NCBI GenBank assembly: GCA_977020255.1 | Contig: CDROCS010000799.1 | Span: 124,001-188,000, forward strand | Source of the DNA: Obrimoposthia wandeli | Taxonomy: Eukaryota | Direction: 5' to 3' | Length of the DNA: 64,000 nucleotides | Shown here: piece by piece, positions 1-64,000 of the stretch | Numbering within the stretch: the first letter of the stretch is position 1 | Layout: each line of letters opens with the position of its first letter | The notes under the pieces: model-generated | The model's input: the letters and a program-made list of their open reading frames with translations, nothing else | What the model was told of the DNA's origin: nothing | The model's database searches: none | Position numbers and translations under genes: made by a program

Positions 1-82
1 CAGTGTTACTAATTTTTTAAAGAGGGTGCGAAAAGTTTTCCTTTATTACTGGGGCGCCTTCCAAAAGGTTTGGAAACTGCTG
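1..82 (-). mobile_element. Terminus of a hAT-like (Charlie/Buster type) non-autonomous element, cut by the window edge
   Basis: Minus strand reads CAGCAGTTTCCAAACCTTTTGGAAGGCGCCCC, which resembles the hAT CAGTGGTTCCCAAAC-type TIR. The flank TTCTAAAA resembles the nTCTAGAn target. Confidence 0.4.
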
Positions 83-2531
83 TTCTAAAAGTAAAGATAA
101 CTGGAAAACATATTATACTCACCTTAAAGTGTCTGATGACTTTTAAATTTACAGACTGAGCCAGGGTGAGTGTTATTTATCAAAACATAACTAAAAGGCT
201 TCGGCATAGGATTTAATAAATAGAATATAACATTTGAGTCCATCATAGGAATTTTGGAATTGAGATCCAGCTCGGCGGAAAGTCTCTGCTTCTTGGGTAC
301 TGGCTCGTTGCTGAGATCTTATTTGAGATCTGACCATCGAAATCCGGCTCGTTGTAGCCTCTTCCACTGTAGTTGGATAGCATGTGGTATTCCATTTCTA
401 GTTTCCATTTTGAAGAGCACATCTTTTACAATTGAAAAAAGTTGTACTTGTAAACATCATTTGACTGTATAACCTTAGAACATTCTTGAACAAAACAAGG
501 AAAAGCAGAATGGTTCGGTTTTCTGCATTTTACGATCTTCGTAGGAATCTGTGGCATGCGATCTTCAGACATTATCAAATAACTAAGTCCAATAATTATT
601 GATTAATTTAACTTTAAATCTATGTGATCAATTTCTTTTAAAATGAAACTTTTCTATTGATCATTAACTTCTTTTAAAATCCTTTTAGCAACCACTTTGA
701 TTAAACAACTTTAACATATTAAAAACTTTTATAAAGACCTTCGTTGGTACTTTCACCACCCACCCATCATTGTCATTTCATTGCCCACTATTTAATTTAT
801 TTTACTAATTTAGAATATTTTAGTTTCTAACTCTATTCTATCAATAATAATTAATTCTTCAACAGTGAGAGATATGTACATATTCCCATTATGGAGTAGA
901 ACACGTTTGATGATCTTGAATGAGCTGTCAATGAAAAAGTACTACTTGCTCGAATTAAATATAACTAATGATTGTATTTAGCACACCAAATACCATTCAT
1001 CAGAAGTACAGTACGTCTTGAAAGTAAAATAAATTGGCGAACACTTGGTGAAATCACATTAATTGACTTTAAATTTCATTACATTTTTGTCTAAAATAAG
1101 AAAAATAAAATTTTTAAAAAATTGAATAAAAGTGATAAATTGTAAGTTTAAATTATTTCAGACATATTAAACCCTATATAATTTGTTAATACTATGACAT
1201 AGCATAAATTAATATCTCATACATTTCTGAACAGTTATTATGGAATCTACTAAATATTTACGTTTTTTCTTTTCTAAAGTGTATTACATATACAATATAT
1301 TCAATGAGTTCAATTTTATGTATATATATAAAATGACTTGCAAATTGGACCCGGGTAAATAAGCCTGTGTTGACTGAATAATTGACAAGTCATTATTTGA
1401 ATGGAATTCGTTAAACTTCAGACATATAAATGGTATCGAAATACTCAGAGTACTTTTGATCGAAGCCTGAATTCATGTATCTAAGAAGACATTGAAGGCA
1501 GCCACCAATATATGGATCAAACATGTTCTTTAGTTTCATGGTTCACATTATTTAGCTACAATTTTACTTTTTAATTGACTTTTCTAGACCATCCACTACA
1601 AATTGAGATTTTTTCACTACCAGTTTTGAGAATATTTCGAAAATCAATAACTATTAAAAATAGAACTTTGTTCGTTACTCCAATTTATTTCACCTTGAAA
1701 TACTTTAATATATTTTTATTAGCTATTGGTTTACAGTTACTTTTTGAATTTGTACACATCGTACGACTACTTAATTGCAATTGAAATTCAAATGATAACT
1801 TAAAAGTGAAAAAGTTTGAAGTCAACAATGAAATTTATTGAAATTAATCAGTTAGACGCGTATGAACATATTCTAAGTGTTACAGTACAATATATTCATT
1901 TTTAAATTAATATTATTCGAAAACCAACATATAAATTGTCACAAGTCACTGAAATACACTTATTTTGAAGTAACGAAAAAGAAAGCATACAGTTCGGAGT
2001 GTGACCATATGTAAAAGCGACGAGATTTCTATCAATGATATACAGTAAACATATTATAAAACACAGTTTAGTATAAGGCTCAAATAATAATAAATAAGGC
2101 ATATTAATAAACATATTTGAAGTCCTTTGACTCCTTATCTGACGATTCCAGCGGTTTGTAAGCAACACTGGATTCCACTGAGTGAGGAGAATTTCTCCGG
2201 GATCGCGGTGGACGACGACCCTCAAGCACATAGCCATAAACCTGAAGCGAGACAGTATGTTAGATTTGATACTGTTGAATCAGAAAGACAAAATAAAATA
2301 CAACATTTCGAACAAAAATCCATCAAACAAAAGAATCTCTACACGCAATAAGTCAGTTCGAGTTTCTGGTGTCGAAATTAAAATTCTGGAATGAAATTCA
2401 AAGACAAAACTGATAACAAACAATAAACGGAGAAATAAAAAATAAATAAAGCTATCGCCTAGTTTTTCTTTTACAAATAAAAGTTTCTGTGTTTCTCAAT
2501 TTGGATTCACTAATATTCAAATAAAATATTG

Positions 2532-5500
2532 TTAGTAAACATATTTTACGGTCTTTACATTCGAATCCACACTACTGAGAGGCTTATATTCTGTACCGGG
2601 TTCCATTCTCTGAGAGCCGGCATTGCCTCTGCGTTTACGCAAAAATCCAAACGTCTAAAAGTGGAATTACATTAAAATCTACATAAAAATGTCAAAGTAA
2701 ATTTAACTGAACATCATCTTATCATGTAGCAATCCAAGTTATTTTAATGTACCCAAAATTTTGTCTATAAGCCACGGATTATAGACGACAAAAAGTTGGA
2801 AAAAGCTCTACATATACACAAAATATATTTTTTAAAAATGTAGTACATTTTGTATGAATTAAAGTCATCAATTTCTTCATTAATACTAATGATCAATTAA
2901 TTCATTAAAATATTCTGGAATTTCAAACTCGATTTGATCTTTGGATTCTTCTTCACTATCCGTGGCCTGAGAAACCACAGTTGGTAGCGCTTCAGTTCGA
3001 TATTTACAGAAATATGCAGAGTTAAATTCAATTTTAATACAAGTCATGGTTATCTCAAACCAACATATGTCGATGCATTGACATATTTCAGTATAAGAAG
3101 CCATTTTGATTGATCTTGACTTAGTGAATGAATAATATCCTTTGCTGAAACAGCTGTAATTAAGATGTCAATCCTCAAGGAATGACAGCCAATTATGAAT
3201 ACTTTCTCACTTGACTTCTTCTGTGATATGAAATCGAGGTTAAGCTGTAAATTGAAACTGAATTCTGATAAAAGTATGAATTTATATTTTTTTATCGCCG
3301 CATTGCCATAATTTTAACGTAACTCGCCATTTCAAATTTTCGACGATTATTATAAGATTTTTTTGTATAATCACAAATTAAATAGTTTTTAAACGAATAA
3401 ATCCTAAAAAATCCTAATTAAAATAAATAACCATTTTATCAATTCGAAACAAAATTCGAATTTTCTTATCAAAATCAAGACAAAAATTATCTATAAATAA
3501 CTCTTATCTCTTTAAATGTTTGACAATTTTTAAATTAAATTTTTACCTAATAAAACTAAAATTACTATCAAGGAAACTTACTTTAAGTGTTAAAGATAAA
3601 AAGCAACGATTTATATATTATTCAACAGATATTTAAATAAAAAATAGTAAAATTGATTTTTTCTTAACTGGTCTATAAATGTAGAATTTGCTAAACACAA
3701 TTTTAGACTAGTTTAGAACGAAATTGATGTAAGTTTTTAAATTTATTTTTGATCAATCTTATAATTGATAGACTTATTTTTGTAGTTTATTAAAATTAAT
3801 TAAACAATATAAATTGTAAGATATTTCCATTATAAATAATCAAACTACACAGATTTTTAAAACTGAGATTAATTTTAATTATTTGAAAAAATCTGTAATT
3901 ACGTTTTACTGATACATTTAATTATAATTTAATTTGAAATAGACACATGAAGTGAAAATAATCCCTTTTCCTTGTGAATTATTAATTATTTACACAAAAC
4001 AATTATCAAAAAATGTAGTTGTTAGCTTTAAAGTATGTTCCATTGTTAGTTATAATAAATTGCATAGAAATTAATCTATTTTTCCGTTAAAATTGATGCA
4101 TTTTTAAACTAGTTCTTTTGATAAATTTTTTGTTGTCAACGTAGAATATTTAATTTTCATAGAGTTGGAAAATTTAAATAAATATTTCCATATTTAATGG
4201 ATTTTTCAACGACTTATTTACATTTACAAATTTTGGCTACATACTCAGCAAGAAACTCAATTTAACATTCATCTGCATTGTTAACGTGGTAGTAAAGATA
4301 TTTGTGAGACATTATTCTGACTTTATACTAACAGTTTAATGATTAATTCTATTTAGTTATGTCAAAACAAGTGTGTCAAATATATATTTTTGTTATAACT
4401 TTAATAAATATCTCAAGTTTGCGAACAGTAATATAAAAAATTTGAAAAATAATAATTCAGTGACATTAAAAATGAATCACTTTGAATTTTCGTCTATGCG
4501 CGATGAATTTTTTATTGTAAATAACATTTTCACAATAAAATACTTTAATGGTCATCCACTTAGTAAAATATTATATGATTGTGAGCCCACTCCTCCTCCC
4601 TGTACACAATTGTTAGTTTTACAGTGAACCACCCCACCTTAATACCTACACAAAATCGTATACAATGGTTGCCAAAGTCGGTTTTGTAACATATTTATTT
4701 AAGAATGAAAACCTTTTGAGAATATATATTTTGAAATTTGCTAACACTCAGCTACTACAATATATATATGAAGTACAAAATTGAACATACCACTTTTCAG
4801 AGTACACCATTTGCATACGTACACTTTCCAGTTCATACACTCTCGCCCTCTGTACGCACGCATACTTTATATGTAACTGCTTCTGAATTAGTCTACAGAC
4901 ATTTTTATTGAAAACAGCAATCTTTTCATTCTTCCTTCCGGACTCTTCATATCCCAAAATTTCTCCACGTTAAAAAGTATCTCATTTTCCATTTTATTAT
5001 TGATATTTTGACGAATAATTTAAATATTATAGTACCTTTAAAAATTGAATTAAGCAATAAATTTGTTACATTTTTTAATGAATTTTATTTTCTAAGAGGT
5101 TAATTTCTATGATTGCTTTTAAATTTTTGTACAATTTGAAATTTGTGAAAATTATGAAAAAATTAAAGGTTAAAAATATTCAGATAAAAATAAAATTGTC
5201 TTATTAATTCTAACTAATACATACATACATTTATTACGCGCTAGAATATTTGGACTAATTAATATCAAATTTCAGATATTTAATGCGTGTCATAAAAATA
5301 ATGCAAGAATAAAGACCGGGATAATACACAGATTTTACATCTTTGTTCGGGCTAATCATAATAATCACCTTCTTTCTGTTCTGATAGACCACGTAGACCA
5401 CTATGGCAGCGACCAGAGACAAGCAGATGAAAATGAAGAATCTCGAGCTGAAGATCGACTTACTGCCGGAAAAGTCTGACAATCGGTAGTCAGTAACATC

Positions 5501-8500
5501 AATTGAGGCAAATTGAAACTTACTTTTGACAATAGGATCATGCTTTCGAAAAAAACTCGCCTTGTTACTGCAAGAAAGGTAGAAAAATAATTAATCCAAA
5601 TAACAGCTGGTTAAAATGAGATTAGCAGTTCATTGCGTAAATTAGGCCAGACATGTGAGAATAGAACTGTAGTTTATTGTTTACTGTTGATTAACTATCA
5701 AGATCGAGTTAATTGTGACTGAGTCGTCAACTGCGTACTCCAGCATTAATCAAAGATTTTTCATTACGCTGTTAAGTAGAGGACCGCTTAATTTCGAGGG
5801 TTCCAATATGAACGAAAAGAAAGCAGTTTTCTAAATAATGAATTTACTGTATTAAAGAGACATGAACATTAGCCCATTTAGGGTAGAATAAACAAAGCCC
5901 TTATTGCATAAGTGAAGACATTTCTAATTCGACTTTTTTTACTATATTTAAAAAGATTTGTTAGATATCTAAAAATACATTTTATAGTAAAAAAATATTT
6001 ATTTGAGAAAATTGTTTGAATTATATTCCTAATTAATGAAATTTTGATTCAAAATAAAATAAAAGTTGATAAGCTATTTTGTTAAAAGGCTTTTTTAACG
6101 AAAAATAATTTAAAAAATATTTTAATTTAGGTATTCAGTTTAGCATTTATAAAATTGATAATAATAAAATAATCTAACTTGTCTGATGGAAATTTTGAAT
6201 CGATACCCCGAAATTTCGACTTGTTTCTATTTTTGTCCAGTTCACTTTTATCTATTACAGAATCAGATAGTTTTCCTTCCATTTTATTCAGAGTCTTTTC
6301 CTTATCCACTGTCAAATCATCTCCATAACCTCTGTCATGTTTGCCTTTCATCTTTTTGCCAGATCTCAACTCGTTAGACTCACTTTCTGTGTCTTCCAAA
6401 CCCTCATTACCGACCTCTTTGGAATGATCGTTTGGATTTTTATTGCCAACAATATCCTTGGGCTTATTTGGACTAATTTTGTCGGAAGTCACATCAAGAA
6501 TTTCATTCGACTTTGACAATTTCTTCTGAGAATGCTCAGAGTCGTTCTTATCAGTTTTTATTTTTTTATCACGAGCCATAGCTTTCTCAGTGTTGTCAAG
6601 ATTCTTTACATTTTCTTTTCCCTCTGTATGCAGCGAAGCTTCATAAGTCTTTGCATTGGCGGGTTTCAGTACCTTTCCACCTTCTTTCATGACTTCTGCG
6701 GATTTCTTTTTATTGTCATTTCCCTCAAAAGGCTTGATATATTCTTCATGCTCCTTTGATATAGCTGGTTTATTTGAATTTTTAGGCACATCAACCGTTT
6801 GATCTTCTTGAGAAATCTTTGAAGAGTCAGGTTTCTTTACTTTGTTGGTAACATTCGACTTATTCAATTTTTCATTGAGCATTTTAGGTTTCTTAGGAAA
6901 AATTGATTCGATTTTTTTATCTTCTAGTTTTTTGGAATTATTTATATCCTTTCGTTCAGGTTTTCCGGTAACGGTTTTCAATAATTTGCTTGACGCTTTA
7001 GTATTTTTATCGTCTGTCTTTGATTCTTTATGCACATCAGCTGTCTGAACGTCTTGTCGATTTTTAAAAGTATTTTGTTTCAACAACTTTCCAGGATTTT
7101 TTGAAACTGAAACCGGTTTTGGCAATTTTTCCGTTTCATCAGATTTCCTAACACCATCTTCTTCATTTGAGGCTTCAAATTTTCGTTTTTTGATGTTCTC
7201 CTCTGATTTTCTATCATCGGGATTTTTAAGATTCTCCAAATTCTTTTGGTCACCAGATTTTTGTTGACCGTCATTAACAGTTGGATTATCGTTAACTGAA
7301 GATTTAGAATTCAAGTGAACACGATGCTCCTCTTTGTTAAAATCACCGCCATTTGACGCTTTCCCATTGCTCGAAGACTTAAGATGATTTGGTGGTTTTA
7401 CTTTGGGGTTGACTAAACCTTCACTCTTCTTTGATGCTTCATCGAGTAGATTAATATTTATGTTTGACTTTTGAACACCTTCTTTAGGAAGGGGATTCTT
7501 CCCTTTTTCTACAGTATTGTCTGGATTACTCATTCTTTTCTTTTCTTCATCTTTTAGTTTGTCTTCATTTGAACTTAATAATGGTGGAATAAGATTGGAA
7601 TTTCCAAATTTATTGTCTGAAGACTTTTCTGGAGCACCATCATTGACAGTTTCTGGCTTGAAAAAATCATTTTTCTTGTCTTTAGGCTTGTATGGAGTCA
7701 ACGCGGCTGGTAACTGGTCTCGATTTGAGGCGACCGGTACAGGTCTACAATTGAATAAACAATTAGATAAGTAAATAAAAGTTAAGAATTACAAATATGA
7801 TAAATATCGATGCATAAAAATTAATAAAGTATTTTGCATTTTGTACAAGTTGTAACATCAATTGTCAGTACCCGTATTTCCCGACCCACAATAAGCACCT
7901 TGATTTGTCCTTTTGAAATTACGAAATGATTTAAAAGAGAATGTGTTTTAATTTTAGTTATTTATATACATACTTTATTCATCCTCATCTTATTCATCCT
8001 CTTAAAATATATGTAACTGGGGTAAACCAATATTCGTTTTAATTACTTATATTCAAGGACATTAAAGTATTCTAAAATCGATAGTCAAGATTTAAAATAC
8101 AGTTATGTCCACATTAGAAGTAATAATTTAAATTAAATAAACTATTCTTTTATGATAAAAGAATTATTTTATTGACGATATAATTTAAAGTTTTATATTA
8201 ATTCATTGTAAAATAATAGAAATTCTTCTTAGTTTTAAAAGTAGTAAACACGATTTAGATATAAAATATTAGTACAGTATATATTTATTTAGTAGCAAAA
8301 TTAGCACAATTGGTACTTGATGATGATAGAATTAATTTTAGACTAACTAGATGATGATGCAGTTTAATTGATTTGCAAACCTTCAATTTATCAAATTCAA
8401 CTTACTTGCTTAACAGCAATTAAATAACGTTCAAAATTATCTACCCCACAAAATGTTTACTATAAACTCTGCAATGTTGTGTAAAATCATTGATATTGCT

Positions 8501-11500
8501 TGAATTATTCAATGTGCAAATATCTTGCTTAAATGTCTTACCGTTAAAGTTATAATTAGATTTTTTGTTATATTGATTGATTTTCAAAGATTCAAAAAAT
8601 ATGTATTTTATTCAATAAATTTATATTGCTCACATACGTCTTATTATAGTCATCAATGGATAATGTCCTAAACAAGTTGTGGGTACCTCATTTTTTGTGT
8701 GGTAGCTGCTCATCAATGCTTAAGACCGATGGTGATCGAAGTTCTTTACAATTCGTCATTCCAAAAATTGAGATGAAAGCTATAATTGCTTCTTTGCATG
8801 GTTGACATTTCGAGATTTAAGTGAAAGATAGAAGAAATGGAATATATCTGAATATCCCGTCATATACTGCTCCTGTACCATCTCAACAACAAGAAATTTC
8901 ATACCATGATAGATATGTAGATTTGGATTCACAGAAGAATTACCCACTAATATCGCATATTTTCCTCATCAAAATAACCTATAAGATCTTGTGAGACACA
9001 TAAGTTGGACAAAACTAATCACATCACACCTAAAAGATTTGTTTAAAAAATAGTATCTAGACCTATTTTTATGTTGATTTATTTGTTGTAGTTTGTCGGG
9101 AAACATCTAGTTTTCTACCCCAGTTGTAATCATTCATAATATTACGATTCCATCGTCCTTGGTAATGTCAGTAACATCTTGATAGAAACGATCACCATGT
9201 TCTTCACTGAATGCTCCTAAATTCTCTGAACACATTATCATATCGAATTAGACACTAATGGGAAACTTTCTGCCAAAAAATGGCATGTTAGAGAAGCTTT
9301 TTATTAAACCAGTCTTATGAGCAATTTACTAAATCTCTAAATTTTGATGGTAGTGCTTTCCTCCAACATATATGTCTCATGCCTGAATAAAAAGTGGAAT
9401 ATCTGTTGAATCAGAAATCAGAAAGATGCTGGCGTATGAAGATCTTGAAAACAAAATTAAGTAGCAGTTAAGACCCAGTCATAACATTGAATGGCAGAAC
9501 CGACTGACACCCGATTCCTACCAAGTCACCCTGAAAAACATGTATAACACCAGACTAAGCGACACCTGAGCTACGTTGCTTCGGTCACGGTTTCCCTGCA
9601 GCTCCCACTGGTCGAGGCTTTACACTATTCGTCAATCCCGATCTCAAAACTGACAATGAAGACGCCGAGTGCAGACCAAAACCAAAATTTTATATAACTG
9701 AAATGAATTGCAATCAAAACCTTTATGCGCAAAAAACTGACAGAGGGATAAAACTTGTTTTATTTAACCAGCTCACTCAAAAATTGTCAATTTCTTATCC
9801 CTACAAAACTCGCAAATTATAATATACATCAATCCCAAGTTCCATGATAACCACTGGTTATTAACCATCATTTATAATTTTGCAAAGAATTCCTGATTGA
9901 ATCTGGAATAGGATTAAAATACAATTAAAAAGTCTATGCTTAACATTTTACATTTCCTAAAATATTACATAATTTACAAATGAAAAAATTTCTTAATTTG
10001 TTTCCATATATTTTTTAATAATTTTGTTATTGCCAGCTGTTAGACTGTCTTGTATTAACTTGTATAAACTTTATTGTTAGCTAATTCTGATAGGCATGTT
10101 TAAATATAATGTAAGTAAATATAATTAAATATATTTTCTAGTTAAAACTATTGATCTAAAGCATTTTTTAAGCTTGAAAATAATTGGGAATGTGTTTATA
10201 AATGACATTAAGGAAATACATAAAAATCTTTCATTATTCTGGGTATTAGTTATTAAATGTAGATGTAACATGAAATAAAAATTAATAAAAGGAAATAACT
10301 TGAATTAACTTTTTCAAATATTTTAATGTTCAAATTATGTTTTTAAAATTTAATTTTAGTATTTAATATAAAATTTTCCAATTGCACTTACGGTCTCACA
10401 TTAACCTTTGATTTATTTTCATCTAAGGCCAAATTAGTTTTTTCTTCTTTATGCGGCTCCTTTGGAAGATCTCTTTCAGCGCCCTTTTGTGTATTGTCGC
10501 TGTAATTAGGAATGTGTTTACAAATAACATAAAGAACATGCATAAAAATAATTCATTTATCTGGGTATCAGTTATAAAATACAGATATAACATGAAATAA
10601 GTATTTCATTTCAAAAACAGATTTATTTAACTTTTAATAACATTATAATATGCAAATTATGTTTTTAAAATTTAATTTTAGTATTTAATATAACATTTTC
10701 CAATTGCACTTACGGTCTCACATTAACCTTTGATTTATTTTCATCTAAACCCAAATTAGTTTTTTCTTCTTTATGTGGTACCTTTGGCAGATCTTTTTCA
10801 GCGCCATTTTGTGTATTGTCGCTGTAATTAGGAAGATGTTTACAAATGACATAAAGAACATGCATAAAAATAATTCATTTATCTGGGTATCAGTTATTAA
10901 ATACAGATACAAAATGAAATAAGTATTTCATATCTAAAACAGGTTTATTTAACTTTTAATAACATTATAATATGCAAATTATGTTTTTAAAATTTAATTT
11001 TAGTATTTAATATAAAATTTTCCAATTGCACTTACGGTCTCACATTAACCTTTGATTTATTTTCATCTAAGGCCAAATTAGTTTTTTCTTCTTTATGCGG
11101 CTCCTTTGGAAGATCTCTTTCAGCGCCCTTTTGTGTATTGTCGCTGTAATTAGGAATGTGTTTACAAATAACATAAAGAACATGCATAAAAATAATTCAT
11201 TTATCTGGGTATCAGTTATAAAATACAGATATAACATGAAATAAGTATTTCATTTCAAAAACAGATTTATTTAACTTTTAATAACATTATAATATGCAAA
11301 TTATGTTTTTAAAATTTAATTTTAGTATTTAATATAACATTTTCCAATTGCACTTACGGTCTCACATTAACCTTTGATTTATTTTCATCTAAACCCAAAT
11401 TAGTTTTTTCTTCTTTATGTGGTACCTTTGGCAGATCTTTTTCAGCGCCATTTTGTGTATTGTCGCTGTAATTAGGAAGATGTTTACAAATGACATAAAG

Positions 11501-11914
11501 AACATGCATAAAAATAATTCATTTATCTGGGTATCAGTTATTAAATACAGATACAAAATGAAATAAGTATTTCATATCTAAAACAGGTTTATTTAACTTT
11601 TAATAACATTATAATATGCAAATTATGTTTTTAAAATTTAATTTTAGTATTTAATATAAAATTTTCCAAGTACACTTACGGTTTTAAATTAACCTTTGAT
11701 TTATTTTCATCTAAAGCCAAATTTGACTTTTCTTCTTTATTTGCTACCTTTGGAACACCTTTTTCAGCCACATTTTGTGTATTCTCACTGGAATCACGAA
11801 TTGGTACAGTATTGATAAATGTCCTAGAAAATAAATTAAAGATTTAAATAAAAAGAAAATATACAGTGATACAAAAAAATATACACAAAATAATCCAATA
11901 ACTTCCGTTTTCAT
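2532..11914 (-). CDS. TGN38/TGOLN2-KCT2(C5orf15)-like type I membrane protein: signal peptide, long K/E/N/D-rich lumenal region, TM, YxxL tail
   Basis: Phase-consistent GT-AG exons: 11914-11865 (MKTEVIGLFCVYFFVSL, signal peptide), 11823-11680, four 108-nt exons (11465-11358, 11143-11036, 10821-10714, 10499-10392), 7744-6179, 5567-5524, 5475-5369 (SRFFIFICLSLVAAIVVYVVYQNRKK). Probable last exon 2654-2532 (TFGFLRKRRG...EYKPLSSVDSNV); this exon is the least certain. Confidence 0.72.
8655..9465. mobile_element. Decayed, internally rearranged Chapaev3-like (CMC) transposase remnant
   Basis: Plus strand: KLWVPHFLCGSCSS...LQFVIP (8660-8800) and EQFTKSLNFDGSAF (9310-9360). Minus strand 9120-9230: ENLGAFSEEHGDRFYQD...RWNRNIMNDYNW, matching the family motif ENLGAVSDEHGERFHQDI...YQGKW...MLADYCW. 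Confidence 0.6.
10300..11700. repeat. 322-bp tandem repeat (exon + intron unit) with A-B-A-B dimeric structure
   Basis: Donor sites recur at 10391, 10713, 11035, 11357 and 11679. Units 1/3 and units 2/4 share diagnostic variants (aaggccaaa/gcggctcc vs aaacccaaa/gtggtacc). Confidence 0.95.
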
Positions 11915-12779
11915 TTTATCACATAAAAATTTTAAAAATAAGTATTTTAAATTTTTAAATAATCAATATATTGGTATTACTTTATTGAAACAAATAAATT
12001 GTTAGGCTCAATAAATTTCTACGATAAGTTTTCTATTTTATTGTAAATAAATATAAACAATGTTGGCGTCAATTTTTGAAACAGTCAATTTGTAGAGAAA
12101 TTTTGTAATCTTAAGAACTATTGCATGTCCTTTACAAATATTTTATAGTTCAATTTGCAAACTTTATTGTAGATCAACTAGATATTTTTTCCATCAACTT
12201 GACTTATATTTTGAAACGAGATTCGAAGCTAATTTGGGCGTCTAATTTTTATTCAAAATTATTTGTTATAAAATATTTATTATCGATGAAAATATAATTC
12301 TCCACTACTTTTATAGAGTATTAATGCTTTAGTGATCGATCAATTAGTCAATTTAGTCTGGTCATGACTTCAATGATGCCTACCATTTAATAATTCACAA
12401 ATATATGACGGTTTGTTCTAACTTGGGACATGAAATTAATATGTCGACATTTCCTTACTGTATCTAGGATTCTCAATATAATGCTCCCAATCACGAGTGC
12501 TTAAAAGTTCATCAATAGGATTATTCTAAAGATAAATTTATTTAGATTGTGTGTGAACACCTCTGTAACCAAAAATTGTGACTTGCTACTTGTAATAGGT
12601 TGCATGATAATAGTCATGACATACTCAAAAACTACTATTGCTTTGTTTGGTTTTACAATTTAGTCGGGTAGACTTATAGGTTAAAACTTTTAAAAATAGT
12701 TTTGGATTTATATTTTGCCTATTATCTTATATGTTTTTGATATATATATATATATATATTTAAATTCTTTTTCTAGAAT

Positions 12780-13288
12780 TCTCGTATGAAGCCCCCAAAG
12801 TCAGTTCTATAGAGATAAGACTTACGAGGTCTTTTGGCCTACGTTGTTCAGTCTAGTCTGAAGGTATTTATACTGTGTATTTTCAATATATTCAATTTAT
12901 CAGAATTATCTTTCAAAACTATTGTAGTGTGTAGGTTTTAAGGACAGCTATTTAATCAAAGTATAGTTTAATTCAACAATAGTCTGACCGAGCGTAGTCC
13001 AGAAAAGTGGGTAATTTATGAGCCTAGAAACTGTACTGCGAATCAACATTTCTAGTGTATAATATGAGTCGTTTTCGGGTAGGTTGAGTCTCAGCCTTCG
13101 TACAAGTATTTTAGTTACTCTTACATACATAATTCAAGTTGTGAAACGGGCATATAGTGTTGGGTTACAAACAACTTCTACGAGTTTCCTTATAAATATG
13201 TTTATTACTATCAAACAACAATTTCAATAAAATTACACAAGAAAACACTATTACAATTTTAGTGTAACTCCTACTTAGAGCCGTGACA
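12780..13288 (-). mobile_element. Probable LTR of the adjacent Gypsy remnant
   Basis: Begins TGTCACGG on the minus strand at 13288. Shares cccc-aa-g-agttctataga and tctgaaggt motifs with the LTR family at 26759-30111. Confidence 0.4.
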
Positions 13289-13299
13289 TTCTGAAAAAT

Positions 13300-16200
13300 A
13301 TATAACCTTTTAGGTGGCTAACTACCGACTTATACAGTTTACTACTGTGGTATAATGTGTGGTATAATGATAATACAGTAATTATAAATTAGTATACTAC
13401 TAATCGATAACTGTGGAAACGCTTTGATGCTACTAAGTAGCGGATTTTTAAATAAAGTAATATTAGGATTATTTGGACTTATTTCTTATTTTAATATAAC
13501 CCTCATCTATACTACTAGAACTACACAGTTTTTGAAAATATTTGAAAATCGTTACTCAGGTTTCCTTTATAAATGTAATACTAAACTCAACACCATGATT
13601 ATTCAATTAAGCACTAAACAATTTATAAACACAATATTGCGTATACTACATCACCGTTTACTCAATAGTTTGGCGAAAGATCTGCATGCGTCTTCAGGTA
13701 TCAAAATTACTGCTATCATAATTATGCCCATCTTCGAGTTGTTCCGATTTTGGTTCGTCCGGATTCAAATAGCTCAACTTTTTTTTTTGTTAAACCATTT
13801 CTTTTGATGTGTTCTGCTCGTATATCTTAATTGTTTTCGCTGTGCTGTTTTTTTCTTTTACATTGAATTTTCTGGTTTATCGATTTTATTTATTTTTCTG
13901 TCTGCGATCTTAATCCTGGTTTGTATACTGGCGTGACGAAGCAGGCCGAGGTTCACTCAATATTGTGAACTGAAGAGCCATATGCTCGCGTTACCATGTA
14001 GTGAAGAGTATAAATGGATTCACTACTTGAAAAGACTTACCCTGTCTTCCGTGTAATCAAGCTTGAGTATTATTCCAACTATAAGTAATTTAAATTTGTT
14101 TGCTATATTTTTTGCATTATTTACAATATTTAAAGTTCCTTCCTTTATCGAGTATTTTCTCGTTATTTCTTCATTCAAATCATCTTTCATTAGAAATTCT
14201 TTGAATTAACTCATTTTTTTCTTTGTTCCTTGATAATTTCTTTGTTTTTCTTTAATGATTTTAACAAATTTATTAATTTATTTTCACCACCCTCTTAGTT
14301 CTTGATTTCATTTTGATATAATTGTTAGATTACGTTTTCTCTTTCATCCACGTTTCCTAATCTTGACATGTATCTAATTTCTAAATAAATCTTAGCTAAT
14401 TTTACAAACATTACTTGCTCTTTGACTCATTTGCATTTTGTAGGTTAGTTTAGATTTTAGTTTAGCTTTTTTAAGTCTTTTAACTATTGTTTTGGCCTTT
14501 TTAAAATGTTTATTGAATGATTTGGAAAATATTATAATATCGTTGATGTAAACGATAGTGTTTGCACATTCGGGGAGTACGAAATTCATGCTACTTTGGA
14601 AAGTGGCTGGCGCTCTCGTCAGTCCAAATGGTATTTTCTCAAATTCGTATATTCCATCTCCGCTTGAGAAAGTAGTTTTATGTTTTCCCTCTTCCTCTAT
14701 TTCGATTAGCCAATATTCTGAGTAGCCTAACTTATGAAGCATCTTTTCAATTCTAGAGAGTCAGTAAACGTATTTCCTTGTAATTTTCTTTAATTCTCTA
14801 AAATCTATACATAGTATCATTTTCCCATTTTTTTAATAATACCAATAGTACGGAAAATTATGAAAGCTTGTCTTATTACTCCTATTTTATTTTCTGTCTG
14901 TTCCTTAACTTCGTTTTGTAATTGTAATGGTACTCGGTATTGTCTTCGCAGGACTATTTTGTCTTATGTCAATAGTATTATGTATTTTATGCCTGATGTT
15001 TCTTCTAGGTCGTATTTATTTTTCAGCTATTCTTTTAGAAATTAATGTATCAATTAGTTGCTTTCTTTGTGTGGTTGAAAATCTCTCTGATTCGATTAAT
15101 ATTTTTTGTAATCATATATATCTTAAAACAATTTCAAACTGTAGAATCATCTATTTGTGCTATCTTTCTCAACCGCATTCCTATTTATAATATAATGTCG
15201 TCAATGTTTGTATTCATAAGTTTTAGTGGTATTTAGTGGTATTAGTGGTATTTTCAATCAAACTTAATATACTAACAATCAGAAGTTCATACTTGTCTAT
15301 AAATTCTCTTGATGGTTCGAACATTATTGTTACTTTTTCTTCTGATAGAGTGTGACCTTGAATTACAAATTATAACCCTTTACTGATTTTGATGAAACTT
15401 TCTATGATAATATCTATTTGATCTATCTGTATGTTTGACGTCTTTTAGCCTTGGATCTTGTAAATAATTACTTATTCTTTCAATTTATGATAGTACATTA
15501 ATTCCTAAAATGGTTGGTCAGGGACATTGTCTCACAATTCAAACTGGTATAATAATTGTATGATGCCCTTTTACAAATGTACAAGGTAATATTCCCGTTA
15601 CTTTTACAGGGTTTTCGTTGACTGATTGGACTGGTTTTGACACTGTTTGTTTTTGTTCATGCGTTAAACAATTTTTAATTGCTATCGATACTACTGAGTC
15701 TGTATCGAATAATGCTTTCAATTTCAAATTATTTACTCAAATAATAGCTACTGGTTGTTGTGTTCTATTAATATTTTCTGTATGATCTTTTGTATTTACT
15801 GATCTAATAATGTTTTGCTAATAGAACATGTTATCAGTTCGTTAGAACATCTTAAGTATGTTCTTACACAACGGCCGGGTAGCAAAGTTACTTCTTTGTT
15901 GATAGTAATACATCCCATGCACTGGTTCTTTCAGCATGTATTCTAGTTCGTATTAAATAAATCCTGTTGTTATTTTTATCTTGTAGTAATCCAAAAATAA
16001 CCTGTATCCTCTACTTGTTGTATTTATCTTTAAGTATGTTAATTCCTTAATCATGTCCGCTTGGCTCAGATATAGTTTTCTTATAAAAGATACTATCGGC
16101 GAATCTTGTTGACTCAAGAGATCATTTTGTGTCATATGATTTTTAACAATACATTTAAATGTTAATTCGTTTTTCTTTCAGTTTACAATATCTATGATGT

Positions 16201-16560
16201 AGCATCGCTTTAGGTAGCTCAACTGTGTCCCTTTAAATATTTCATTCTTTTTTACACTTTCAGTACTTTATTACATCATTATTATCCTTTTTATAGCAAA
16301 ATGTTTCTTTCTAAACTAATTTTCTAAGTCTTGATTTTGAAAAGTCAGATTCCGATATTGTTCGTCACTTTCATTTATTTATCCATTAATTCAAATATAC
16401 CCTTTTAAGGGTTGCTATCTACAACGATGCCTTCTATTTTGATTATTCCAACTGAAATCTCGTCATTATTGTTAAAATCTGATGCTTTGCCTTTGTGTGG
16501 TCCTGGTACGCTTGAAACGTTCATTCTAAATATGAACGGGTATGTAGGTGGATTCATGTT
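13300..16560 (-). mobile_element. Degenerate Ty3/Gypsy LTR retrotransposon internal region (gag, protease, RT; RNase H deleted)
   Basis: RT fragment KHKTTF...YEFEKIPFGLTRAPATFQSSMN...IVYINDIIIFS (14392-14742); protease KALFDTDSVVSI (15539-15727); gag-like start near 16550. Confidence 0.85.
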
Positions 16561-16619
16561 TAATTATTTGGCTTATCATCGATTTTTCAATTTCTAAATA
16601 ATTCATTTCCATATTTATT

Positions 16620-17088
16620 ACACTTCCTATTTTGAAAATACAAGTCAATCTGCACCCAGAAATGTATGTTATGATTGACGAAACGCTAATTCCCTGGATG
16701 GGAAGGTTGTGGTTTTGTCAATTTATCCCCAACGTTTTAGGAATCTCAGATACTGGTAGATATAGTACTGACGCAGCAAAGAAAAATCAAGTTCTTGAAC
16801 CTTTCATGAACGCAGATAATCGAGAGATAGATCGCACTTGCAAACTGTGCTATTAGAAAAAAGTCGTTCAGATGGTAAACTGCAGCAAGGAAAGTAAACC
16901 GAATGTCAAAATACTACTGTCCTGCCTGTCCCAAGAAGCCTGTTTTGTGCTTGAACTGCTTAACAAAAATTCACAAAAAAAACCTTTGTCCTTATTTTTA
17001 GTATATATCACTGGCTAAAGTTTGTTGGCGATATACAGTCTGAGCCATTTCACAATCTATGAAGTATAATTTAGGAGTATTGTGAGGG
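16620..17088 (+). mobile_element. Internally deleted piggyBac remnant with 3' terminus
   Basis: MIDETLIPWMGRLWFCQFIPN (DDD-core motif DE..IP..GR...QYIP) fused to a C-terminal Cys-rich RTCKLCY...C...C region. Ends GAGGG followed by TTAA (17089-17092). Confidence 0.72.
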
Positions 17089-19411
17089 TTAAATTGGATT
17101 GTGTTAATTTGTTGTTGGTGAATTTCTTCAATTCTTTCTATGCGAAGCAGGGATAGTTATTTTCCTACCTTTATTTCGTAATTATTTCTTTGTTGCCTTT
17201 TACTTAAAGTGTAGGAATGATTTCTCAGTAACAAGAAATTGAGGATATTATCGGTTTCACATTTTAAAAATTATCTACCCATTGCTACGTGTATTTCTAC
17301 ATTTTCTCCTTCTTCATCAACTAATATCGTTTTTAAAGTTTTCCATTGAGTTTTCCATTTTTAAGGTTATCACGCTTTTCCTTTTTTCTTCGGATATATA
17401 AGCGTTTGGTTTTCAAATATTTCTGTTGCTGTTCTACTTCTCAACTTTTTTGTACTATATTGGCGTATTTTCTAAAAAGTAGATCTCTGCCGGATCTCTA
17501 TTTTTGGGAAATTCTTTTGGAGTCCTGACATTATAGAATGCGAGTTCGTTCTGGGTGGTTGCTCACTCTTTTGTCTGGGTTCACCGGTTTATTGTCACCA
17601 TTTAATGTCTGTATGGTTAGCATACTGTATAAATCATGTAGAAAAAAAAATGAAATTTAAAGGTTTAAATGTAATAAATAAACAAGAGGTTATAAAAATT
17701 TCATCCTTATCACAATTTTTGTTCTTCGTGTTTATTGTACAATGTTTCTAGTTTATCATATTGGCCGGATTAGCCTATTTCAGAATCATTTCCTGAATTG
17801 TTTTCATGAATAATGTTTCGATTCTTATTTAGGAAAAGGAGTCTATCCATCATATGTCGGGTTTGTGAATGTTCAGCCAAAATTAGTCTTAATTGAGAAT
17901 CAATTCGATGATAAAGATCATCAATTTTATATGAATCAGATTTAATTTCCTGTTCAAGTTCATTTATTTCAATGTTTTGACTGAGATTTTCATTCACCAA
18001 TCTTTTAATTTTAATTTTCAATTTATCATTTTGTTTAATTTTGTTTAATTTTTTTATAAAATAGTCATCATGATGGTGTTTAATGTATTGGATTTTTTTT
18101 AAAATTATAGCATTGTCTGCAGGCTTGGATTTTTTTGTTCATTTCTAAATTATAGTTAATATATATATATTATCCGGGTTTTTTTCCGGATGATTCTTTC
18201 TAAATAAAATTATTTATACATTTATTAATATCTATATACACATGCTTATTTTTTCCGATTATTCATTTGAACGTTTTATTTTTAATGGTTTTTATTAAAG
18301 ATTTCTTATGTTTTTGTTTGTTGCTTTTGATTATCGTATTTATTGATACGTTGGATGAAGTTGAAGAACTTGGTATAATTGATGTTGTAAATGGTCCTGG
18401 AGGTTTGTAAAATGTAAATTTGATGAGTTGGTTTTGGAATTTCCTGATGTTTTTTCATTTTTATTTTCCATAGAGTTTTTATGACGAGTATTAATATTTC
18501 AACTATTACTATTGTCATTATGAGTTCGATTTTCATTTTATTGTCTGAGTATTTTATTTATTAATATGCATTTCAAAGCCATGAATTGAAGGATTTGTAC
18601 GATATAATTTTTGTCAGTTTTGAAATTAGTTGATTTTTTTTATTCTCTGTGATCTTAATTTGATTTGTAATTTAACATTTTTTAGTTGTGAATGTTGTAT
18701 GTAATTTTTGTTTTGTGATTATTTCTTTGATATATTTTTTTAACTTTAATTACTGGCCACTTTAATGACCACAAAAATTGTAGATTGATTTAGTTTGGAT
18801 ATCTTATTTCCTAAAATTGTCAATTTGTCAGATTTTTATAAGTTCCAAACTTTTATCCCCATTGTCTGTACTTTATTGGTTTGTTAGTTACTACGCATTC
18901 TCTATTTTCCATGATTATTTTTCATGGATATATTATATTTTATGGTTAAAATTGTTTTGGTTTGTGCCTTTTCCAATTGTTTTTCTGTATCTATCCAAAA
19001 ATGGGAATTTGGTCCTCTGTATCTAATTATTATGAGTGCTTTATCTAAGTCATCTTAACAACTGTAAGTCATTCTTAGTTGAATTTTCCATTTTATTATT
19101 ATACTGTATTTTGTTATATGTTTTGCTTTTGTTTCCAATATTGATGTTAAGTATATATGAGTTTCTATAATTCTTTCACAAAGCTTCGTATTTAATAAAT
19201 TTGATTTAACTCTGTTTTTGTTTTGTGTCTCTGTTCTTAAAAATGGTATTGTATATTTTTGTGATTTTATTCCTAAAATAATTATATTTTGTTTTCTGTC
19301 TGTTTGTGTGATCTGTACATTTCCTGTTTTGGTTTTAAAAAGTGAAATGTTTAACTTTATTGATTTTATTTCCGGTATTATTGTAATTAAACCGAAATCT
19401 TTTATGAGATT

Positions 19412-22400
19412 ATGTCTACGATAGAAAACATAACCGTCGACCACGCCGACATAAATGTAGTTACGAGAAGTCAATCAAAGAAGAATATCCTCGAGTCTAT
19501 TCCTAAAGAGCAAAGAATGATGTTCCAGTATAACATAAGAAGATACGATGGAATGAGTTCAAAGGAAGGTGAACAATGGTTAAAGGATATAGGAGAATGG
19601 GTTGACGCAAATCAGATTAATATTGGGGATGCATTTGAGTTGCTGTTGACCGAAGAAGCTAGATTAATATGGAAAGATGCCAGTCAAAGGTTAAATTCAG
19701 ATATCGAAGTCAAAAATTGTTTGAAGAAAATTTCCTAGAAAAGAAATCCATAGTTGACAAAGTTGGCGAAGTTGCAAAAGTGAAGCAATTAGAAGGCGAG
19801 CGTTTCTCAGCGTTCAACATTAGAGTGAAAAAACTCGTTGAGGCTATGATGGAAAATAATGTTAGCAAAGATGAGTTGACTGACGCTTTCATTAAAGATA
19901 GAGTAAGAAGTGAAAAACTGAAGGAGCAGTTCTTATTAAAACTACAGATACCAAAAGAAGAAATAGAGGCGTTGATAAAGGTGTACAGCGAAATCGAGAA
20001 AAATAATACTGGGATTGCACAAATTTATAATACATATGCAAATACAGTAACAAGAGAATTCAACCGTCATTTCTCAAACAATACGAAGAAACCAGTACCA
20101 GTATCAGTACATCAGGAACAAATAAATTATGTTAATGAAGAAAAAATATACATAAATAGAGACGCCCAAAATCAAAATAATAGGATACCAATGCCAAGGT
20201 TTTCCTTAAAACAAATAACTAAAAGAAAATATAACTTAGCTAAGGGGCTGCCTGTCACGAAATGTGTATGAATTTCAGCCAAGAGCATGTTTTTGTTGTG
20301 GTGAAAAAGGTAATTTCCGAAATCAATGACCTCTCAATCACAAATGTTTGATTTGCTGAAAAGAAGGTCCCAATTTCAACAGCTGCTATCTTTTAAAGAA
20401 CCCTCATTAAACTTCAAGAGTACATTGTATAACAGAAAAGTTGAAGAAAATAATCAAGATTTAGAAGATTGTAATAATGACGACATGATAATATATGATG
20501 TTAATCAGGGAAACGTGAGTGATCCAATTGCTCACATTTCGTCGGTGGGATCGAGCATATATAACCAAAGCGGAATGAAAAGATGTATATGAAAAATGAT
20601 AGTCGTGAATGGACTATAATGAAGATTAATTATGTAGATGTGGGAATGCTGTGGGACTCCGGAGCATCAGTTACTGTAATTAGTATGGAAGAAAGTAGGG
20701 TGTCACAAAATGAGAGATAGTCATTTATATCTAAGGGGAGTTTTTTCGAATAATCATCAACAGCCTTTAGGTAGGTTTAATACTAAAGTGTTATGGAATG
20801 GAAAGGATAAAGTTTTGAAAATAGTTGTTGTAGAAAACATTAAACCAGATTTTATTGGTGGAATCGATACATTGAAAACATTTGGGATAAAGCTACAGGA
20901 AGTATATAATTTGGACTCGTCTTACATGATGAAAACGTCTTCCTCGAAAGAAAGAACAGATAAAATATGTAATTCTTTAGAATGCGATAGAGACTAAATT
21001 CTAGGACATATTATATTAAGGAATTTGAGAAAATATTTATGTGTCTAAATTTGATCTAGGATATACCAAAATTGTCTCTCATAAGATTGTTAACAGTTAA
21101 ATTCCTAGGTCATACCATAACAGAAAGCGGAATACATACAAATCTGTCGAAAGTCAAAGAAATTATAAATTTCAAGAAATCAAATTGTAGCAGAAACCTA
21201 AAATCATTTTAGGAATGGCAAACTATTATCGACGATTTATTAAAAATTATGCAAATATTGCAGCTCCACTATATGCAGCGGGGTCCGGAGATAAGAAGTC
21301 AATACAATGGTCACCTGATTGTAAAACAAGTTTTTCATTCCTCAAAGAAAAATTAACAAGGGTTCCCATATTAGATTTTTCCAGACGAAATAGAAAATTT
21401 ATAATTGAATCAGATGCAAGTTTGGTGCGATTGGGGCAGTATTGGATGAAATGAGAAACGAAAAAATGTTTGCATACGCTTCAAGACATTTGACTTCCCA
21501 TGAGAAAGGATATTGTGTTACCAGAAAAGAACTTTTAGCAGTATACGAATTTATTATGCATTTTAATCACTATTTATATAAAAATGAATTTTTGACAAGA
21601 ACAGATCATAAAGCATTAGTATTTTTAAGAACGACAAAAAAGCAATCAGTCCTCAATTTCAAACATGGCTGGCAAATTTTATCAGAATTTAATTTTAAGT
21701 TATAACACCGTAAAGGTATTGACCATGGTAATGCCGACGGTATGTCAAGATTAAATGAAACAGTATGTGCTCAGTGTGAAACTAAATATATAGATGCTCA
21801 AGAGAAGAGATCTAAAATACGATATATTAACTCACTAAATGAAAACAACTTCTTGAGTAAGATAAGGAAAATACACAAGAAGATATTCATGTGAAAGAAA
21901 TGAAATTTTTCCTCCAACTGGAAAGAAGGGATTTATCAGAAGAATGCAAAATAATTTGGATTTATCAGATAAGATAGAAACTTAAACTCTGCGATGATAT
22001 CCTTTATTTTGAACAAAACTTTACAGATTTAATTGTCAATTGAAGAACGCTAATGAAATTATTAATGAAATTCACCATTATATATGTCACCTAGGAATAC
22101 AAAAAGTTTAAAACTATATGAAAGATAAATTATATTTAAAAGGAATGTTTCAAGAAATAAAAGAATCTATATTGAAGCGCATTTACTATGCCAAAAGAAA
22201 AATTGAAACAAGCAGAACAAAATAAATATATATTCCTATAATCAAAGAAAATATTTTAGATCAAATAGTGTCTATTTGAAAAACCTAAGAATATTTTAAC
22301 AGACAGAGGACGAATATTTAATTGGAAATTATTTGCAGAATTGGCTACAAAAATTTGGTATTGAACAGGAGCTTACAGCACCTTATAAACACCAAACTAA

Positions 22401-23217
22401 CAGTCTAGCAGAAAGAGTTATACGCACAGTAAGAGATATGATTGTAACGACAATAGCGTATACTAAAACAGGAAAATGTTGGTACGATTTACTGCCTCAA
22501 ATTGAATTTGCTATAAATGCAACAGTAAATAGTTCTTCAAAACATTCACTGTTTGAGGTCATTTATGGAAGAAAAATAACAATTCAAGCATCAAATGCAA
22601 CAACAAACAATAAAGAAAATATCATTCAAGACGTAAGGAAAAATCAACAAATCACAGCTGAAAAGTTAAAGAATATAGACAATGAAAGAAGAGGGAAAGG
22701 ATATTTGAAGTAAATGAAAAGGTGCTTGTTAAAAAGGAGCCAATTAAAAGAAGCAAGAATAGCGACCAGTATGAAGGCCCATATAGAATAATATAATTCT
22801 TGAGTTCACAACAGGTATCAATTCAGTTTCCAAGAGGAATACTTTCCAGGTGAATCGAATGGCTGAAGAAGTGTAAATTTGAATTGTGAAAGAGAAAGTT
22901 ATGTAATCAGAAACCAGAATTATCTTACTTCCAATAATTTGTTTAAAGACAGATATTTAATATTCAGTATATAAATTGTGTTGTGAAATCTAAGTCTTGA
23001 ATTATGTCACGATAGAAAACATAACTAGATGTCTTGTGGAGTCGTATTTATTTACTAATTGATTATCATTTATGTCTGTTTTATTTACTTTGTGTAAGTT
23101 GTTATTTGTTATATAATATATTATAAGTAATATCATTATTAGTAATATATTAAATAAATTATTAAAATTATAAACAGATCAAAATATAAACCTGCGTGTC
23201 CTTATCGAGCTCACCAA
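19412..23217 (+). mobile_element. Degenerate Ty3/Gypsy element (gag with CCHC knuckle, protease, RT core deleted, RNase H, integrase, 3' LTR-like end)
   Basis: gag ORFs 19412-20271; CFCCGEKGN knuckle; LWDSGASVTVIS protease; VKFLGHTI...ANYYRRFIKNY; RH IIESDAS...RKELLAV...RTDHKAL; IN TAPYKHQTNSLAERVIRT. LTR-like TGTCACGATAG...CA from about 23007. Confidence 0.9.
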
Positions 23218-23254
23218 TGTTAATGTATGAAAATTACTGTCTTCAATATTAATA

Positions 23255-23365
23255 TAATAAGATAAATCTTCTTCAATAGTATTTGTAATAAGATAAATCT
23301 ATTCCATAGTATTTGTAATGAGATAAATTTTCTTCAATAATATTTGTAGTAAGATAAATCTTCTC
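23255..23365. repeat. ~30-bp tandem repeat, 4 copies (EEDLSYYKY-like on the minus strand)
   Basis: Unit taagataaatcttcttcaatagtatttgta, repeated with variants. Confidence 0.8.
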
Positions 23366-24182
23366 CGGAATTCTGTTTCTGATAATTTTTCAACGACAAT
23401 GCTACTAAATATCTTGAGGCCAAATTCGATAGATCTATTTATAGATCGAATCAATACCCAAACGGTAATATTAAGCTACAATATTCTCTGAGCTCAAAGA
23501 GATCTTGATTGAAGCATGAAACTGGTATATTCTTTTTATAAAGGAGCGCACAGTCAGGGTAATTGTTTGCAAACTATATAAGCAAACTAATAATATCAGC
23601 AGGGGCTCCACAGGAGTATCAATATCAAAAAATCCAAAAACCGCGGTAAATTTGTTATTGGAAAGGCAGGATCAAAATCCGTACACGACACTGACAGATA
23701 TGGCTCAATTTCTCGGATATAACCATACAATTCAATGTTTGGACAAAGATAACATTTTTGGTACCTGAGTTCATTTTAATATAATTTTAAGAAAATAATC
23801 ACCTTTTCTTGTCTTATTCATGTATAATAATCCAAATTAGTTCTAAAATTATTAAAAAAACATAAAAAGTACAAACTTACGAGTCAACGGCACTAATCAT
23901 ATTGCTATCGGCAATATCGACTTTGATTAGGTGTATATTAGGTGTAATATACTTGATTTCTATTTTTAGATTTTGATTAAATCGATGGCAATTTCTCGGG
24001 AAAAATCATTAAAAAATGAAAAAATTACCAACTATCAGAAATTTCTATTTTTGTCAGAGTAAAACAGGGAAATCATCTATTATATAAATTGTTTCTAATG
24101 TTGTACTGGAAATTCAGTCTTTTTATAGTAATTAGTTATTCTTCGCCGCTGGCTAGAAAAATCGGAATTGTCCTGTTAGGGG

Positions 24183-24705
24183 ACAGCGATTTATTCCCTT
24201 CCATCTCCGACCGCCACCGCCCACATGCCAAATTGAACCACCAGCTCTCCTGCATCGGCGACCAAGCACCCCACGGTGGTGCAATTCAGTTTACAAACTG
24301 GATTTAGACAACGGCGCTACCATCGCGCTGCCACAAGGAGATGGAAGACTTGTCGGAGAAAACTCCGCTACCTGGGAAACTCTTGTAACGAGGCATTTTT
24401 TAAATCTTTATTTTTTAACTGTTTTATCTTTTATTTTGCGGTAAATATTTATTACGAAATAGAAGATAATACCTATTTGGCCGCCTGATGAGTTCGTAAG
24501 GACGAAACGGCCAAAAGTTCTGGTTGTCGCGGTCTTCCTAGAACTTGCCTCTCTATCGTGGGCATTTTGATTAAACTGATATTTTAATTAACCAAATAAT
24601 TGGATTTATATAACCCTATTTTTTATTATATTTTTTTAAAAATCCAAACATATATTTGATTCTTTTAAGCTTAATGAAACGAGCACACACACATAATTCC
24701 CAACA
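24183..24705 (+). mobile_element. ~520-bp dispersed repeat carrying a hammerhead ribozyme (pLTR/retrozyme-like), copy 1
   Basis: Colinear along its length with 45248-45760 (e.g. ccaccagctctcctgcatcggcgaccaa; acggcgctaccatcgcgctgccacaaggaga; gcggtaaatatttatt). Confidence 0.8.
24479..24534 (+). ncRNA. Type I hammerhead ribozyme, canonical core
   Basis: Stem I GGCCGC/GCGGUC; core CUGAUGA; stem II GUUC-GUAA-GGAC; GAA; stem III ACGGCCA-aaaguuc-UGGUUGU; GUC cleavage after 24528. Confidence 0.93.
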
Positions 24706-25789
24706 TATATACCAAAATGTGTGTCTTTTAAAGACAAACAGAAATATCTCCGGTCATTCTTCGAGAAAATAATGCTTTCTTATTTCATAAAAATTGAGAT
24801 TTATATGTTGGTTTGGGAGATTTTCTTTTTTACATATAATTAGGCATAAAATATGACCAACATTGTCATCCTACATAAAGTAGAAGACACCTTATGGTAT
24901 ATTGCTATCAGGAATATTAGTATCTACATGTGTTTACTATGAATATAGTTTTCTTATATTATCATATATTTATATTAAATGTTAAAAATCATACAGGAAA
25001 TTTTTACAATTATATATACTTGTAAAAAAGTATATATATACAAAACATGAAATTCAATTTGAAAATGTTAAAAAGTGTTTCGTAAAATATATGAAACCCA
25101 CCGATAAACCACTTATGTACATATATATATTCGGAAAATGTAAATTTTCAACTTTCAAGAAATTGTTGTGAATATTTTCCAAGGGAATTTGATCAATTTC
25201 TTCAAGAATCCTTCACTAGAAATGTACTTATTCATGTCCTCAAACGTTGGTAATCCTTGGGTGGATACTCAGTTCTCTAGATGGGTCTTAAACACTCTTT
25301 TATAACTGCAAATATAAAATACAACAAAGGTTCTGGTTCTTATTTTTCCGTTTGTTTAAACTAATAAGAATAATCCCCAAAGAACCAAATTCATCATAAT
25401 ACTTATTCTATTAAAATAAATGTTGGAAATGATCGAAACCGAGAAAAATTCCGAAACAAAGTAACATATGGTAAAAAATGTGTATTTCTTATATATTTCC
25501 CACCAGTTTCGTAGTCGAAATGTTATATACTATATGAAAGAGAATCGCATATCTCTTTTTATATCCACACACATATATTTCTTCCATACACTTGCTTAAT
25601 AAATTTATTTTCAAAATAAAAAACCAAATCTCATTCAACAAGTTTTAGAAAGAAGATGTTTGCCTAATTTTAAAAATAATAACCTTATATTAAATAAAGA
25701 AAAATATAAATACTACGAGAAGAAATGGCTCCATTGCCATAAATTCGTTTTGCAGAACCAGTTCGCAGGAACATAGCTTAATAAATGTC

Positions 25790-26110
25790 GTGAATAAACG
25801 AGAGAGAAAAATATATGTTTATTAATTTGATTATAAAGAAAAGCAGTTCATTTGTAATTAGCTTATGCATTGGATAATGATGCTTTTATTATAACTTGGA
25901 AGCATTTTATAAGAGAATGGGTAAAACCCAGAATGATTATATCACATAATTGGGACGAATTTTGAGGAGACAATAAATAAGTTAAAGAGCTAAAGTAAGA
26001 TAGCTACAAGATTCAGTGAAATCTAACCAAGTATATACATTGAGTTTTCAACCATCACATACACCGCACTTTGGATGGGTGTTCGAGACGATGATAAAAT
26101 CGAAAAAACA
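25790..26110 (+). mobile_element. BEL/Pao integrase remnant
   Basis: Frameshifted AVHL..AYALDNDAFIITWKHF...KPRMIISHNGTNF and FQPSHTPHFGWVFETMIK, matching BEL integrase D..AF...RRF..RRG.P..I.SDNGTNF / F.PP.APHFGG.FE. Confidence 0.7.
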
Positions 26111-26758
26111 AGCAATTTAACCCTATTATGATGAGCTTTTTTGTTGAAACATTACATACCAATTTGCGCTGCAGCGGCTCTATACCTATTTCACAAGTAA
26201 ATGTGACATTCATTGCTTTTATTATATATAAAGTATATAAATATTATGTTGTCCATATAATTTTTAGACTGGCACCGGATAGTACACATAACCATAGAAA
26301 TTTATATTATCGATTCATAGTATTTTGGCTATATATAGATGATGATAAGCGGCCTGTTATCTATATTCTTAGAATTTCCACATATGATGTTTCACTTTTG
26401 ATAGGTTGATATGATTTATTTTGCCAATTACCCGTATATTATGTACCATTATCAATAGTAAATTTTCCATGCTTGGAGTTTTGACTTTATTCGTAATGTT
26501 GCTAATGCAGGAGCTACTATTGACAGTACTGATTATAATCGTGTTTGTCTTTTGATTGATGGCGATAATTACAGCATTGACAGCCTTCCTGATGATGATG
26601 GCATCATACAAGATGATTCAAAATATCAAAGTGCTGTCAATGAAATTAACGGAGGCGACTACTACGATGTGATTTAATATAATATATGCATCCAAGAATG
26701 ACAATATGAAATGGTGTACACGCCCTCCTAATCCAGCAGGTCGAAGCAATGCTGCTAT

Positions 26759-29700
26759 TGTTGGAATTTCTATATGAAACTGTTCTAATATAGATCCTCT
26801 TTAGTGGAGGGCCCCAACGTGAGTTCTATAGAAGCAGGGCTTGTAGATGGTTGTGACCTACTTAATGTTATACTTGCCTGTCTCAATTCTTATCTGAAGG
26901 TTTGTTGTTTTGTCTTAATCTGAAGGGTTTAGAACAATGCTTTCTAGTTGTAGGAAATCGTTTATAATCAACACACTAGACTAACACGACTTAATACGTT
27001 TAAGTACGTATTCTAAAAAGTTACAATACAATTCCTAAGACTTCTGTAAGTCTCTACACAAGTGGGGATGAACCACGTATCGATTTTAAGATAGAGTTGG
27101 TTGGTCGCTAGAGTCTTTACTCTAAACAATGCGGGCAATTTAAGTATATAGGTTTTACAGAGCTGTTGCTCTAAAATAGGGAATGAGTTTGGATCGGTTT
27201 TATGGCAGTTTACGCAATTTTGTAAAATCAAAATGTTCTAGTTTTTTATAATCGATTTTAGTAAATTCAAGCCTCAAATTAATATCTGCAAATTCAAAAT
27301 GTTAATCAATTTCAGTAAATTCAAACTTTAATTTAATATCGGCAAATTCAAAATGTTAATCAATTTCAGTAAATTCAAACTTTAATTTAATATCGGCAAA
27401 TTCAAAATGTTAATCAATTTCAGTAAATCCAATCTTTAAATTAATATCGGCAAATTCAAAATGTTAATCAATTTCAGTAAATCCAATCTTTAAATTAATA
27501 TCGGCAAATTCAAAATGCTAATCAATTTCAGTAAATCCAATCTTTAAATTAATATCGGCAAATTCAAAATGCTAATCAATTTCAGTAAATTCAATCTTTA
27601 TTCTCACTGATCAGCAATCCCACTCTGCCTCTCACCTCGCTCCCGTCCTCAGTTCCTCGATTTATGGTCCACTAAGAGCGGCTGCTAATGGTCCGGAAAA
27701 CTCCTCGGATTGAGGGAATGCACTGCGATTGAGATGCCGCGGATTGCTGTGATGCCTCTGATCTGGTTCGGTTGTCCTGGTAGTTTCCGTGGCCACTCTG
27801 CTGTCTGATTTCTGGGTCTGGTGGCGCGGTGTAGAGATTGGCGAATTAGCTCGATCCGAATCGTTTTCTCGTTTTTTCTGGAATTGAGAAATTGGGTAAT
27901 TTCCTTTTATACCGATTTTCACTTCAGAGTACTTAAACACTTAATTTAAGTACTCACGTCTAGACGGCTGTTTCCTCTCCAACAGACGCTAAGGGACTCG
28001 GTGAATGAACGTTTGTTTGTTCCTGTCGGCGGACAACTGCTCCTAGGAAAATAAACAATAGAGATCACCTAACTAAGTGATCTTACTTCCTCGACGAGTC
28101 GCCTGTTTGCGAAGAGCTGCTCCTAATGGGTTTCTCGTATTGCGCTAAGTGGCGCTAATAGCTTCTCAGTGGCTTTCTTTTTCTTCTCGGCCCTAATATT
28201 TGTTTTGCGATTTTTTCTCAATAATCTTCTTCTTAATTGTGTTAGGTTTAGGAATTGATAAATATAAAATAATTAATCAAATTTATAGTAAAATAAAAAT
28301 CCTTGAAAGCAAGGTTATAATTAAATAAATTTTATATCAAAATTAAAATTGTAATTAAATATTTAAGGACCACGAAGGTCATGTATGATGTGCAGTATAT
28401 AGGAAGTTAAAATTAAAAGCAAAAGGCCCAAAAATAATAATTAGCGAAAAATATAAAATAAGTTAATTAGCAGCAAAGAAGACAAACAGGAGAATAAAAA
28501 GCAATACTAACCCAGGCCACCAGAAGACGCTGCGAACTCCAGCTGCTGTCCCAACAACTAAGTAAGAAGCACTTAGTTTAAGTGCTAATTCATTGTTTCA
28601 TTTCAGATATCGATCGAGATAACTGTATCGCGGAGAAACACTGAGAACTGCGCCAGCTGTCCAGTCTCGAAGGAAAATTTGCCACAGAACCCAGGAGTCC
28701 ATTAGAAGACACACATTCGAAAGGAACTAAAAGTATATAAGTAGAAGAGTGCAAAAAGGAATTAAATTTGAAATCACTGCGAAATATCCGCAAAATTTGG
28801 ACAGTGCCAGCGGAATCAAGTCGAAACAAGAGTCGAATCGCAATCGACTGAGAAATCAGGAATCAGAGGCCAGAGCTCAGTGCGACCAGGAAACCTGCAA
28901 GGTCAAAGCGGACGGAGCGTGACCAACTCGGATCACAGCGCAGTACTGAACACTTGGATCAGATCGCATCGGGACGACTCGGAACGGTTCGCGTCAGAAA
29001 CAACTCGGAAGAATTATTGGTGAGACGAAGTGACTATAAAATTGATTTTGAATTTCGTAAACCATTTTTGAGAAAATATAAAGTTGGAAAATAATTGATT
29101 TTGAATTTCGTAAACCATTTTGAAAAGTATAAAGTTGGAAAGTAATCGATTTTGAATTATCGTAAACCATTTTGAAAAGTATAAAGTTGAAAAGTAATTG
29201 ATTTTGAATTATCGTAAACCATTTTTGAGAAAATATAAAGTTGGAAAATAATTGATTTTGAATTTCGTAAACCATTTTGAAAAGTATAAAGTTGGAAAGT
29301 AATTGATTTTGAATTATCGTAAACCATTTTGAAAAGTATAAAGTTGAAAAGTAATTGATTTTGAATTATCGTAACCCATTTTTGAAAAAGTATAAAGTTG
29401 GAAAATAATTAATTTTGAATTATTGTAAATTAAATAGAAAGCATAATTTTGAAGAATTAAAGTTGATTTCAAATCTATAAAGTCAAAGTTACCCTCATTT
29501 TCTCAGAGTCAAGACTTTAGGGATCAACCAACCCTAACCTTAAAATCGATACGTGGTTCATTCCCACTTGTGTAGAGACTTACAGAAGTCTTAGGAATTT
29601 TACTGTAACTTTTTAGAAATACGTACGTAAACGTATTGCTTCGTGTTAGTCTAGTGTGTTAACAATAAACGATTTCCTACAGCTAGAAAGCATTGTTCTA

Positions 29701-30111
29701 AAACCTTCAGATTAAGAAACATCAGAAAACACCTTCAGATAAGAATTGAGACAGGCAACTATAACATTAAGTAGGCCACAACCATCCCTAAGTCCTGCTT
29801 CTATAAGAACTCACGTTGGGGCCCTCCACATTCAAGAGGATCTATAAGTTTCATATAGAAACCCCAACAATTGGATTCTTCTTCTTTTAATAAACTTATT
29901 TTTCTGGGCCTTTTGGTTAAGTTTTAACTTCTATATATACCTACACATCACACATGACCTTCGTGGTCCTTAAATATTTTAAATACTATTTTAATTTCGA
30001 TTATTTAATTTTACTATAATTTTTATTTTAATTATAACCTTGCTTTCAAGGATTTTTATTTTGATATATATTCGATTAATTATTTAAAATTATCAAAACC
30101 TAATCCTAACA
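26759..30111 (-). mobile_element. Solo LTR (~1.7 kb net), outer element, 4-bp TSD CTAT
   Basis: TGTTAGG start at 30111 and ...CCAACA end at 26759 on the minus strand. CTAT at 26755-26758 and 30112-30115. Internal 50-bp minisatellite at 27250-27600. Confidence 0.85.
28240..29869 (+). mobile_element. Solo LTR (1630 bp) of the same family, nested in opposite orientation, 4-bp TSD ATTG
   Basis: TGTTAGG...CCCCAACA; ATTG at 28236-28239 and 29870-29873. Internal ~50-bp minisatellite at 29040-29430. Its 3' ~330 bp is the reverse complement of 26759-27088. Confidence 0.88.
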
Positions 30112-31779
30112 CTATTATTCTCCGTGTGAGAAATAGTGGACCTACCCTTACGTGACTCAACAAGATATTGAAACCTGCTTATCATCCTTTTTATGGATGA
30201 AATGGTCGACACTGTCGAAGAATGCACGAAAAGAGACGATAATCGACAGATTCATAAACGTATTTTCAGTACCAAAATTAGTGATACATGGTTTGATATT
30301 TTCAACTTAGCCTTTGTTGGTATTCTACTATTCATGGGTATTTACGTGGTCGTTATGAGTGGTTGAATGATTTTTTGGGATAGTACATTCGACAGAAGGT
30401 TCATTATTGGACTATGTCGAGAAATCGATTTATTTTCCAATTTGTTTTGATGATCGTCCTACCCACGTTATACGCCGATTTAACATTAAGTTGATGCTGT
30501 ATCAGAACTTTGAAATATATTCGTAATCTACTGCAAATTGTTAAAAGGCTTCGAGAAGTCTGTGAAATACTCCAATAACAAGAAAACAGCGCTCATGTTG
30601 CAAATCCACAACCGTTACAAAGATGTCAGTGTTTTTCCTATCGCCAAAAGCGTTAGATATTTAGCAGATGGGCCAATATAATCCACAAGTTGGTAAGGAC
30701 AATTAAATATTGTAAAAATTCATGATTCTTTGGATCAATTTGCTTCGTCCCTAAATTGTATCTATAAAATGGATTTCAAATAGGTCATCAAATATTGGCT
30801 TAATAGTTTCCACCATAAATGAGTGTTAAATCAGTATAAATAGGATTAAATGTTTACAAGGAGCGGAAAAAATATGAGGAACTGAGCACGACATTTAGAG
30901 GTGGAAAGTCAAAGCTGATTGTTCAGAAAAATAAGAGTGTAAGGCATTTACACTCAATCACTTTTTGATTGTATAAAGCAGTAGAAATGAATTAGAATTA
31001 TCAAAAATACAATTAGAAATCTATGGCTATTAGGGCATATGTTAAAGTTAGGAAGATTAAGATGAGATTGCTTCAATGTGTCGAGGCAAATGTGGTACTG
31101 AAGACACCATTGATTAAATATTACATAATTTGAGTGTTAAGAAGAGGACAATACTGTCTAGGAAGAATTGAAGTCATCATCCAATTATGCAAACTACTGA
31201 TCTGTCAAATGTTGGCAGTATAAGACAGGTGTCATCACTTTGTTCATTTTTTTATAGAATTTAGAAGATGTTACATTTAATTTGATTATGATTGTTGATC
31301 TAGTTACATCAAAAGTTGAAGTGAGTTTTACGTATATAAATATTATAAATCGATTTTTTGGTTGAAAAAGATTATTTTAGCTTAAGTATTCCATAATCTA
31401 CTTCGTCAGTCCTCATGAATTACTTTATACTTATGCAGTAATTTTATAAAATTGAACCTAAATATTCTGTTATTGTAAATTTTTTTCTCAACAAAAGAAT
31501 TTTTAGCTAAAAACTGACCTTTGAATGGAAAATGTTACTTTATTTTTATATCTACCTCAACACGCCAAATAGAAATAGTGTCCAAATTTCTACTAACAAT
31601 CATTGATTACACCTATTAGGGATTTCAAAGTACAAAACATTACATTTTCTATTAATCTAATCAAATTGTAGAAATTTTATGTACATTAACAATAAAATAT
31701 ACTATAAATAATACTTAAAGAACAGACTGTTTTAACTTTACTATTGATAATTCTCTTTTTGAATAGAATACATTTATTT

Positions 31780-32275
31780 TTATTTATTTAATAAAGAAAC
31801 ATCATCCGTTAGCAATGGACCAACAGTATTTTCATACTTATCAATTATATACGCCCATTCACCGTAAAATGTTTTAAGTTGATCTTTATGAGCTATATGC
31901 TCTTTCTTGTGCCAACCGTCACGTCTAGCTAATATGTTTTTATTTTTGAAATAAACAGCTCGTACTCTATCCCAATATACTTGACTGTTGGTATCGAGTT
32001 CTGTTATTGGTTTTAACGTGCCTATAGGCAATTTCCATAACCAATCTGGATATTCCTCATCTGATTTCAATTTTATAGGATCTTCATCAACTCGATAATT
32101 AATGCAGCAGTAATTTGCTAGAATTTCAGGATCTGTTTCAACTTCTCGAACTTTTTTCTTCACTACCGCCGCAATTCCTAATTTCTCTAGAAAATATAAT
32201 CAAAATATTCATACCTTTAGCCTTTTTAGCATATGATCTAAAACATAAATCGTACAATAGATTAACTTTTAACAT
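31780..32275 (-). CDS. MRPL54: Mitochondrial ribosomal protein L54 (mL54)
   Basis: Exon 1 32275-32215 (MLKVNLLYDLCFRSYAKKAK), 28-nt GT-AG intron, exon 2 32186-31780 with ETDPEILANYCCINYRVDEDPIKLKSDEEYPDWLW, the family signature. Confidence 0.88.
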
Positions 32276-35013
32276 TTTTTAAATTTGCACATAATATAAA
32301 CAATAACTGATTAACCTCATATTGCAAATACATAAATTGTTATTTTTTTATTTAAGAAATTAATGACACGTTTATTACAATGCTAAAAAATTAATATCGC
32401 TCTATAATCATATTTTAAAATTCTAAGCTTTTTTACTTTTATTCTAATAATTTTTGTATCTTTGATAAAAACTTAACATCAAACAGTTACAAAAATTCGA
32501 ATTTGTTTCAAAATACTTTTATTTAGTGTTGGAATTATATAAAATATTCTTCATTTTAATTCTCTATTCAACATTTCCTTTTATACCTAGCATATGCCTT
32601 TTAATCGCTGCTATATATTAGGCCCGTCTGCACATTGTTCTTGACACATATATAAAAATACATCCAAAACGTGGATTGTTGGAGTTGTTTCACATAATGT
32701 TCAGGTTTCTAACTCATGAGTTCATAACAAAGTAAAGCTTATCAAAGTGATTATCCAAATTAATCTCAAGTCTGAAGGTGTAGCTATACTGTATTATTTT
32801 TAAATATTGGTGCTTGCTTAAACTTAATAGTCCTAAGTACAGTATTTATTTCAGAATCCAGAAATAAATAAAATTGTAATAGTGTGGAATTAATAATACA
32901 ATTTAACTTTGGACCATAAGTTAATAATAATTTTGATACTGCAGTGGTAAGTTGTTAAGTTTATCATGAATATTAAGCAGGATAATCAAGTTTACTTCCC
33001 TCAAGTACCCTTAATCTAAACAGATCGTTCAGATTGTCACTGGAGTCCCTCCCAGTTATAAGCTCAATAATTGGTTCAAAGTATCATGTATCCAACTAAA
33101 GTTACTATGAAGTAATGGCTCTGGTAATATATACTAAATATAATTTTCATACCTGTCTTAATGTTTTAATTGTAAAAAAACACTAAATTATTTGAAAAAT
33201 TCATATGTTGAATCGAAATGTTTCAAACCTATTTTGTAAAACTAACTTGATTCTCTACGATGATTAACAATGTTTCAACATATAACCTGGCGTGTATTCA
33301 TTTGATAATAAATTTCGTCATTACTAACTTGATATTTTACAATACATTCATTATTTATCTTACAGGTAGATGAATAGAGAAAAATCTCGGGTATAGTTTC
33401 AATAAAGTCAAGACGGAGTACTACTTTCTCACAAACACAACACTGATGTGAATTATTTAAAATCTATATATACTGAATGATCGATGAATTTAAATAAGCT
33501 CAAAATAATTATTGCACACGACTACTGGATTGTCAATTGAAGTTCTAACAAATTTTATAATATCTTCATCTTGTTCAACCGCCATTGGTATATGATATAC
33601 ATTGCTTTATATAATGAATAGCCATGATGAAATTTTTAAAATGGAGTTTTATTGGGTTATCGCTTTTTAACGAATTTGATAATATATATCGAGAAAATAT
33701 ACAAGTTACCTCATCAGACAAGACGACACAGACTTGAAAAAAATCTACCTTTGCAAATGCGGTTTATGACCAAAACCAATATACTTTCTATGTAATGATA
33801 CCTTTAAAATCTTCATTTATAACATCCATTTCAGAAAAATGAAGAGTCTTAGTTTTATTTATGTCATAATTTCGTTATACATAATGCTTTATTAAATTTA
33901 GTAGTCACACTAACATGAAAAGAAACGTTTATACTAAAAGTAAAATGTCTGACAAGATGAGTATAACTTAAAGGTAATAGCCAACACCAGGAAATCCAAG
34001 AATAGAATATTGTACTTGAGACATCTAATAACTGAAAATATTTCTAGTTTAAACATACAATCTTAAATCATAATCTGATAATTTAAATATATTTATTGTT
34101 TATTCAAATCGGCAAATACATTCAATAGATATTCAAAATGGATACTCCTTATTCTCTATAACAAATGTTTATTTGCAACCAAGTATCTTGCAATTTTCTA
34201 ATTATTATTAAAAAAATCAAATTGAATAAAACCTGATTTGAAAATTTTTTTTTTCTTTACGCATGTAAACATACTGACATTATTTACTGCGTTTGAAAGA
34301 TAAGTAACTTATATTACTTTTAACAAAACTTTTATAATTAATGCTTGCAATCTTCATAATTCACAACAGACATAAACACCCCACCACCACAAAATACTAT
34401 TTAACTTCATTTAAGACCCCTTAAAACTGAAAATGTCATAGTGCACCGACAATGTGAGGAAGTGCTTGAGAGGCCATCTGAGGGTCAACACGTACCCTTC
34501 GACAAGCATTATACAAACCGAATCGCGAAAAAAATCGCGACCTTCGGGTTTGAATTTTTCCCGTGTAAGTATTTATATCCAGATACACTCAAAAACTCAA
34601 GTTTTTTTTCTCATAATCTCTACCCTCTAGCTACACACAGTCGACAAAATCTTAACAAAATAGTAAAATTTTTGAATAAAATATTGTTTCTATCCAATGA
34701 TATGCATGCATTAAATCATCGTTAAAAACTTAAGAAAATACTATGGATTCTTAAATAAATCATTTGAATAACACGTTCTCATTAGACGATAAAAGAAGGG
34801 TTGGTCTGATTTTTGTGTATATAAGGAAAACATTTTTTAATTATTTTTCTTAAATAAAAAAAACCTAAATACATGTATGTCTTTTTTCAACAACATCAAT
34901 TTGAATGAAGATATGGAGGTGTAGCTGTATAGAGAACTCTCCAGTGCAGCATTGAACGCCACCATCGTCGCAGTATATAGACTTACTTAGTCAAGACTCG
35001 TCGGTGGTGAGCA

Positions 35014-35090
35014 AGGAAGAAGGAGAAGAAGGAGAAGAAGGAGAAGAAGGAGAAGAAGGAGAAGAAGGAGAAGAAGGAGAAGAAGAAGCA
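35014..35090. repeat. (GAAGGAGAA)n purine-rich 9-bp tandem repeat
   Basis: Directly visible array. Confidence 0.9.
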
Positions 35091-35281
35091 GAAGAGAAGC
35101 AGTAGCAAGAGCGGAGCTGATGGAGATAGATGAACCACTTATAAGCTCAACTCAGAGAGAAGAACTAATGGCAGCGAGAGGAGGGGTATAGATATCTCAA
35201 TATTTTGATCTGACTAGTCAGGATTCGATTGGAAATTGTAAAGATTGTACTTCTTGGGGGAATGCAGTAGCTGCTGCTCAC

Positions 35282-35731
35282 TTGTCGACTTCGGCAGAAG
35301 CAGCAAGGAAATCAACCAATATCTTCAACAATTTCAAGGGTGTCATCAAACGCTCATGGACATTGATCCCGTTGTATCAGCCGGAGACTGTCCTCGCACC
35401 AGACTCTGACGAGAAGCTTTTCTGCGACGAGGTACCGTCAGATCAAGAGGACGACTTGACGCCATTCATCGACGAATGGATCACACTGAGTCTCGGAGCC
35501 AATAACAACGTGGCTGCCATAAATGAGTCGATGGTGACAGAATTGAACGCCGATGAGTGGCGGCTGTTCACGGACGAATGGGACAGTCTCACTTCTTCTG
35601 CTACTCCAACTCCAATTGTTGAGGATACGGTGCCTGGACCATTCAGAAGGCTGCAATCTCCTCTGAGACAATTTAGAAGAATAAAAGCTACGAATAAGGC
35701 TAGACTATTAATTTATTTCATATGTTTTTAA
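35282..35731 (+). CDS. Unidentified acidic ORF (FxDEW motif repeated), probably a decayed or repetitive spliced gene
   Basis: 149-codon ORF with a non-ATG start, higher GC, and apparent short introns downstream. No family recognised. Confidence 0.25.
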   Translation: MSTSAEAARKSTNIFNNFKGVIKRSWTLIPLYQPETVLAPDSDEKLFCDEVPSDQEDDLTPFIDEWITLSLGANNNVAAINESMVTELNADEWRLFTDEWDSLTSSATPTPIVEDTVPGPFRRLQSPLRQFRRIKATNKARLLIYFICF

Positions 35732-36251
35732 TTTCTTTTTCAGAAACTTCAACTGGATATCGCACCATCGGTAACCTCATTGGAGAGGCTGATCAAACCT
35801 GAAATATTGGCGAGTCAATGCTGCCAGGAGATGCAAAGGAGTGAATTATGATATCTTGCGTCTCTGGATAATATTAAGGTAAAATATTTTAAATTAGAAA
35901 ATAAATGTAATTATTCTCATAGGAAGCCGACCAGGTGGGAGATATGCTGAAGAGTATGAAACATGAAATTAGCTGATTTGATATCCATAGCATCATCCAG
36001 ATCACCTTCTCCCTCATTTGTAACTTTCAATTTAACAAGAAATAAACTATAATTTAAATCAAGATATTGGGTATTGGATCCATTTATATTGAATTCTAAA
36101 TCAAGATAAAAAATATCCCGCTAACCGTATTTGTTGGGAAAATTTCCTGAAAACTAGCACTGTCAACCACCATCTGGGTATAGGTTTACCGAATATACTC
36201 AATTCAGTTTTAGCACAACTCATATTCTGAAATATTCTGATTTAAGCATTT

Positions 36252-39200
36252 ATGACCGAGAAATGTCGTGAAAAATATGACAAAACAGATGACAAGAAGA
36301 ATTTTGAAGATAGGCTTAAAGAAGCATTTGATAAGAAGCCGGATTTAGCAGCAGACCTATTCTATGCCTTGAAATACAAGAAATGTAATGATTCCGTCGA
36401 CACCTTTATTCAGCGTATCGAGAAGAAAGTTGAGAATGTATTGCAATACAAGATTACGGCCTCCAAATTAACAGAATTCTTACTAAAATTCTGTCTTGAT
36501 GATGAGTCGACGATGTCAGAAGAAATGAACCGACTCGAACTCACTAGTGACATTTTGAAGATGAAACCATAACCAAGCAACGAAGAAATGGAGACCGAAC
36601 AAAAATGACCTACTCCAACAAAATTTATCAAGGACATGATGAAGAAATTGGAAGAAAAAAATTAGAAGTCAATAATTGAAAAGCCGATATTTTCTTTAAA
36701 TAATCACACTTATGCTGGAATTGTGGAAATGGAAGACCTGCTTATCAAAATCCAATTAACATGAAGCAAACTCAAGTAGCATCTCAGATAAGGTTTGAAA
36801 AGACAAAAAGAAACGAAAACAATGAGTGACGACAATGTTATTGCTGCAGTGAGGTTGGACATATTAGATGAGAATGTCCTCACAATCATTGTTCATTCTA
36901 CAGACGAAATGGACATACGATCAACCAATGCTACCGGAAACTTGATCAAGATAATAAATGATACATGCCAAGCTATGGCTATCGGCGAGATCAGCAAGTA
37001 CCAAATAGTTCCAGTCCATCAGCTAAGAAATCAGCAGAGATACCAAGGATCTGACCAGATTAAGAAGCCAGTTGCTGTCATTGATGACGACTACATGACT
37101 GTGGAAAAACAGAATCCCAGCCAAGCGGAACATGAGTTGGCTCCATAAAACGGGGAAATGATCGGAGCTCTGAATCTAATGTAAGTAGTTTTATAAATAA
37201 TTTGAAAACAATTAAGTATGACTGTGATAAAAAATGTATGGATTGTGAATTTGATTTAAATAGTTTGAATAGTAATGTTTTATGTGATACTGAGAATGGT
37301 GAAAAAATTAAAATAAATAATGATTTTGTAGATTTTAGTGAAAATGATTTAGTTAATGATGTTCTTTTAATTAACAAAAAATATGATTCAAGTTTTTTAA
37401 TTGTTGGTTATGATAATAGATATGGCCGACCGTTAATTAACATTTAGTTGAAAATGTAAAAATAAGTTGTTTATTAGATACTGGTGCTAAAATAAGTGTA
37501 ATAAGTAAAGATGTTTTAGATATAACTAATTGTAGTATGAATAAGATTATGAATGAAAATAACGTTTCATGTGCTAATGGAAGTAGATAGGAAATATTAG
37601 GTACATTAAATATAGCTTTGAAACACAAAAATAAAAACATAGTTGGATTTTTCTATGTTGCAAAAGAAATTAAACCGAGCATAATTTTAGGAATCGATAT
37701 TTTGGAAAAGTAAAATTTTAAATTAGCCAATTTTCATCGTTTAAGTTCAGTGAAAAACATCGATGAAAGATTAATAAATGAAGTAAATAATTTAGAAAAT
37801 AAATTTGGTTTGTCAGTAAGTCAAGATGATCGTTGGAAAACATTTTTGAAAACATGTACCGAAATTATGAAGGAAGTCGTACCAATTTGTAAAGAATTTA
37901 GAAATATATTTATGAAAGATAAATGGGATATAGGAAAAACTGATGTACTAAAACATAGAATATTGACAGAATGTACGCCAATAAATATCAAACCTCGTCG
38001 ACAACCAATGCACTATGAAATTAAGATACTGGAAATAGTTGAAAATCTTGAAGAAAATGGAATAATATCTAAATGTGAATCACCGTGGAATTCACTAATA
38101 GTATGCATAAAAAAGAAAAATACGACAGATATTAGAATGTGATTAGATTTCAGATTATTGAATAAAATTACTGTAAGACCTGCTTTCCTAATTCCTAATG
38201 TTGAAGAAATGTTTGATACACTTTATAGTGCAAAATACTTTTCATCAATAGACTTAGGAAGTGCTTATTATCAGGTTGAATTAGATGAAAAAAGTAAACA
38301 TAAGACAGCTTTCTCTACAAAGTTTGGACAATATTGCTTCAATAGAATGCCTTTTGGAATTGCAGCAGCTCCTTCAATATTTCAAAAATTCATGACAATT
38401 ATCTTAAAAGATATGATTTGGATTAAAGCTTTAGTATCTTTAGATGATATTTTAATATTTTATAATTCTATAGAAGAACATAAAATAAGATTGCGAAAAT
38501 TATTTGGATGGATAGCAGAATCGGGACTTAGGATTAATCCAGAAAAATGGAAATTTTGTGTTGATGAATTGAAGTTTCTTGGACACATTATAAATGAAGA
38601 AGGAATAAAAACTGATCAGGAAAAAATAAAGTCATTAGTTGAATTCAAGAAACCAACATGTGTGAAACACTTACGAAGCTATTTGGGTCTTGCGAATTAT
38701 TATAGAAAATCCATAAAAAATTATTAGCAATTCTCCAAGCCATTAGAAAGTTTGACTACCACAACATAGAAAACATTGATATGGAACGAGCAATGTGAAA
38801 ATGCTTTTGATAATTTGAAACTGAAAATGTTAAAATCTCCAATTTTAGTTCATTCTAATTTTAAGAAGGAATTTATCTTAGATACAGATGCCAATTTCGA
38901 CACAAATTGAGCAGTTTTATTGTAGTTAGATGAAAATGACAATGAAATAGTCATTGCGTAAGGATCGAAGAGTATGAGTAAACATAAAATCGGTTATTGT
39001 ATAACCCGTAAGGAAATTTTATCAGTATTTCATTTGACTCAGCACTTTAAACATTATTTGTATGGAAAATGTTTCTTCTAAGAACGGATCATAAGGCAAT
39101 TACATTCATGATGAAAACAAAAAAGCCGATTACATCACAATTTCAAAATTGGATGAACTTCTTGAGTAGTCTTGATATTAAGTTAGAATATAGAAAAGGA

Positions 39201-39664
39201 GACTTGCATGGAAATGCTGATGCTCTGTCACGGATGAATATTGACACATGTAAACAATGCAATTTGACACATAGATCCAAAGACAGAAAAATTGAAAACG
39301 AGAATTCTAGTTATATCAGAAGAATCAAAATTCACGAATTACAAAAGTTTTCAAAATATATATTTAATATCAGAAAACAGATTGACAATAATGAAAACTA
39401 TGAATTCTGGTATTATTTATCGTAGTGGGAAAATTTACATCCCTTTTGAAGAGAGGTCAGCTTTTGTTGGTCAATTGCACAAATATTTATGTCATGCTGG
39501 CACAAAGAAAGTATTAAGTCAGATTAAAAATAGTTTTTATATGAAAGATTTGTAAAATATGACCAGAAGCATAGTTAAATCATGTACGATTTGTCAGAAA
39601 AGAAAAACTTTATACAGGACGTACTAAAGAAAATGTTATAATATTATTTGCCAATGAGCCATAA

Positions 39665-39745
<81 letters not shown>

Positions 39746-40651
39746 AGTCCATTTAAGACTACAATCAATGGAATTTTTTTTTTGGCTATAATAGATCAAT
39801 TTTCTAAATATATTGTATTAGAGTTAGTTCGAAATCAAGATGAAAATACTGTTATAAATATATTAGTAAATAAATGGATATTGAAGTTAGGTGCTCCGAA
39901 GAAAATTAACGTAGATAGAGGAAAATGTTTTGAATCCAAATTATTGTTTGACCTGGCGAAGAAATGTAATTTTACAATCAATTATTCAAGTCTATATCAC
40001 CACCAAACCAATGGTCAAGTAGAACGTCAATTTAGAACTATTAGAGACTGTATTGTATGTTGTTTAGAAGATAAGCTTTACAGAAATTGGGAAGAAGCAC
40101 TACCGAATATTGAATATACATTGAACTCTACAATGAAATCGTCAATTAACCAGAGTCCTGCTGAAATTGCTTTGGAAGAAAAATAAATAAATTTTTATTT
40201 GCAGACAGCAGTGATAGTAATCAAAATTGGGAGGATCACATGAAAGTAAAAAACAATTTCAGAAATTTTGAAATAGATGATAATGTTTTGGTAAAAGCTG
40301 ATGTTAGAAATAAACAAGATATGAGATATGAAGGACCATATAAAATCACAAAGAAATTACATAATAGAAGCTTTGAATTAACAGATGAAAATGAATAAAC
40401 GAAAATAAGAAATATTGACTGGCTAAAATCTTTAAGGTGAGGAGGATGTTAGGTAAATAATTATAATTATAATCTCACAATAAACTAATTAATTGAATGT
40501 TTGTACCTGTATGATTACATAACTAATTGTTTTCATCTTATTACGCAACTACCTACATTTCTCCACAGTGCGCTTTACTTAATAAAGCACACAGAACGAG
40601 AACGGCAGATTTGGTGTTTAATATAGTTTGAAGTATTATACAGACTTAACA
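36252..40651 (+). mobile_element. Degenerate Ty3/Gypsy element with PPT and 205-bp 3' LTR (40447-40651)
   Basis: Protease CLLDTGAKISVIS; RT KTAFSTKFGQYCFNRMPFGIAAAPSIFQ...LDDILI; RH LDTDA...LRTDHKAI; IN HHQTNGQVERQFRT. PPT AAGGTGAGGAGGA then TGTTAG...TTAACA. No 5' LTR seen. Confidence 0.92.
39669..39741. repeat. (TA)n microsatellite inside the Gypsy integrase
   Basis: Directly visible; interrupts the NEP..KLYID-ICSP motif. Confidence 0.97.
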
Positions 40652-40961
40652 TAAAATATCCCCATACTTGTGCTTTTCCTGTTGAACCCAAATTGCTTTT
40701 ATTAATGGAAGTTTATTCCCACCTATGAATATCGGTTCAGTAATGCTTGTGTAAATATAAATCTGATTACATGCATTAGTTATTTTAGGAATAATCTTTG
40801 CTTTGAAAACTATATATTTATTTTCAAATTAATTTTCTTTAAACCCGATAATTGTGGCTAATGATTTATCTATGATAACTTTAACAATATTTGGTTTCAA
40901 TTTGAATTAAATCAATTTATTAACTATTTTAAAGCTATCAAATACATTTGGTAACATAATT

Positions 40962-41504
40962 TTAAAAGTTTACACATACTTTCACTATCTGGAAAAAGAA
41001 AATCATTGGGGACTGAATATATTTTCCTCTTGCGTTTAGTGAATTTGTTTTTATATTGAAAGTAATTATTGGATACTTAATATGTTTATTCATAATTCCC
41101 GAAACCACAAATTTTCTTTCATTAGGTTTAGTCGGGAATCCATATTGTTCTGCAACAATCTCATCATTAAAAACTATTTCCAAAATTTTCCCTTGTCCTG
41201 CAATTTGAATTCGATTATCTTTATTTAAAAAGATTGGGAAATAATCCCTTGCCTTAATATGCGTCAAATATCCATCAAATCTGCTTGCCATAAATCATTT
41301 GGCCCGCTCGTCCTGTATGATCTCGTCGGAAACCGGCGTCTCATCGGTTTGTTTAAGCTGTAAGCTAATTGATTTTTCAACCTCACCTGAATTCTATAAT
41401 AATTTAATAATTCTATCCTTTTTCCATTTCTTCACCTCTCTTGCTAATTTAGAAACTCCTGTGTAACCAACGAGATGACTTGGATCGAACCATACTTTCT
41501 CCAT
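40962..41504 (-). pseudogene. Polinton integrase remnant (N-terminus MEKVWFDPSHLVGYTG plus C-terminal region; core deleted)
   Basis: N-terminus matches the intact INT start MEKIWNNPEDPDGYTG. The rve core is missing. Confidence 0.7.
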
Positions 41505-41600
41505 TACAACAAGACGATTTGATTTTTATATTCAATTTAGAAATAGTTGGAAGTGATCCCATAAAAAAATCATATTTTTGATTGAAATTCATGCTTATAA

Positions 41601-42025
41601 TCATCCTATTATTAGTCTGCTAGCAAGTGCACCAACTATTGAGCTAACAATCCGTACTAGGAATCCTAAAAATCCTCCAATTTGCTTATACAGGAACTTA
41701 CGTTTACCAGCTTGTGTTTTAGCGGGAAACAAAGCAAGAAGAGGTTTCTTATGTCGATTCATTTTAGTACGGGTACTTTATCGGAAACTATTTTCTGCAC
41801 CATATTAAGTAAATCATCTATTAAAAAAGTAGGAAAGGATTTAATAATAGTTGAACGTCGAATAGCAGGTGCATGCATAAGATAATTGAAATATGGACTA
41901 CTCCTAGATTTATTATTAACCATTCTTTTCTTATTTGATTTTTGAGCAACCATTTTTTTACACTCAAAACCGATTTAATCAATTTCTCGACTTCAGGTTT
42001 TAATAACTTTCTTTTTAAAACTCAT
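41601..42025 (-). pseudogene. Polinton pX-like virion protein with adenain site QIGG/F and amphipathic tail
   Basis: MSFKKKVIK... start; ends YKQIGGFLGFLVRIVSSIVGALASRLIIG; homologous to 55115-55528. Confidence 0.75.
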
Positions 42026-42655
42026 CTTCGAGAAACCGGATTCTTTGATTGTTTATAGATGGTAATACCAAATGGATTGAATATATCAGATTTAACTCTT
42101 AGGTTATCATGACAATCTTGGGTAAAATCAATAAAAATGTATCCATGAGGAATGGTAATTGCGTATTGAAATGCATAAATCAGGTAATTTCTATTATTCG
42201 GGAATGCTTGCCTTGCAACAAAATCAATAACAGTTTGATCACGTGGATTCTTGAAGAGAACAAGGTAATTTACATTTAAATTACGATTTCTATGATTCCC
42301 ACCTTGGTGAAATATATTTTGTATAATGAAAATAACAGTTACTTCATGATGTCTTGCTATTTTAGTGAATAAATTATTGAAATCATTCTCTTTATTTGCT
42401 TCTTGATACAATACATCAATAACAATAAAATCGTGTCGCTGTAATTGCTCAGACCAATTTTCGTCAAATCTATTAATAACTTTTATATTTTTGATTTTCT
42501 TAAATTCTTTACTAATTCAACCTGCCTCTCCATCTTCTCGCTGATGCCAGTATATCTTATTAAACTTATATCTAAAGTATTTATTATTTTGTAGTAACTT
42601 ACAAATAAAAAGAGTTTTTCCCGCTACTTATTTTTAAATTATTTTTGAAGTCCAT
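42022..42655 (-). pseudogene. Polinton A32-like packaging ATPase (disrupted)
   Basis: GKTLFICKLL...KIYWHQ...FTKIARHHEVTVIFIIQNIFHQ...LFKNPRDQ; highly similar to 54466-55113. Confidence 0.9.
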
Positions 42656-42699
42656 ATTAAAATATTAATGTTGGGATAATGTTTATAAGACAAAGTTAC

Positions 42700-42980
42700 T
42701 TAAAATATTTTATTACAATACATACACCAACAAACAATAAAAAAACTCTTCTCCCAGAAAAAGCTCCCTTTCTCTTCTTTCATCTCTGCTTTCTTCTTAT
42801 TGTAGCCCAGAATGAGGAGATTGGCAGCCTTGTTGTGCATCATTTTTCTTGCATGCTCCTTCAGAGGTAGATCCGTTGCTTCGATGAGTTTCAATACATT
42901 TTTTTTTCTAAAAGATATTTCGAAATGAAGCTATTTACTGCCCGATCAACACCTTGCTTGAAATAATTGCGAGAAGACAT
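42700..42980 (-). pseudogene. Unknown Polinton ORF (frameshifted)
   Basis: MSSRNYFKQGVDRAVNSF... then LKLIEATDLPLKEHARKMM; preceded by TATAAACA. Confidence 0.4.
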
Positions 42981-43069
42981 GATAATGAAGTAAGAGTAAA
43001 ATGTTGACTGTTTATATACTATACAACTAAAAACTGATTGGATACTGAAAGAAACATAAGGAATACAAT

Positions 43070-43657
43070 TTATACATGATAATGATTAAAAATACGTATT
43101 TCATTAAGCAAAGTTTCATTAGGTGCTGTAATACTACGTTTAGCTTTAACAAGATTACTAGCAGTGCTAATGCCCATTGAATGAGATAAAAATGCAATAA
43201 CAATACAAACAGCATGTAAACTCCTATAATGACCACTTACTAGAACTTTCCCACCATTTTGATAGTTTCTTTAATTATATTATTAGTCAGTTTATAATAT
43301 TGTAATATTGTTTCTCCTAATTTTGTATTTACAAAGATAGAAGTATATTTTAATTTCTTATAAGATATCTTATATACTGCAGATGTATTGATTATGTGTG
43401 TGAATTCTGATTTTAGAAGCTCAGTTTCATCAATTGCATCTCGATAATTCTCGATATATAATTGATTTACTAAAATCTCGCTCATTGGAGTTCTGTTTAA
43501 TCTTTTCACACTAAGTTGGATAAATCTAGCTCTAAAAAAACTATCAAAAGGTGGGTCATATGATCAATATGAACCATAAAATCCAAAGCGTTTAAGAAAT
43601 CTGATCGTTTGTTTATTCTTCATTTTTCACCGCTGCTGTTTCATTAAGTTTCTCCAT
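43070..43657 (-). pseudogene. Dual-specificity phosphatase-like (pseudophosphatase) gene inside Polinton 2
   Basis: PMSEILVNQLYIENYRDAIDETELLKSEFTHIINTS, then (after a frameshift) NGGKVLVSGHYRSLHAVCIVIAFL...ASNLVKAKRSITAPNETLLNEI, the DUSP fold signature. The catalytic HCxxGxxRS is replaced by SGHYRSLHA. Confidence 0.8.
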
Positions 43658-43694
43658 TTTATTGATAAAAAATTTAAAGCTATAAAAATATTGT

Positions 43695-44263
43695 TTATAA
43701 CTCAAAAAACAAAGATAAATCTATTTTTAGTAACATTAAAACTTTTTGCAAGTAATGTCTTTGTTTAGGAAAGAAATAACACAAGTGTGAAGATGTATAT
43801 TAAATAAAATATATTCAATAAGATATTCATATCCTAGTGACTTAACGCCAAGTATCATCACCTTCCCGCTCGCAAAAATGTTCACGCATAGAGGATTGTA
43901 TTTGGCATATCATAGTCTCGGAAAAAGTTCTGGTTCGTAAACTGCGTCCAATCCCATACTCTTGCTCATCTTGCTCAGGTTTATCGGTTTTCCAAATTAG
44001 TACTGACGCTGGTTGATTGGATTCTCTCGATTTTGACATTGACATCTAGCATAGCTTTACAGTCCATTATTCTACATGTTCCTTAATTATATTAAAAATT
44101 AAATGTAAAATAAATTACCAGATTTGAAAATTATAATATAATAATCTTCACACTTGAGCCAGTACTGGTGCGGCTTCGAATTCCGAAATGGTAAGTGTTG
44201 AATACCGCTTACAACCATTTCCTTATAATTAATTTTCACCAATTTAATATTGTGAAGTAACAT
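43695..44263 (-). pseudogene. TBP-like gene, copy 2, with a 37-nt intron (44082-44118)
   Basis: KINYK...KPHQYWLKCEDYYIIIFKSG/TCRIMDC...RIQSTSV...AVYEPELFPRL*YAKYNPLCVNIFASGKVMILG; one frameshift and one stop. Confidence 0.88.
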
Positions 44264-45247
44264 TTTTGATTATTATAAACTGATTCTTATATATTATTTG
44301 AAAATCTATTTTTAGACCACGTAATCTCTTTTGTTAATTGCCTATGCTATGAAATGTAATTTTTCTCACTCGTCTAATGATAATTGTCTTGCAATATGGA
44401 CAAGAAATAAGTCGAGCTGAACATTTAATGCATGTATTTAAGTGTCCACATGGTAAAATGCTACTGAAATCATATATGTCAAGCAAACAATACATTCCAG
44501 ATTTGGTAAAAGATATTCAAGATAATTTATAACATGACTTGGTTCAGGTTTTATTTGTAAAGAACTTAAATCCGTTAGAAACTCATATATAGAATCATAT
44601 TTTTTACCAAATGTTTAAAACCTATTAATTAAAACGGCTTTGATTCTTTCATGGCTATAATCACGTTTTAACAAAACGATTTGTCGAGTTTTCATTTGAA
44701 CATCAATATCATCATTACTAATATGATATTCAACAAAACATCCATTCTTGATACCCATACTAGACGCTTTAGACTCTTGTGTATGAAGAATTCTCTCTGG
44801 GATAGTATCAATAAACTCAAGACGGGGCACTGCTTTCTGACAGAAACAACATCGATATGAATTATTTCAAATATAAACATGTGTAATAAAATGTCTCCGG
44901 ATCTTTATGATAAAAATGCTGACAATGTCCCTGATCAAATTTCCCCAAAAACAACTGCAGAAATTCCAAAAAATTGCAAAACTTCTCAAAAATCGATCAC
45001 CTTTGCACTGCGATATTTCCCGCGATGGAAATACCAAGCTTCAGGTATTTATATTTTGAGCTATTTTCTACCAGTTCTTAATCTATTTTTAGATCAATGG
45101 ATTTCCCACCCGATAATTGGAATACTGAAAAAAAGCTCTAACAGCTTTTATTATTGTAAACATTGAAAATTTAAAGTCAGAATTTCTGGAAATTTTTGTC
45201 CAACAGTTGTTTTATATAGAAATTATACAAAATGACACAAGATCCCG

Positions 45248-45760
45248 ACACAGCGATCTCTTCTCCTCCATATCCGATCGCCACCGCCCATATGCCAAAT
45301 TGCACCACCAGCTCTCCTGCATCGGCGACCAAATATCACACAGTAGCACAATTCCTTTTGAAGCTGGATCCAGATAACGGTGCTACCATCGCGCTGCCAC
45401 AAGGAGACTGGTCGGAGGAAACCTGTGCAACTCTTGTAACGAGGTATTTATTTTTTATTTTTTATTTTAACTGTCTTATCTTTCCTTCCGCGGTAAATAT
45501 TTATTGCGAAATAAAAGATAAGATCTATTTGGCCGCCCGATGAGTCCGTAAGGACGAAACGGCCAAAAGAGCTGGTCGTCGCGGTCTTCTTAGAACTTGC
45601 CGCTCAATCGTGAGCATTTTGATTTTAATTAACATAATAATATTAATAGGATTTTTAATAACCATATTTTTTCCTTTCTTTTTTCTCTCTCAAAAATTCA
45701 AACACACATTTATTCCCCTCGAGCTCAAAGAAACGAACACTCACATATAATTATCAACCC
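45248..45760 (+). mobile_element. Hammerhead-carrying dispersed repeat, copy 2 (antisense insertion in the IAP gene)
   Basis: Homologous to 24183-24705. Confidence 0.8.
45531..45586 (+). ncRNA. Type I hammerhead ribozyme with U4C core variant
   Basis: GGCCGC-CCGAUGA-GUCC-GUAA-GGAC-GAA-ACGGCCA-aaagagc-UGGUCGU-C/GCGGUC; cleavage after 45580. Confidence 0.88.
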
Positions 45761-47569
45761 ATGTGGGAAAATTAGAGTTGTATCAAAATCAATTTTGCTT
45801 GTTACTAGTTTCAAATAATGGTACTTTTGACACATTCCTTTTCAAAACAAACGAACATGATGGAAAAATATCATATGCTGCTTCATTAGTTTAAGATACC
45901 ACTCCTATTCGGATAATGCTCCCCGACAGTAAACACATTTTATATTATCGCTTGAATCAGCATGCTTATAAAACCCTGTTTTTGCTCATGCTCTCTTATC
46001 CGCTAAACCAGTAAACTTTCTTCGTAATGTTTCTAATATTCTCTCTTCAGATATCATATATTCATTTATTCTCGAAATCTTATCAAAACGAAATCGTCTA
46101 ATGCTAAGTTCCCATTTTGCGAAACGTAATGTGCAACAAATTTAGTAGGCATAACAAGATATAATGAAAAAATTTTAGGCTTATATAATATTTGAAAATC
46201 TATTTTTAGATTACATTTCAAATTATCCCTACAAACATGGTCCCTAGATTGATTTTATTAAAAATAAATAATTAAGATAAAGCAAGCACATATATAGGTT
46301 CTGATAGTAATTTATATGCTAATATGGATTATAATATAAATAATCACAGAGAAAATATTAATCCAACACCTGAAACAATAACAAGGCCTATACGCGTAAC
46401 CGTAGAACGTAAGCCCTTCAAGGATATGATTAATACTAAACGATTTACATAAACAACATTATTAACCAATTAGAAACGAGCTTCACAGGACAAACAATTA
46501 AATATTTGAACTTTCAATTATAAATATGAATTTCAAAAATCAAAATTTCGAAAAGCTATATCAGTCTATGCATAAATATCACGGATATGATATGCATTTT
46601 TTGAATAAATCTCACAACTTTAATTTTATTTTTCCTGTCAACATAGAGACGCTTAGATTTGAAGTTAAAGTATAAAATATTCGGGATCAAATATGAGCAT
46701 CAAGAAAACAAATTCATAATCAAGGGACAAAATGTCAATTGCAAGCAGGAGAATGGAACAATATTCGATGGACCTCCTCCTAAACTAGAATGGATTTTCA
46801 AAATCAGAATTCAAAGATACAAGCCTTAAAAAAAAGAAGGGCCCTCTGGATTGATAACATCTATATGGAAAATAATTGAGGCAGTAAGAGTTGACTAATA
46901 CTATTTTATATGTATATCTTTGTTTTTTTCTTCTTTATAAAAATAGTAATAATTTAATAATACGTTATAAGAAAATGAGTGAAAAAGCTACCATTCAATC
47001 ATTAAAGACTAAAAAGACTAAAAAGGTTGAAAAAGAAATGAAGGGTGGAGGTGTTTTCATAGTATGTCCCTTTTATAGTAGGGAATATTTTAAGTAGATG
47101 GCTTGGTGAGGTTAATACTAGTAGTCTAAAATTGAAAAAGAATATGTATTATATTGCAGGTATACAAAAGGGGAATGGTAGACTTGATATTTATGTAGGA
47201 TTACATAAAGCATTCAGTGCAATTCAAAAGAAATATATATCTTGGTCCAAAATTTTTCGCTAAACAATCCAAAGACCTAAATTTAAAAACATAAAATTAA
47301 CACATGGTATATAATAAATATGTCGAACTTTTAAGTTTTTAAGTTTTTATGTTTTATAAAAATTTAAAGTTTTTGAAAATTTAAATTAAAATAATTTTTG
47401 AAAAATTTGAATTTGGTGCACATAAATAATGATACATTTAAACAAAAATGACCTTAATGCGTTCAAACAAAAGAATGACCTTCAAATGACGTACTCAGGA
47501 GAAATTTGTTGCCATGAGAACACACGCACACACACACGGCAACACGTGTTTCCATGACAACGGCCTACG

Positions 47570-47789
47570 TACTCGGGAGAATCTTTCCCTTTTGGTGGAT
47601 CTATTGCCTTGAGTCGAAGTCATCACTTCTCCATACTCATAATCATGTTACGGGACTATACTTGGGATCGGCGTGCAACCTTTGTAACATCGGCCGTAGA
47701 CTCTATCAAAATCCAAGCATTTCCACCGTGTTTCATAATCTCAAAGGATATGATTTACATCATATACTTAAATACGCGTTGGGTACATT
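47570..47789 (+). pseudogene. pPolB fragment (EndoVII insert / exonuclease region)
   Basis: HNHVTGLYLGSACNLCNIGRR...VFHNLKGYDLHHILKYAL matches DHDHFTGKYLGPACNECNLSRK...VFHNLRGYDLHHILKHAL of the intact element. Confidence 0.88.
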
Positions 47790-48960
47790 TGTTAAGATTT
47801 GGTTTTGACTAAATTAAAATAATTAATCAATTTATACTAAAATAAAAATCCTTGAAAGCAAGGTTATAATTAAAAATAAAATTGAATTATAAAAGTAAAT
47901 TCATAAAAATAAAATTAGCGGGAAAATATTAGGACCACGAAGGTCATGTGTAAGCATGTGTAAAGAAGTTAAAATTTAACCAAAAGGCCCCCAAAAGATT
48001 TAGCTCAAAAGAAGAAGAAGTTGATTAACGTTGATTAACAAGAAAAAGTAAATTTCAAGAAGAAACTCACGGAGAAGAAAATCAGAGCCGAGACAAAAGC
48101 ACTTAGACAAGTGCATTAGACAAATTAGAAACACCACGAGAAGACGCTGAGAACCGCCAGCTTGATCCACATCAGCGAGGTAGGTGCACTTAATTTTAAG
48201 TGCAATCATTACAGATTTAGGAGACAGTCCATTAGCAGACGCTCCGAGTCGGCAGACGGATTTAGGAGGCAGCCCATTAGCAGAGGAAACAGTCCATTAA
48301 CAGAAGTGAGAAAGTATATTTAAGGGCAATTTATTAAAATACCGCCAGAAAACTAACCGCAACAAAAACGGAGCACAACTCTCACAATATTCAGAAAAAT
48401 TCGGGACTCAGAAAAATTCGGGAAGCGCATCAACTAGCGATCGAGACCGGACGCCATGCCGATCGTCAATTGAGGTAAGAGCACAGCTGGATACGAGCCC
48501 TCTAAAAATCAGACGTGCAGAACTCAAAAAAGAAAACGAAACACGCCAATTGCCCAAGAGACCAAGCAGAGGACGTGGACGACAAACTAGCGGACTAAAG
48601 GCCACCGTCCCAAAATCGAAGCGAGCGCCGAGAGGAAACAAGAGAGGTCTTGCCAGCGTCTGAATCCAGGAATCGAACGAGCCGGAGTCAGCCTACAATT
48701 GAGGAAAGTGAGCCGTACGTAAAAAGGAGAGGTTGTGACTATAAATTAGAGCACATAATATTTTGTCTAATAATTTTGTTGATTTTGTCGGGTATTGAAA
48801 TACCTATTTGAAAACTATCATTTTGGAAAAGACTCTATAAATTAGAACGAGAAATATCAAATTAATCGTTGTCCAATTTAGTAAGAAATTTGATTGTTCG
48901 AATCAGTTGAGGTAAAAGAATTTAGATTAAAAAATCTCATTAAACTCAATCCCTATTTTT
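47790..48960 (+). mobile_element. 3'-truncated LTR of the family at 26759/28240, abutting the intact Polinton
   Basis: Starts TGTTAAG; shares aatccttgaaagcaaggttataatt and ggaccacgaaggtcatgt blocks. Confidence 0.8.
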
Positions 48961-49684
48961 AGAGCAACATATACCCTTATGGTGTGGCAAGACACCTTTT
49001 ATGGTGTGACACCCTTATGGTGTGACACCCTTTAGGGGGAGGGGGAGGGGGGGGTCAAGTGATCTAGACTCCATCCTTCCTTGATATACTACTATGGTCG
49101 TCCATAGTTTAAAGGGTCAAGTGGTCTAGTCTCCACCCATCTTTTTGTGGTCTAGTCTCCACCCATCTTTTTGTGGTCTAGTCTCCACCCATCTTTTTGT
49201 GGTCTAGTCTCCACCCATCTTTTTGTGGTCTAGTCTCCACCCTTCTTTTAGTGATCTAGTCTCCACCCTTCTTTTTGTGGTCTAGTCTCCACCCTTCTTT
49301 TTGTGGTCTAGTCTCCACCCTTCTTTTTTGTAATCTAGTCCATAATGAAAATTTATGATAAAGTTCACACTTAACAATTAAGAATGTATGACGTAATCAT
49401 ACACACACTATTCTATGGGAAATTTATACTAAGTTCACTCTTATTAGTTAAGAATGTATTACGTAATCACACACATACTATTCTATGTGAAAATTTATGA
49501 TAAAGTTCACTCTTATCAGTTAAGGAATGTGGTTTTTAACACACACATACACTATTTTATGTGAAATTTAAACTAAAGTTCACTCTTATCAGTTAAGAAT
49601 GTATTACGTAATCACACACATACTATTCTATGTGAAAATTTAGATCAAAGTTTTTTCCCAGGCTTACACATCTAAAGAATTATG
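48961..49684 (+). repeat. Left terminal inverted repeat (16-bp, 24-bp and ~65-bp internal repeats)
   Basis: Reverse complement of 60293-61056; starts AGAG; contains a gtggtctagtctccacccatcttttt array and repeated TTACGTAA motifs. Confidence 0.95.
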
Positions 49685-49770
49685 TTAAAATTTGTATTAA
49701 ATCAAAAATTAAATCAAAAAAAAAATAAATAAGAAAGAAGTCAGAGAATAATACAAATTAAACACATTTA

Positions 49771-52700
49771 TTATGTTATTTCATAATGTCCATAAGCGCG
49801 GCTTCTATTTTTCTCGATCCAATAGCGCTTGTCATCTGATGAGCTGAGAGCAGTCTTTTGTATTATGATTGTGTATAGTTGATGATTTATTGTACCAAAC
49901 TTCTTTTGAGGTATAGTATATGCAATACCGTTTTTATACACGTCTAAATATGTTTGATGTACAACCGTTGAACCCTTAAGATTTACTCCTTTTGCTTTAT
50001 TATTTTCAAAGTCATCTTCAAACTTAAGTGAATAACATTTACAAAGTAAGAAAATCCATTCTTTATACATGCGTCCTTCCGATTCATCTTTAAATAAACC
50101 TATTTTACTATTAAATGTATTAGAATATAATGGATCATTCACATTATAATTTGACGTATCTAATAATCCATCTGCAATCATTTTTGGTAACAACTGTTTT
50201 CTTAAATTAACGTTTTTACATTCCAAAAAGAATGAATCGGTATCACCGGCAACTATATTAATTGAACAATTAAATAAATTACGATATATTTGCAAATCAT
50301 GATACTGAAGAGTATACATTCGTAATTTGCTAAGGTCTAGTACAGCTTGGCCTATATAATTTGGTCGATCGAGACAAATAAAATCTTTTCTTAATAAAAC
50401 TGCTATTAAATTATCATGAATTTCAATTGATCGTTGAAACATAGGTTTGCTAGTATATGTGATTAATTTTGTAGAACTAGTGCAGATGCGAAGATTCAAT
50501 CGTTTCTTAACATTTTCAACAGTCTTTCCATACAAACTAACATTTTTAAGTTTATAAAAATCTTTGTCACATTTATTCGTTGCTTGTGATCTCATTTCTG
50601 AATTATATTCTATATATTCTGCGAATATCTTAGCCTGAGAGAATTTTACTGCTCGATGAATAATTGTTACCACTGCTCCTAAACTAACATACATCTGCAA
50701 TAGTCTCCAATGAATAACATAATGACTTTTTGGCGAATGTGTCATTAAAAGTTTTTCAACTTTTTTACCAGGTGGACATTTCTTTTCTGGAGCTATAGGA
50801 AGATCATCTAAAATGTCATGAAGGTTTTCTGGTATTATCAAGTCTACTTCCATAAAATAACCATATTCAATATGTTCCATGTTTACATTTTTCATTTCAT
50901 GCAATATTTTGTTTAATTTTATATCATCAAGAATCCATTCAAAATCTCCTTTTGGTAAAGGTTGATCAAGAGCCCATCCATATAAATTATTAACATCTAT
51001 ATATAAAAGACTTGTTTCTTCATCAGCGACTACATGATGCTTATTGACAAATGTCATTCCTCCTCGTATACCCGAAGAAATCATGTTGTACATTTCAGGA
51101 TCCTGCATCAGTTCAACCTTATGTTTTAACATTTTTAGAGCACTTGCCCAACTCAACCCAGGAATGCTAAAAAGTTAAGTGGTTCTAAACCATCTTCACT
51201 GAGAGCTTTTCTTCTGAATGTTTGAAATACGTCAGCTAATAAATATACGTCAGTCTTTAAGTAAACTAACATATAATCCAACATATTTCTACAATTGGTT
51301 ATTTTCCAAACATCTTGTGCTTTTTGATATTCAGTGTCTGTGATTTTATCATTCCATTTTACTGGTAAACTTAACTTATTCTGGAGAACATTTAATGATG
51401 TAGCAAAATCATATGGGAATATTCCTTTGCCATCAATAAGTTTAGATGGAAAAACTGATCTTGTTAATGGAATAGTTGGTAATTTAGTTGCTAAATTTTC
51501 CAAAGATGATTGTAAAAATTGCAAAGAATCTATAAATCTCAGAGTTATTTGACCTAATCTTACAATCATGGCTTGAAACTTTTCCGTTGATTGTGGTATA
51601 ATATTTATATCCCAGTCAGTAAATTTATTCAATGCATGTTTTAAAATATGATGTAAATCATAACCTCTGAGATTATGAAACACAATAGGTAAAGTTGGAC
51701 GAAGTTTTCTTGATAAATTACATTCATTGCATGCAGGACCTAGATATTTACCAGTAAAGTGATCATGATCTTTAACATATTTTTCAGATGATTCGTGACA
51801 TAAATAACATTCATCGGCATTGCTAAATGTATGAATCTCTGCATTTGTTAAGGGAATCATTACGTTTTTAAGAGCATCTAAATACCATGGTAAAACCTTT
51901 TCTTTAGCCAAGTTCTCTATTGACTGAAGAAACTTAACTATGCAGTCATCACCAACATTATATTGATACTGGGTTTCAATTTCATCTGTACTCATAAATA
52001 ACATGCCAGATGCGACAGGCATATGCTTTTGATGATAACTCTCATCTGGTACTAATACAGATTCAAAATCAGCGTAAACGACATATTTCGGTGATATAGT
52101 TTTTGACCAATCATTGAATTTAACGTACTTATTCTTAGGCATAGTATACATTGTAGTGCTTTCTTGATTATAGTCACATAAAACTTTATGCTTTTCTAAT
52201 GACAAATCGGTTTTGAAACCATGTAAACACTTTTCACACCATTTTCTGCTAATTCTAGTCGTTTCAGTTCGAATATTTAATAGCCGGTTAAGACAAGTTA
52301 TTCCTATATAATGAAACCGATCCTTGGATTCTAGTAACAATAAATTAACTATAGTTCCTTCCTTTATTTTTGATTTGTATGCAATATCAATATAAGGATT
52401 CTTGATAACATCAGTTTTTGATTCTTTTTCACTTATCTCGTTGAATATAAATACATTTATTATTATACCAGGATTTTACCGTTCAAATTTTGATATATTT
52501 GATATTTTCATAGGCATGTCTTCGGAATTATATACAAAATCATTTAAAAATCTTTCATATTGGCTTGGTCTATTTCTATGTAATTCTATTTCATTATATT
52601 TAAGTATTGACAATATTGCATAAATAAAGCAAAGATTATCAGAGTTTTGAATATTGACGACTGCTTTAGATTTTGTAAGAGAATTTGATGATTTAATATA

Positions 52701-53495
52701 TGAATGACCTGACAATGCACAAATTTGACTATATTTAGTAACAATAAATGCATATTCAAGTATATTCATCAATTTCCAACCACTACCTTTTTCTGAATAT
52801 TCTTCAACTTTATTTTCCATTGTATCTTCCATTTCTGAAATTATAGCATGTGAAAAAATCATTGCTCGATGCGAAGCATACCATTCTTTAGTTTCTCCAT
52901 CATTCTTTTCAAACCTCATTCTAATGATGTATTGTATCTTTGCTTTTCCCATTAATTGCACTATTCTTTCTAGTTCGTTTAATAATGAAACTGGAACCTT
53001 AAGACTTACAAGATTGAGATGATCTACTTTCATGGATATCATTGAATAACTATTTTCTAATGATGTTTTAGTATGTATATTATCATTTATTTTACGTTTT
53101 CGTGACGTAATTGTAGGAGCTGAAATTACTATGTTTGATGGTACATTAATTATATCAGTTCTTTTGCTTAAAGCCGGTACTTTAAATAATTCTTTCTTAC
53201 TAACATTTTCATATGCTTTTAAATGACTAACATGTCGACTATAAAATAAGTTGTAATCAACATTTTCAGTGCTTAAACATTGTGGACATATGAAATAATT
53301 TATCTTTTTGTTTGAATAACCATAATATTTTTTCATTATATCATGACATTCTTGAGGATTAAAATGTGTATCCGAAAAACAAATATTTGAATAAGTTTTA
53401 CATATACTCATCTGATGATATGATTGATTTGATTGGACTGATTGGATATTGGTTGATTTGTAGACTGAATAAAAATAAAATATATATAAATACAA
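49771..53495 (-). CDS. Protein-primed family B DNA polymerase (one nonsense at 52476-52478, one -1 frameshift near 51170)
   Basis: Exo YADFES, FHNLRGYDLH, RFIDS, YLKTDVYLLADVF; EndoVII DHDHFTG...CNECN; pol YIDVNNLYGWA, KLKNVSLYGKT, AGDTDS, KAKGV. The first ATG in the open frame is MSICK (~53411). Confidence 0.95.
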
Positions 53496-53517
53496 TAATT
53501 TAATTATTTTACTTACA

Positions 53518-53982
53518 ATGTTAACAAATATTAATTATAAAGGAATTTGCTTAGATGATGTATCCAAATTAAAATTTCGAATACGACCAGAACAATACGT
53601 TTATAAAGCCAAAGATTATACAATACTTATTTTTAGAAATAAGAAATGCAGGATTATGGGATGTAAGGTACCTATTAAAAATATTTCTTACCCTTTAAGA
53701 ATAAATATACTTGGTATTCAATCAATTACGATATGTGAAAATTTAGAACAAAGTATCAATCTATTTATATTATCGAATGTATTACGTAATGCATGTTCAT
53801 TTGACCCTGAGGTTTTCCCAGGCTTAAGATTAAATATTTTCAATCCATTGTGTGTAAATATTTTCACATCTGGAAAGGTCGTAATTTTAGGTCTTAGAAA
53901 TTTAGATTTTCAAGATCAAGTTAACGATATCATGACATACATTAAAAAAAAATTATATAAATACGAAACAATTTCTAATTAA
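53518..53982 (+). CDS. TATA-binding-protein-like (TBP fold, both repeats), intact 154 aa
   Basis: TNINY...ILIFRNKKCRIMG (repeat 1; cf. QNIV...ALIFSSGKMVCTG) and IQS...FDPEVFPGLRL...VNIFTSGKVVILG (repeat 2; cf. YEPELFPGLIY...LIFVSGKVVLTG). Confidence 0.9.
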   Translation: MLTNINYKGICLDDVSKLKFRIRPEQYVYKAKDYTILIFRNKKCRIMGCKVPIKNISYPLRINILGIQSITICENLEQSINLFILSNVLRNACSFDPEVFPGLRLNIFNPLCVNIFTSGKVVILGLRNLDFQDQVNDIMTYIKKKLYKYETISN

Positions 53983-53997
53983 ATCATTCAATTTTAA

Positions 53998-54384
53998 ATG
54001 TCTTATAAATCCGTTCAAAAGTATTACGAGTATGATATGTTCTTCTTGGCATCTGCATGGATTCAACCAATGACTATGCCAGTGACATTATCAAAAACTT
54101 TGTACAATTACCGAGTCTCTGATTTTGATGACAAAGACATTCAACAATTCAATGAAATCGTCAAATATTTGAAAATTGATGTTGAACTAGAGAATGAGGG
54201 TATATTTATGCGCGGAGATAAGTGTAAATTTTATGATTGTGGTGGAACAAAGATTTCGGATATTCAAGAAGATGGAAGAAGTTGGATGCTCGAAATAAAA
54301 TTTCTCGGATATAAAATAAATAAACAGAATGAAACAACTCTCATCTGGAGGATTCATACAGCGACCGAATATTTTGATGTTTAA
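53998..54384 (+). CDS. Unknown 128-aa Polinton protein, possibly OB-fold ssDNA-binding
   Basis: Intact ATG ORF with a beta-rich C-terminal pattern (KFYD...WMLEIKFLGYKI...TLIWRIH). The fold is inference only. Confidence 0.55.
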   Translation: MSYKSVQKYYEYDMFFLASAWIQPMTMPVTLSKTLYNYRVSDFDDKDIQQFNEIVKYLKIDVELENEGIFMRGDKCKFYDCGGTKISDIQEDGRSWMLEIKFLGYKINKQNETTLIWRIHTATEYFDV

Positions 54385-54465
54385 TAAATATTTAATAAAA
54401 TGTTGTTATTGTTATAAACATGTACTTATTCTGATATATTTATTTTATATTAATATTTATATATA

Positions 54466-55113
54466 ATGTTATTAACAAACATTTCAACTTTTCAAGTAGT
54501 AGGACCAAGTGGTAGTGGAAAAACTTTATTTGTTTGTAAATTATTAAATTCAAAAATGTTTAAAAATAAATTTAATAAAATATATTAGCATCAAGGTGGT
54601 GATGGAGAAGCTGGTTTAACAAACCAAGAATTTAATAAAATAAAAAACATTAAGATTATTAACGGTTTTGATGAAAATTGGACGACAAGACTCGTAAAAG
54701 GTGATGTAATTGTTATTGATGACTTATATCAAGAGGCTAACAAAGAATCTGATTTTAATGATTTATTTACAAAAATTGCAAGACATAGAGAAGTTACTGT
54801 AATTTTTATAACCCAAAATTTATTTCATCAAGGAGGAAATCATCGTACTCGTAATCTTAATGTACATTATTTGATTTTATTCAAAAATCCTAGAGATCAA
54901 ACAGTGATAGATTTTATTGCTCGTCAAGCATTTCCTCATAACAAGAGTTATTTAATTGATGCGTTTCATGATGCTACATCTTTACCACATGGTTATTTAT
55001 TTTTAAATTTTACTCAATCATGTCCTGATGATTTAAGAATTGTTACTGATATATTTAACCGTAATGGTATTACAGTCTATAAACAAATAAATAATAATAA
55101 TGTTTTAAAATAA
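54466..55113 (+). CDS. A32-like packaging ATPase with one premature TAG (54586-54588; TGG in the paralog)
   Basis: Walker A VVGPSGSGKT, Walker B IVIDD, ARHREV..ITQN, LFKNPRD. Confidence 0.93.
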
Positions 55114-55114
55114 A

Positions 55115-55528
55115 ATGAATTTTAAAAAGAGTATTCTTAAACATAGTAAAAGGACAGATAAAGATGAAGTTAAAAAATTAATAAATACTGTATTATATGA
55201 TCGTAATAATATTGAATTTTCAAAAAGTTTACCTTATTTTAAAACCTTAATTGACGTACCAAAAACGAATAAAATGAAAATGTTGAAATCATTTCCAATT
55301 TATGTAGTTGATGATTTAATAAAAATTTTAAATAAAATAATTTATGGTAAAATTAAACCTGATGATAATATTTTAAAATATAAAAATTCATTAATAAATT
55401 TAGCAAATTCACGTGGTAAAATTAATAAAAGAAACATTATTTATAATCAAAATGGCGGATTCATATTGGCCCTACTGCCCGCTTTAGCATCAGTAATAGC
55501 TAGTGTTATATCTTCAAGATGGGGATAG
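55115..55528 (+). CDS. pX-like virion protein with adenain cleavage site QNGG/F and C-terminal amphipathic peptide
   Basis: ...YNQNGGFILALLPALASVIASVISSRWG; position between ATPase and INT. Confidence 0.7.
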   Translation: MNFKKSILKHSKRTDKDEVKKLINTVLYDRNNIEFSKSLPYFKTLIDVPKTNKMKMLKSFPIYVVDDLIKILNKIIYGKIKPDDNILKYKNSLINLANSRGKINKRNIIYNQNGGFILALLPALASVIASVISSRWG

Positions 55529-55672
55529 TTGTCTTAATAACGAAAATAATTACATTCATTCGTTTTATACAAACATATAAACAGATTAAAATATATTTAA
55601 CTTTTATAATAATGGGGATAAACAATACAAAGTTGTCTAACTTATTTATAAATTTTAATTCTTCATGCTGCA

Positions 55673-56697
55673 ATGGAAAAGATTTGGAACAATCCAGAAG
55701 ATCCAGACGGTTATACAGGGTTAGAAAAATTGACAAAAAGAGTCAAACAATCAAAAACAAACACACAAAAATGGTTAAGAAATGAATTATCATATAGTCT
55801 GAATAAACCTTTAAGACGTAAATTCCCTACTAGATCATATAAAACTAATGGTATTAATTCGTTATGGCAAATGGATTTAATGGAAATGATTCCTTATTCT
55901 TCAGTAAATAACGGATTCAAGTATATTTTAACTTGTATTGATGTATTTAGTCGTTTTGCAAGGGCAGTTGGTGTTAAATCAAAATCAGGTATTGATTTAT
56001 TACATGCAATAGAATCTTTAATTGTTGATGATGTACCAGTAAATATCCAAACCGATGAAGGTAAAGAAATTTTAATTCACATGTTAAGAAATTATTTAAA
56101 ACTGAAAATATCAATCATTATTCAGTATATTCTCAATATAAAGCTGCAGTAGTTGAAAGATTTAATAGAACGTTAAGAGAACGGTTAAAGAAATATTTTA
56201 CTAAACAAGGTAATAAGAAATGGGTGAATGTATTACCAAAAATTATTTATGCTTATAATAATTCTAAACATAGAGGTTTAGATGGTTTAAAACCTGTAGA
56301 TGTAAATAATAAAAATGAATTTGATATTTTGTTGAAACAAAATCTAAAAGAAAAGAAACTTAAATCTAAATATAAAATTGATGATTATGTTCGAATATCA
56401 AAAATAAGTACAAGTCCATTTATTAAAAATTTTAATCAAAATTGGAGTGATGAGGTTTTTCAAATTCATGATATTAATTATAAACAAAATCCAATAATGT
56501 ATATTTTAAAAGATATTGATAACGTCATCATCAAAGGAAAATTTTATAAACAAGAGTTACAATTAATTGATAAACCTAAACTATATCGAATACAAGAAAT
56601 TTTAGAAACTAAAGGTCGTGGTAAGAATAAACAATATTACGTAAAGTGGCACGGATACTCTGAACCTTCTTGGATATTTGCTTCTCAAATTGAATAA
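55673..56697 (+). CDS. Retroviral-type (rve) integrase with chromodomain; one -1 frameshift at ~56072
   Basis: WQMDL...CIDVFSR...QTDEGKE / KAAVVERFNRTL; C-terminal YRIQEILE...YYVKWHGYSEPSW. Confidence 0.95.
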
Positions 56698-57695
56698 TGT
56701 CAAAATATATTATTTTACCTAGTAATAGTTGTCCAAGTACTCAACCTAACAATACAGCCAATCAATTTACTGTAGATTGGGAAAACTCTCTAAATTTAGT
56801 TGCCTTGACTGAATTTGTATTTAATTTTACTCCTTTAACAATACAAACTAATTCAAAAATACTTTATAAAACGGAAAAGATAGAAATGAAAACTTTCGAT
56901 GTATCTTTTGCAATTTTAAATGGATTAATTTTTAATAATTTAAATACTGTTTTCAATTTCAAAATTACAAAGGGTCAAAAATTAGAAATAAGTACAATTA
57001 ACAGTATTCATCGAATGTTGTTAAAATTCGAAACTTTAGAAGAATCAAAAATTATAGGTTTTAATGAAATACAAAAAATTTCTAGTCATGTTATAACAAG
57101 TGATGAAATTGTTGACATAAATAAAAATATTCATGCTAAAATGAGAATTACAATTTATTATTTAGCTGAATATGAATACGAAATAAAATTTAATCAAAAT
57201 TATTTGATACAAGATAGTACTTCATTATGTAATATTATAGCCAGTAAATGTAATGAAATTTTTAAAAGCTGTAATATAGATTCAGACGGATTATTTGATA
57301 TTTTATTAAAGAAAAATGTAAAATCAGTTTTATTTGACGAAAAACTTGCATCTTTATTAGGTTTTAATAATGTTTTCTTTGAGAAACGAATTAAAGGTTT
57401 TCAAAAACCAACACTTTCTAGCTCATATAATCAAATGTATATTTATACTAGTTTAACAGATTCTGTCTTAGTAGGATCTGATTATGTTCCACTGTTAAAG
57501 TCTATTTGGTTAAAATCATTAAAATATCGATATGGAGATGTAGTAAATGTTAAAATTGATAATCCAATGTACTTGAAAATGAGAGATTCAAGTATTAATA
57601 GAATCGAGGTAAATATACGTGATGATTCTGGTAATTTAATTCCATTTTCATATGGAGCAAAAACTAGTTTAACTCTTCATTTACGTAAAGTATAA
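56697..57695 (+). CDS. Minor capsid protein (penton)
   Basis: IILPSNS...NNTANQFTV...VALTEF N-terminus and MYIYTSL...VG...PLLK...MYL...I..IEVNIRDDSG.LIPF C-terminus, typical of Polinton pentons. Confidence 0.85.
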   Translation: MSKYIILPSNSCPSTQPNNTANQFTVDWENSLNLVALTEFVFNFTPLTIQTNSKILYKTEKIEMKTFDVSFAILNGLIFNNLNTVFNFKITKGQKLEISTINSIHRMLLKFETLEESKIIGFNEIQKISSHVITSDEIVDINKNIHAKMRITIYYLAEYEYEIKFNQNYLIQDSTSLCNIIASKCNEIFKSCNIDSDGLFDILLKKNVKSVLFDEKLASLLGFNNVFFEKRIKGFQKPTLSSSYNQMYIYTSLTDSVLVGSDYVPLLKSIWLKSLKYRYGDVVNVKIDNPMYLKMRDSSINRIEVNIRDDSGNLIPFSYGAKTSLTLHLRKV

Positions 57696-57734
57696 ACAAT
57701 ATAAATATATTTAAAATATAAATATATATATAAA

Positions 57735-58138
57735 ATGAATACATCAATTATAAAATTTTATAGCAAAAGTCAACAGGGCGGTGAACTTCCCTATTTCATT
57801 GGTAAACAATATGGATCTGGTTGGTATCAAACTATTTCTAGATTAGCTATTCCATTGTTAAAAAAGTTGGTTTATCAGCAGCTACAAGTGCTGCCAATGT
57901 AATTGGTGAAACGCTAGGAACAGCGTTCACAAATCCCAAACACATAATTTCATCTCTCAAAGAAAATACAATCAAAGAAGTCAAAACTTTGATTCCAAAA
58001 TTAAAAAATAATGCTGTTGATAGTTTAAATAAAGTCGCAAATTGTGTTGAACAAAATGGAAAGGGTCTTAAACGTAAAAGAAATAATTTAAATAGTATAA
58101 ACAAACGTCTTAAAGGTACTATTTTCCAAAATGACTAG
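57735..58138 (+). CDS. Virion core/cement-like protein with QxGxG protease sites (frameshift near 57862)
   Basis: QQGGELPYFIGKQYGSGW...RLAIPLLKKVG...QNGKGLKRKR. Confidence 0.7.
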
Positions 58139-59351
58139 TATAAAATCTGAATTGTGTATTTTCGATAGACCACTACCTCAAGTAGTGATTGAAAATTCAT
58201 GTTTTGAAGAAATATTTCCAATCAATTCAATTACTGGAAAAAATTTAAATGACATAGAATTTAATATTCATGCATCTGAAGAAGATTATCTGGATTTGAA
58301 TGATACTTTGTTAAATATTAAATTAAAAGTTGTAAATGAAGATGGTACTGATTTAATGAAAGATAGTGATGTAACTCCAGAGAATTACATGTTTCAAACT
58401 TTGTTTAGAGATGTTATTCTAACACTTAATAATGTAAAGGTTGAAGGAGGAAATGGAACGTATACTCATAAGGCTATATTCGATACTCTTTTGAATTTTA
58501 GTAGTGATACCAAGTATACTAACCTTGAATGTAGTGGGTATGATGATGAAGCAGAAAATCGTAAACAATGGATTAGTGAATCTAAAATATTTTCATTATG
58601 TAATTCAATTAGATTAGATTTCTTCGAACAACCAAAATATTTGATTCCAGGGATTAATGTTCATTTGAGATTTATGAGAAATCAGCATAATTTTTCGCTC
58701 TATTCAGAAACTTCAAAATCAATTATTCAAATTCTAGATGCTAGATTGTATGTTAGAAGAGTAAAAGTTGATTCTTCAGTAATGATTGGACATCAGTTAG
58801 GTTTGCAAAGTCAGAATGCAGTTTACCCAATTAGAAAAACTCAGTTAGTAACATATTCAATTCCTCAGGGTTCTTTGGAACTTAATAAAGATCAAATATT
58901 CGGAGACTATCGTTTACCCAAGTTCATTTTGATTGCTTTCAAAGATACACCTCAGGGTGGTAAGGAATACAAAGTTAAATCTTCTACATTCAATACATTT
59001 AATGTTTCAACAATATCATTAGCTAGAAATACAGATTATCGAGAAACTTATAATCTAGATAATAACAATTTTTCATTAGCATATATGCAGTCAATTATTC
59101 GAAATATGAATATTTTAGATAAAAACGTGAATAATGGTATCAGATTTTCTGATTTTAAATCAGGAAGTTCAATTTTCACTTTTCTATTAGCACCAGATTT
59201 TGATATAAACACTACTCAAGTGCCTAAAACTGGTAATTTAAGACTTGAAATTAGATTTAATTCTCCTTTGACCGTTCCAACAAGTGTTTTGATTTACGGA
59301 ATATTTGATTCCGAAATTCAGATTACGAAAAATAAAACTGTGATTGTATGA
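58131..59351 (+). CDS. Major capsid protein (double jelly-roll), intact 406 aa
   Basis: KSELCIFD...Q...E..P...IEF.I....YLDLNDTLL...LF.D..L.LN...FFEQPKYLIPG...LRF.R...A.YP pattern of Polinton MCPs. Confidence 0.9.
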   Translation: MTSIKSELCIFDRPLPQVVIENSCFEEIFPINSITGKNLNDIEFNIHASEEDYLDLNDTLLNIKLKVVNEDGTDLMKDSDVTPENYMFQTLFRDVILTLNNVKVEGGNGTYTHKAIFDTLLNFSSDTKYTNLECSGYDDEAENRKQWISESKIFSLCNSIRLDFFEQPKYLIPGINVHLRFMRNQHNFSLYSETSKSIIQILDARLYVRRVKVDSSVMIGHQLGLQSQNAVYPIRKTQLVTYSIPQGSLELNKDQIFGDYRLPKFILIAFKDTPQGGKEYKVKSSTFNTFNVSTISLARNTDYRETYNLDNNNFSLAYMQSIIRNMNILDKNVNNGIRFSDFKSGSSIFTFLLAPDFDINTTQVPKTGNLRLEIRFNSPLTVPTSVLIYGIFDSEIQITKNKTVIV

Positions 59352-59724
59352 AGTAAGCTTATTTTATATTATATTCTTTATTAAAATTAGTACTTTAGAA
59401 ATTCATAAATCCGGAAAAATATTATTGAATAATAAATTTAATGGAGTATATTCATTGGATAAAATTCCATCATTAAAACCCGGAGGTTACATTATCAATA
59501 CTCATACTTCAAATCTACCAGGCGAACATTGGATAGCAATATTCGTTGACAGATTCAAGATTCGAGTGTTTGATCCTTTTGGATTCTATTATCCTGCAAA
59601 GTTGGTGTCTACACTTGAAAAAGAAAACATTCCAGTCTACTATAATCGAGTTAAATGTCAGAATCCATTAACTAAAAACTGCGGACCTCTGAGTCTTTTA
59701 TGGTTGAAACTTCAACACAAATAA
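59348..59724 (+). CDS. Adenain-like cysteine protease with a 38-nt intron (59353-59390)
   Basis: INT...PGEHWIAI...FDPFG...CQNPLTKNCG (His/Asp/Gln/Cys). Splicing gives an ATG start, MNTLEIH. Confidence 0.92.
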
Positions 59725-59778
59725 TTTTAAGTATAAACAAATATATCATTTTAGTATTTCATTTTATTTTATTTTCAA

Positions 59779-60231
59779 ATGGCTTTTATTGATTTAGAAT
59801 GTTTTATTGATAATAATGGAGAATATATTCCAAAGGAATTATGTATAATGTATGTGAATGATATGACTTGTCCATTTCATTACGTGTTTAAAAATCAAAT
59901 ACCATGGAGTAGTTTATCATTTACAGTTAAAAGAAAAAATCTATATTTGATAAATCATCATCATCAGTTATCCTGGTTTGAAGGTGAAAGCTCTGATATT
60001 CATATTGATGATGTTGAAACAATATTCTATGTTATGGATTCTATTGATGGAAAGAAAATTAATTTAGTGAAACGAATGTTTCCAAATTTGAGAATTGTGA
60101 ATTATAATAAAAGTTTCAAAAATTTAAAGAAAATGCCAAAAAATATTCGATGTCCGTTTAGAAAACACGGAAAACATTGTGCTTATTTGAAATGTTTTTC
60201 TCTATGTATTGATTATGTAAATTGTATATAA
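59779..60231 (+). CDS. DEDD/DnaQ-like nuclease-fold protein with C-terminal Cys/His cluster
   Basis: FIDLECF...PKEL...PW..L...HHHQLSWFEG...CPFRKHGKHCAYLKC. Confidence 0.7.
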   Translation: MAFIDLECFIDNNGEYIPKELCIMYVNDMTCPFHYVFKNQIPWSSLSFTVKRKNLYLINHHHQLSWFEGESSDIHIDDVETIFYVMDSIDGKKINLVKRMFPNLRIVNYNKSFKNLKKMPKNIRCPFRKHGKHCAYLKCFSLCIDYVNCI

Positions 60232-60292
60232 ATATATTTATTAAGGATATTTTATTTTAATATATAATTTATGTTATTTAAATAAATTTTAC

Positions 60293-61056
60293 CATAATTC
60301 TTTAGATGTGTAAGCCTGGGAAAAAAAACTTTGATCTAAATTTTCACATAGAATAGTATGTGTGTGATTACGTAATACATTCTTAACTGATAAGAGTGAA
60401 CTTTAGTTTAAATTTTACATAAAATAGTGTATGTGTGTGTTAAAAACCACATTCCTTAACTGATAAGAGTGAACTTTAGTTTAAATTTCACATAAAATAG
60501 TGTATGTGTGTGTTAAAAACCACATTCCTTAACTGATAAGAGTGAACTTTATCATAAATTTTCACATAGAATAGTATGTGTGTGTGATTACGTAATACAT
60601 TCTTAATTGTTAAGTGTGAACTTTATCATAAATTTTCATTATGGACTAGATTACAAAAAAGAAGGGTGGAGACTAGACCACAAAAAGAAGGGTGGAGACT
60701 AGACCACAAAAAGAAGGGTGGAGACTAGACCACAAAAAGAAGGGTGGAGACTAGATCACTAAAAGAAGGGTGGAGACTAGACCACAAAAAGATGGGTGGA
60801 GACTAGACCACAAAAAGATGGGTGGAGACTAGACCACAAAAAGATGGGTGGAGACTAGACCACAAAAAGATGGGTGGAGACTAGACCACAAAAAGATGGG
60901 TGGAGACTAGACCACTTGACCCTTTAAACTATGGACGACCATAGTAGTATATCAAGGAAGGATGGAGTCTAGATCACTTGACCCCCCCCTCCCCCTCCCC
61001 CTAAAGGGTGTCACACCATAAAAGGTGTCTTGCCACACCATAAGGGTATATGTTGC
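60293..61056 (-). repeat. Right terminal inverted repeat
   Basis: Reverse complement of the left TIR, with different minisatellite copy numbers. Confidence 0.95.
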
Positions 61057-62367
61057 CTCACCAGAGGTGAGGCAACATATACCCTTATGGTGTGGCAAGA
61101 CATCTTTTATGGTGTGACATCCTTATGGAGTGACACCCTTTAGGGGGGGGGGGTCAAGTGGTCTAGACTCCATCCTTCCACCTACTATCCTAGTTACTAG
61201 AAAATGTATAATTTATAATCGGTTTATGATTCAGAATGCTTTAAATTTTTTTATCCGAGATTTACAAACCCGATAATCAGTTACCCGGATTAAAGAATAT
61301 CCAGTGACCTCTATTTCAGAATAATCTTATGATTTATATGCCAACTTACAATAAATTTCTTAAGCAGAATATATATGCAAAAATATTTTAAAAGAAAATA
61401 AAACAAACAATAAAAACTAATGATATATAATAAATTTAAAAAATATTAATATATTTTTCATAAATGAAATATAATTTAAAATCCTTTTAAAATAAAAAAA
61501 ATATTTATAACGGGCAAATTTACTAAAAGTGCCAAAATTAGTATAACAATATAATTTCGAGTTCTTCCTAATTTATAAATACTAACAGTAGTAATATAAT
61601 AATTGTTCGAATCATTCAAGGTTATTCCCAAAAAGTACATATGTTAAAAACGATTTTTCTTCTTTTTGAAAACGGAATATTTTACTTTTGGTACAGGAAT
61701 ATATTAGATGTAAGTTTATTTTTACGTAAATAAAGTTTATTTTCATTTCAGATTAATTTTCAAAATTGCACGATTCTCGGGATAATATATGTATATGTTA
61801 AGTATATGCATGAATATTTTAAAACTAATAATGTATTTATTTGGCTATTATTTATCGTTTTTACCTGTCAATTTGCTATAATATTTTACAATAATCTAAA
61901 CTGATGAGATTTAGGTTTGTGTTAGAAAGTTCAGAAAAACAAGACAGTTGATAAATTATATTGAAAAATAGACAAATTCATAGCAAAATCAATGTCGTCA
62001 TCTAGCAACATTCCCGAATTTACATCATAAAAAAGCATCAATTCAACTGCATAAGTGAGGAGTTGTGAATTTCTTATACTATTGACTAAGTTAAGTAATT
62101 TAGCTATATTAAATTAATAGAAATTTCCATTGAAATAAGTTTGGACAATTGTTTAAAACAATAACACCCACATTATAGAAATATTGGTCCTCATTTATGC
62201 TGTTTCAACATACAGATAATGATGTGGCAGTTACACAAAGGGGGTTTGGAAGGCAAAATTCATAGGTAAACGTACCTCGGTATAAGCGCATAATTTGCCT
62301 CAGAACCGAGCTAGTATCTACATAGGCAATAGGTGATTATGTCAAAACACAGTTGTCGCGAGACACC

Positions 62368-63630
62368 TCAATTAATAGAGTCGTACTGCGGCTGCGATGG
62401 GTTGCTAAAACTGCTGCCGCTACTGCTGTCACCGCCGAACCTCAGAGTTCTCTTTATGAACATATATACGGAGCCGACTACGATGAGCACAAATGGCAGA
62501 CCAAGTCCAAATGCGATCACCAGGATGATACTGAGCGATGTCTCCATCACCGCAGGCGTCCCGAACCCGAAACTGGCGGTCCTAAGACCGATGTAGGGTT
62601 AGCACACTTCATATAAAAATGCCACTATATCACATTATTAATACATTTAATAATGATGCTAATAGCTAATAAATCTATAATATATTACTCAAATGCAATT
62701 TATATTATTCTTCATAATATTTTCTTAATAGTAAAGTATTCAGTGGCTTCTGGAGTTATTCAACATTGTTACAGATTGGTAAATTATTGTAAAGAATCAG
62801 AACATAAATTTCAAATATTCCATCACTCTGTTTATTATTCGAGATTTTCTTTATTAATCTGCTGTACTCATCGTTGCTCTTAACATGCATATACATACTC
62901 ACTGAATTAGGCTCTTGTAGATCACATAAATATTTTGACTTTTTGAGAAAATATATTCTTATTTATATTACAAGGTTTTCAAAGGTTATTGTCTAAATGA
63001 AATGAATAAACTTCAGAGTTTAGCAGATGTTTAAAAGGCAAATTCTCTAAGCGTAAAATAAATAGATTACCCGTAGGTAGTCGCCGAGAAAATGGTGCTA
63101 AACATTTTTACAACAAAATGGAACATTTTAACAGGGCAGAGAAATATATATTGTGCCTTTTACTTTCTTATATATAAAGTCCCACAGACGAATACGGTCA
63201 GTCAAGATTTCAGAAACATACTTCTAGTTAAAATCTTTAATACCTATTGGAATCTGAGTGTCCCACAGAATCGTCCTAGGCTATCTACAAAATCCTCACC
63301 AGATTCTGAAATGTGTCTTGTTGTAAAACTGGTCGGCAGGATTGCCAAAGGTGAGATTGAGTAGCTGCATGGAATTGTTGGGATCCAACATCGAGTCTCC
63401 AAACCAGAGATACACGAGACTCTTTCTGATCACCGCTTCATTGGAGCTGCTTCCCCCATTGTTGTCACTGACGAGAGATTGAGTTAGCTTTTTATGGACC
63501 GAGCAGACTGTGTTGAGGTTTCTTTCGTTCTCTTTGGTATAGCAGACCGGCTTCCATTGCAGATATGTGCTGTTTTGCCACGAGTAATCTTTCGGCTGGC
63601 CATACAGGTTCTCAATCTGTTTGGGAGAGT
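62368..63630 (-). CDS. GLMP: Glycosylated lysosomal membrane protein (NCU-G1/GLMP)-like, 3' part only
   Basis: YLQWKPVCYTK...LNLTFGNPADQFYNKTHFRIW (exon ends 63300) joined to last exon 62581-62368 TASFGFGTPA...IILVIAFGLGLPFVLIVVGSVYMF...YDSIN* (cf. GLMP QWRPVAY, FNLTFG, YQSIN). One apparent frameshift at 63453-63456. Confidence 0.8.
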
Positions 63631-64000
63631 TGTAAAATACCGAAAATCAAATCTATGTAGTCTCAATCTGTCTTCTCAAATCGCAATCGGGCCGATTATT
63701 TTAGTTTAATAAAATTTGCCATTTAAATTATTAATATTGCTTTGATAAACCTTTGTCCCTGACCATTAGTATCACATTGTTAAATTCGGCAAACGAGTTG
63801 GCCAGATCCATTCAGATCCAAAACCAATAACACAAGAAAATGTTTCAGAAAGATTTTCTTGAACCTTCTTAGCAGTGTGCGGAGGAGCTTCATATTGCAT
63901 AAATATAGTTTAACAAGAAGCCAAATGATCTTCAAGGTTTCTATAATTTTCTTGGCTAAAATTCTTATCTCGAGGACGAATCAAAATTGGACAAACAAAC

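Follow-up and report, generated by a model that had tools for sequence, protein, structure and literature searches.

IAP and pseudo-DUSP cargo of a high-copy Polinton family, probably exchanged with a giant retroelement of the same genome

Why does a Polinton carry genes that look suited to manipulating its host cell, and where did it obtain them? The question is raised by a 64,000-nt stretch of Obrimoposthia wandeli DNA (contig CDROCS010000799.1; hereafter the window), in which a first-pass annotation had noticed, besides an intact Polinton, a second one with an IAP and a STYX-like pseudophosphatase. The locus preserves, in broken form, the cargo block of a high-copy Polinton family (family B), and both cargo genes are pseudogenes in it; the cargo itself is real. 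Because the closest relatives found for this cargo lie in a giant retroelement of the same genome, the two elements – unrelated to each other – are likely to have swapped host-manipulation genes.

The decayed family-B element has its left end, the TIR region, at 47345–47640 of the window (minus strand), with a terminus near 47638 that begins AGT and an inverted match to the opposite end of another copy, L005; the match to other family-B copies stops at 47629–47640. Inward lie two broken, conserved Polinton ORFs on the plus strand: a small one of unknown function (46903–47230, found by tblastn with a natural copy) and one without a family match over cut-off (46553–46895), which we provisionally label ‘SSB-like’. 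All genes that follow are on the minus strand. The IAP (44334–46152) survives as three tblastn pieces with five stops and starts about 50 bp beyond the range first annotated: its 5′ part (45770–46152) holds the canonical BIR and three stops, and its 3′ part (44334–44881) a degenerate BIR-like Cys/His segment, a linker and the RING, with two stops and one frameshift. Next come a broken TBP-like gene (43805–44242; Pfam TBP on other copies), the pseudo-DUSP (43070–43657; four tblastn pieces, one stop) and the matched part of the packaging ATPase (42040–42546). Beyond these are remnants of a conserved ORF, the integrase (at 41267–41504) and a putative minor capsid gene (together 40652–42031), and a remnant of a putative major capsid gene (35950–36176), set apart from the rest by a stretch that, judged by eye from its ORFs, is retroelement-like. 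The DUSP-like gene thus lies between TBP and ATPase in the same orientation, as annotated; the IAP is indeed upstream and co-oriented, but not immediately so, since TBP separates the two.

That both genes are element cargo is borne out elsewhere in the genome, where each has about 2,000 first-look candidates. Among 19 other copies, the DUSP-like gene lies directly 5′ of the ATPase in 15, with TBP upstream of it in 15 and an IAP, whole or partial, in seven; in six of the 19 the IAP is no longer present, having been deleted in a variant that amplified. In copies C760 and C399 (16.3-kb, sister family B′), IAP, TBP and DUSP sit between TIRs with 6-bp target duplications, which were read by eye in these two and in C728. 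Long TIRs were found in three of six pairs tested – two of B′ and one of family C. Family B shows short inverted matches only (copy L005), no long TIR being found in the 10 kb flanking each side of 20 copies or in two extended family-B pairs, and the window copy keeps one end. The slot is also variable, as had been proposed: the IAP is present in several Polinton families here, including B, B′ and C, the DUSP is missing from families A, C and D, and the family-A element in the window (48964–61060) matches neither.

The element has the traits of Polintons/Mavericks: polymerase, integrase, ATPase and protease (the last just under cut-off), TIRs and a 6-bp duplication. The polymerase is DNA_pol_B_2 in the family-A element (E 1.5e-14), with homologs in cis in B/B′ copies that the decayed window copy has not kept; the integrase matches rve in a B′ copy (E 2.1e-14), the packaging ATPase Pox_A32 in other copies (27.6 bits, over cut-off) and the adenovirus-like protease Peptidase_C5 (20.7 bits against a cut-off of 21.3). 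The putative jelly-roll capsid genes, whose ‘major’ and ‘minor’ labels we assume from position, match Capsid_N in one copy only (E 0.023) and have no PDB or PHROG support.

The annotated BIR…BIR-UBA-RING architecture holds in part. Pfam finds one BIR in uninterrupted copies (E 3.6e-11 to 4.3e-14, over cut-off), with the canonical spacing Cx2Cx16Hx6C, and a C-terminal RING (zf-C3HC4_3, E 6.9e-8, over cut-off), but no second BIR and no UBA in the same copies; the second BIR segment is truncated, altered in spacing and degenerate. The acidic pair seen before Pro in the BIRs of cIAP and NAIP, which has a role in peptide binding, is missing. Since this may weaken such binding, anti-apoptotic activity is not assured.

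The DUSP-like protein has DUSP22 as its best PDB match (E 1.8e-10), and Pfam DSPc recognises it above cut-off in a sister-family copy (43.3 bits). Its annotated P-loop is present in the window and aligns gap-free to DUSP22. In all 28 copies read, the catalytic Cys is replaced (by Gly in 26, Ser in two), as is the P-loop Arg (by His in 27, Asp in one); a Cys stands one residue earlier in 24 and a Gly at +3 in 21, the window copy departing at both positions. No Arg lies six residues past this neighbouring Cys, and the general-acid segment contains no Asp in any of the 29 rows aligned. The Cx5R motif and general-acid Asp of active DUSPs are, by alignment, lost family-wide. STYX keeps the P-loop Arg, for phosphate binding. 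The proposal of a STYX-like phospho-binding decoy therefore stands as regards the change from Cys to Gly and is weakened by the loss of both Arg and Asp. Compared – without a STYX sequence – with STYX/MK-STYX and DUSP22/19/15, the pseudo-DUSP has the same domain but shows no sign of descent from STYX.

Between subfamilies B and B′, dN/dS is 0.30 and 0.33 for the IAP and 0.38 and 0.31 for the pseudo-DUSP, near the core genes (integrase 0.26, putative capsid genes 0.27–0.29, protease 0.29; ATPase 0.13, an earlier value of 0.08 having been discarded as one target belonged to another family). Within-family values of 0.5–0.7 imply that picking open frames lowers dN/dS somewhat. Read in this way, the substitution patterns show both cargo genes to be under purifying selection between subfamilies, close to the core-gene level.

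The cargo also has promoter-like motifs. The claim that the DUSP-like gene shares the element’s TATAAACA motif proved correct: it lies at 43692–43699, on the coding strand, 42 nt 5′ of the DUSP ATG. It occurs in 9 of 13 start regions read (9/10 in family B, 0/3 in the sister family) and is enriched in the window (20 occurrences against 9.7 ± 3.0 after shuffling). In place of TATAAACA, the IAP has in front of it a longer motif (46180–46214, minus strand) that is a near-copy of the one 5′ of TBP (44286–44320, minus strand); a promoter function is plausible for both.

The retroelement concerned is a giant Gypsy element in which a fusion glycoprotein, BIR, RING, protease, RT, RNase H and integrase follow in one frame, with a zinc knuckle upstream and a DSPc domain after the integrase. 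Its polyprotein holds a DUSP with the full catalytic motif, and a second, degenerate DUSP follows the integrase; MATH, BCL2, ankyrin and dUTPase domains had no Pfam match in the parts scanned. We call it Burro-like by domain layout, as defined in PMC6431247, the named Burro elements being compared by description only: it has the giant Gypsy polyprotein, the zinc knuckle, an env placed in frame between gag and pol, the BIR and RING, and the PR–RT–RH–IN order described there for the Burro elements of planarians. It adds the full-motif DUSP and the degenerate one, and the word ‘phosphatase’ is absent from PMC6431247.

How close are the two sets of genes? The Polinton IAP aligns end to end with the giant element’s BIR–RING module (165 bits, 32% over 366 columns), whereas 29 public IAPs – no viral IAP among them – reach at most 77 bits in the same comparison; further scores are 121–164 bits against 72–81 for the best public IAP, and for the linker alone 52 against 26. 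An N-terminal extension, the degenerate second BIR, the linker and the C-terminal end are common to both elements and missing in all 29. Polinton and retroelement IAPs form a clade with 100/100 support in the long alignment, for which the tree carries a long-branch warning, and again in the RING region alone. Alignment and trees thus show the Polinton IAP to be kin to the retroelement module among the sequences compared. Word-based searches gave no IAP homolog among proteins of up to 2000 aa (a size that excludes giant polyproteins) and none for the pseudo-DUSP; the ESM Atlas returned generic IAP and DUSP clusters only.

For the DUSP, kinship is suggested weakly. It scores 71.7 bits against the giant-element DUSP, 59.5 for the best single domain among the best 150 of 1.84 billion proteins, and 36.5, 15.0 and 6.4 for three host-type DUSP12-like loci; Polinton and giant-element DUSPs form a clade (86/85) at 29% identity, and the two stayed apart in a quick mixture-model tree that included 55 outside rows. 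The giant element’s second DUSP was ruled out as a source (0.2–0.7 bits).

On balance, we consider it the better-founded view that the IAP and the dead DUSP were captured from the polyprotein of an env-bearing, Burro-like Gypsy element and served host-cell survival during replication. The Polinton would have taken the IAP from that polyprotein, and the DUSP would come from the same donor. The direction is argued for by the retroelement’s longer second BIR, its full DUSP motif and the presence of its IAP module in lineages only 65–70% alike in DNA, and by the variable, eroding cargo of the Polinton families; contact between the two is attested by a B′ Polinton inserted in the first BIR of a giant element. 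The IAP would act as a ubiquitin ligase that damps apoptosis or stress signalling, and the dead DUSP as a non-catalytic binding protein that docks in competition with active DUSPs instead of gripping phosphate, both keeping the host cell alive while the element replicates. More tentatively, a Burro-like element may have handed over the whole survival kit in the same stem or germ cells, where it came under Polinton promoters, the IAP being kept and the DUSP becoming a selected, triple-dead decoy that may rival the retroelement’s own active DUSP.

The strongest alternative, although doubtful, is the one first annotated: that the cargo marks an infectious polintovirus, moving between cells or animals, with IAP and pseudo-DUSP directed against antiviral apoptosis. 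In its favour, adintoviruses are reported to have IAP homologs (PMC8502044), an IAP recurs in several Polinton families of this genome, and the comparison of B with B′ shows purifying selection on the protease, the ATPase and the putative capsid genes; capsid conservation, however, cannot separate infection from spread within one animal. The lifestyle is not upheld by the cargo, whose nearest relatives among those found belong to an LTR retroelement and not to baculoviruses or poxviruses; moreover, IAP-less variants amplified, one family lacks both genes, and neither the IAP alignment nor the DUSP had a relative in IMG/VR by a word-based search that misses distant kin.

Less probable still is separate acquisition, in which Polinton and retroelement each drew both genes from a common source, whether divergent host genes, retrocopies or a third virus. 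That a single divergent host gene was captured twice retains some weight because no host cIAP or XIAP was recovered: a BIR family search led to survivin-like and BIRC6-like loci (labels by reading) and then to element copies, and a mollusc IAP query to element RINGs only in the four loci read. The comparison thus lacks a host cIAP and has just three host-type DUSP loci, and the DUSP trees disagree; against separate capture, the shared oddities run along the whole IAP and are missing in the public ones.

Transfer from Polinton to retroelement is improbable: Polintons do insert into the giant element, and the Polinton IAPs form one clade (93/83) across B, B′ and C and so are old too, but the retroelement forms are the less eroded, in second BIR and DUSP motif alike. 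Slightly less credible is a pseudo-DUSP that merely decayed as a neutral passenger; all catalytic residues are gone and families A, C and D lack the gene, yet between B and B′, neither of which has those residues, dN/dS stays close to the core-gene level, and the gene has its own TATA-like motif. Syntenic host genes hit by Polinton pieces are refuted, to near certainty, by the candidate numbers, the fixed order with core genes and the position inside TIRs.

Polintons/Mavericks of the adintovirus kind share the pPolB, integrase, A32-like ATPase, adenovirus-like protease, TIRs and 6-bp duplication described here (Starrett et al. 2021, PMC8502044), and their accessory genes include IAP or Bcl2. 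IAP cargo in Polintons was thus already reported. What is new is its kinship with a module of a giant retroelement, and, unlike in adintoviruses, the IAP here is kin to an LTR-retroelement module and accompanied by a dead DUSP. The word ‘phosphatase’ is absent from the main text of that paper; in the literature searched, which most subscription papers lie outside, we found no report of a Polinton dual specificity phosphatase or Maverick phosphatase cargo, and the source of Polinton IAP cargo is untraced. The available passages of a planarian review mention no Burro–Polinton link.

Baculovirus and entomopoxvirus IAPs are BIR–BIR–RING proteins. The short, intronless BIR…RING layout is alike here, but there is one canonical BIR and the closest kin found is not viral.

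If an LTR retroelement and Polintons do share an IAP, and possibly a DUSP, this would amount to dated gene flow between RNA-cycle and DNA-cycle elements in one host. The IAP of Burro1 is reported, second-hand in PMC13465017, to protect planarian stem cells; if the host is a triclad, as its Burro-like element and low GC suggest, the IAPs of Polintons may act in the same way beside it and could confound knock-downs. The idea that a mobile element carries a selected pseudophosphatase can be tested directly.

Finally, the window IAP is split by an inserted repeat of about 880 bp, outside the cargo (44884–45762, plus strand). An intron was ruled out, as the insert is a dispersed repeat, flanked by a 6-bp duplication (CATGTG) and missing from the other copies aligned. 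At about 45531–45586 it contains a hammerhead-like three-way junction (fold z −2.0; 20.8 bits to Rfam Hammerhead_3, under the gathering threshold of 48.5), and the repeat has 456 first-look candidates in the genome, of which 40 were scored.

The IAP and DUSP-like genes on the minus strand of the window lie in a decayed family-B Polinton, whose left end falls near window 47638 and whose genes read IAP (46152–44334), TBP (44242–43805), DUSP-like (43657–43070) and then ATPase, an order that agrees with the first-pass annotation in placing the DUSP-like gene between TBP and ATPase. (The family names A, B, B' – the sister of B – C and D are our own, as are the labels 'SSB-like' and 'capsid', the capsid labels having almost no family support.) Both cargo genes are broken in this copy. 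Searched at the DNA level, the 1.35 Gb, AT-rich genome yielded 2,456 first-look candidates with the DUSP region as query and 1,941 with the IAP region, figures that are not copy numbers, and 40 of each were scored. Among the 19 best non-self DUSP loci, mapped 10 kb to each side (L009 and L015 look like duplicates), the ATPase lies directly downstream of DUSP in 15 and TBP upstream in 15, and an IAP, whole or partial, is present in seven. No long family-B TIR was found within 10 kb either side of these loci; short inverted matches link the two ends of one family-B copy. Long TIRs emerged in three of six pairs extended further, namely two B' copies and one of family C. The B' copies – about 16.3 kb, with 6-bp duplications – hold IAP, TBP and DUSP plus core genes inside their TIRs, and the family-C copy has TBP, IAP and ATPase without DUSP. 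The map and these bounded copies therefore tie the cargo to Polinton core genes and argue against host genes into which Polinton pieces inserted. The slot is indeed variable, as first proposed from the intact window element: IAP and DUSP occur together in B and B', IAP alone in C and D, and neither in family A, whose TIR-bounded representative occupies window 48964–61060. The position of IAP relative to TBP also varies among families.

In the window, the IAP is split by a dispersed repeat of about 880 bp (44884–45762, with a further copy at 24183–24704), which ends in a hammerhead-like fold and is flanked by a 6-bp duplication; it may be a Penelope-type terminal repeat, and a Pfam scan of two ORFs gave no match. 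In other copies the IAP is a single unbroken frame of about 330–340 codons, and hence intronless. The gene had been described as an intronless BIR...BIR-UBA-RING IAP upstream of DUSP: its location, intronless state, BIR and RING hold, whereas the Pfam scan found one BIR and the RING, but neither a second BIR nor a UBA. Six of the 19 copies (L003, L004, L006, L007, L008 and L010) have lost most of the IAP through one common deletion, corresponding to window 44383 to 46094 and lying between two short similar sequences, its junction letters being read for four of the six. The IAP is preceded by a motif also found upstream of TBP, and TATAAACA, the element's motif already noticed in the first reading, stands before DUSP in 9 of the 13 start regions inspected.

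The DUSP-like protein, whose closest PDB matches are DUSP22, 19 and 15, is, judged from its sequence, catalytically dead family-wide yet under selection. At the 28 of 30 loci where the P-loop was readable with a pattern that demanded His at +1, the catalytic Cys is never present (Gly in 26, Ser in two), nor is the Arg (His in 27, Asp in one). A Cys stands one residue before the catalytic position in 24 of the 28, with no Arg at the right distance after it, and the general-acid Asp is absent from its segment in all 29 rows inspected. For DUSP, pairwise comparison of B with B' gives a dN/dS of 0.38 (10 pairs) and 0.31 (5 pairs); the values are 0.30 (12 pairs) and 0.33 (7 pairs) for IAP, 0.26–0.29 for integrase, protease and the putative capsid genes, and 0.13 for the ATPase. 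Choosing open frames depresses these values somewhat, since within-B pairs read 0.5–0.7. Gly in place of the catalytic Cys resembles STYX, as the first reading held, but STYX keeps the P-loop Arg; with the Arg gone here, docking or scaffolding is a likelier function than a phospho-binding decoy of the STYX kind.

Where might this cargo have come from? In a genome-wide scan for DSPc, the result was swamped by 14,213 first-look candidates in long frames, derived from the polyprotein of a giant env-bearing Gypsy element of very high copy (loci L134–L135 and L160, G000:C399:424-441 kb). Its order is zinc knuckle, fusion glycoprotein, BIR, RING, protease, RT, RNase H, integrase and two tandem DUSP domains, of which the first has an intact motif and the second is degenerate. 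This agrees with the layout of Burro, with env in frame between gag and pol and a BIR/RING (PMC6431247); Burro is also treated in one passage of PMC11410931. Together with low GC, the Burro-like element suggests that the host is likely a triclad planarian. Diverged lineages of the retroelement bear the IAP module. A decayed, older Burro-like piece in the window (14100–16600, minus strand) has its own BIR-RING module ahead of protease and RT, with 64–79% DNA identity to 39 other places scored.

The alignment of the Polinton IAP with the giant BIR-RING module runs from one end to the other (165 bits; 32% across 366 columns). Three Polinton IAPs score 121–164 bits against it, versus 72–81 for the best match among 29 public IAPs, and the linker alone 52 versus 26; the chief weakness of the comparison is that genome searches recovered no host cIAP. 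Trees grouped the Polinton IAPs with the giant module at 100/100 twice, from a long alignment that drew a long-branch warning and from the RING region, where 10 of the 29 outgroups were included and the bootstrap had not fully converged. Against the Polinton DUSP, the giant element's domain reaches 71.7 bits, the best single-domain rival within the 150 highest-ranked of 1.84 billion representatives 59.5, a two-domain protein 64.0 in sum, and three host-type DUSP12-like loci 36.5, 15.0 and 6.4. One tree with 30 outside rows unites Polinton and giant DUSPs (86/85); a quick mixture-model tree with 55 did not group them. Scores and trees thus make the sequence case for a common origin strong for IAP and suggestive for DUSP.

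As to direction, capture by the Polinton appears the simpler reading, because the retroelement's genes are less eroded (a longer second BIR, the full DUSP motif) and its IAP extends to diverged lineages, while Polinton cargo and IAP place vary. The two element types do meet: a B' Polinton has inserted into a giant retroelement, within its first BIR (L148 8715 / L153 3985, G000:C728), with the 6-bp duplication AATGTC. In a planarian, PIWI represses both Polintons and LTR elements, and they are de-silenced as cells differentiate (PMC8532177), which would place both in the same cells. A Polinton would have taken the BIR-RING IAP and DUSP from a Burro-like polyprotein, the IAP then gaining the upstream motif in common with TBP. 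By analogy, the IAP would most likely be a BIR-RING ubiquitin ligase damping apoptosis or stress signalling triggered by element replication, a role reported for Burro1 in stem cells (second-hand, via PMC13465017); the absence from the Polinton BIR of the acidic pair of cIAP and NAIP BIRs counts against it. We consider it probable that the window holds a broken Polinton cargo block whose IAP and dead DUSP were captured from a Burro-like retroelement, likely for host-cell survival. Rather doubtful is a version in which the Burro-like element gave Polintons the IAP as a survival factor and a DUSP that became a selected decoy, possibly competing with the retroelement DUSP. The infectious lifestyle once read from this cargo does not follow from it: its kin belong to a retroelement, a variant without the IAP has amplified, and neither gene is present in family A. 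Polinton particles are plausible because the putative capsid genes are under selection.

IAP cargo in Polintons is known, IAP and Bcl2 homologues having been reported in adintoviruses (PMC8502044, whose supplementary figures may bear on DUSP cargo). A Polinton DUSP, or cargo shared with a Burro-like element, had no earlier report in our literature search, outside which lay most subscription journals; a term search of 10.1101/2024.03.25.586562 gave nothing.

Further features of the window and related loci are recorded here. A TBP-like gene occurs in all Polinton families examined (e.g. window 53479–53982), and its upstream motif is common to the cargo genes. A host-like ORF at 31780–32199 (minus strand) matches the mitochondrial ribosomal protein family PF08561, and another decayed Polinton remnant at 32802–33484 (minus strand) has an IAP linker fragment adjoining a pPolB fragment. 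It is common for a Polinton to lie inside or beside one of another family within 10 kb, as seen at many loci. At window 60990–61180, the family-A element's right TIR abuts the beginning of a second TIR. The resulting palindromic junction recurs at two other loci (L006 3115–3314 and L052 2948–3179), and one end of a family-C element shows a comparable palindrome (L141 7870–7990); such junctions could be a by-product of replication or integration.

Follow-up and report, generated by a model that had tools for sequence, protein, structure and literature searches.

We analysed a 64,000-nt window of Obrimoposthia wandeli DNA (GCA_977020255.1 CDROCS010000799.1:124001-188000), in which a 12.1-kb Polinton-type virus-like transposon (element A) encodes its own reduced TATA-binding protein (TBP)-like protein, and nearly all its putative particle-building genes are preceded by the same unusual TATA variant, TATAAACA. 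The pairing of protein and motif is conserved across a large clade of related elements and suggests, on sequence evidence alone, a built-in early-to-late transcription switch. A second, decayed element (element B) in the window carries four copies of the motif and a broken TBP-like gene. The earlier note on this sequence had reported the motif and proposed such a switch. Its observation was confirmed and turned out to be stronger than originally described.

The motif and the genes of element A

All positions and motif-to-ATG distances given in the earlier note were found to be correct, including those of the canonical box TATAAATA; one copy of TATAAACA, inside the capsid ORF, had been missed (Table 1). 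The window contains 20 hits of TATAAACA against 9.7 expected, and 0 of 100 shuffled sequences reached 20. In the 5.4-kb morphogenesis module (54385-59780) there are nine copies on the plus strand, mostly 35-53 nt before ATGs, against 0.64 expected (P = 3e-8), and the whole of element A has none on the minus strand. Element B has four against 0.15 expected, while the rest of the window sits at background, 0.074 per kb per strand. The note's rough estimate of one chance hit per 7 kb is about right.

Some statements of the note required correction. The element described as intact has five reading-frame interruptions in four genes: two in the polymerase gene, one in-frame stop in the ATPase gene, and one frame change each in the integrase and core genes. 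The motif at 55576 had been assigned to the integrase, 97 nt before its ATG, but it also lies 36 nt before a conserved small ORF. The labels major capsid protein (MCP), penton, core and DEDD nuclease could not be verified by sequence searches, and we use capsid and core below only as putative names. The statement that the TBP-like protein has lost the first Phe of its N-terminal repeat is right at the family level, because that column is not conserved, but the protein of the window may keep a Tyr there under one of two possible registers.

Table 1. Features of elements A and B (positions are those of the whole window).
Position	Strand	Feature	Supporting observations
48964..49700		Left terminal inverted repeat of element A, holding 26-bp tandem repeats	Inverted repeats with 60277-61056 at 98-100% complementarity
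49771..53411	-	Protein-primed family B DNA polymerase gene with an endonuclease VII insert; reading frame in three pieces (2 interruptions)	Pfam DNA_pol_B_2 E = 1e-14 and Endonuclease_7 E = 2e-6 on the middle piece; related loci L008, L009 and L010 also have separate ORFs for the N-terminal part, and L010 also for the second split, so one or both interruptions may be natural
53432..53492		Divergent 'early-type' promoter region between the polymerase and TBP-like genes (predicted)	Three ATTGG (CCAAT) boxes at 53432-53452 and TATAAATA at 53485-53492; CCAAT or ATTGG plus a canonical TATA also precede the TBP-like gene in related loci L008, L009, L012 and L040
53518..53982	+	Mini-TBP gene (154 aa): predicted helix-less N-terminal half followed by a complete C-terminal TBP repeat	Pfam, PDB and structure-model matches to TBP (see text)
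53998..54384	+	ORF128, preceded by TATAAATA at 53956-53963	No family hit; single-sequence model unusable (pLDDT 39)
54413..54420	+	TATAAACA, 53 nt before the ATPase ATG	Intergenic
54466..55113	+	Packaging ATPase gene (A32/FtsK-like); 1 in-frame stop	Walker A piece hits Pox_A32 weakly; intact orthologues in L008-L013 carry faint Pox_A32 hits; one of 13 relatives has a stop at the homologous codon
55078..55085	+	TATAAACA, 37 nt before the ATG of the 137-aa ORF	Inside the ATPase 3' end
55115..55528	+	137-aa ORF ('pX')	No family hit
55576..55583	+	TATAAACA, 36 nt before a conserved small ORF (ATG at 55612) that overlaps the integrase start	The same small ORF overlaps the integrase start out of frame in intact relatives L008 and L009
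55673..56697	+	Integrase gene (rve core plus C-terminal chromodomain); 1 frame interruption	Pfam rve E = 1e-8 and Chromo E = 0.003 on the two pieces
56479..56552	+	Two TATAAACA copies inside the integrase gene (starting at 56479 and 56545), 218 and 152 nt before the 332-aa ORF	Orthologues of the 332-aa ORF have the motif within 110 nt in 10 of 20 loci
56697..57695	+	332-aa ORF ('penton' in the note)	Label not supported by the sequence searches
57691..57698	+	TATAAACA, 44 nt before the core-gene ATG	Orthologues have it in 29 of 40 loci
57735..58138	+	Small basic 'core' gene; 1 frame interruption	Its 3' end holds the motif of the capsid gene
58096..58103	+	TATAAACA, 35 nt before the capsid-gene ATG	Present at this place in nearly all relatives down to about 38% capsid identity
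58131..59351	+	406-aa conserved protein taken to be the major capsid protein; intact	168 homologues at 39-60% identity; no PDB, Pfam or PHROG hit
59204..59211	+	TATAAACA inside the capsid ORF, 145 nt before the protease ATG	Not listed in the note
59349..59724	+	Adenain-like cysteine protease gene, starting with ATGAA followed by a short intron; no TATAAACA of its own within 110 nt	Pfam Peptidase_C5 E = 0.003; intron shared by 14 of 45 loci
59732..59739	+	TATAAACA, 47 nt before ORF150	Orthologues have it in 5 of 18 loci
59779..60231	+	ORF150 ('DEDD nuclease' in the note)	No significant hit
60277..61056		Right terminal inverted repeat of element A	
42050..43699	-	Four TATAAACA copies (starting at 42057, 42687, 43016 and 43699) in element B	32, 32, 36 and 42 nt before ATGs, respectively
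43739..44269	-	TBP-like gene of element B, broken (at least 2 interruptions)	Two separate profile hits, E = 2e-14 and 5e-10

Conservation of the motif across related elements

To learn whether the motif is conserved, we examined 76 non-redundant related loci, where TATAAACA is the top upstream 8-mer (86 of 452 upstream windows against 9 expected), with 186 copies on the capsid-gene strand and 6 on the opposite strand. As the loci are related, these counts overstate the number of independent events. Among the TATAAA+NN words, CA scores 170 against at most 43 for any other pair, and every single-base variant is at background, and therefore the specific unit is 8 bp, the size of a TBP footprint. 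The distance from motif to ATG has its mode at 30-50 nt, with a second, unexplained cluster near 90-110 nt, and no conserved initiator was seen downstream of the motif. Before the capsid gene the motif lies inside the upstream ORF in one fixed frame at 24 of 25 sites, and it therefore always uses the ATA Ile and AAC Asn codons, although these make up only 31% and 28% of the Ile and Asn codons in the capsid genes, which points to selection on the DNA.

The motif discriminates between gene classes. It precedes the capsid gene in 27 of 42 loci, the core gene in 29 of 40 and the gene of the 332-aa protein in 10 of 20, but the TBP-like gene in 0 of 14, the polymerase gene in 0 of 4 and the protease gene in 0 of 31 (Fisher P = 1e-6 for TBP-like against capsid plus core). 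The TBP-like and accessory genes carry instead canonical TATA boxes, often with CCAAT boxes, and where the TBP-like gene sits among the morphogenesis genes on the same strand (related loci L012, L040 and L043) it still has a canonical TATA. A shared 34-50 nt intron of the form GTRAG..YAG at the start of the protease gene shows nuclear, spliceosome-coupled expression.

A family of reduced TBP-like proteins

The TBP-like assignment was confirmed by Pfam TBP (E = 4e-12 for residues 67-145), by PDB TBPs (E down to 5e-14), and by an AF2 model (pLDDT 93, pTM 0.83) whose top 44 Foldseek matches in the PDB are all TBPs (TM 0.67-0.74). The protein belongs to an unnamed family of about 150 aa, termed here mini-TBP, with 16 close and at least 89 end-to-end members. 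In the predicted structure a complete C-terminal TBP repeat follows an N-terminal half that lacks both helices and is reduced to a bare beta-sheet; the C-terminal half matches the TBP C-repeat better than the N-repeat (45 against 26 bits). Over 89 family members, the conserved residue was found in 88 at Arg45, 89 at Met47, 88 at Phe39, 88 at Phe100, 89 at Phe116, 87 at Glu98 and 80 at Glu96, while the column of the first Phe of the N-terminal half is variable; the register of the internal repeats was derived separately. The near-invariant Arg and Met stand where the cellular TBPs that we inspected have Val and Thr, and three of the four central polar DNA-contact positions of cellular TBP are changed. 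Both DNA-kinking Phe residues of the C-terminal repeat are kept, as is the acidic stirrup that cellular TBP uses to dock TFIIB.

The gene was found in every long relative, including those with about 30% capsid identity. As no relative lacking the gene was recovered for contrast, the association of protein and motif cannot be separated from shared ancestry. Weak co-variation was seen: related loci L070 and L071, whose TBP-like protein lacks the Arg, lack promoter-placed TATAAACA, while L077 keeps the Arg and has 3 of 4 copies before ORFs.

A possible early-to-late switch

The interpretation offered in the earlier note, that host TBP drives early genes and the element's own TBP then activates late virion genes, was supported only in part. 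The existence of two conserved promoter-like classes, the presence of the protein in every long relative, its canonical C-terminal repeat and its rebuilt N-terminal half all agree with it, and in known TBP-DNA structures the N-terminal half covers the 3' part of the box, which is where the motif departs from the consensus. Literature searches found no description of such a system in Polintons.

The explanation that we favor, although we consider it only about as likely as not, is that the element has two classes of RNA polymerase II promoters. The first, comprising the TBP-like gene, the polymerase and accessory genes, would be read from ordinary TATA boxes by the host's own initiation factors. 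The second, comprising the ATPase, the small ORFs, the core gene, the capsid gene and the gene after the protease, carries TATAAACA, about 30-55 nt before the ATG. In this view the mini-TBP would sit on the box with its C-terminal repeat on TATA and its rebuilt N-terminal half on the AACA end, recruit TFIIB and host RNA polymerase II, and so switch on the particle-building genes once enough of it has accumulated. A C at position 7 of the box was used as a TATA-eliminating mutation in a yeast promoter (PMC3514670), so the motif is a poor canonical box. Our analysis establishes the motif with its position, strand and gene-class specificity and its deep conservation, the predicted fold and the conservation pattern of the protein, the co-occurrence of the two, and the spliceosomal introns. 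That the motif is a core promoter with transcription starting about 30 nt downstream, that the mini-TBP binds it, that TFIIB is recruited, that host TBP serves the first class, and that the classes are temporally early and late, are inferences. The loss of the N-terminal helices and of polar contacts also leaves room for a protein that does not bind DNA as TBP does, or that acts as an inhibitor or decoy.

Alternative explanations

A less likely but still possible alternative is that TATAAACA is the conserved promoter of the morphogenesis genes but is read by host factors, either host TBP on TATAAA or a Forkhead-type factor on ATAAACA. The mini-TBP may then do something else, such as sequestering TFIIB or other TBP partners to damp host or early transcription, repressing the late boxes during latency, or binding the element's termini for replication. 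The motif indeed holds both cores, TATAAA alone can be bound by cellular TBP, protein and motif are correlated only by shared descent, the reduced N-terminal half fits a decoy or altered function, and the conserved stirrup would also suit a TFIIB trap. However, all eight positions are constrained, including T1, and neither GTAAACA, the preferred Forkhead core (48 against 30), nor any single-base variant is enriched. The fixed C at position 7 also speaks against this reading, the three conserved Phe residues and the near-invariant Arg and Met on the predicted DNA face indicate selection for DNA binding, and the protein's own gene avoids the motif.

It is very unlikely that the motif is an RNA-processing or termination signal, such as a polyadenylation signal for the upstream gene. 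TATAAA is a weak variant of the poly(A) signal, the genes are tightly packed, so that each copy also lies near the end of an upstream gene, and 116 of 170 copies lie inside an upstream ORF. Yet many copies lie 40-120 nt before the stop codon of that ORF (median 46), so cleavage 10-30 nt downstream would cut off the reading frame. Moreover, the first gene of the module has the motif in an intergenic spacer, the distance to the next ATG is tighter than that to the upstream stop, and T1 and the CA at positions 7-8 are constrained, which a poly(A) hexamer does not require.

A by-product of composition, coding constraint or shared ancestry without regulatory role is the least likely reading, since, although the module is AT-rich (about 26% GC), many copies overlap coding sequence and the loci are related, the local excess is 14-fold over a Markov expectation, the strand ratio is 186 to 6 while other TATAAA+NN words differ only about 1.6-fold between strands, the motif persists in relatives of 39-42% GC such as L013 and L014 and at capsid identities near 40%, where silent sites should be saturated, codon choice is fixed, and the motif is absent before three gene families.

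Comparison with known systems

The idea is not without precedent. The closest known analogue is the late-gene pre-initiation complex of beta- and gammaherpesviruses, in which a DNA virus that depends on host RNA polymerase II encodes a TBP-like protein (EBV BcRF1, KSHV ORF24, HCMV UL87) and its late structural genes carry a non-canonical TATA variant, the TATT box, at the core promoter (PMC4893493, PMC7162547, PMC4922670, PMC12529657). The fold search with the mini-TBP model also retrieved BcRF1, UL87 and U58 proteins, weakly (E = 7e-4 to 8e-3). The herpesvirus proteins are large (about 580-1000 aa in these hits), only distantly TBP-like, contact the polymerase directly and need five viral partners, whereas the mini-TBP is a 150-aa bona fide TBP homologue with a conserved TFIIB-type stirrup, no partner genes were recognised, and the box differs at positions 7-8 rather than position 4.

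The best viral fold matches of the model are the TBP-like proteins of nucleocytoplasmic large DNA viruses (ASFV B263R, mimivirus-type and phycodnavirus TBPs), and for ASFV a link between the viral TBP and an AT-rich late promoter motif has been discussed (PMC7163114, PMC5825884). Those viruses carry their own multisubunit RNA polymerase and transcribe in the cytoplasm, and their proteins are full-length or longer, while the Polinton element has no such polymerase genes and has spliceosomal introns. Cellular TBP paralogues (TRF1, TRF2/TBPL1, TBP2/TBPL2) also direct polymerase II to promoter sets with a different core element, but they keep two complete repeats, whereas the mini-TBP has lost both helices of the N-terminal one and is encoded by a mobile element.

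Among Polinton-related viruses, TBP-like and TRAF-like genes have been noticed in viruses of non-animal eukaryotes: 'TBP' appears as a gene label on maps of midsize eukaryotic linear dsDNA (MELD) viruses with adintovirus-like polymerases (Starrett et al. 2021, PMC8502044, Fig. 5 legend), without family definition, structure, promoter analysis or link to late genes. These genomes may or may not belong to the clade studied here, in which L010 also carries a TRAF/MATH gene next to the TBP-like gene. Virophages and polinton-like viruses carry one short conserved motif before most genes (10.1101/068312, PMC8547959), but it is read by the transcription machinery of their giant viruses, while here the proposed reader is encoded by the element itself and would work with host polymerase II. 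Finally, the adenovirus major late promoter is a TATA-dependent late unit serving the structural genes, where downstream genes such as the protease may be served by splicing from an upstream promoter; consistent with this, the protease gene here has no motif of its own but has an intron at its start. Adenovirus, however, uses host TBP on a canonical TATAAAA box with activation by viral IVa2 and L4 proteins, and has no viral TBP and a single promoter rather than one per gene.

Organization of the element and its surroundings

Element A is a 12.1-kb insertion that carries several of the features expected of Polinton/Maverick elements. It is bounded by terminal inverted repeats of about 740-780 bp at 98-100% identity, which contain 26-bp tandem repeats, and terminal inverted repeats were also present in the related contigs L008, L009 and L013 (L008-L014 are seven contigs encoding capsid homologues, fetched by exact protein look-up). 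On the minus strand lies a protein-primed family B DNA polymerase gene with an endonuclease VII insert (PF03175 E = 1e-14), a gene found also in L008, L009, L010 and L014. On the plus strand we found, in order, a 154-aa TBP-like gene, ORF128, a packaging ATPase, a 137-aa ORF, an integrase of the retroviral (rve) type (PF00665 E = 1e-8) with a weak chromodomain hit, a 332-aa ORF, a small basic 'core' gene, a 406-aa conserved protein taken to be the capsid protein, an adenain-like protease and ORF150. The matches of the ATPase and the protease were all below the curated cut-offs (Pox_A32 E = 0.002 on the Walker A piece and Peptidase_C5 E = 0.003), as were the precomputed faint hits to these two families in relatives. 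The 406-aa and 332-aa proteins and the 150-aa protein of ORF150 had no match in PDB, Pfam or PHROG sequence searches. Polinton/Maverick elements encode double and single jelly-roll capsid proteins; for the 406-aa and 332-aa proteins these labels rest on size, order and conservation, and the names 'penton' and 'DEDD nuclease', which the earlier note had given to the 332-aa ORF and ORF150, remain putative. An Rfam search found no RNA genes in the window, and a presumed host ORF at 31783-32163 on the minus strand gave one unnamed hit.

The earlier note had described this element as intact, but it is not fully so: the polymerase frame has two interruptions, the ATPase one in-frame stop, the integrase one frame change and the core gene one frame change. 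The nearly identical terminal repeats show a recent insertion, so assembly errors in this AT-rich sequence are an alternative to real damage. The polymerase frame is split at comparable points in several relatives, where the N-terminal part of about 300-355 aa is a separate ORF in L008, L009 and L010, and L010 has also a second split. This suggests that one or both interruptions are natural, and they may be introns, separate genes or a programmed frame change rather than damage. The in-frame stop of the ATPase is matched by a stop at the homologous codon in L001, a relative whose TBP-like protein is only about 45% identical, while the other 12 of the 13 relatives compared have a sense codon there. 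Coincidence, shared descent or a recoding signal could each account for it.

A second, decayed copy, element B, is cut by an LTR retrotransposon, and its TBP-like gene is in at least three pieces. Fragments of LTR-retrotransposon pol genes (reverse transcriptase, integrase) flank and interrupt it, so the region is a repeat-rich nest. Accessory genes sit next to the TBP-like gene: L010 has a TRAF/MATH protein (E = 5e-27), element B and L001 have a RING finger (E = 5e-8), and element B has a weak dual-specificity phosphatase hit (E = 0.009). These are candidate host-signalling or ubiquitin modulators.

Coordinates of the features in the window and, where indicated, in related loci
Feature	Position	Strand
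Element A	about 48964-61056	
Polymerase gene, split frame (compared with L008, L009, L010)	49771-53411	-
Three ATTGG boxes before the TBP-like gene	53432-53452	
Late module	54385-59780	+
ATPase with in-frame stop	54466-55113; L001 4933-5559	
Conserved small ORF overlapping the integrase start	55612-55785; L008 about 4950-5014; L009 about 7510-7572	
Additional copy of TATAAACA	59204	
Protease start and intron	59349-59410; L008, L009, L010, L016, L019, L021, L026, L029, L030, L032, L036, L096	
59-nt perfect-arm palindrome abutting the right terminus, as if a second terminus were joined head to head; arrays of a 26-bp unit in the terminal repeats	61004-61124 and 49121-49328 / 60656-60915	
Element B	about 41-48 kb	-
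Accessory genes next to the TBP-like gene	L010 3952-4941; 44334-44495 and 43240-43509; L001 448-900	- (window)
Fragments of LTR-retrotransposon pol genes	36800-40400 and 13400-22700	
Small terminal ORFs with a shared upstream block	L008 274-1651 and 15332-15454; L009 3006-3598	
Loci with TTAAGC before many ORFs	L070 and L071, whole loci	

The motif in the window and in related loci

The observation of the earlier note, that TATAAACA recurs at short distances before packaging and structural genes of the element, held: every coordinate and distance that it gave was confirmed, and only one further copy, at 59204, had been missed. Across the whole window there were 20 hits, more than in any of 100 shuffled sequences, and they were concentrated in the two elements.

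Copies of TATAAACA observed and expected by region
Region	Observed	Expected
Late module, + strand	9	0.64 (first-order Markov; P = 3e-8)
Whole element A, minus strand	0	1.15
Element B, 1.75 kb	4	0.15
Rest of window	0.074 per kb per strand	background

To examine whether the motif is conserved we turned to the 168 homologues of the capsid protein, nearly all from metagenomes, and analyzed the seven contigs L008-L014 together with 80 loci obtained by a metagenome scan with a capsid alignment. The motif lies 28-90 nt before the capsid ATG in nearly every relative down to about 38% capsid identity, including elements of 39-42% GC. In an unsupervised 8-mer count over 76 loci (361 kb), made non-redundant at 90% nucleotide identity, TATAAACA ranked first in the -90 to -15 windows, with 86 of 452 windows against 9 expected from its own overall frequency. 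Strand use was 186 to 6. Among TATAAA+NN words on the capsid strand, CA scored 170 and the next best 43, and each single-base variant of the 8-mer was at background. The flanks were weak, with C at -1 in 44% of sites and A at +9 in 63%. The specific unit is therefore exactly 8 bp, which is the size of a TBP footprint. No conserved initiator was found at fixed spacing after the motif.

Before the capsid gene the motif sits inside the upstream ORF in one fixed frame at 24 of 25 sites, and therefore always uses the ATA Ile and AAC Asn codons, which make up only 31% and 28% of the Ile and Asn codons in the capsid genes. This calculation is conditioned on sites that have the motif, but these cover about 45 of 53 relatives at 38% identity or above, so the bias is small, although the relatedness of the loci remains a caveat. 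Distances between the motif and the ATG showed a second cluster at 90-110 nt (31 sites), mostly before core-gene orthologues, where either the true start codons or an unannotated small ORF lie in between. In the window a conserved small ORF, which begins with Met-Gly and holds a Cys-Cys pair about 19 residues in, starts 36 nt after TATAAACA and overlaps the integrase start out of frame, also in relatives with intact integrase. It could encode an acylated small protein or be an upstream exon.

Other readings of the motif were considered and ranked lower. The Forkhead core is the 7-bp RYAAAYA, with GTAAACA as the commonest strong form, and ATAAACA within the motif fits this core. However, GTAAACA was not enriched (48 against 30) and a T before the core was strongly required (170 against 13-33 for the other bases), which fits an 8-bp TATA-type unit better. 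A poly(A) signal and a composition artefact were judged unlikely.

Two putative promoter classes

We next asked which gene families are preceded by the motif. The TBP-like genes differed from the capsid plus core genes (Fisher P = 1e-6), and none of the TBP-like, polymerase or protease genes counted had the motif.

Loci with TATAAACA within 110 nt upstream, by gene family (capsid denotes the 406-aa protein family)
Gene family	Loci with the motif
Capsid	27/42
Core	29/40
332-aa ORF	10/20
ORF150	5/18
TBP-like	0/14
Polymerase N-terminal ORF	0/4
Protease	0/31

TBP-like genes carry canonical TATA boxes instead, often 20-30 nt after a CCAAT or ATTGG box. This was seen in the window, with its three ATTGG boxes, and in L008, L009, L012 and the relative L040, and it holds also where the TBP-like gene sits downstream of the late genes on the same strand (L012, L040 and the relative L043). 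Small terminal ORFs of L008 and L009 each carry the same upstream block of about 25 nt followed by a canonical TATA box, which looks like a repeated cassette of this canonical promoter class (class 1) near the element ends. The protease starts with ATGAA (ATGRA for the loci listed in the table) followed by a 34-50 nt GTRAG..YAG intron directly after the capsid stop, an arrangement shared by 14 of 45 loci. This shows spliceosomal, hence nuclear, expression, and suggests that the protease may be served from the capsid promoter. Two Logan contigs of about 1.4 and 3.1 kb (L095 and L096), examined as possible transcripts marking a start site, contain both the motif and the intron, so they are DNA.

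The TBP-like protein

The 154-aa protein matches the TBP repeat of Pfam (PF00352) at E = 4.2e-12, with 46 bits against a cut-off of 22.9, over residues 67-145 only, and TBPs of the PDB were reached at E = 5e-14, or 9e-21 with the family profile. It does not have the two complete tandem repeats, each strand-helix-four strands-helix, that form the saddle of TBP. The AF2 model, built on 17 sequences (pLDDT 93, pTM 0.83), shows four strands without any helix in residues 1-60, followed by one complete repeat. The whole predicted chain still superposes on TBPs over 165-180 columns, and its top 44 PDB fold matches are all TBPs, aligned over both halves at TM 0.67-0.74. In the viral library the model matched giant-virus TBPs, an ASFV B263R homologue and, weakly, herpesvirus BcRF1, UL87 and U58. 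The complete repeat resembles the C-terminal repeat of eukaryotic TBP more than the N-terminal one (45 against 26 bits), and its residues 96-101 align with the identical stretch of the acidic stirrup in the printed cellular TBP C-repeats.

A profile search of 1.84 billion cluster representatives found 53 proteins at E <= 1e-30, and together with the close homologues 89 proteins matched the profile end to end, with a median length of 161 aa. These define an unnamed family of reduced TBPs, here called mini-TBP, with at least 89 end-to-end members among cluster representatives.

Residue conservation over the 89 end-to-end family members
Position (window numbering)	Count
Phe39	88
Arg45	88
Met47	89
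Ser/Thr69	89
Glu96	80
Glu98	87
Phe100	88
Phe116	89

Of the two pairs of DNA-kinking phenylalanines of TBP, three residues are thus conserved, while the column that would hold the first Phe of the N-half is variable under either possible alignment register. By the internal repeat alignment and the alignments to cellular TBPs, Arg45 and Met47 occupy positions that are Val and Thr in both repeats of the printed cellular TBPs. In crystal structures of TBP with DNA and with TFIIB, those Val and Thr positions face the DNA, the N-terminal repeat covers the 3' half of the box and the C-terminal stirrup docks TFIIB.

A TBP-like ORF was present in every locus long enough to judge (13 of 13), including L070, L071 and L077, distant relatives at about 30% capsid identity. 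IMG/VR scans with the TBP alignment, the capsid protein and a polymerase piece returned only distant giant-virus or archaeal TBPs, or nothing, and thus no TBP-lacking relative for contrast. ORF128, the gene next to the TBP-like gene, was considered as a possible partner factor, but its model from a single sequence reached only pLDDT 39 and is unusable, and it had no family hits.

Interpretation

The simplest model joining these facts has three steps. Host factors would transcribe the class-1 genes, including the mini-TBP; the mini-TBP would bind TATAAACA, with its conserved C-half on TATA and its rebuilt N-half on the divergent end; and through the conserved stirrup it would then bring TFIIB and RNA polymerase II to the late genes. 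The earlier note had inferred that host TBP drives early genes and that the element's own TBP then activates late virion genes, and this interpretation is supported only in part. What our analysis establishes is the motif with its position, strand and gene-class preference, the conservation of the protein and its predicted fold, their joint occurrence and the protease intron, whereas binding to the box, recruitment of TFIIB and polymerase, the start sites and the timing are inferred, and protein and motif are inherited together. A C at position 7 of the box was used as a TATA-eliminating change in a yeast promoter (PMC3514670). In addition, L070 and L071, whose TBP-like protein lacks the N-half Arg, lack promoter-placed TATAAACA, whereas L077, which keeps the Arg, has 3 of 4 copies before ORFs, although these are only two lineages. 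L070 and L071 have instead TTAAGC 22-97 nt before many ORFs (10 on the + strand of L070 against about 5 expected), which may be a different promoter word that co-varies with the protein. We consider the full model about as likely as not, and the narrower claim, that TATAAACA is the conserved core-promoter element of the morphogenesis genes, quite likely.

A more far-reaching possibility, which we hold tentatively and as slightly less likely than not, is that the mini-TBP is a minimal, sequence-specific core-promoter factor of one and a half TBP repeats, which reads TATAAACA through a rebuilt N-terminal half (Arg and Met in place of Val and Thr, one Phe fewer) and recruits TFIIB and host RNA polymerase II without the surfaces that cellular regulators use on TBP. 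This would give a whole clade of Polinton-type viruses a self-encoded early-to-late switch, and would be the first defined transcription programme for Polintons and a natural example of how far the TBP fold can be reduced and retargeted. How Polintons/Mavericks express their genes, and what decides between silent residence in a genome and particle production, is essentially unknown. The finding supplies a concrete, conserved cis element for the particle-building genes and a candidate trans factor encoded by the same element, both shared by a large and mostly metagenomic clade, which makes the question testable. The motif itself is a practical marker for annotating genes and strand orientation in such elements.

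Comparison with known systems

Starrett et al. 2021 label 'TBP' and 'TRAF' genes on maps of Polinton-related viruses of non-animal eukaryotes, without further comment (PMC8502044). Full-text literature searches on TATA-binding proteins and promoter motifs in Polintons/Mavericks, and on TATAAACA as a promoter, found no description of this protein family, this motif or their pairing. ASFV and other giant viruses encode TBP homologues for their own polymerases (PMC7163114). Beta- and gammaherpesviruses use a viral TBP-like protein and a TATT box for late genes (PMC4893493, PMC7162547, PMC12529657), so that the pairing of a viral TBP with a variant TATA box is in itself already known. The herpesvirus pre-initiation complex has a large viral TBP of the BcRF1/ORF24/UL87 family with five viral partner proteins. 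The present system is an analogue of this complex and not a member of it: the predicted fold gave only weak hits to BcRF1, UL87 and U58 (TM 0.34-0.35), no homologues of the five viral partner proteins were seen in the Pfam scans, and the box is TATAAACA and not TATT. If the model is correct, it would extend the strategy known from herpesviruses to a very different and much smaller virus-like lineage.
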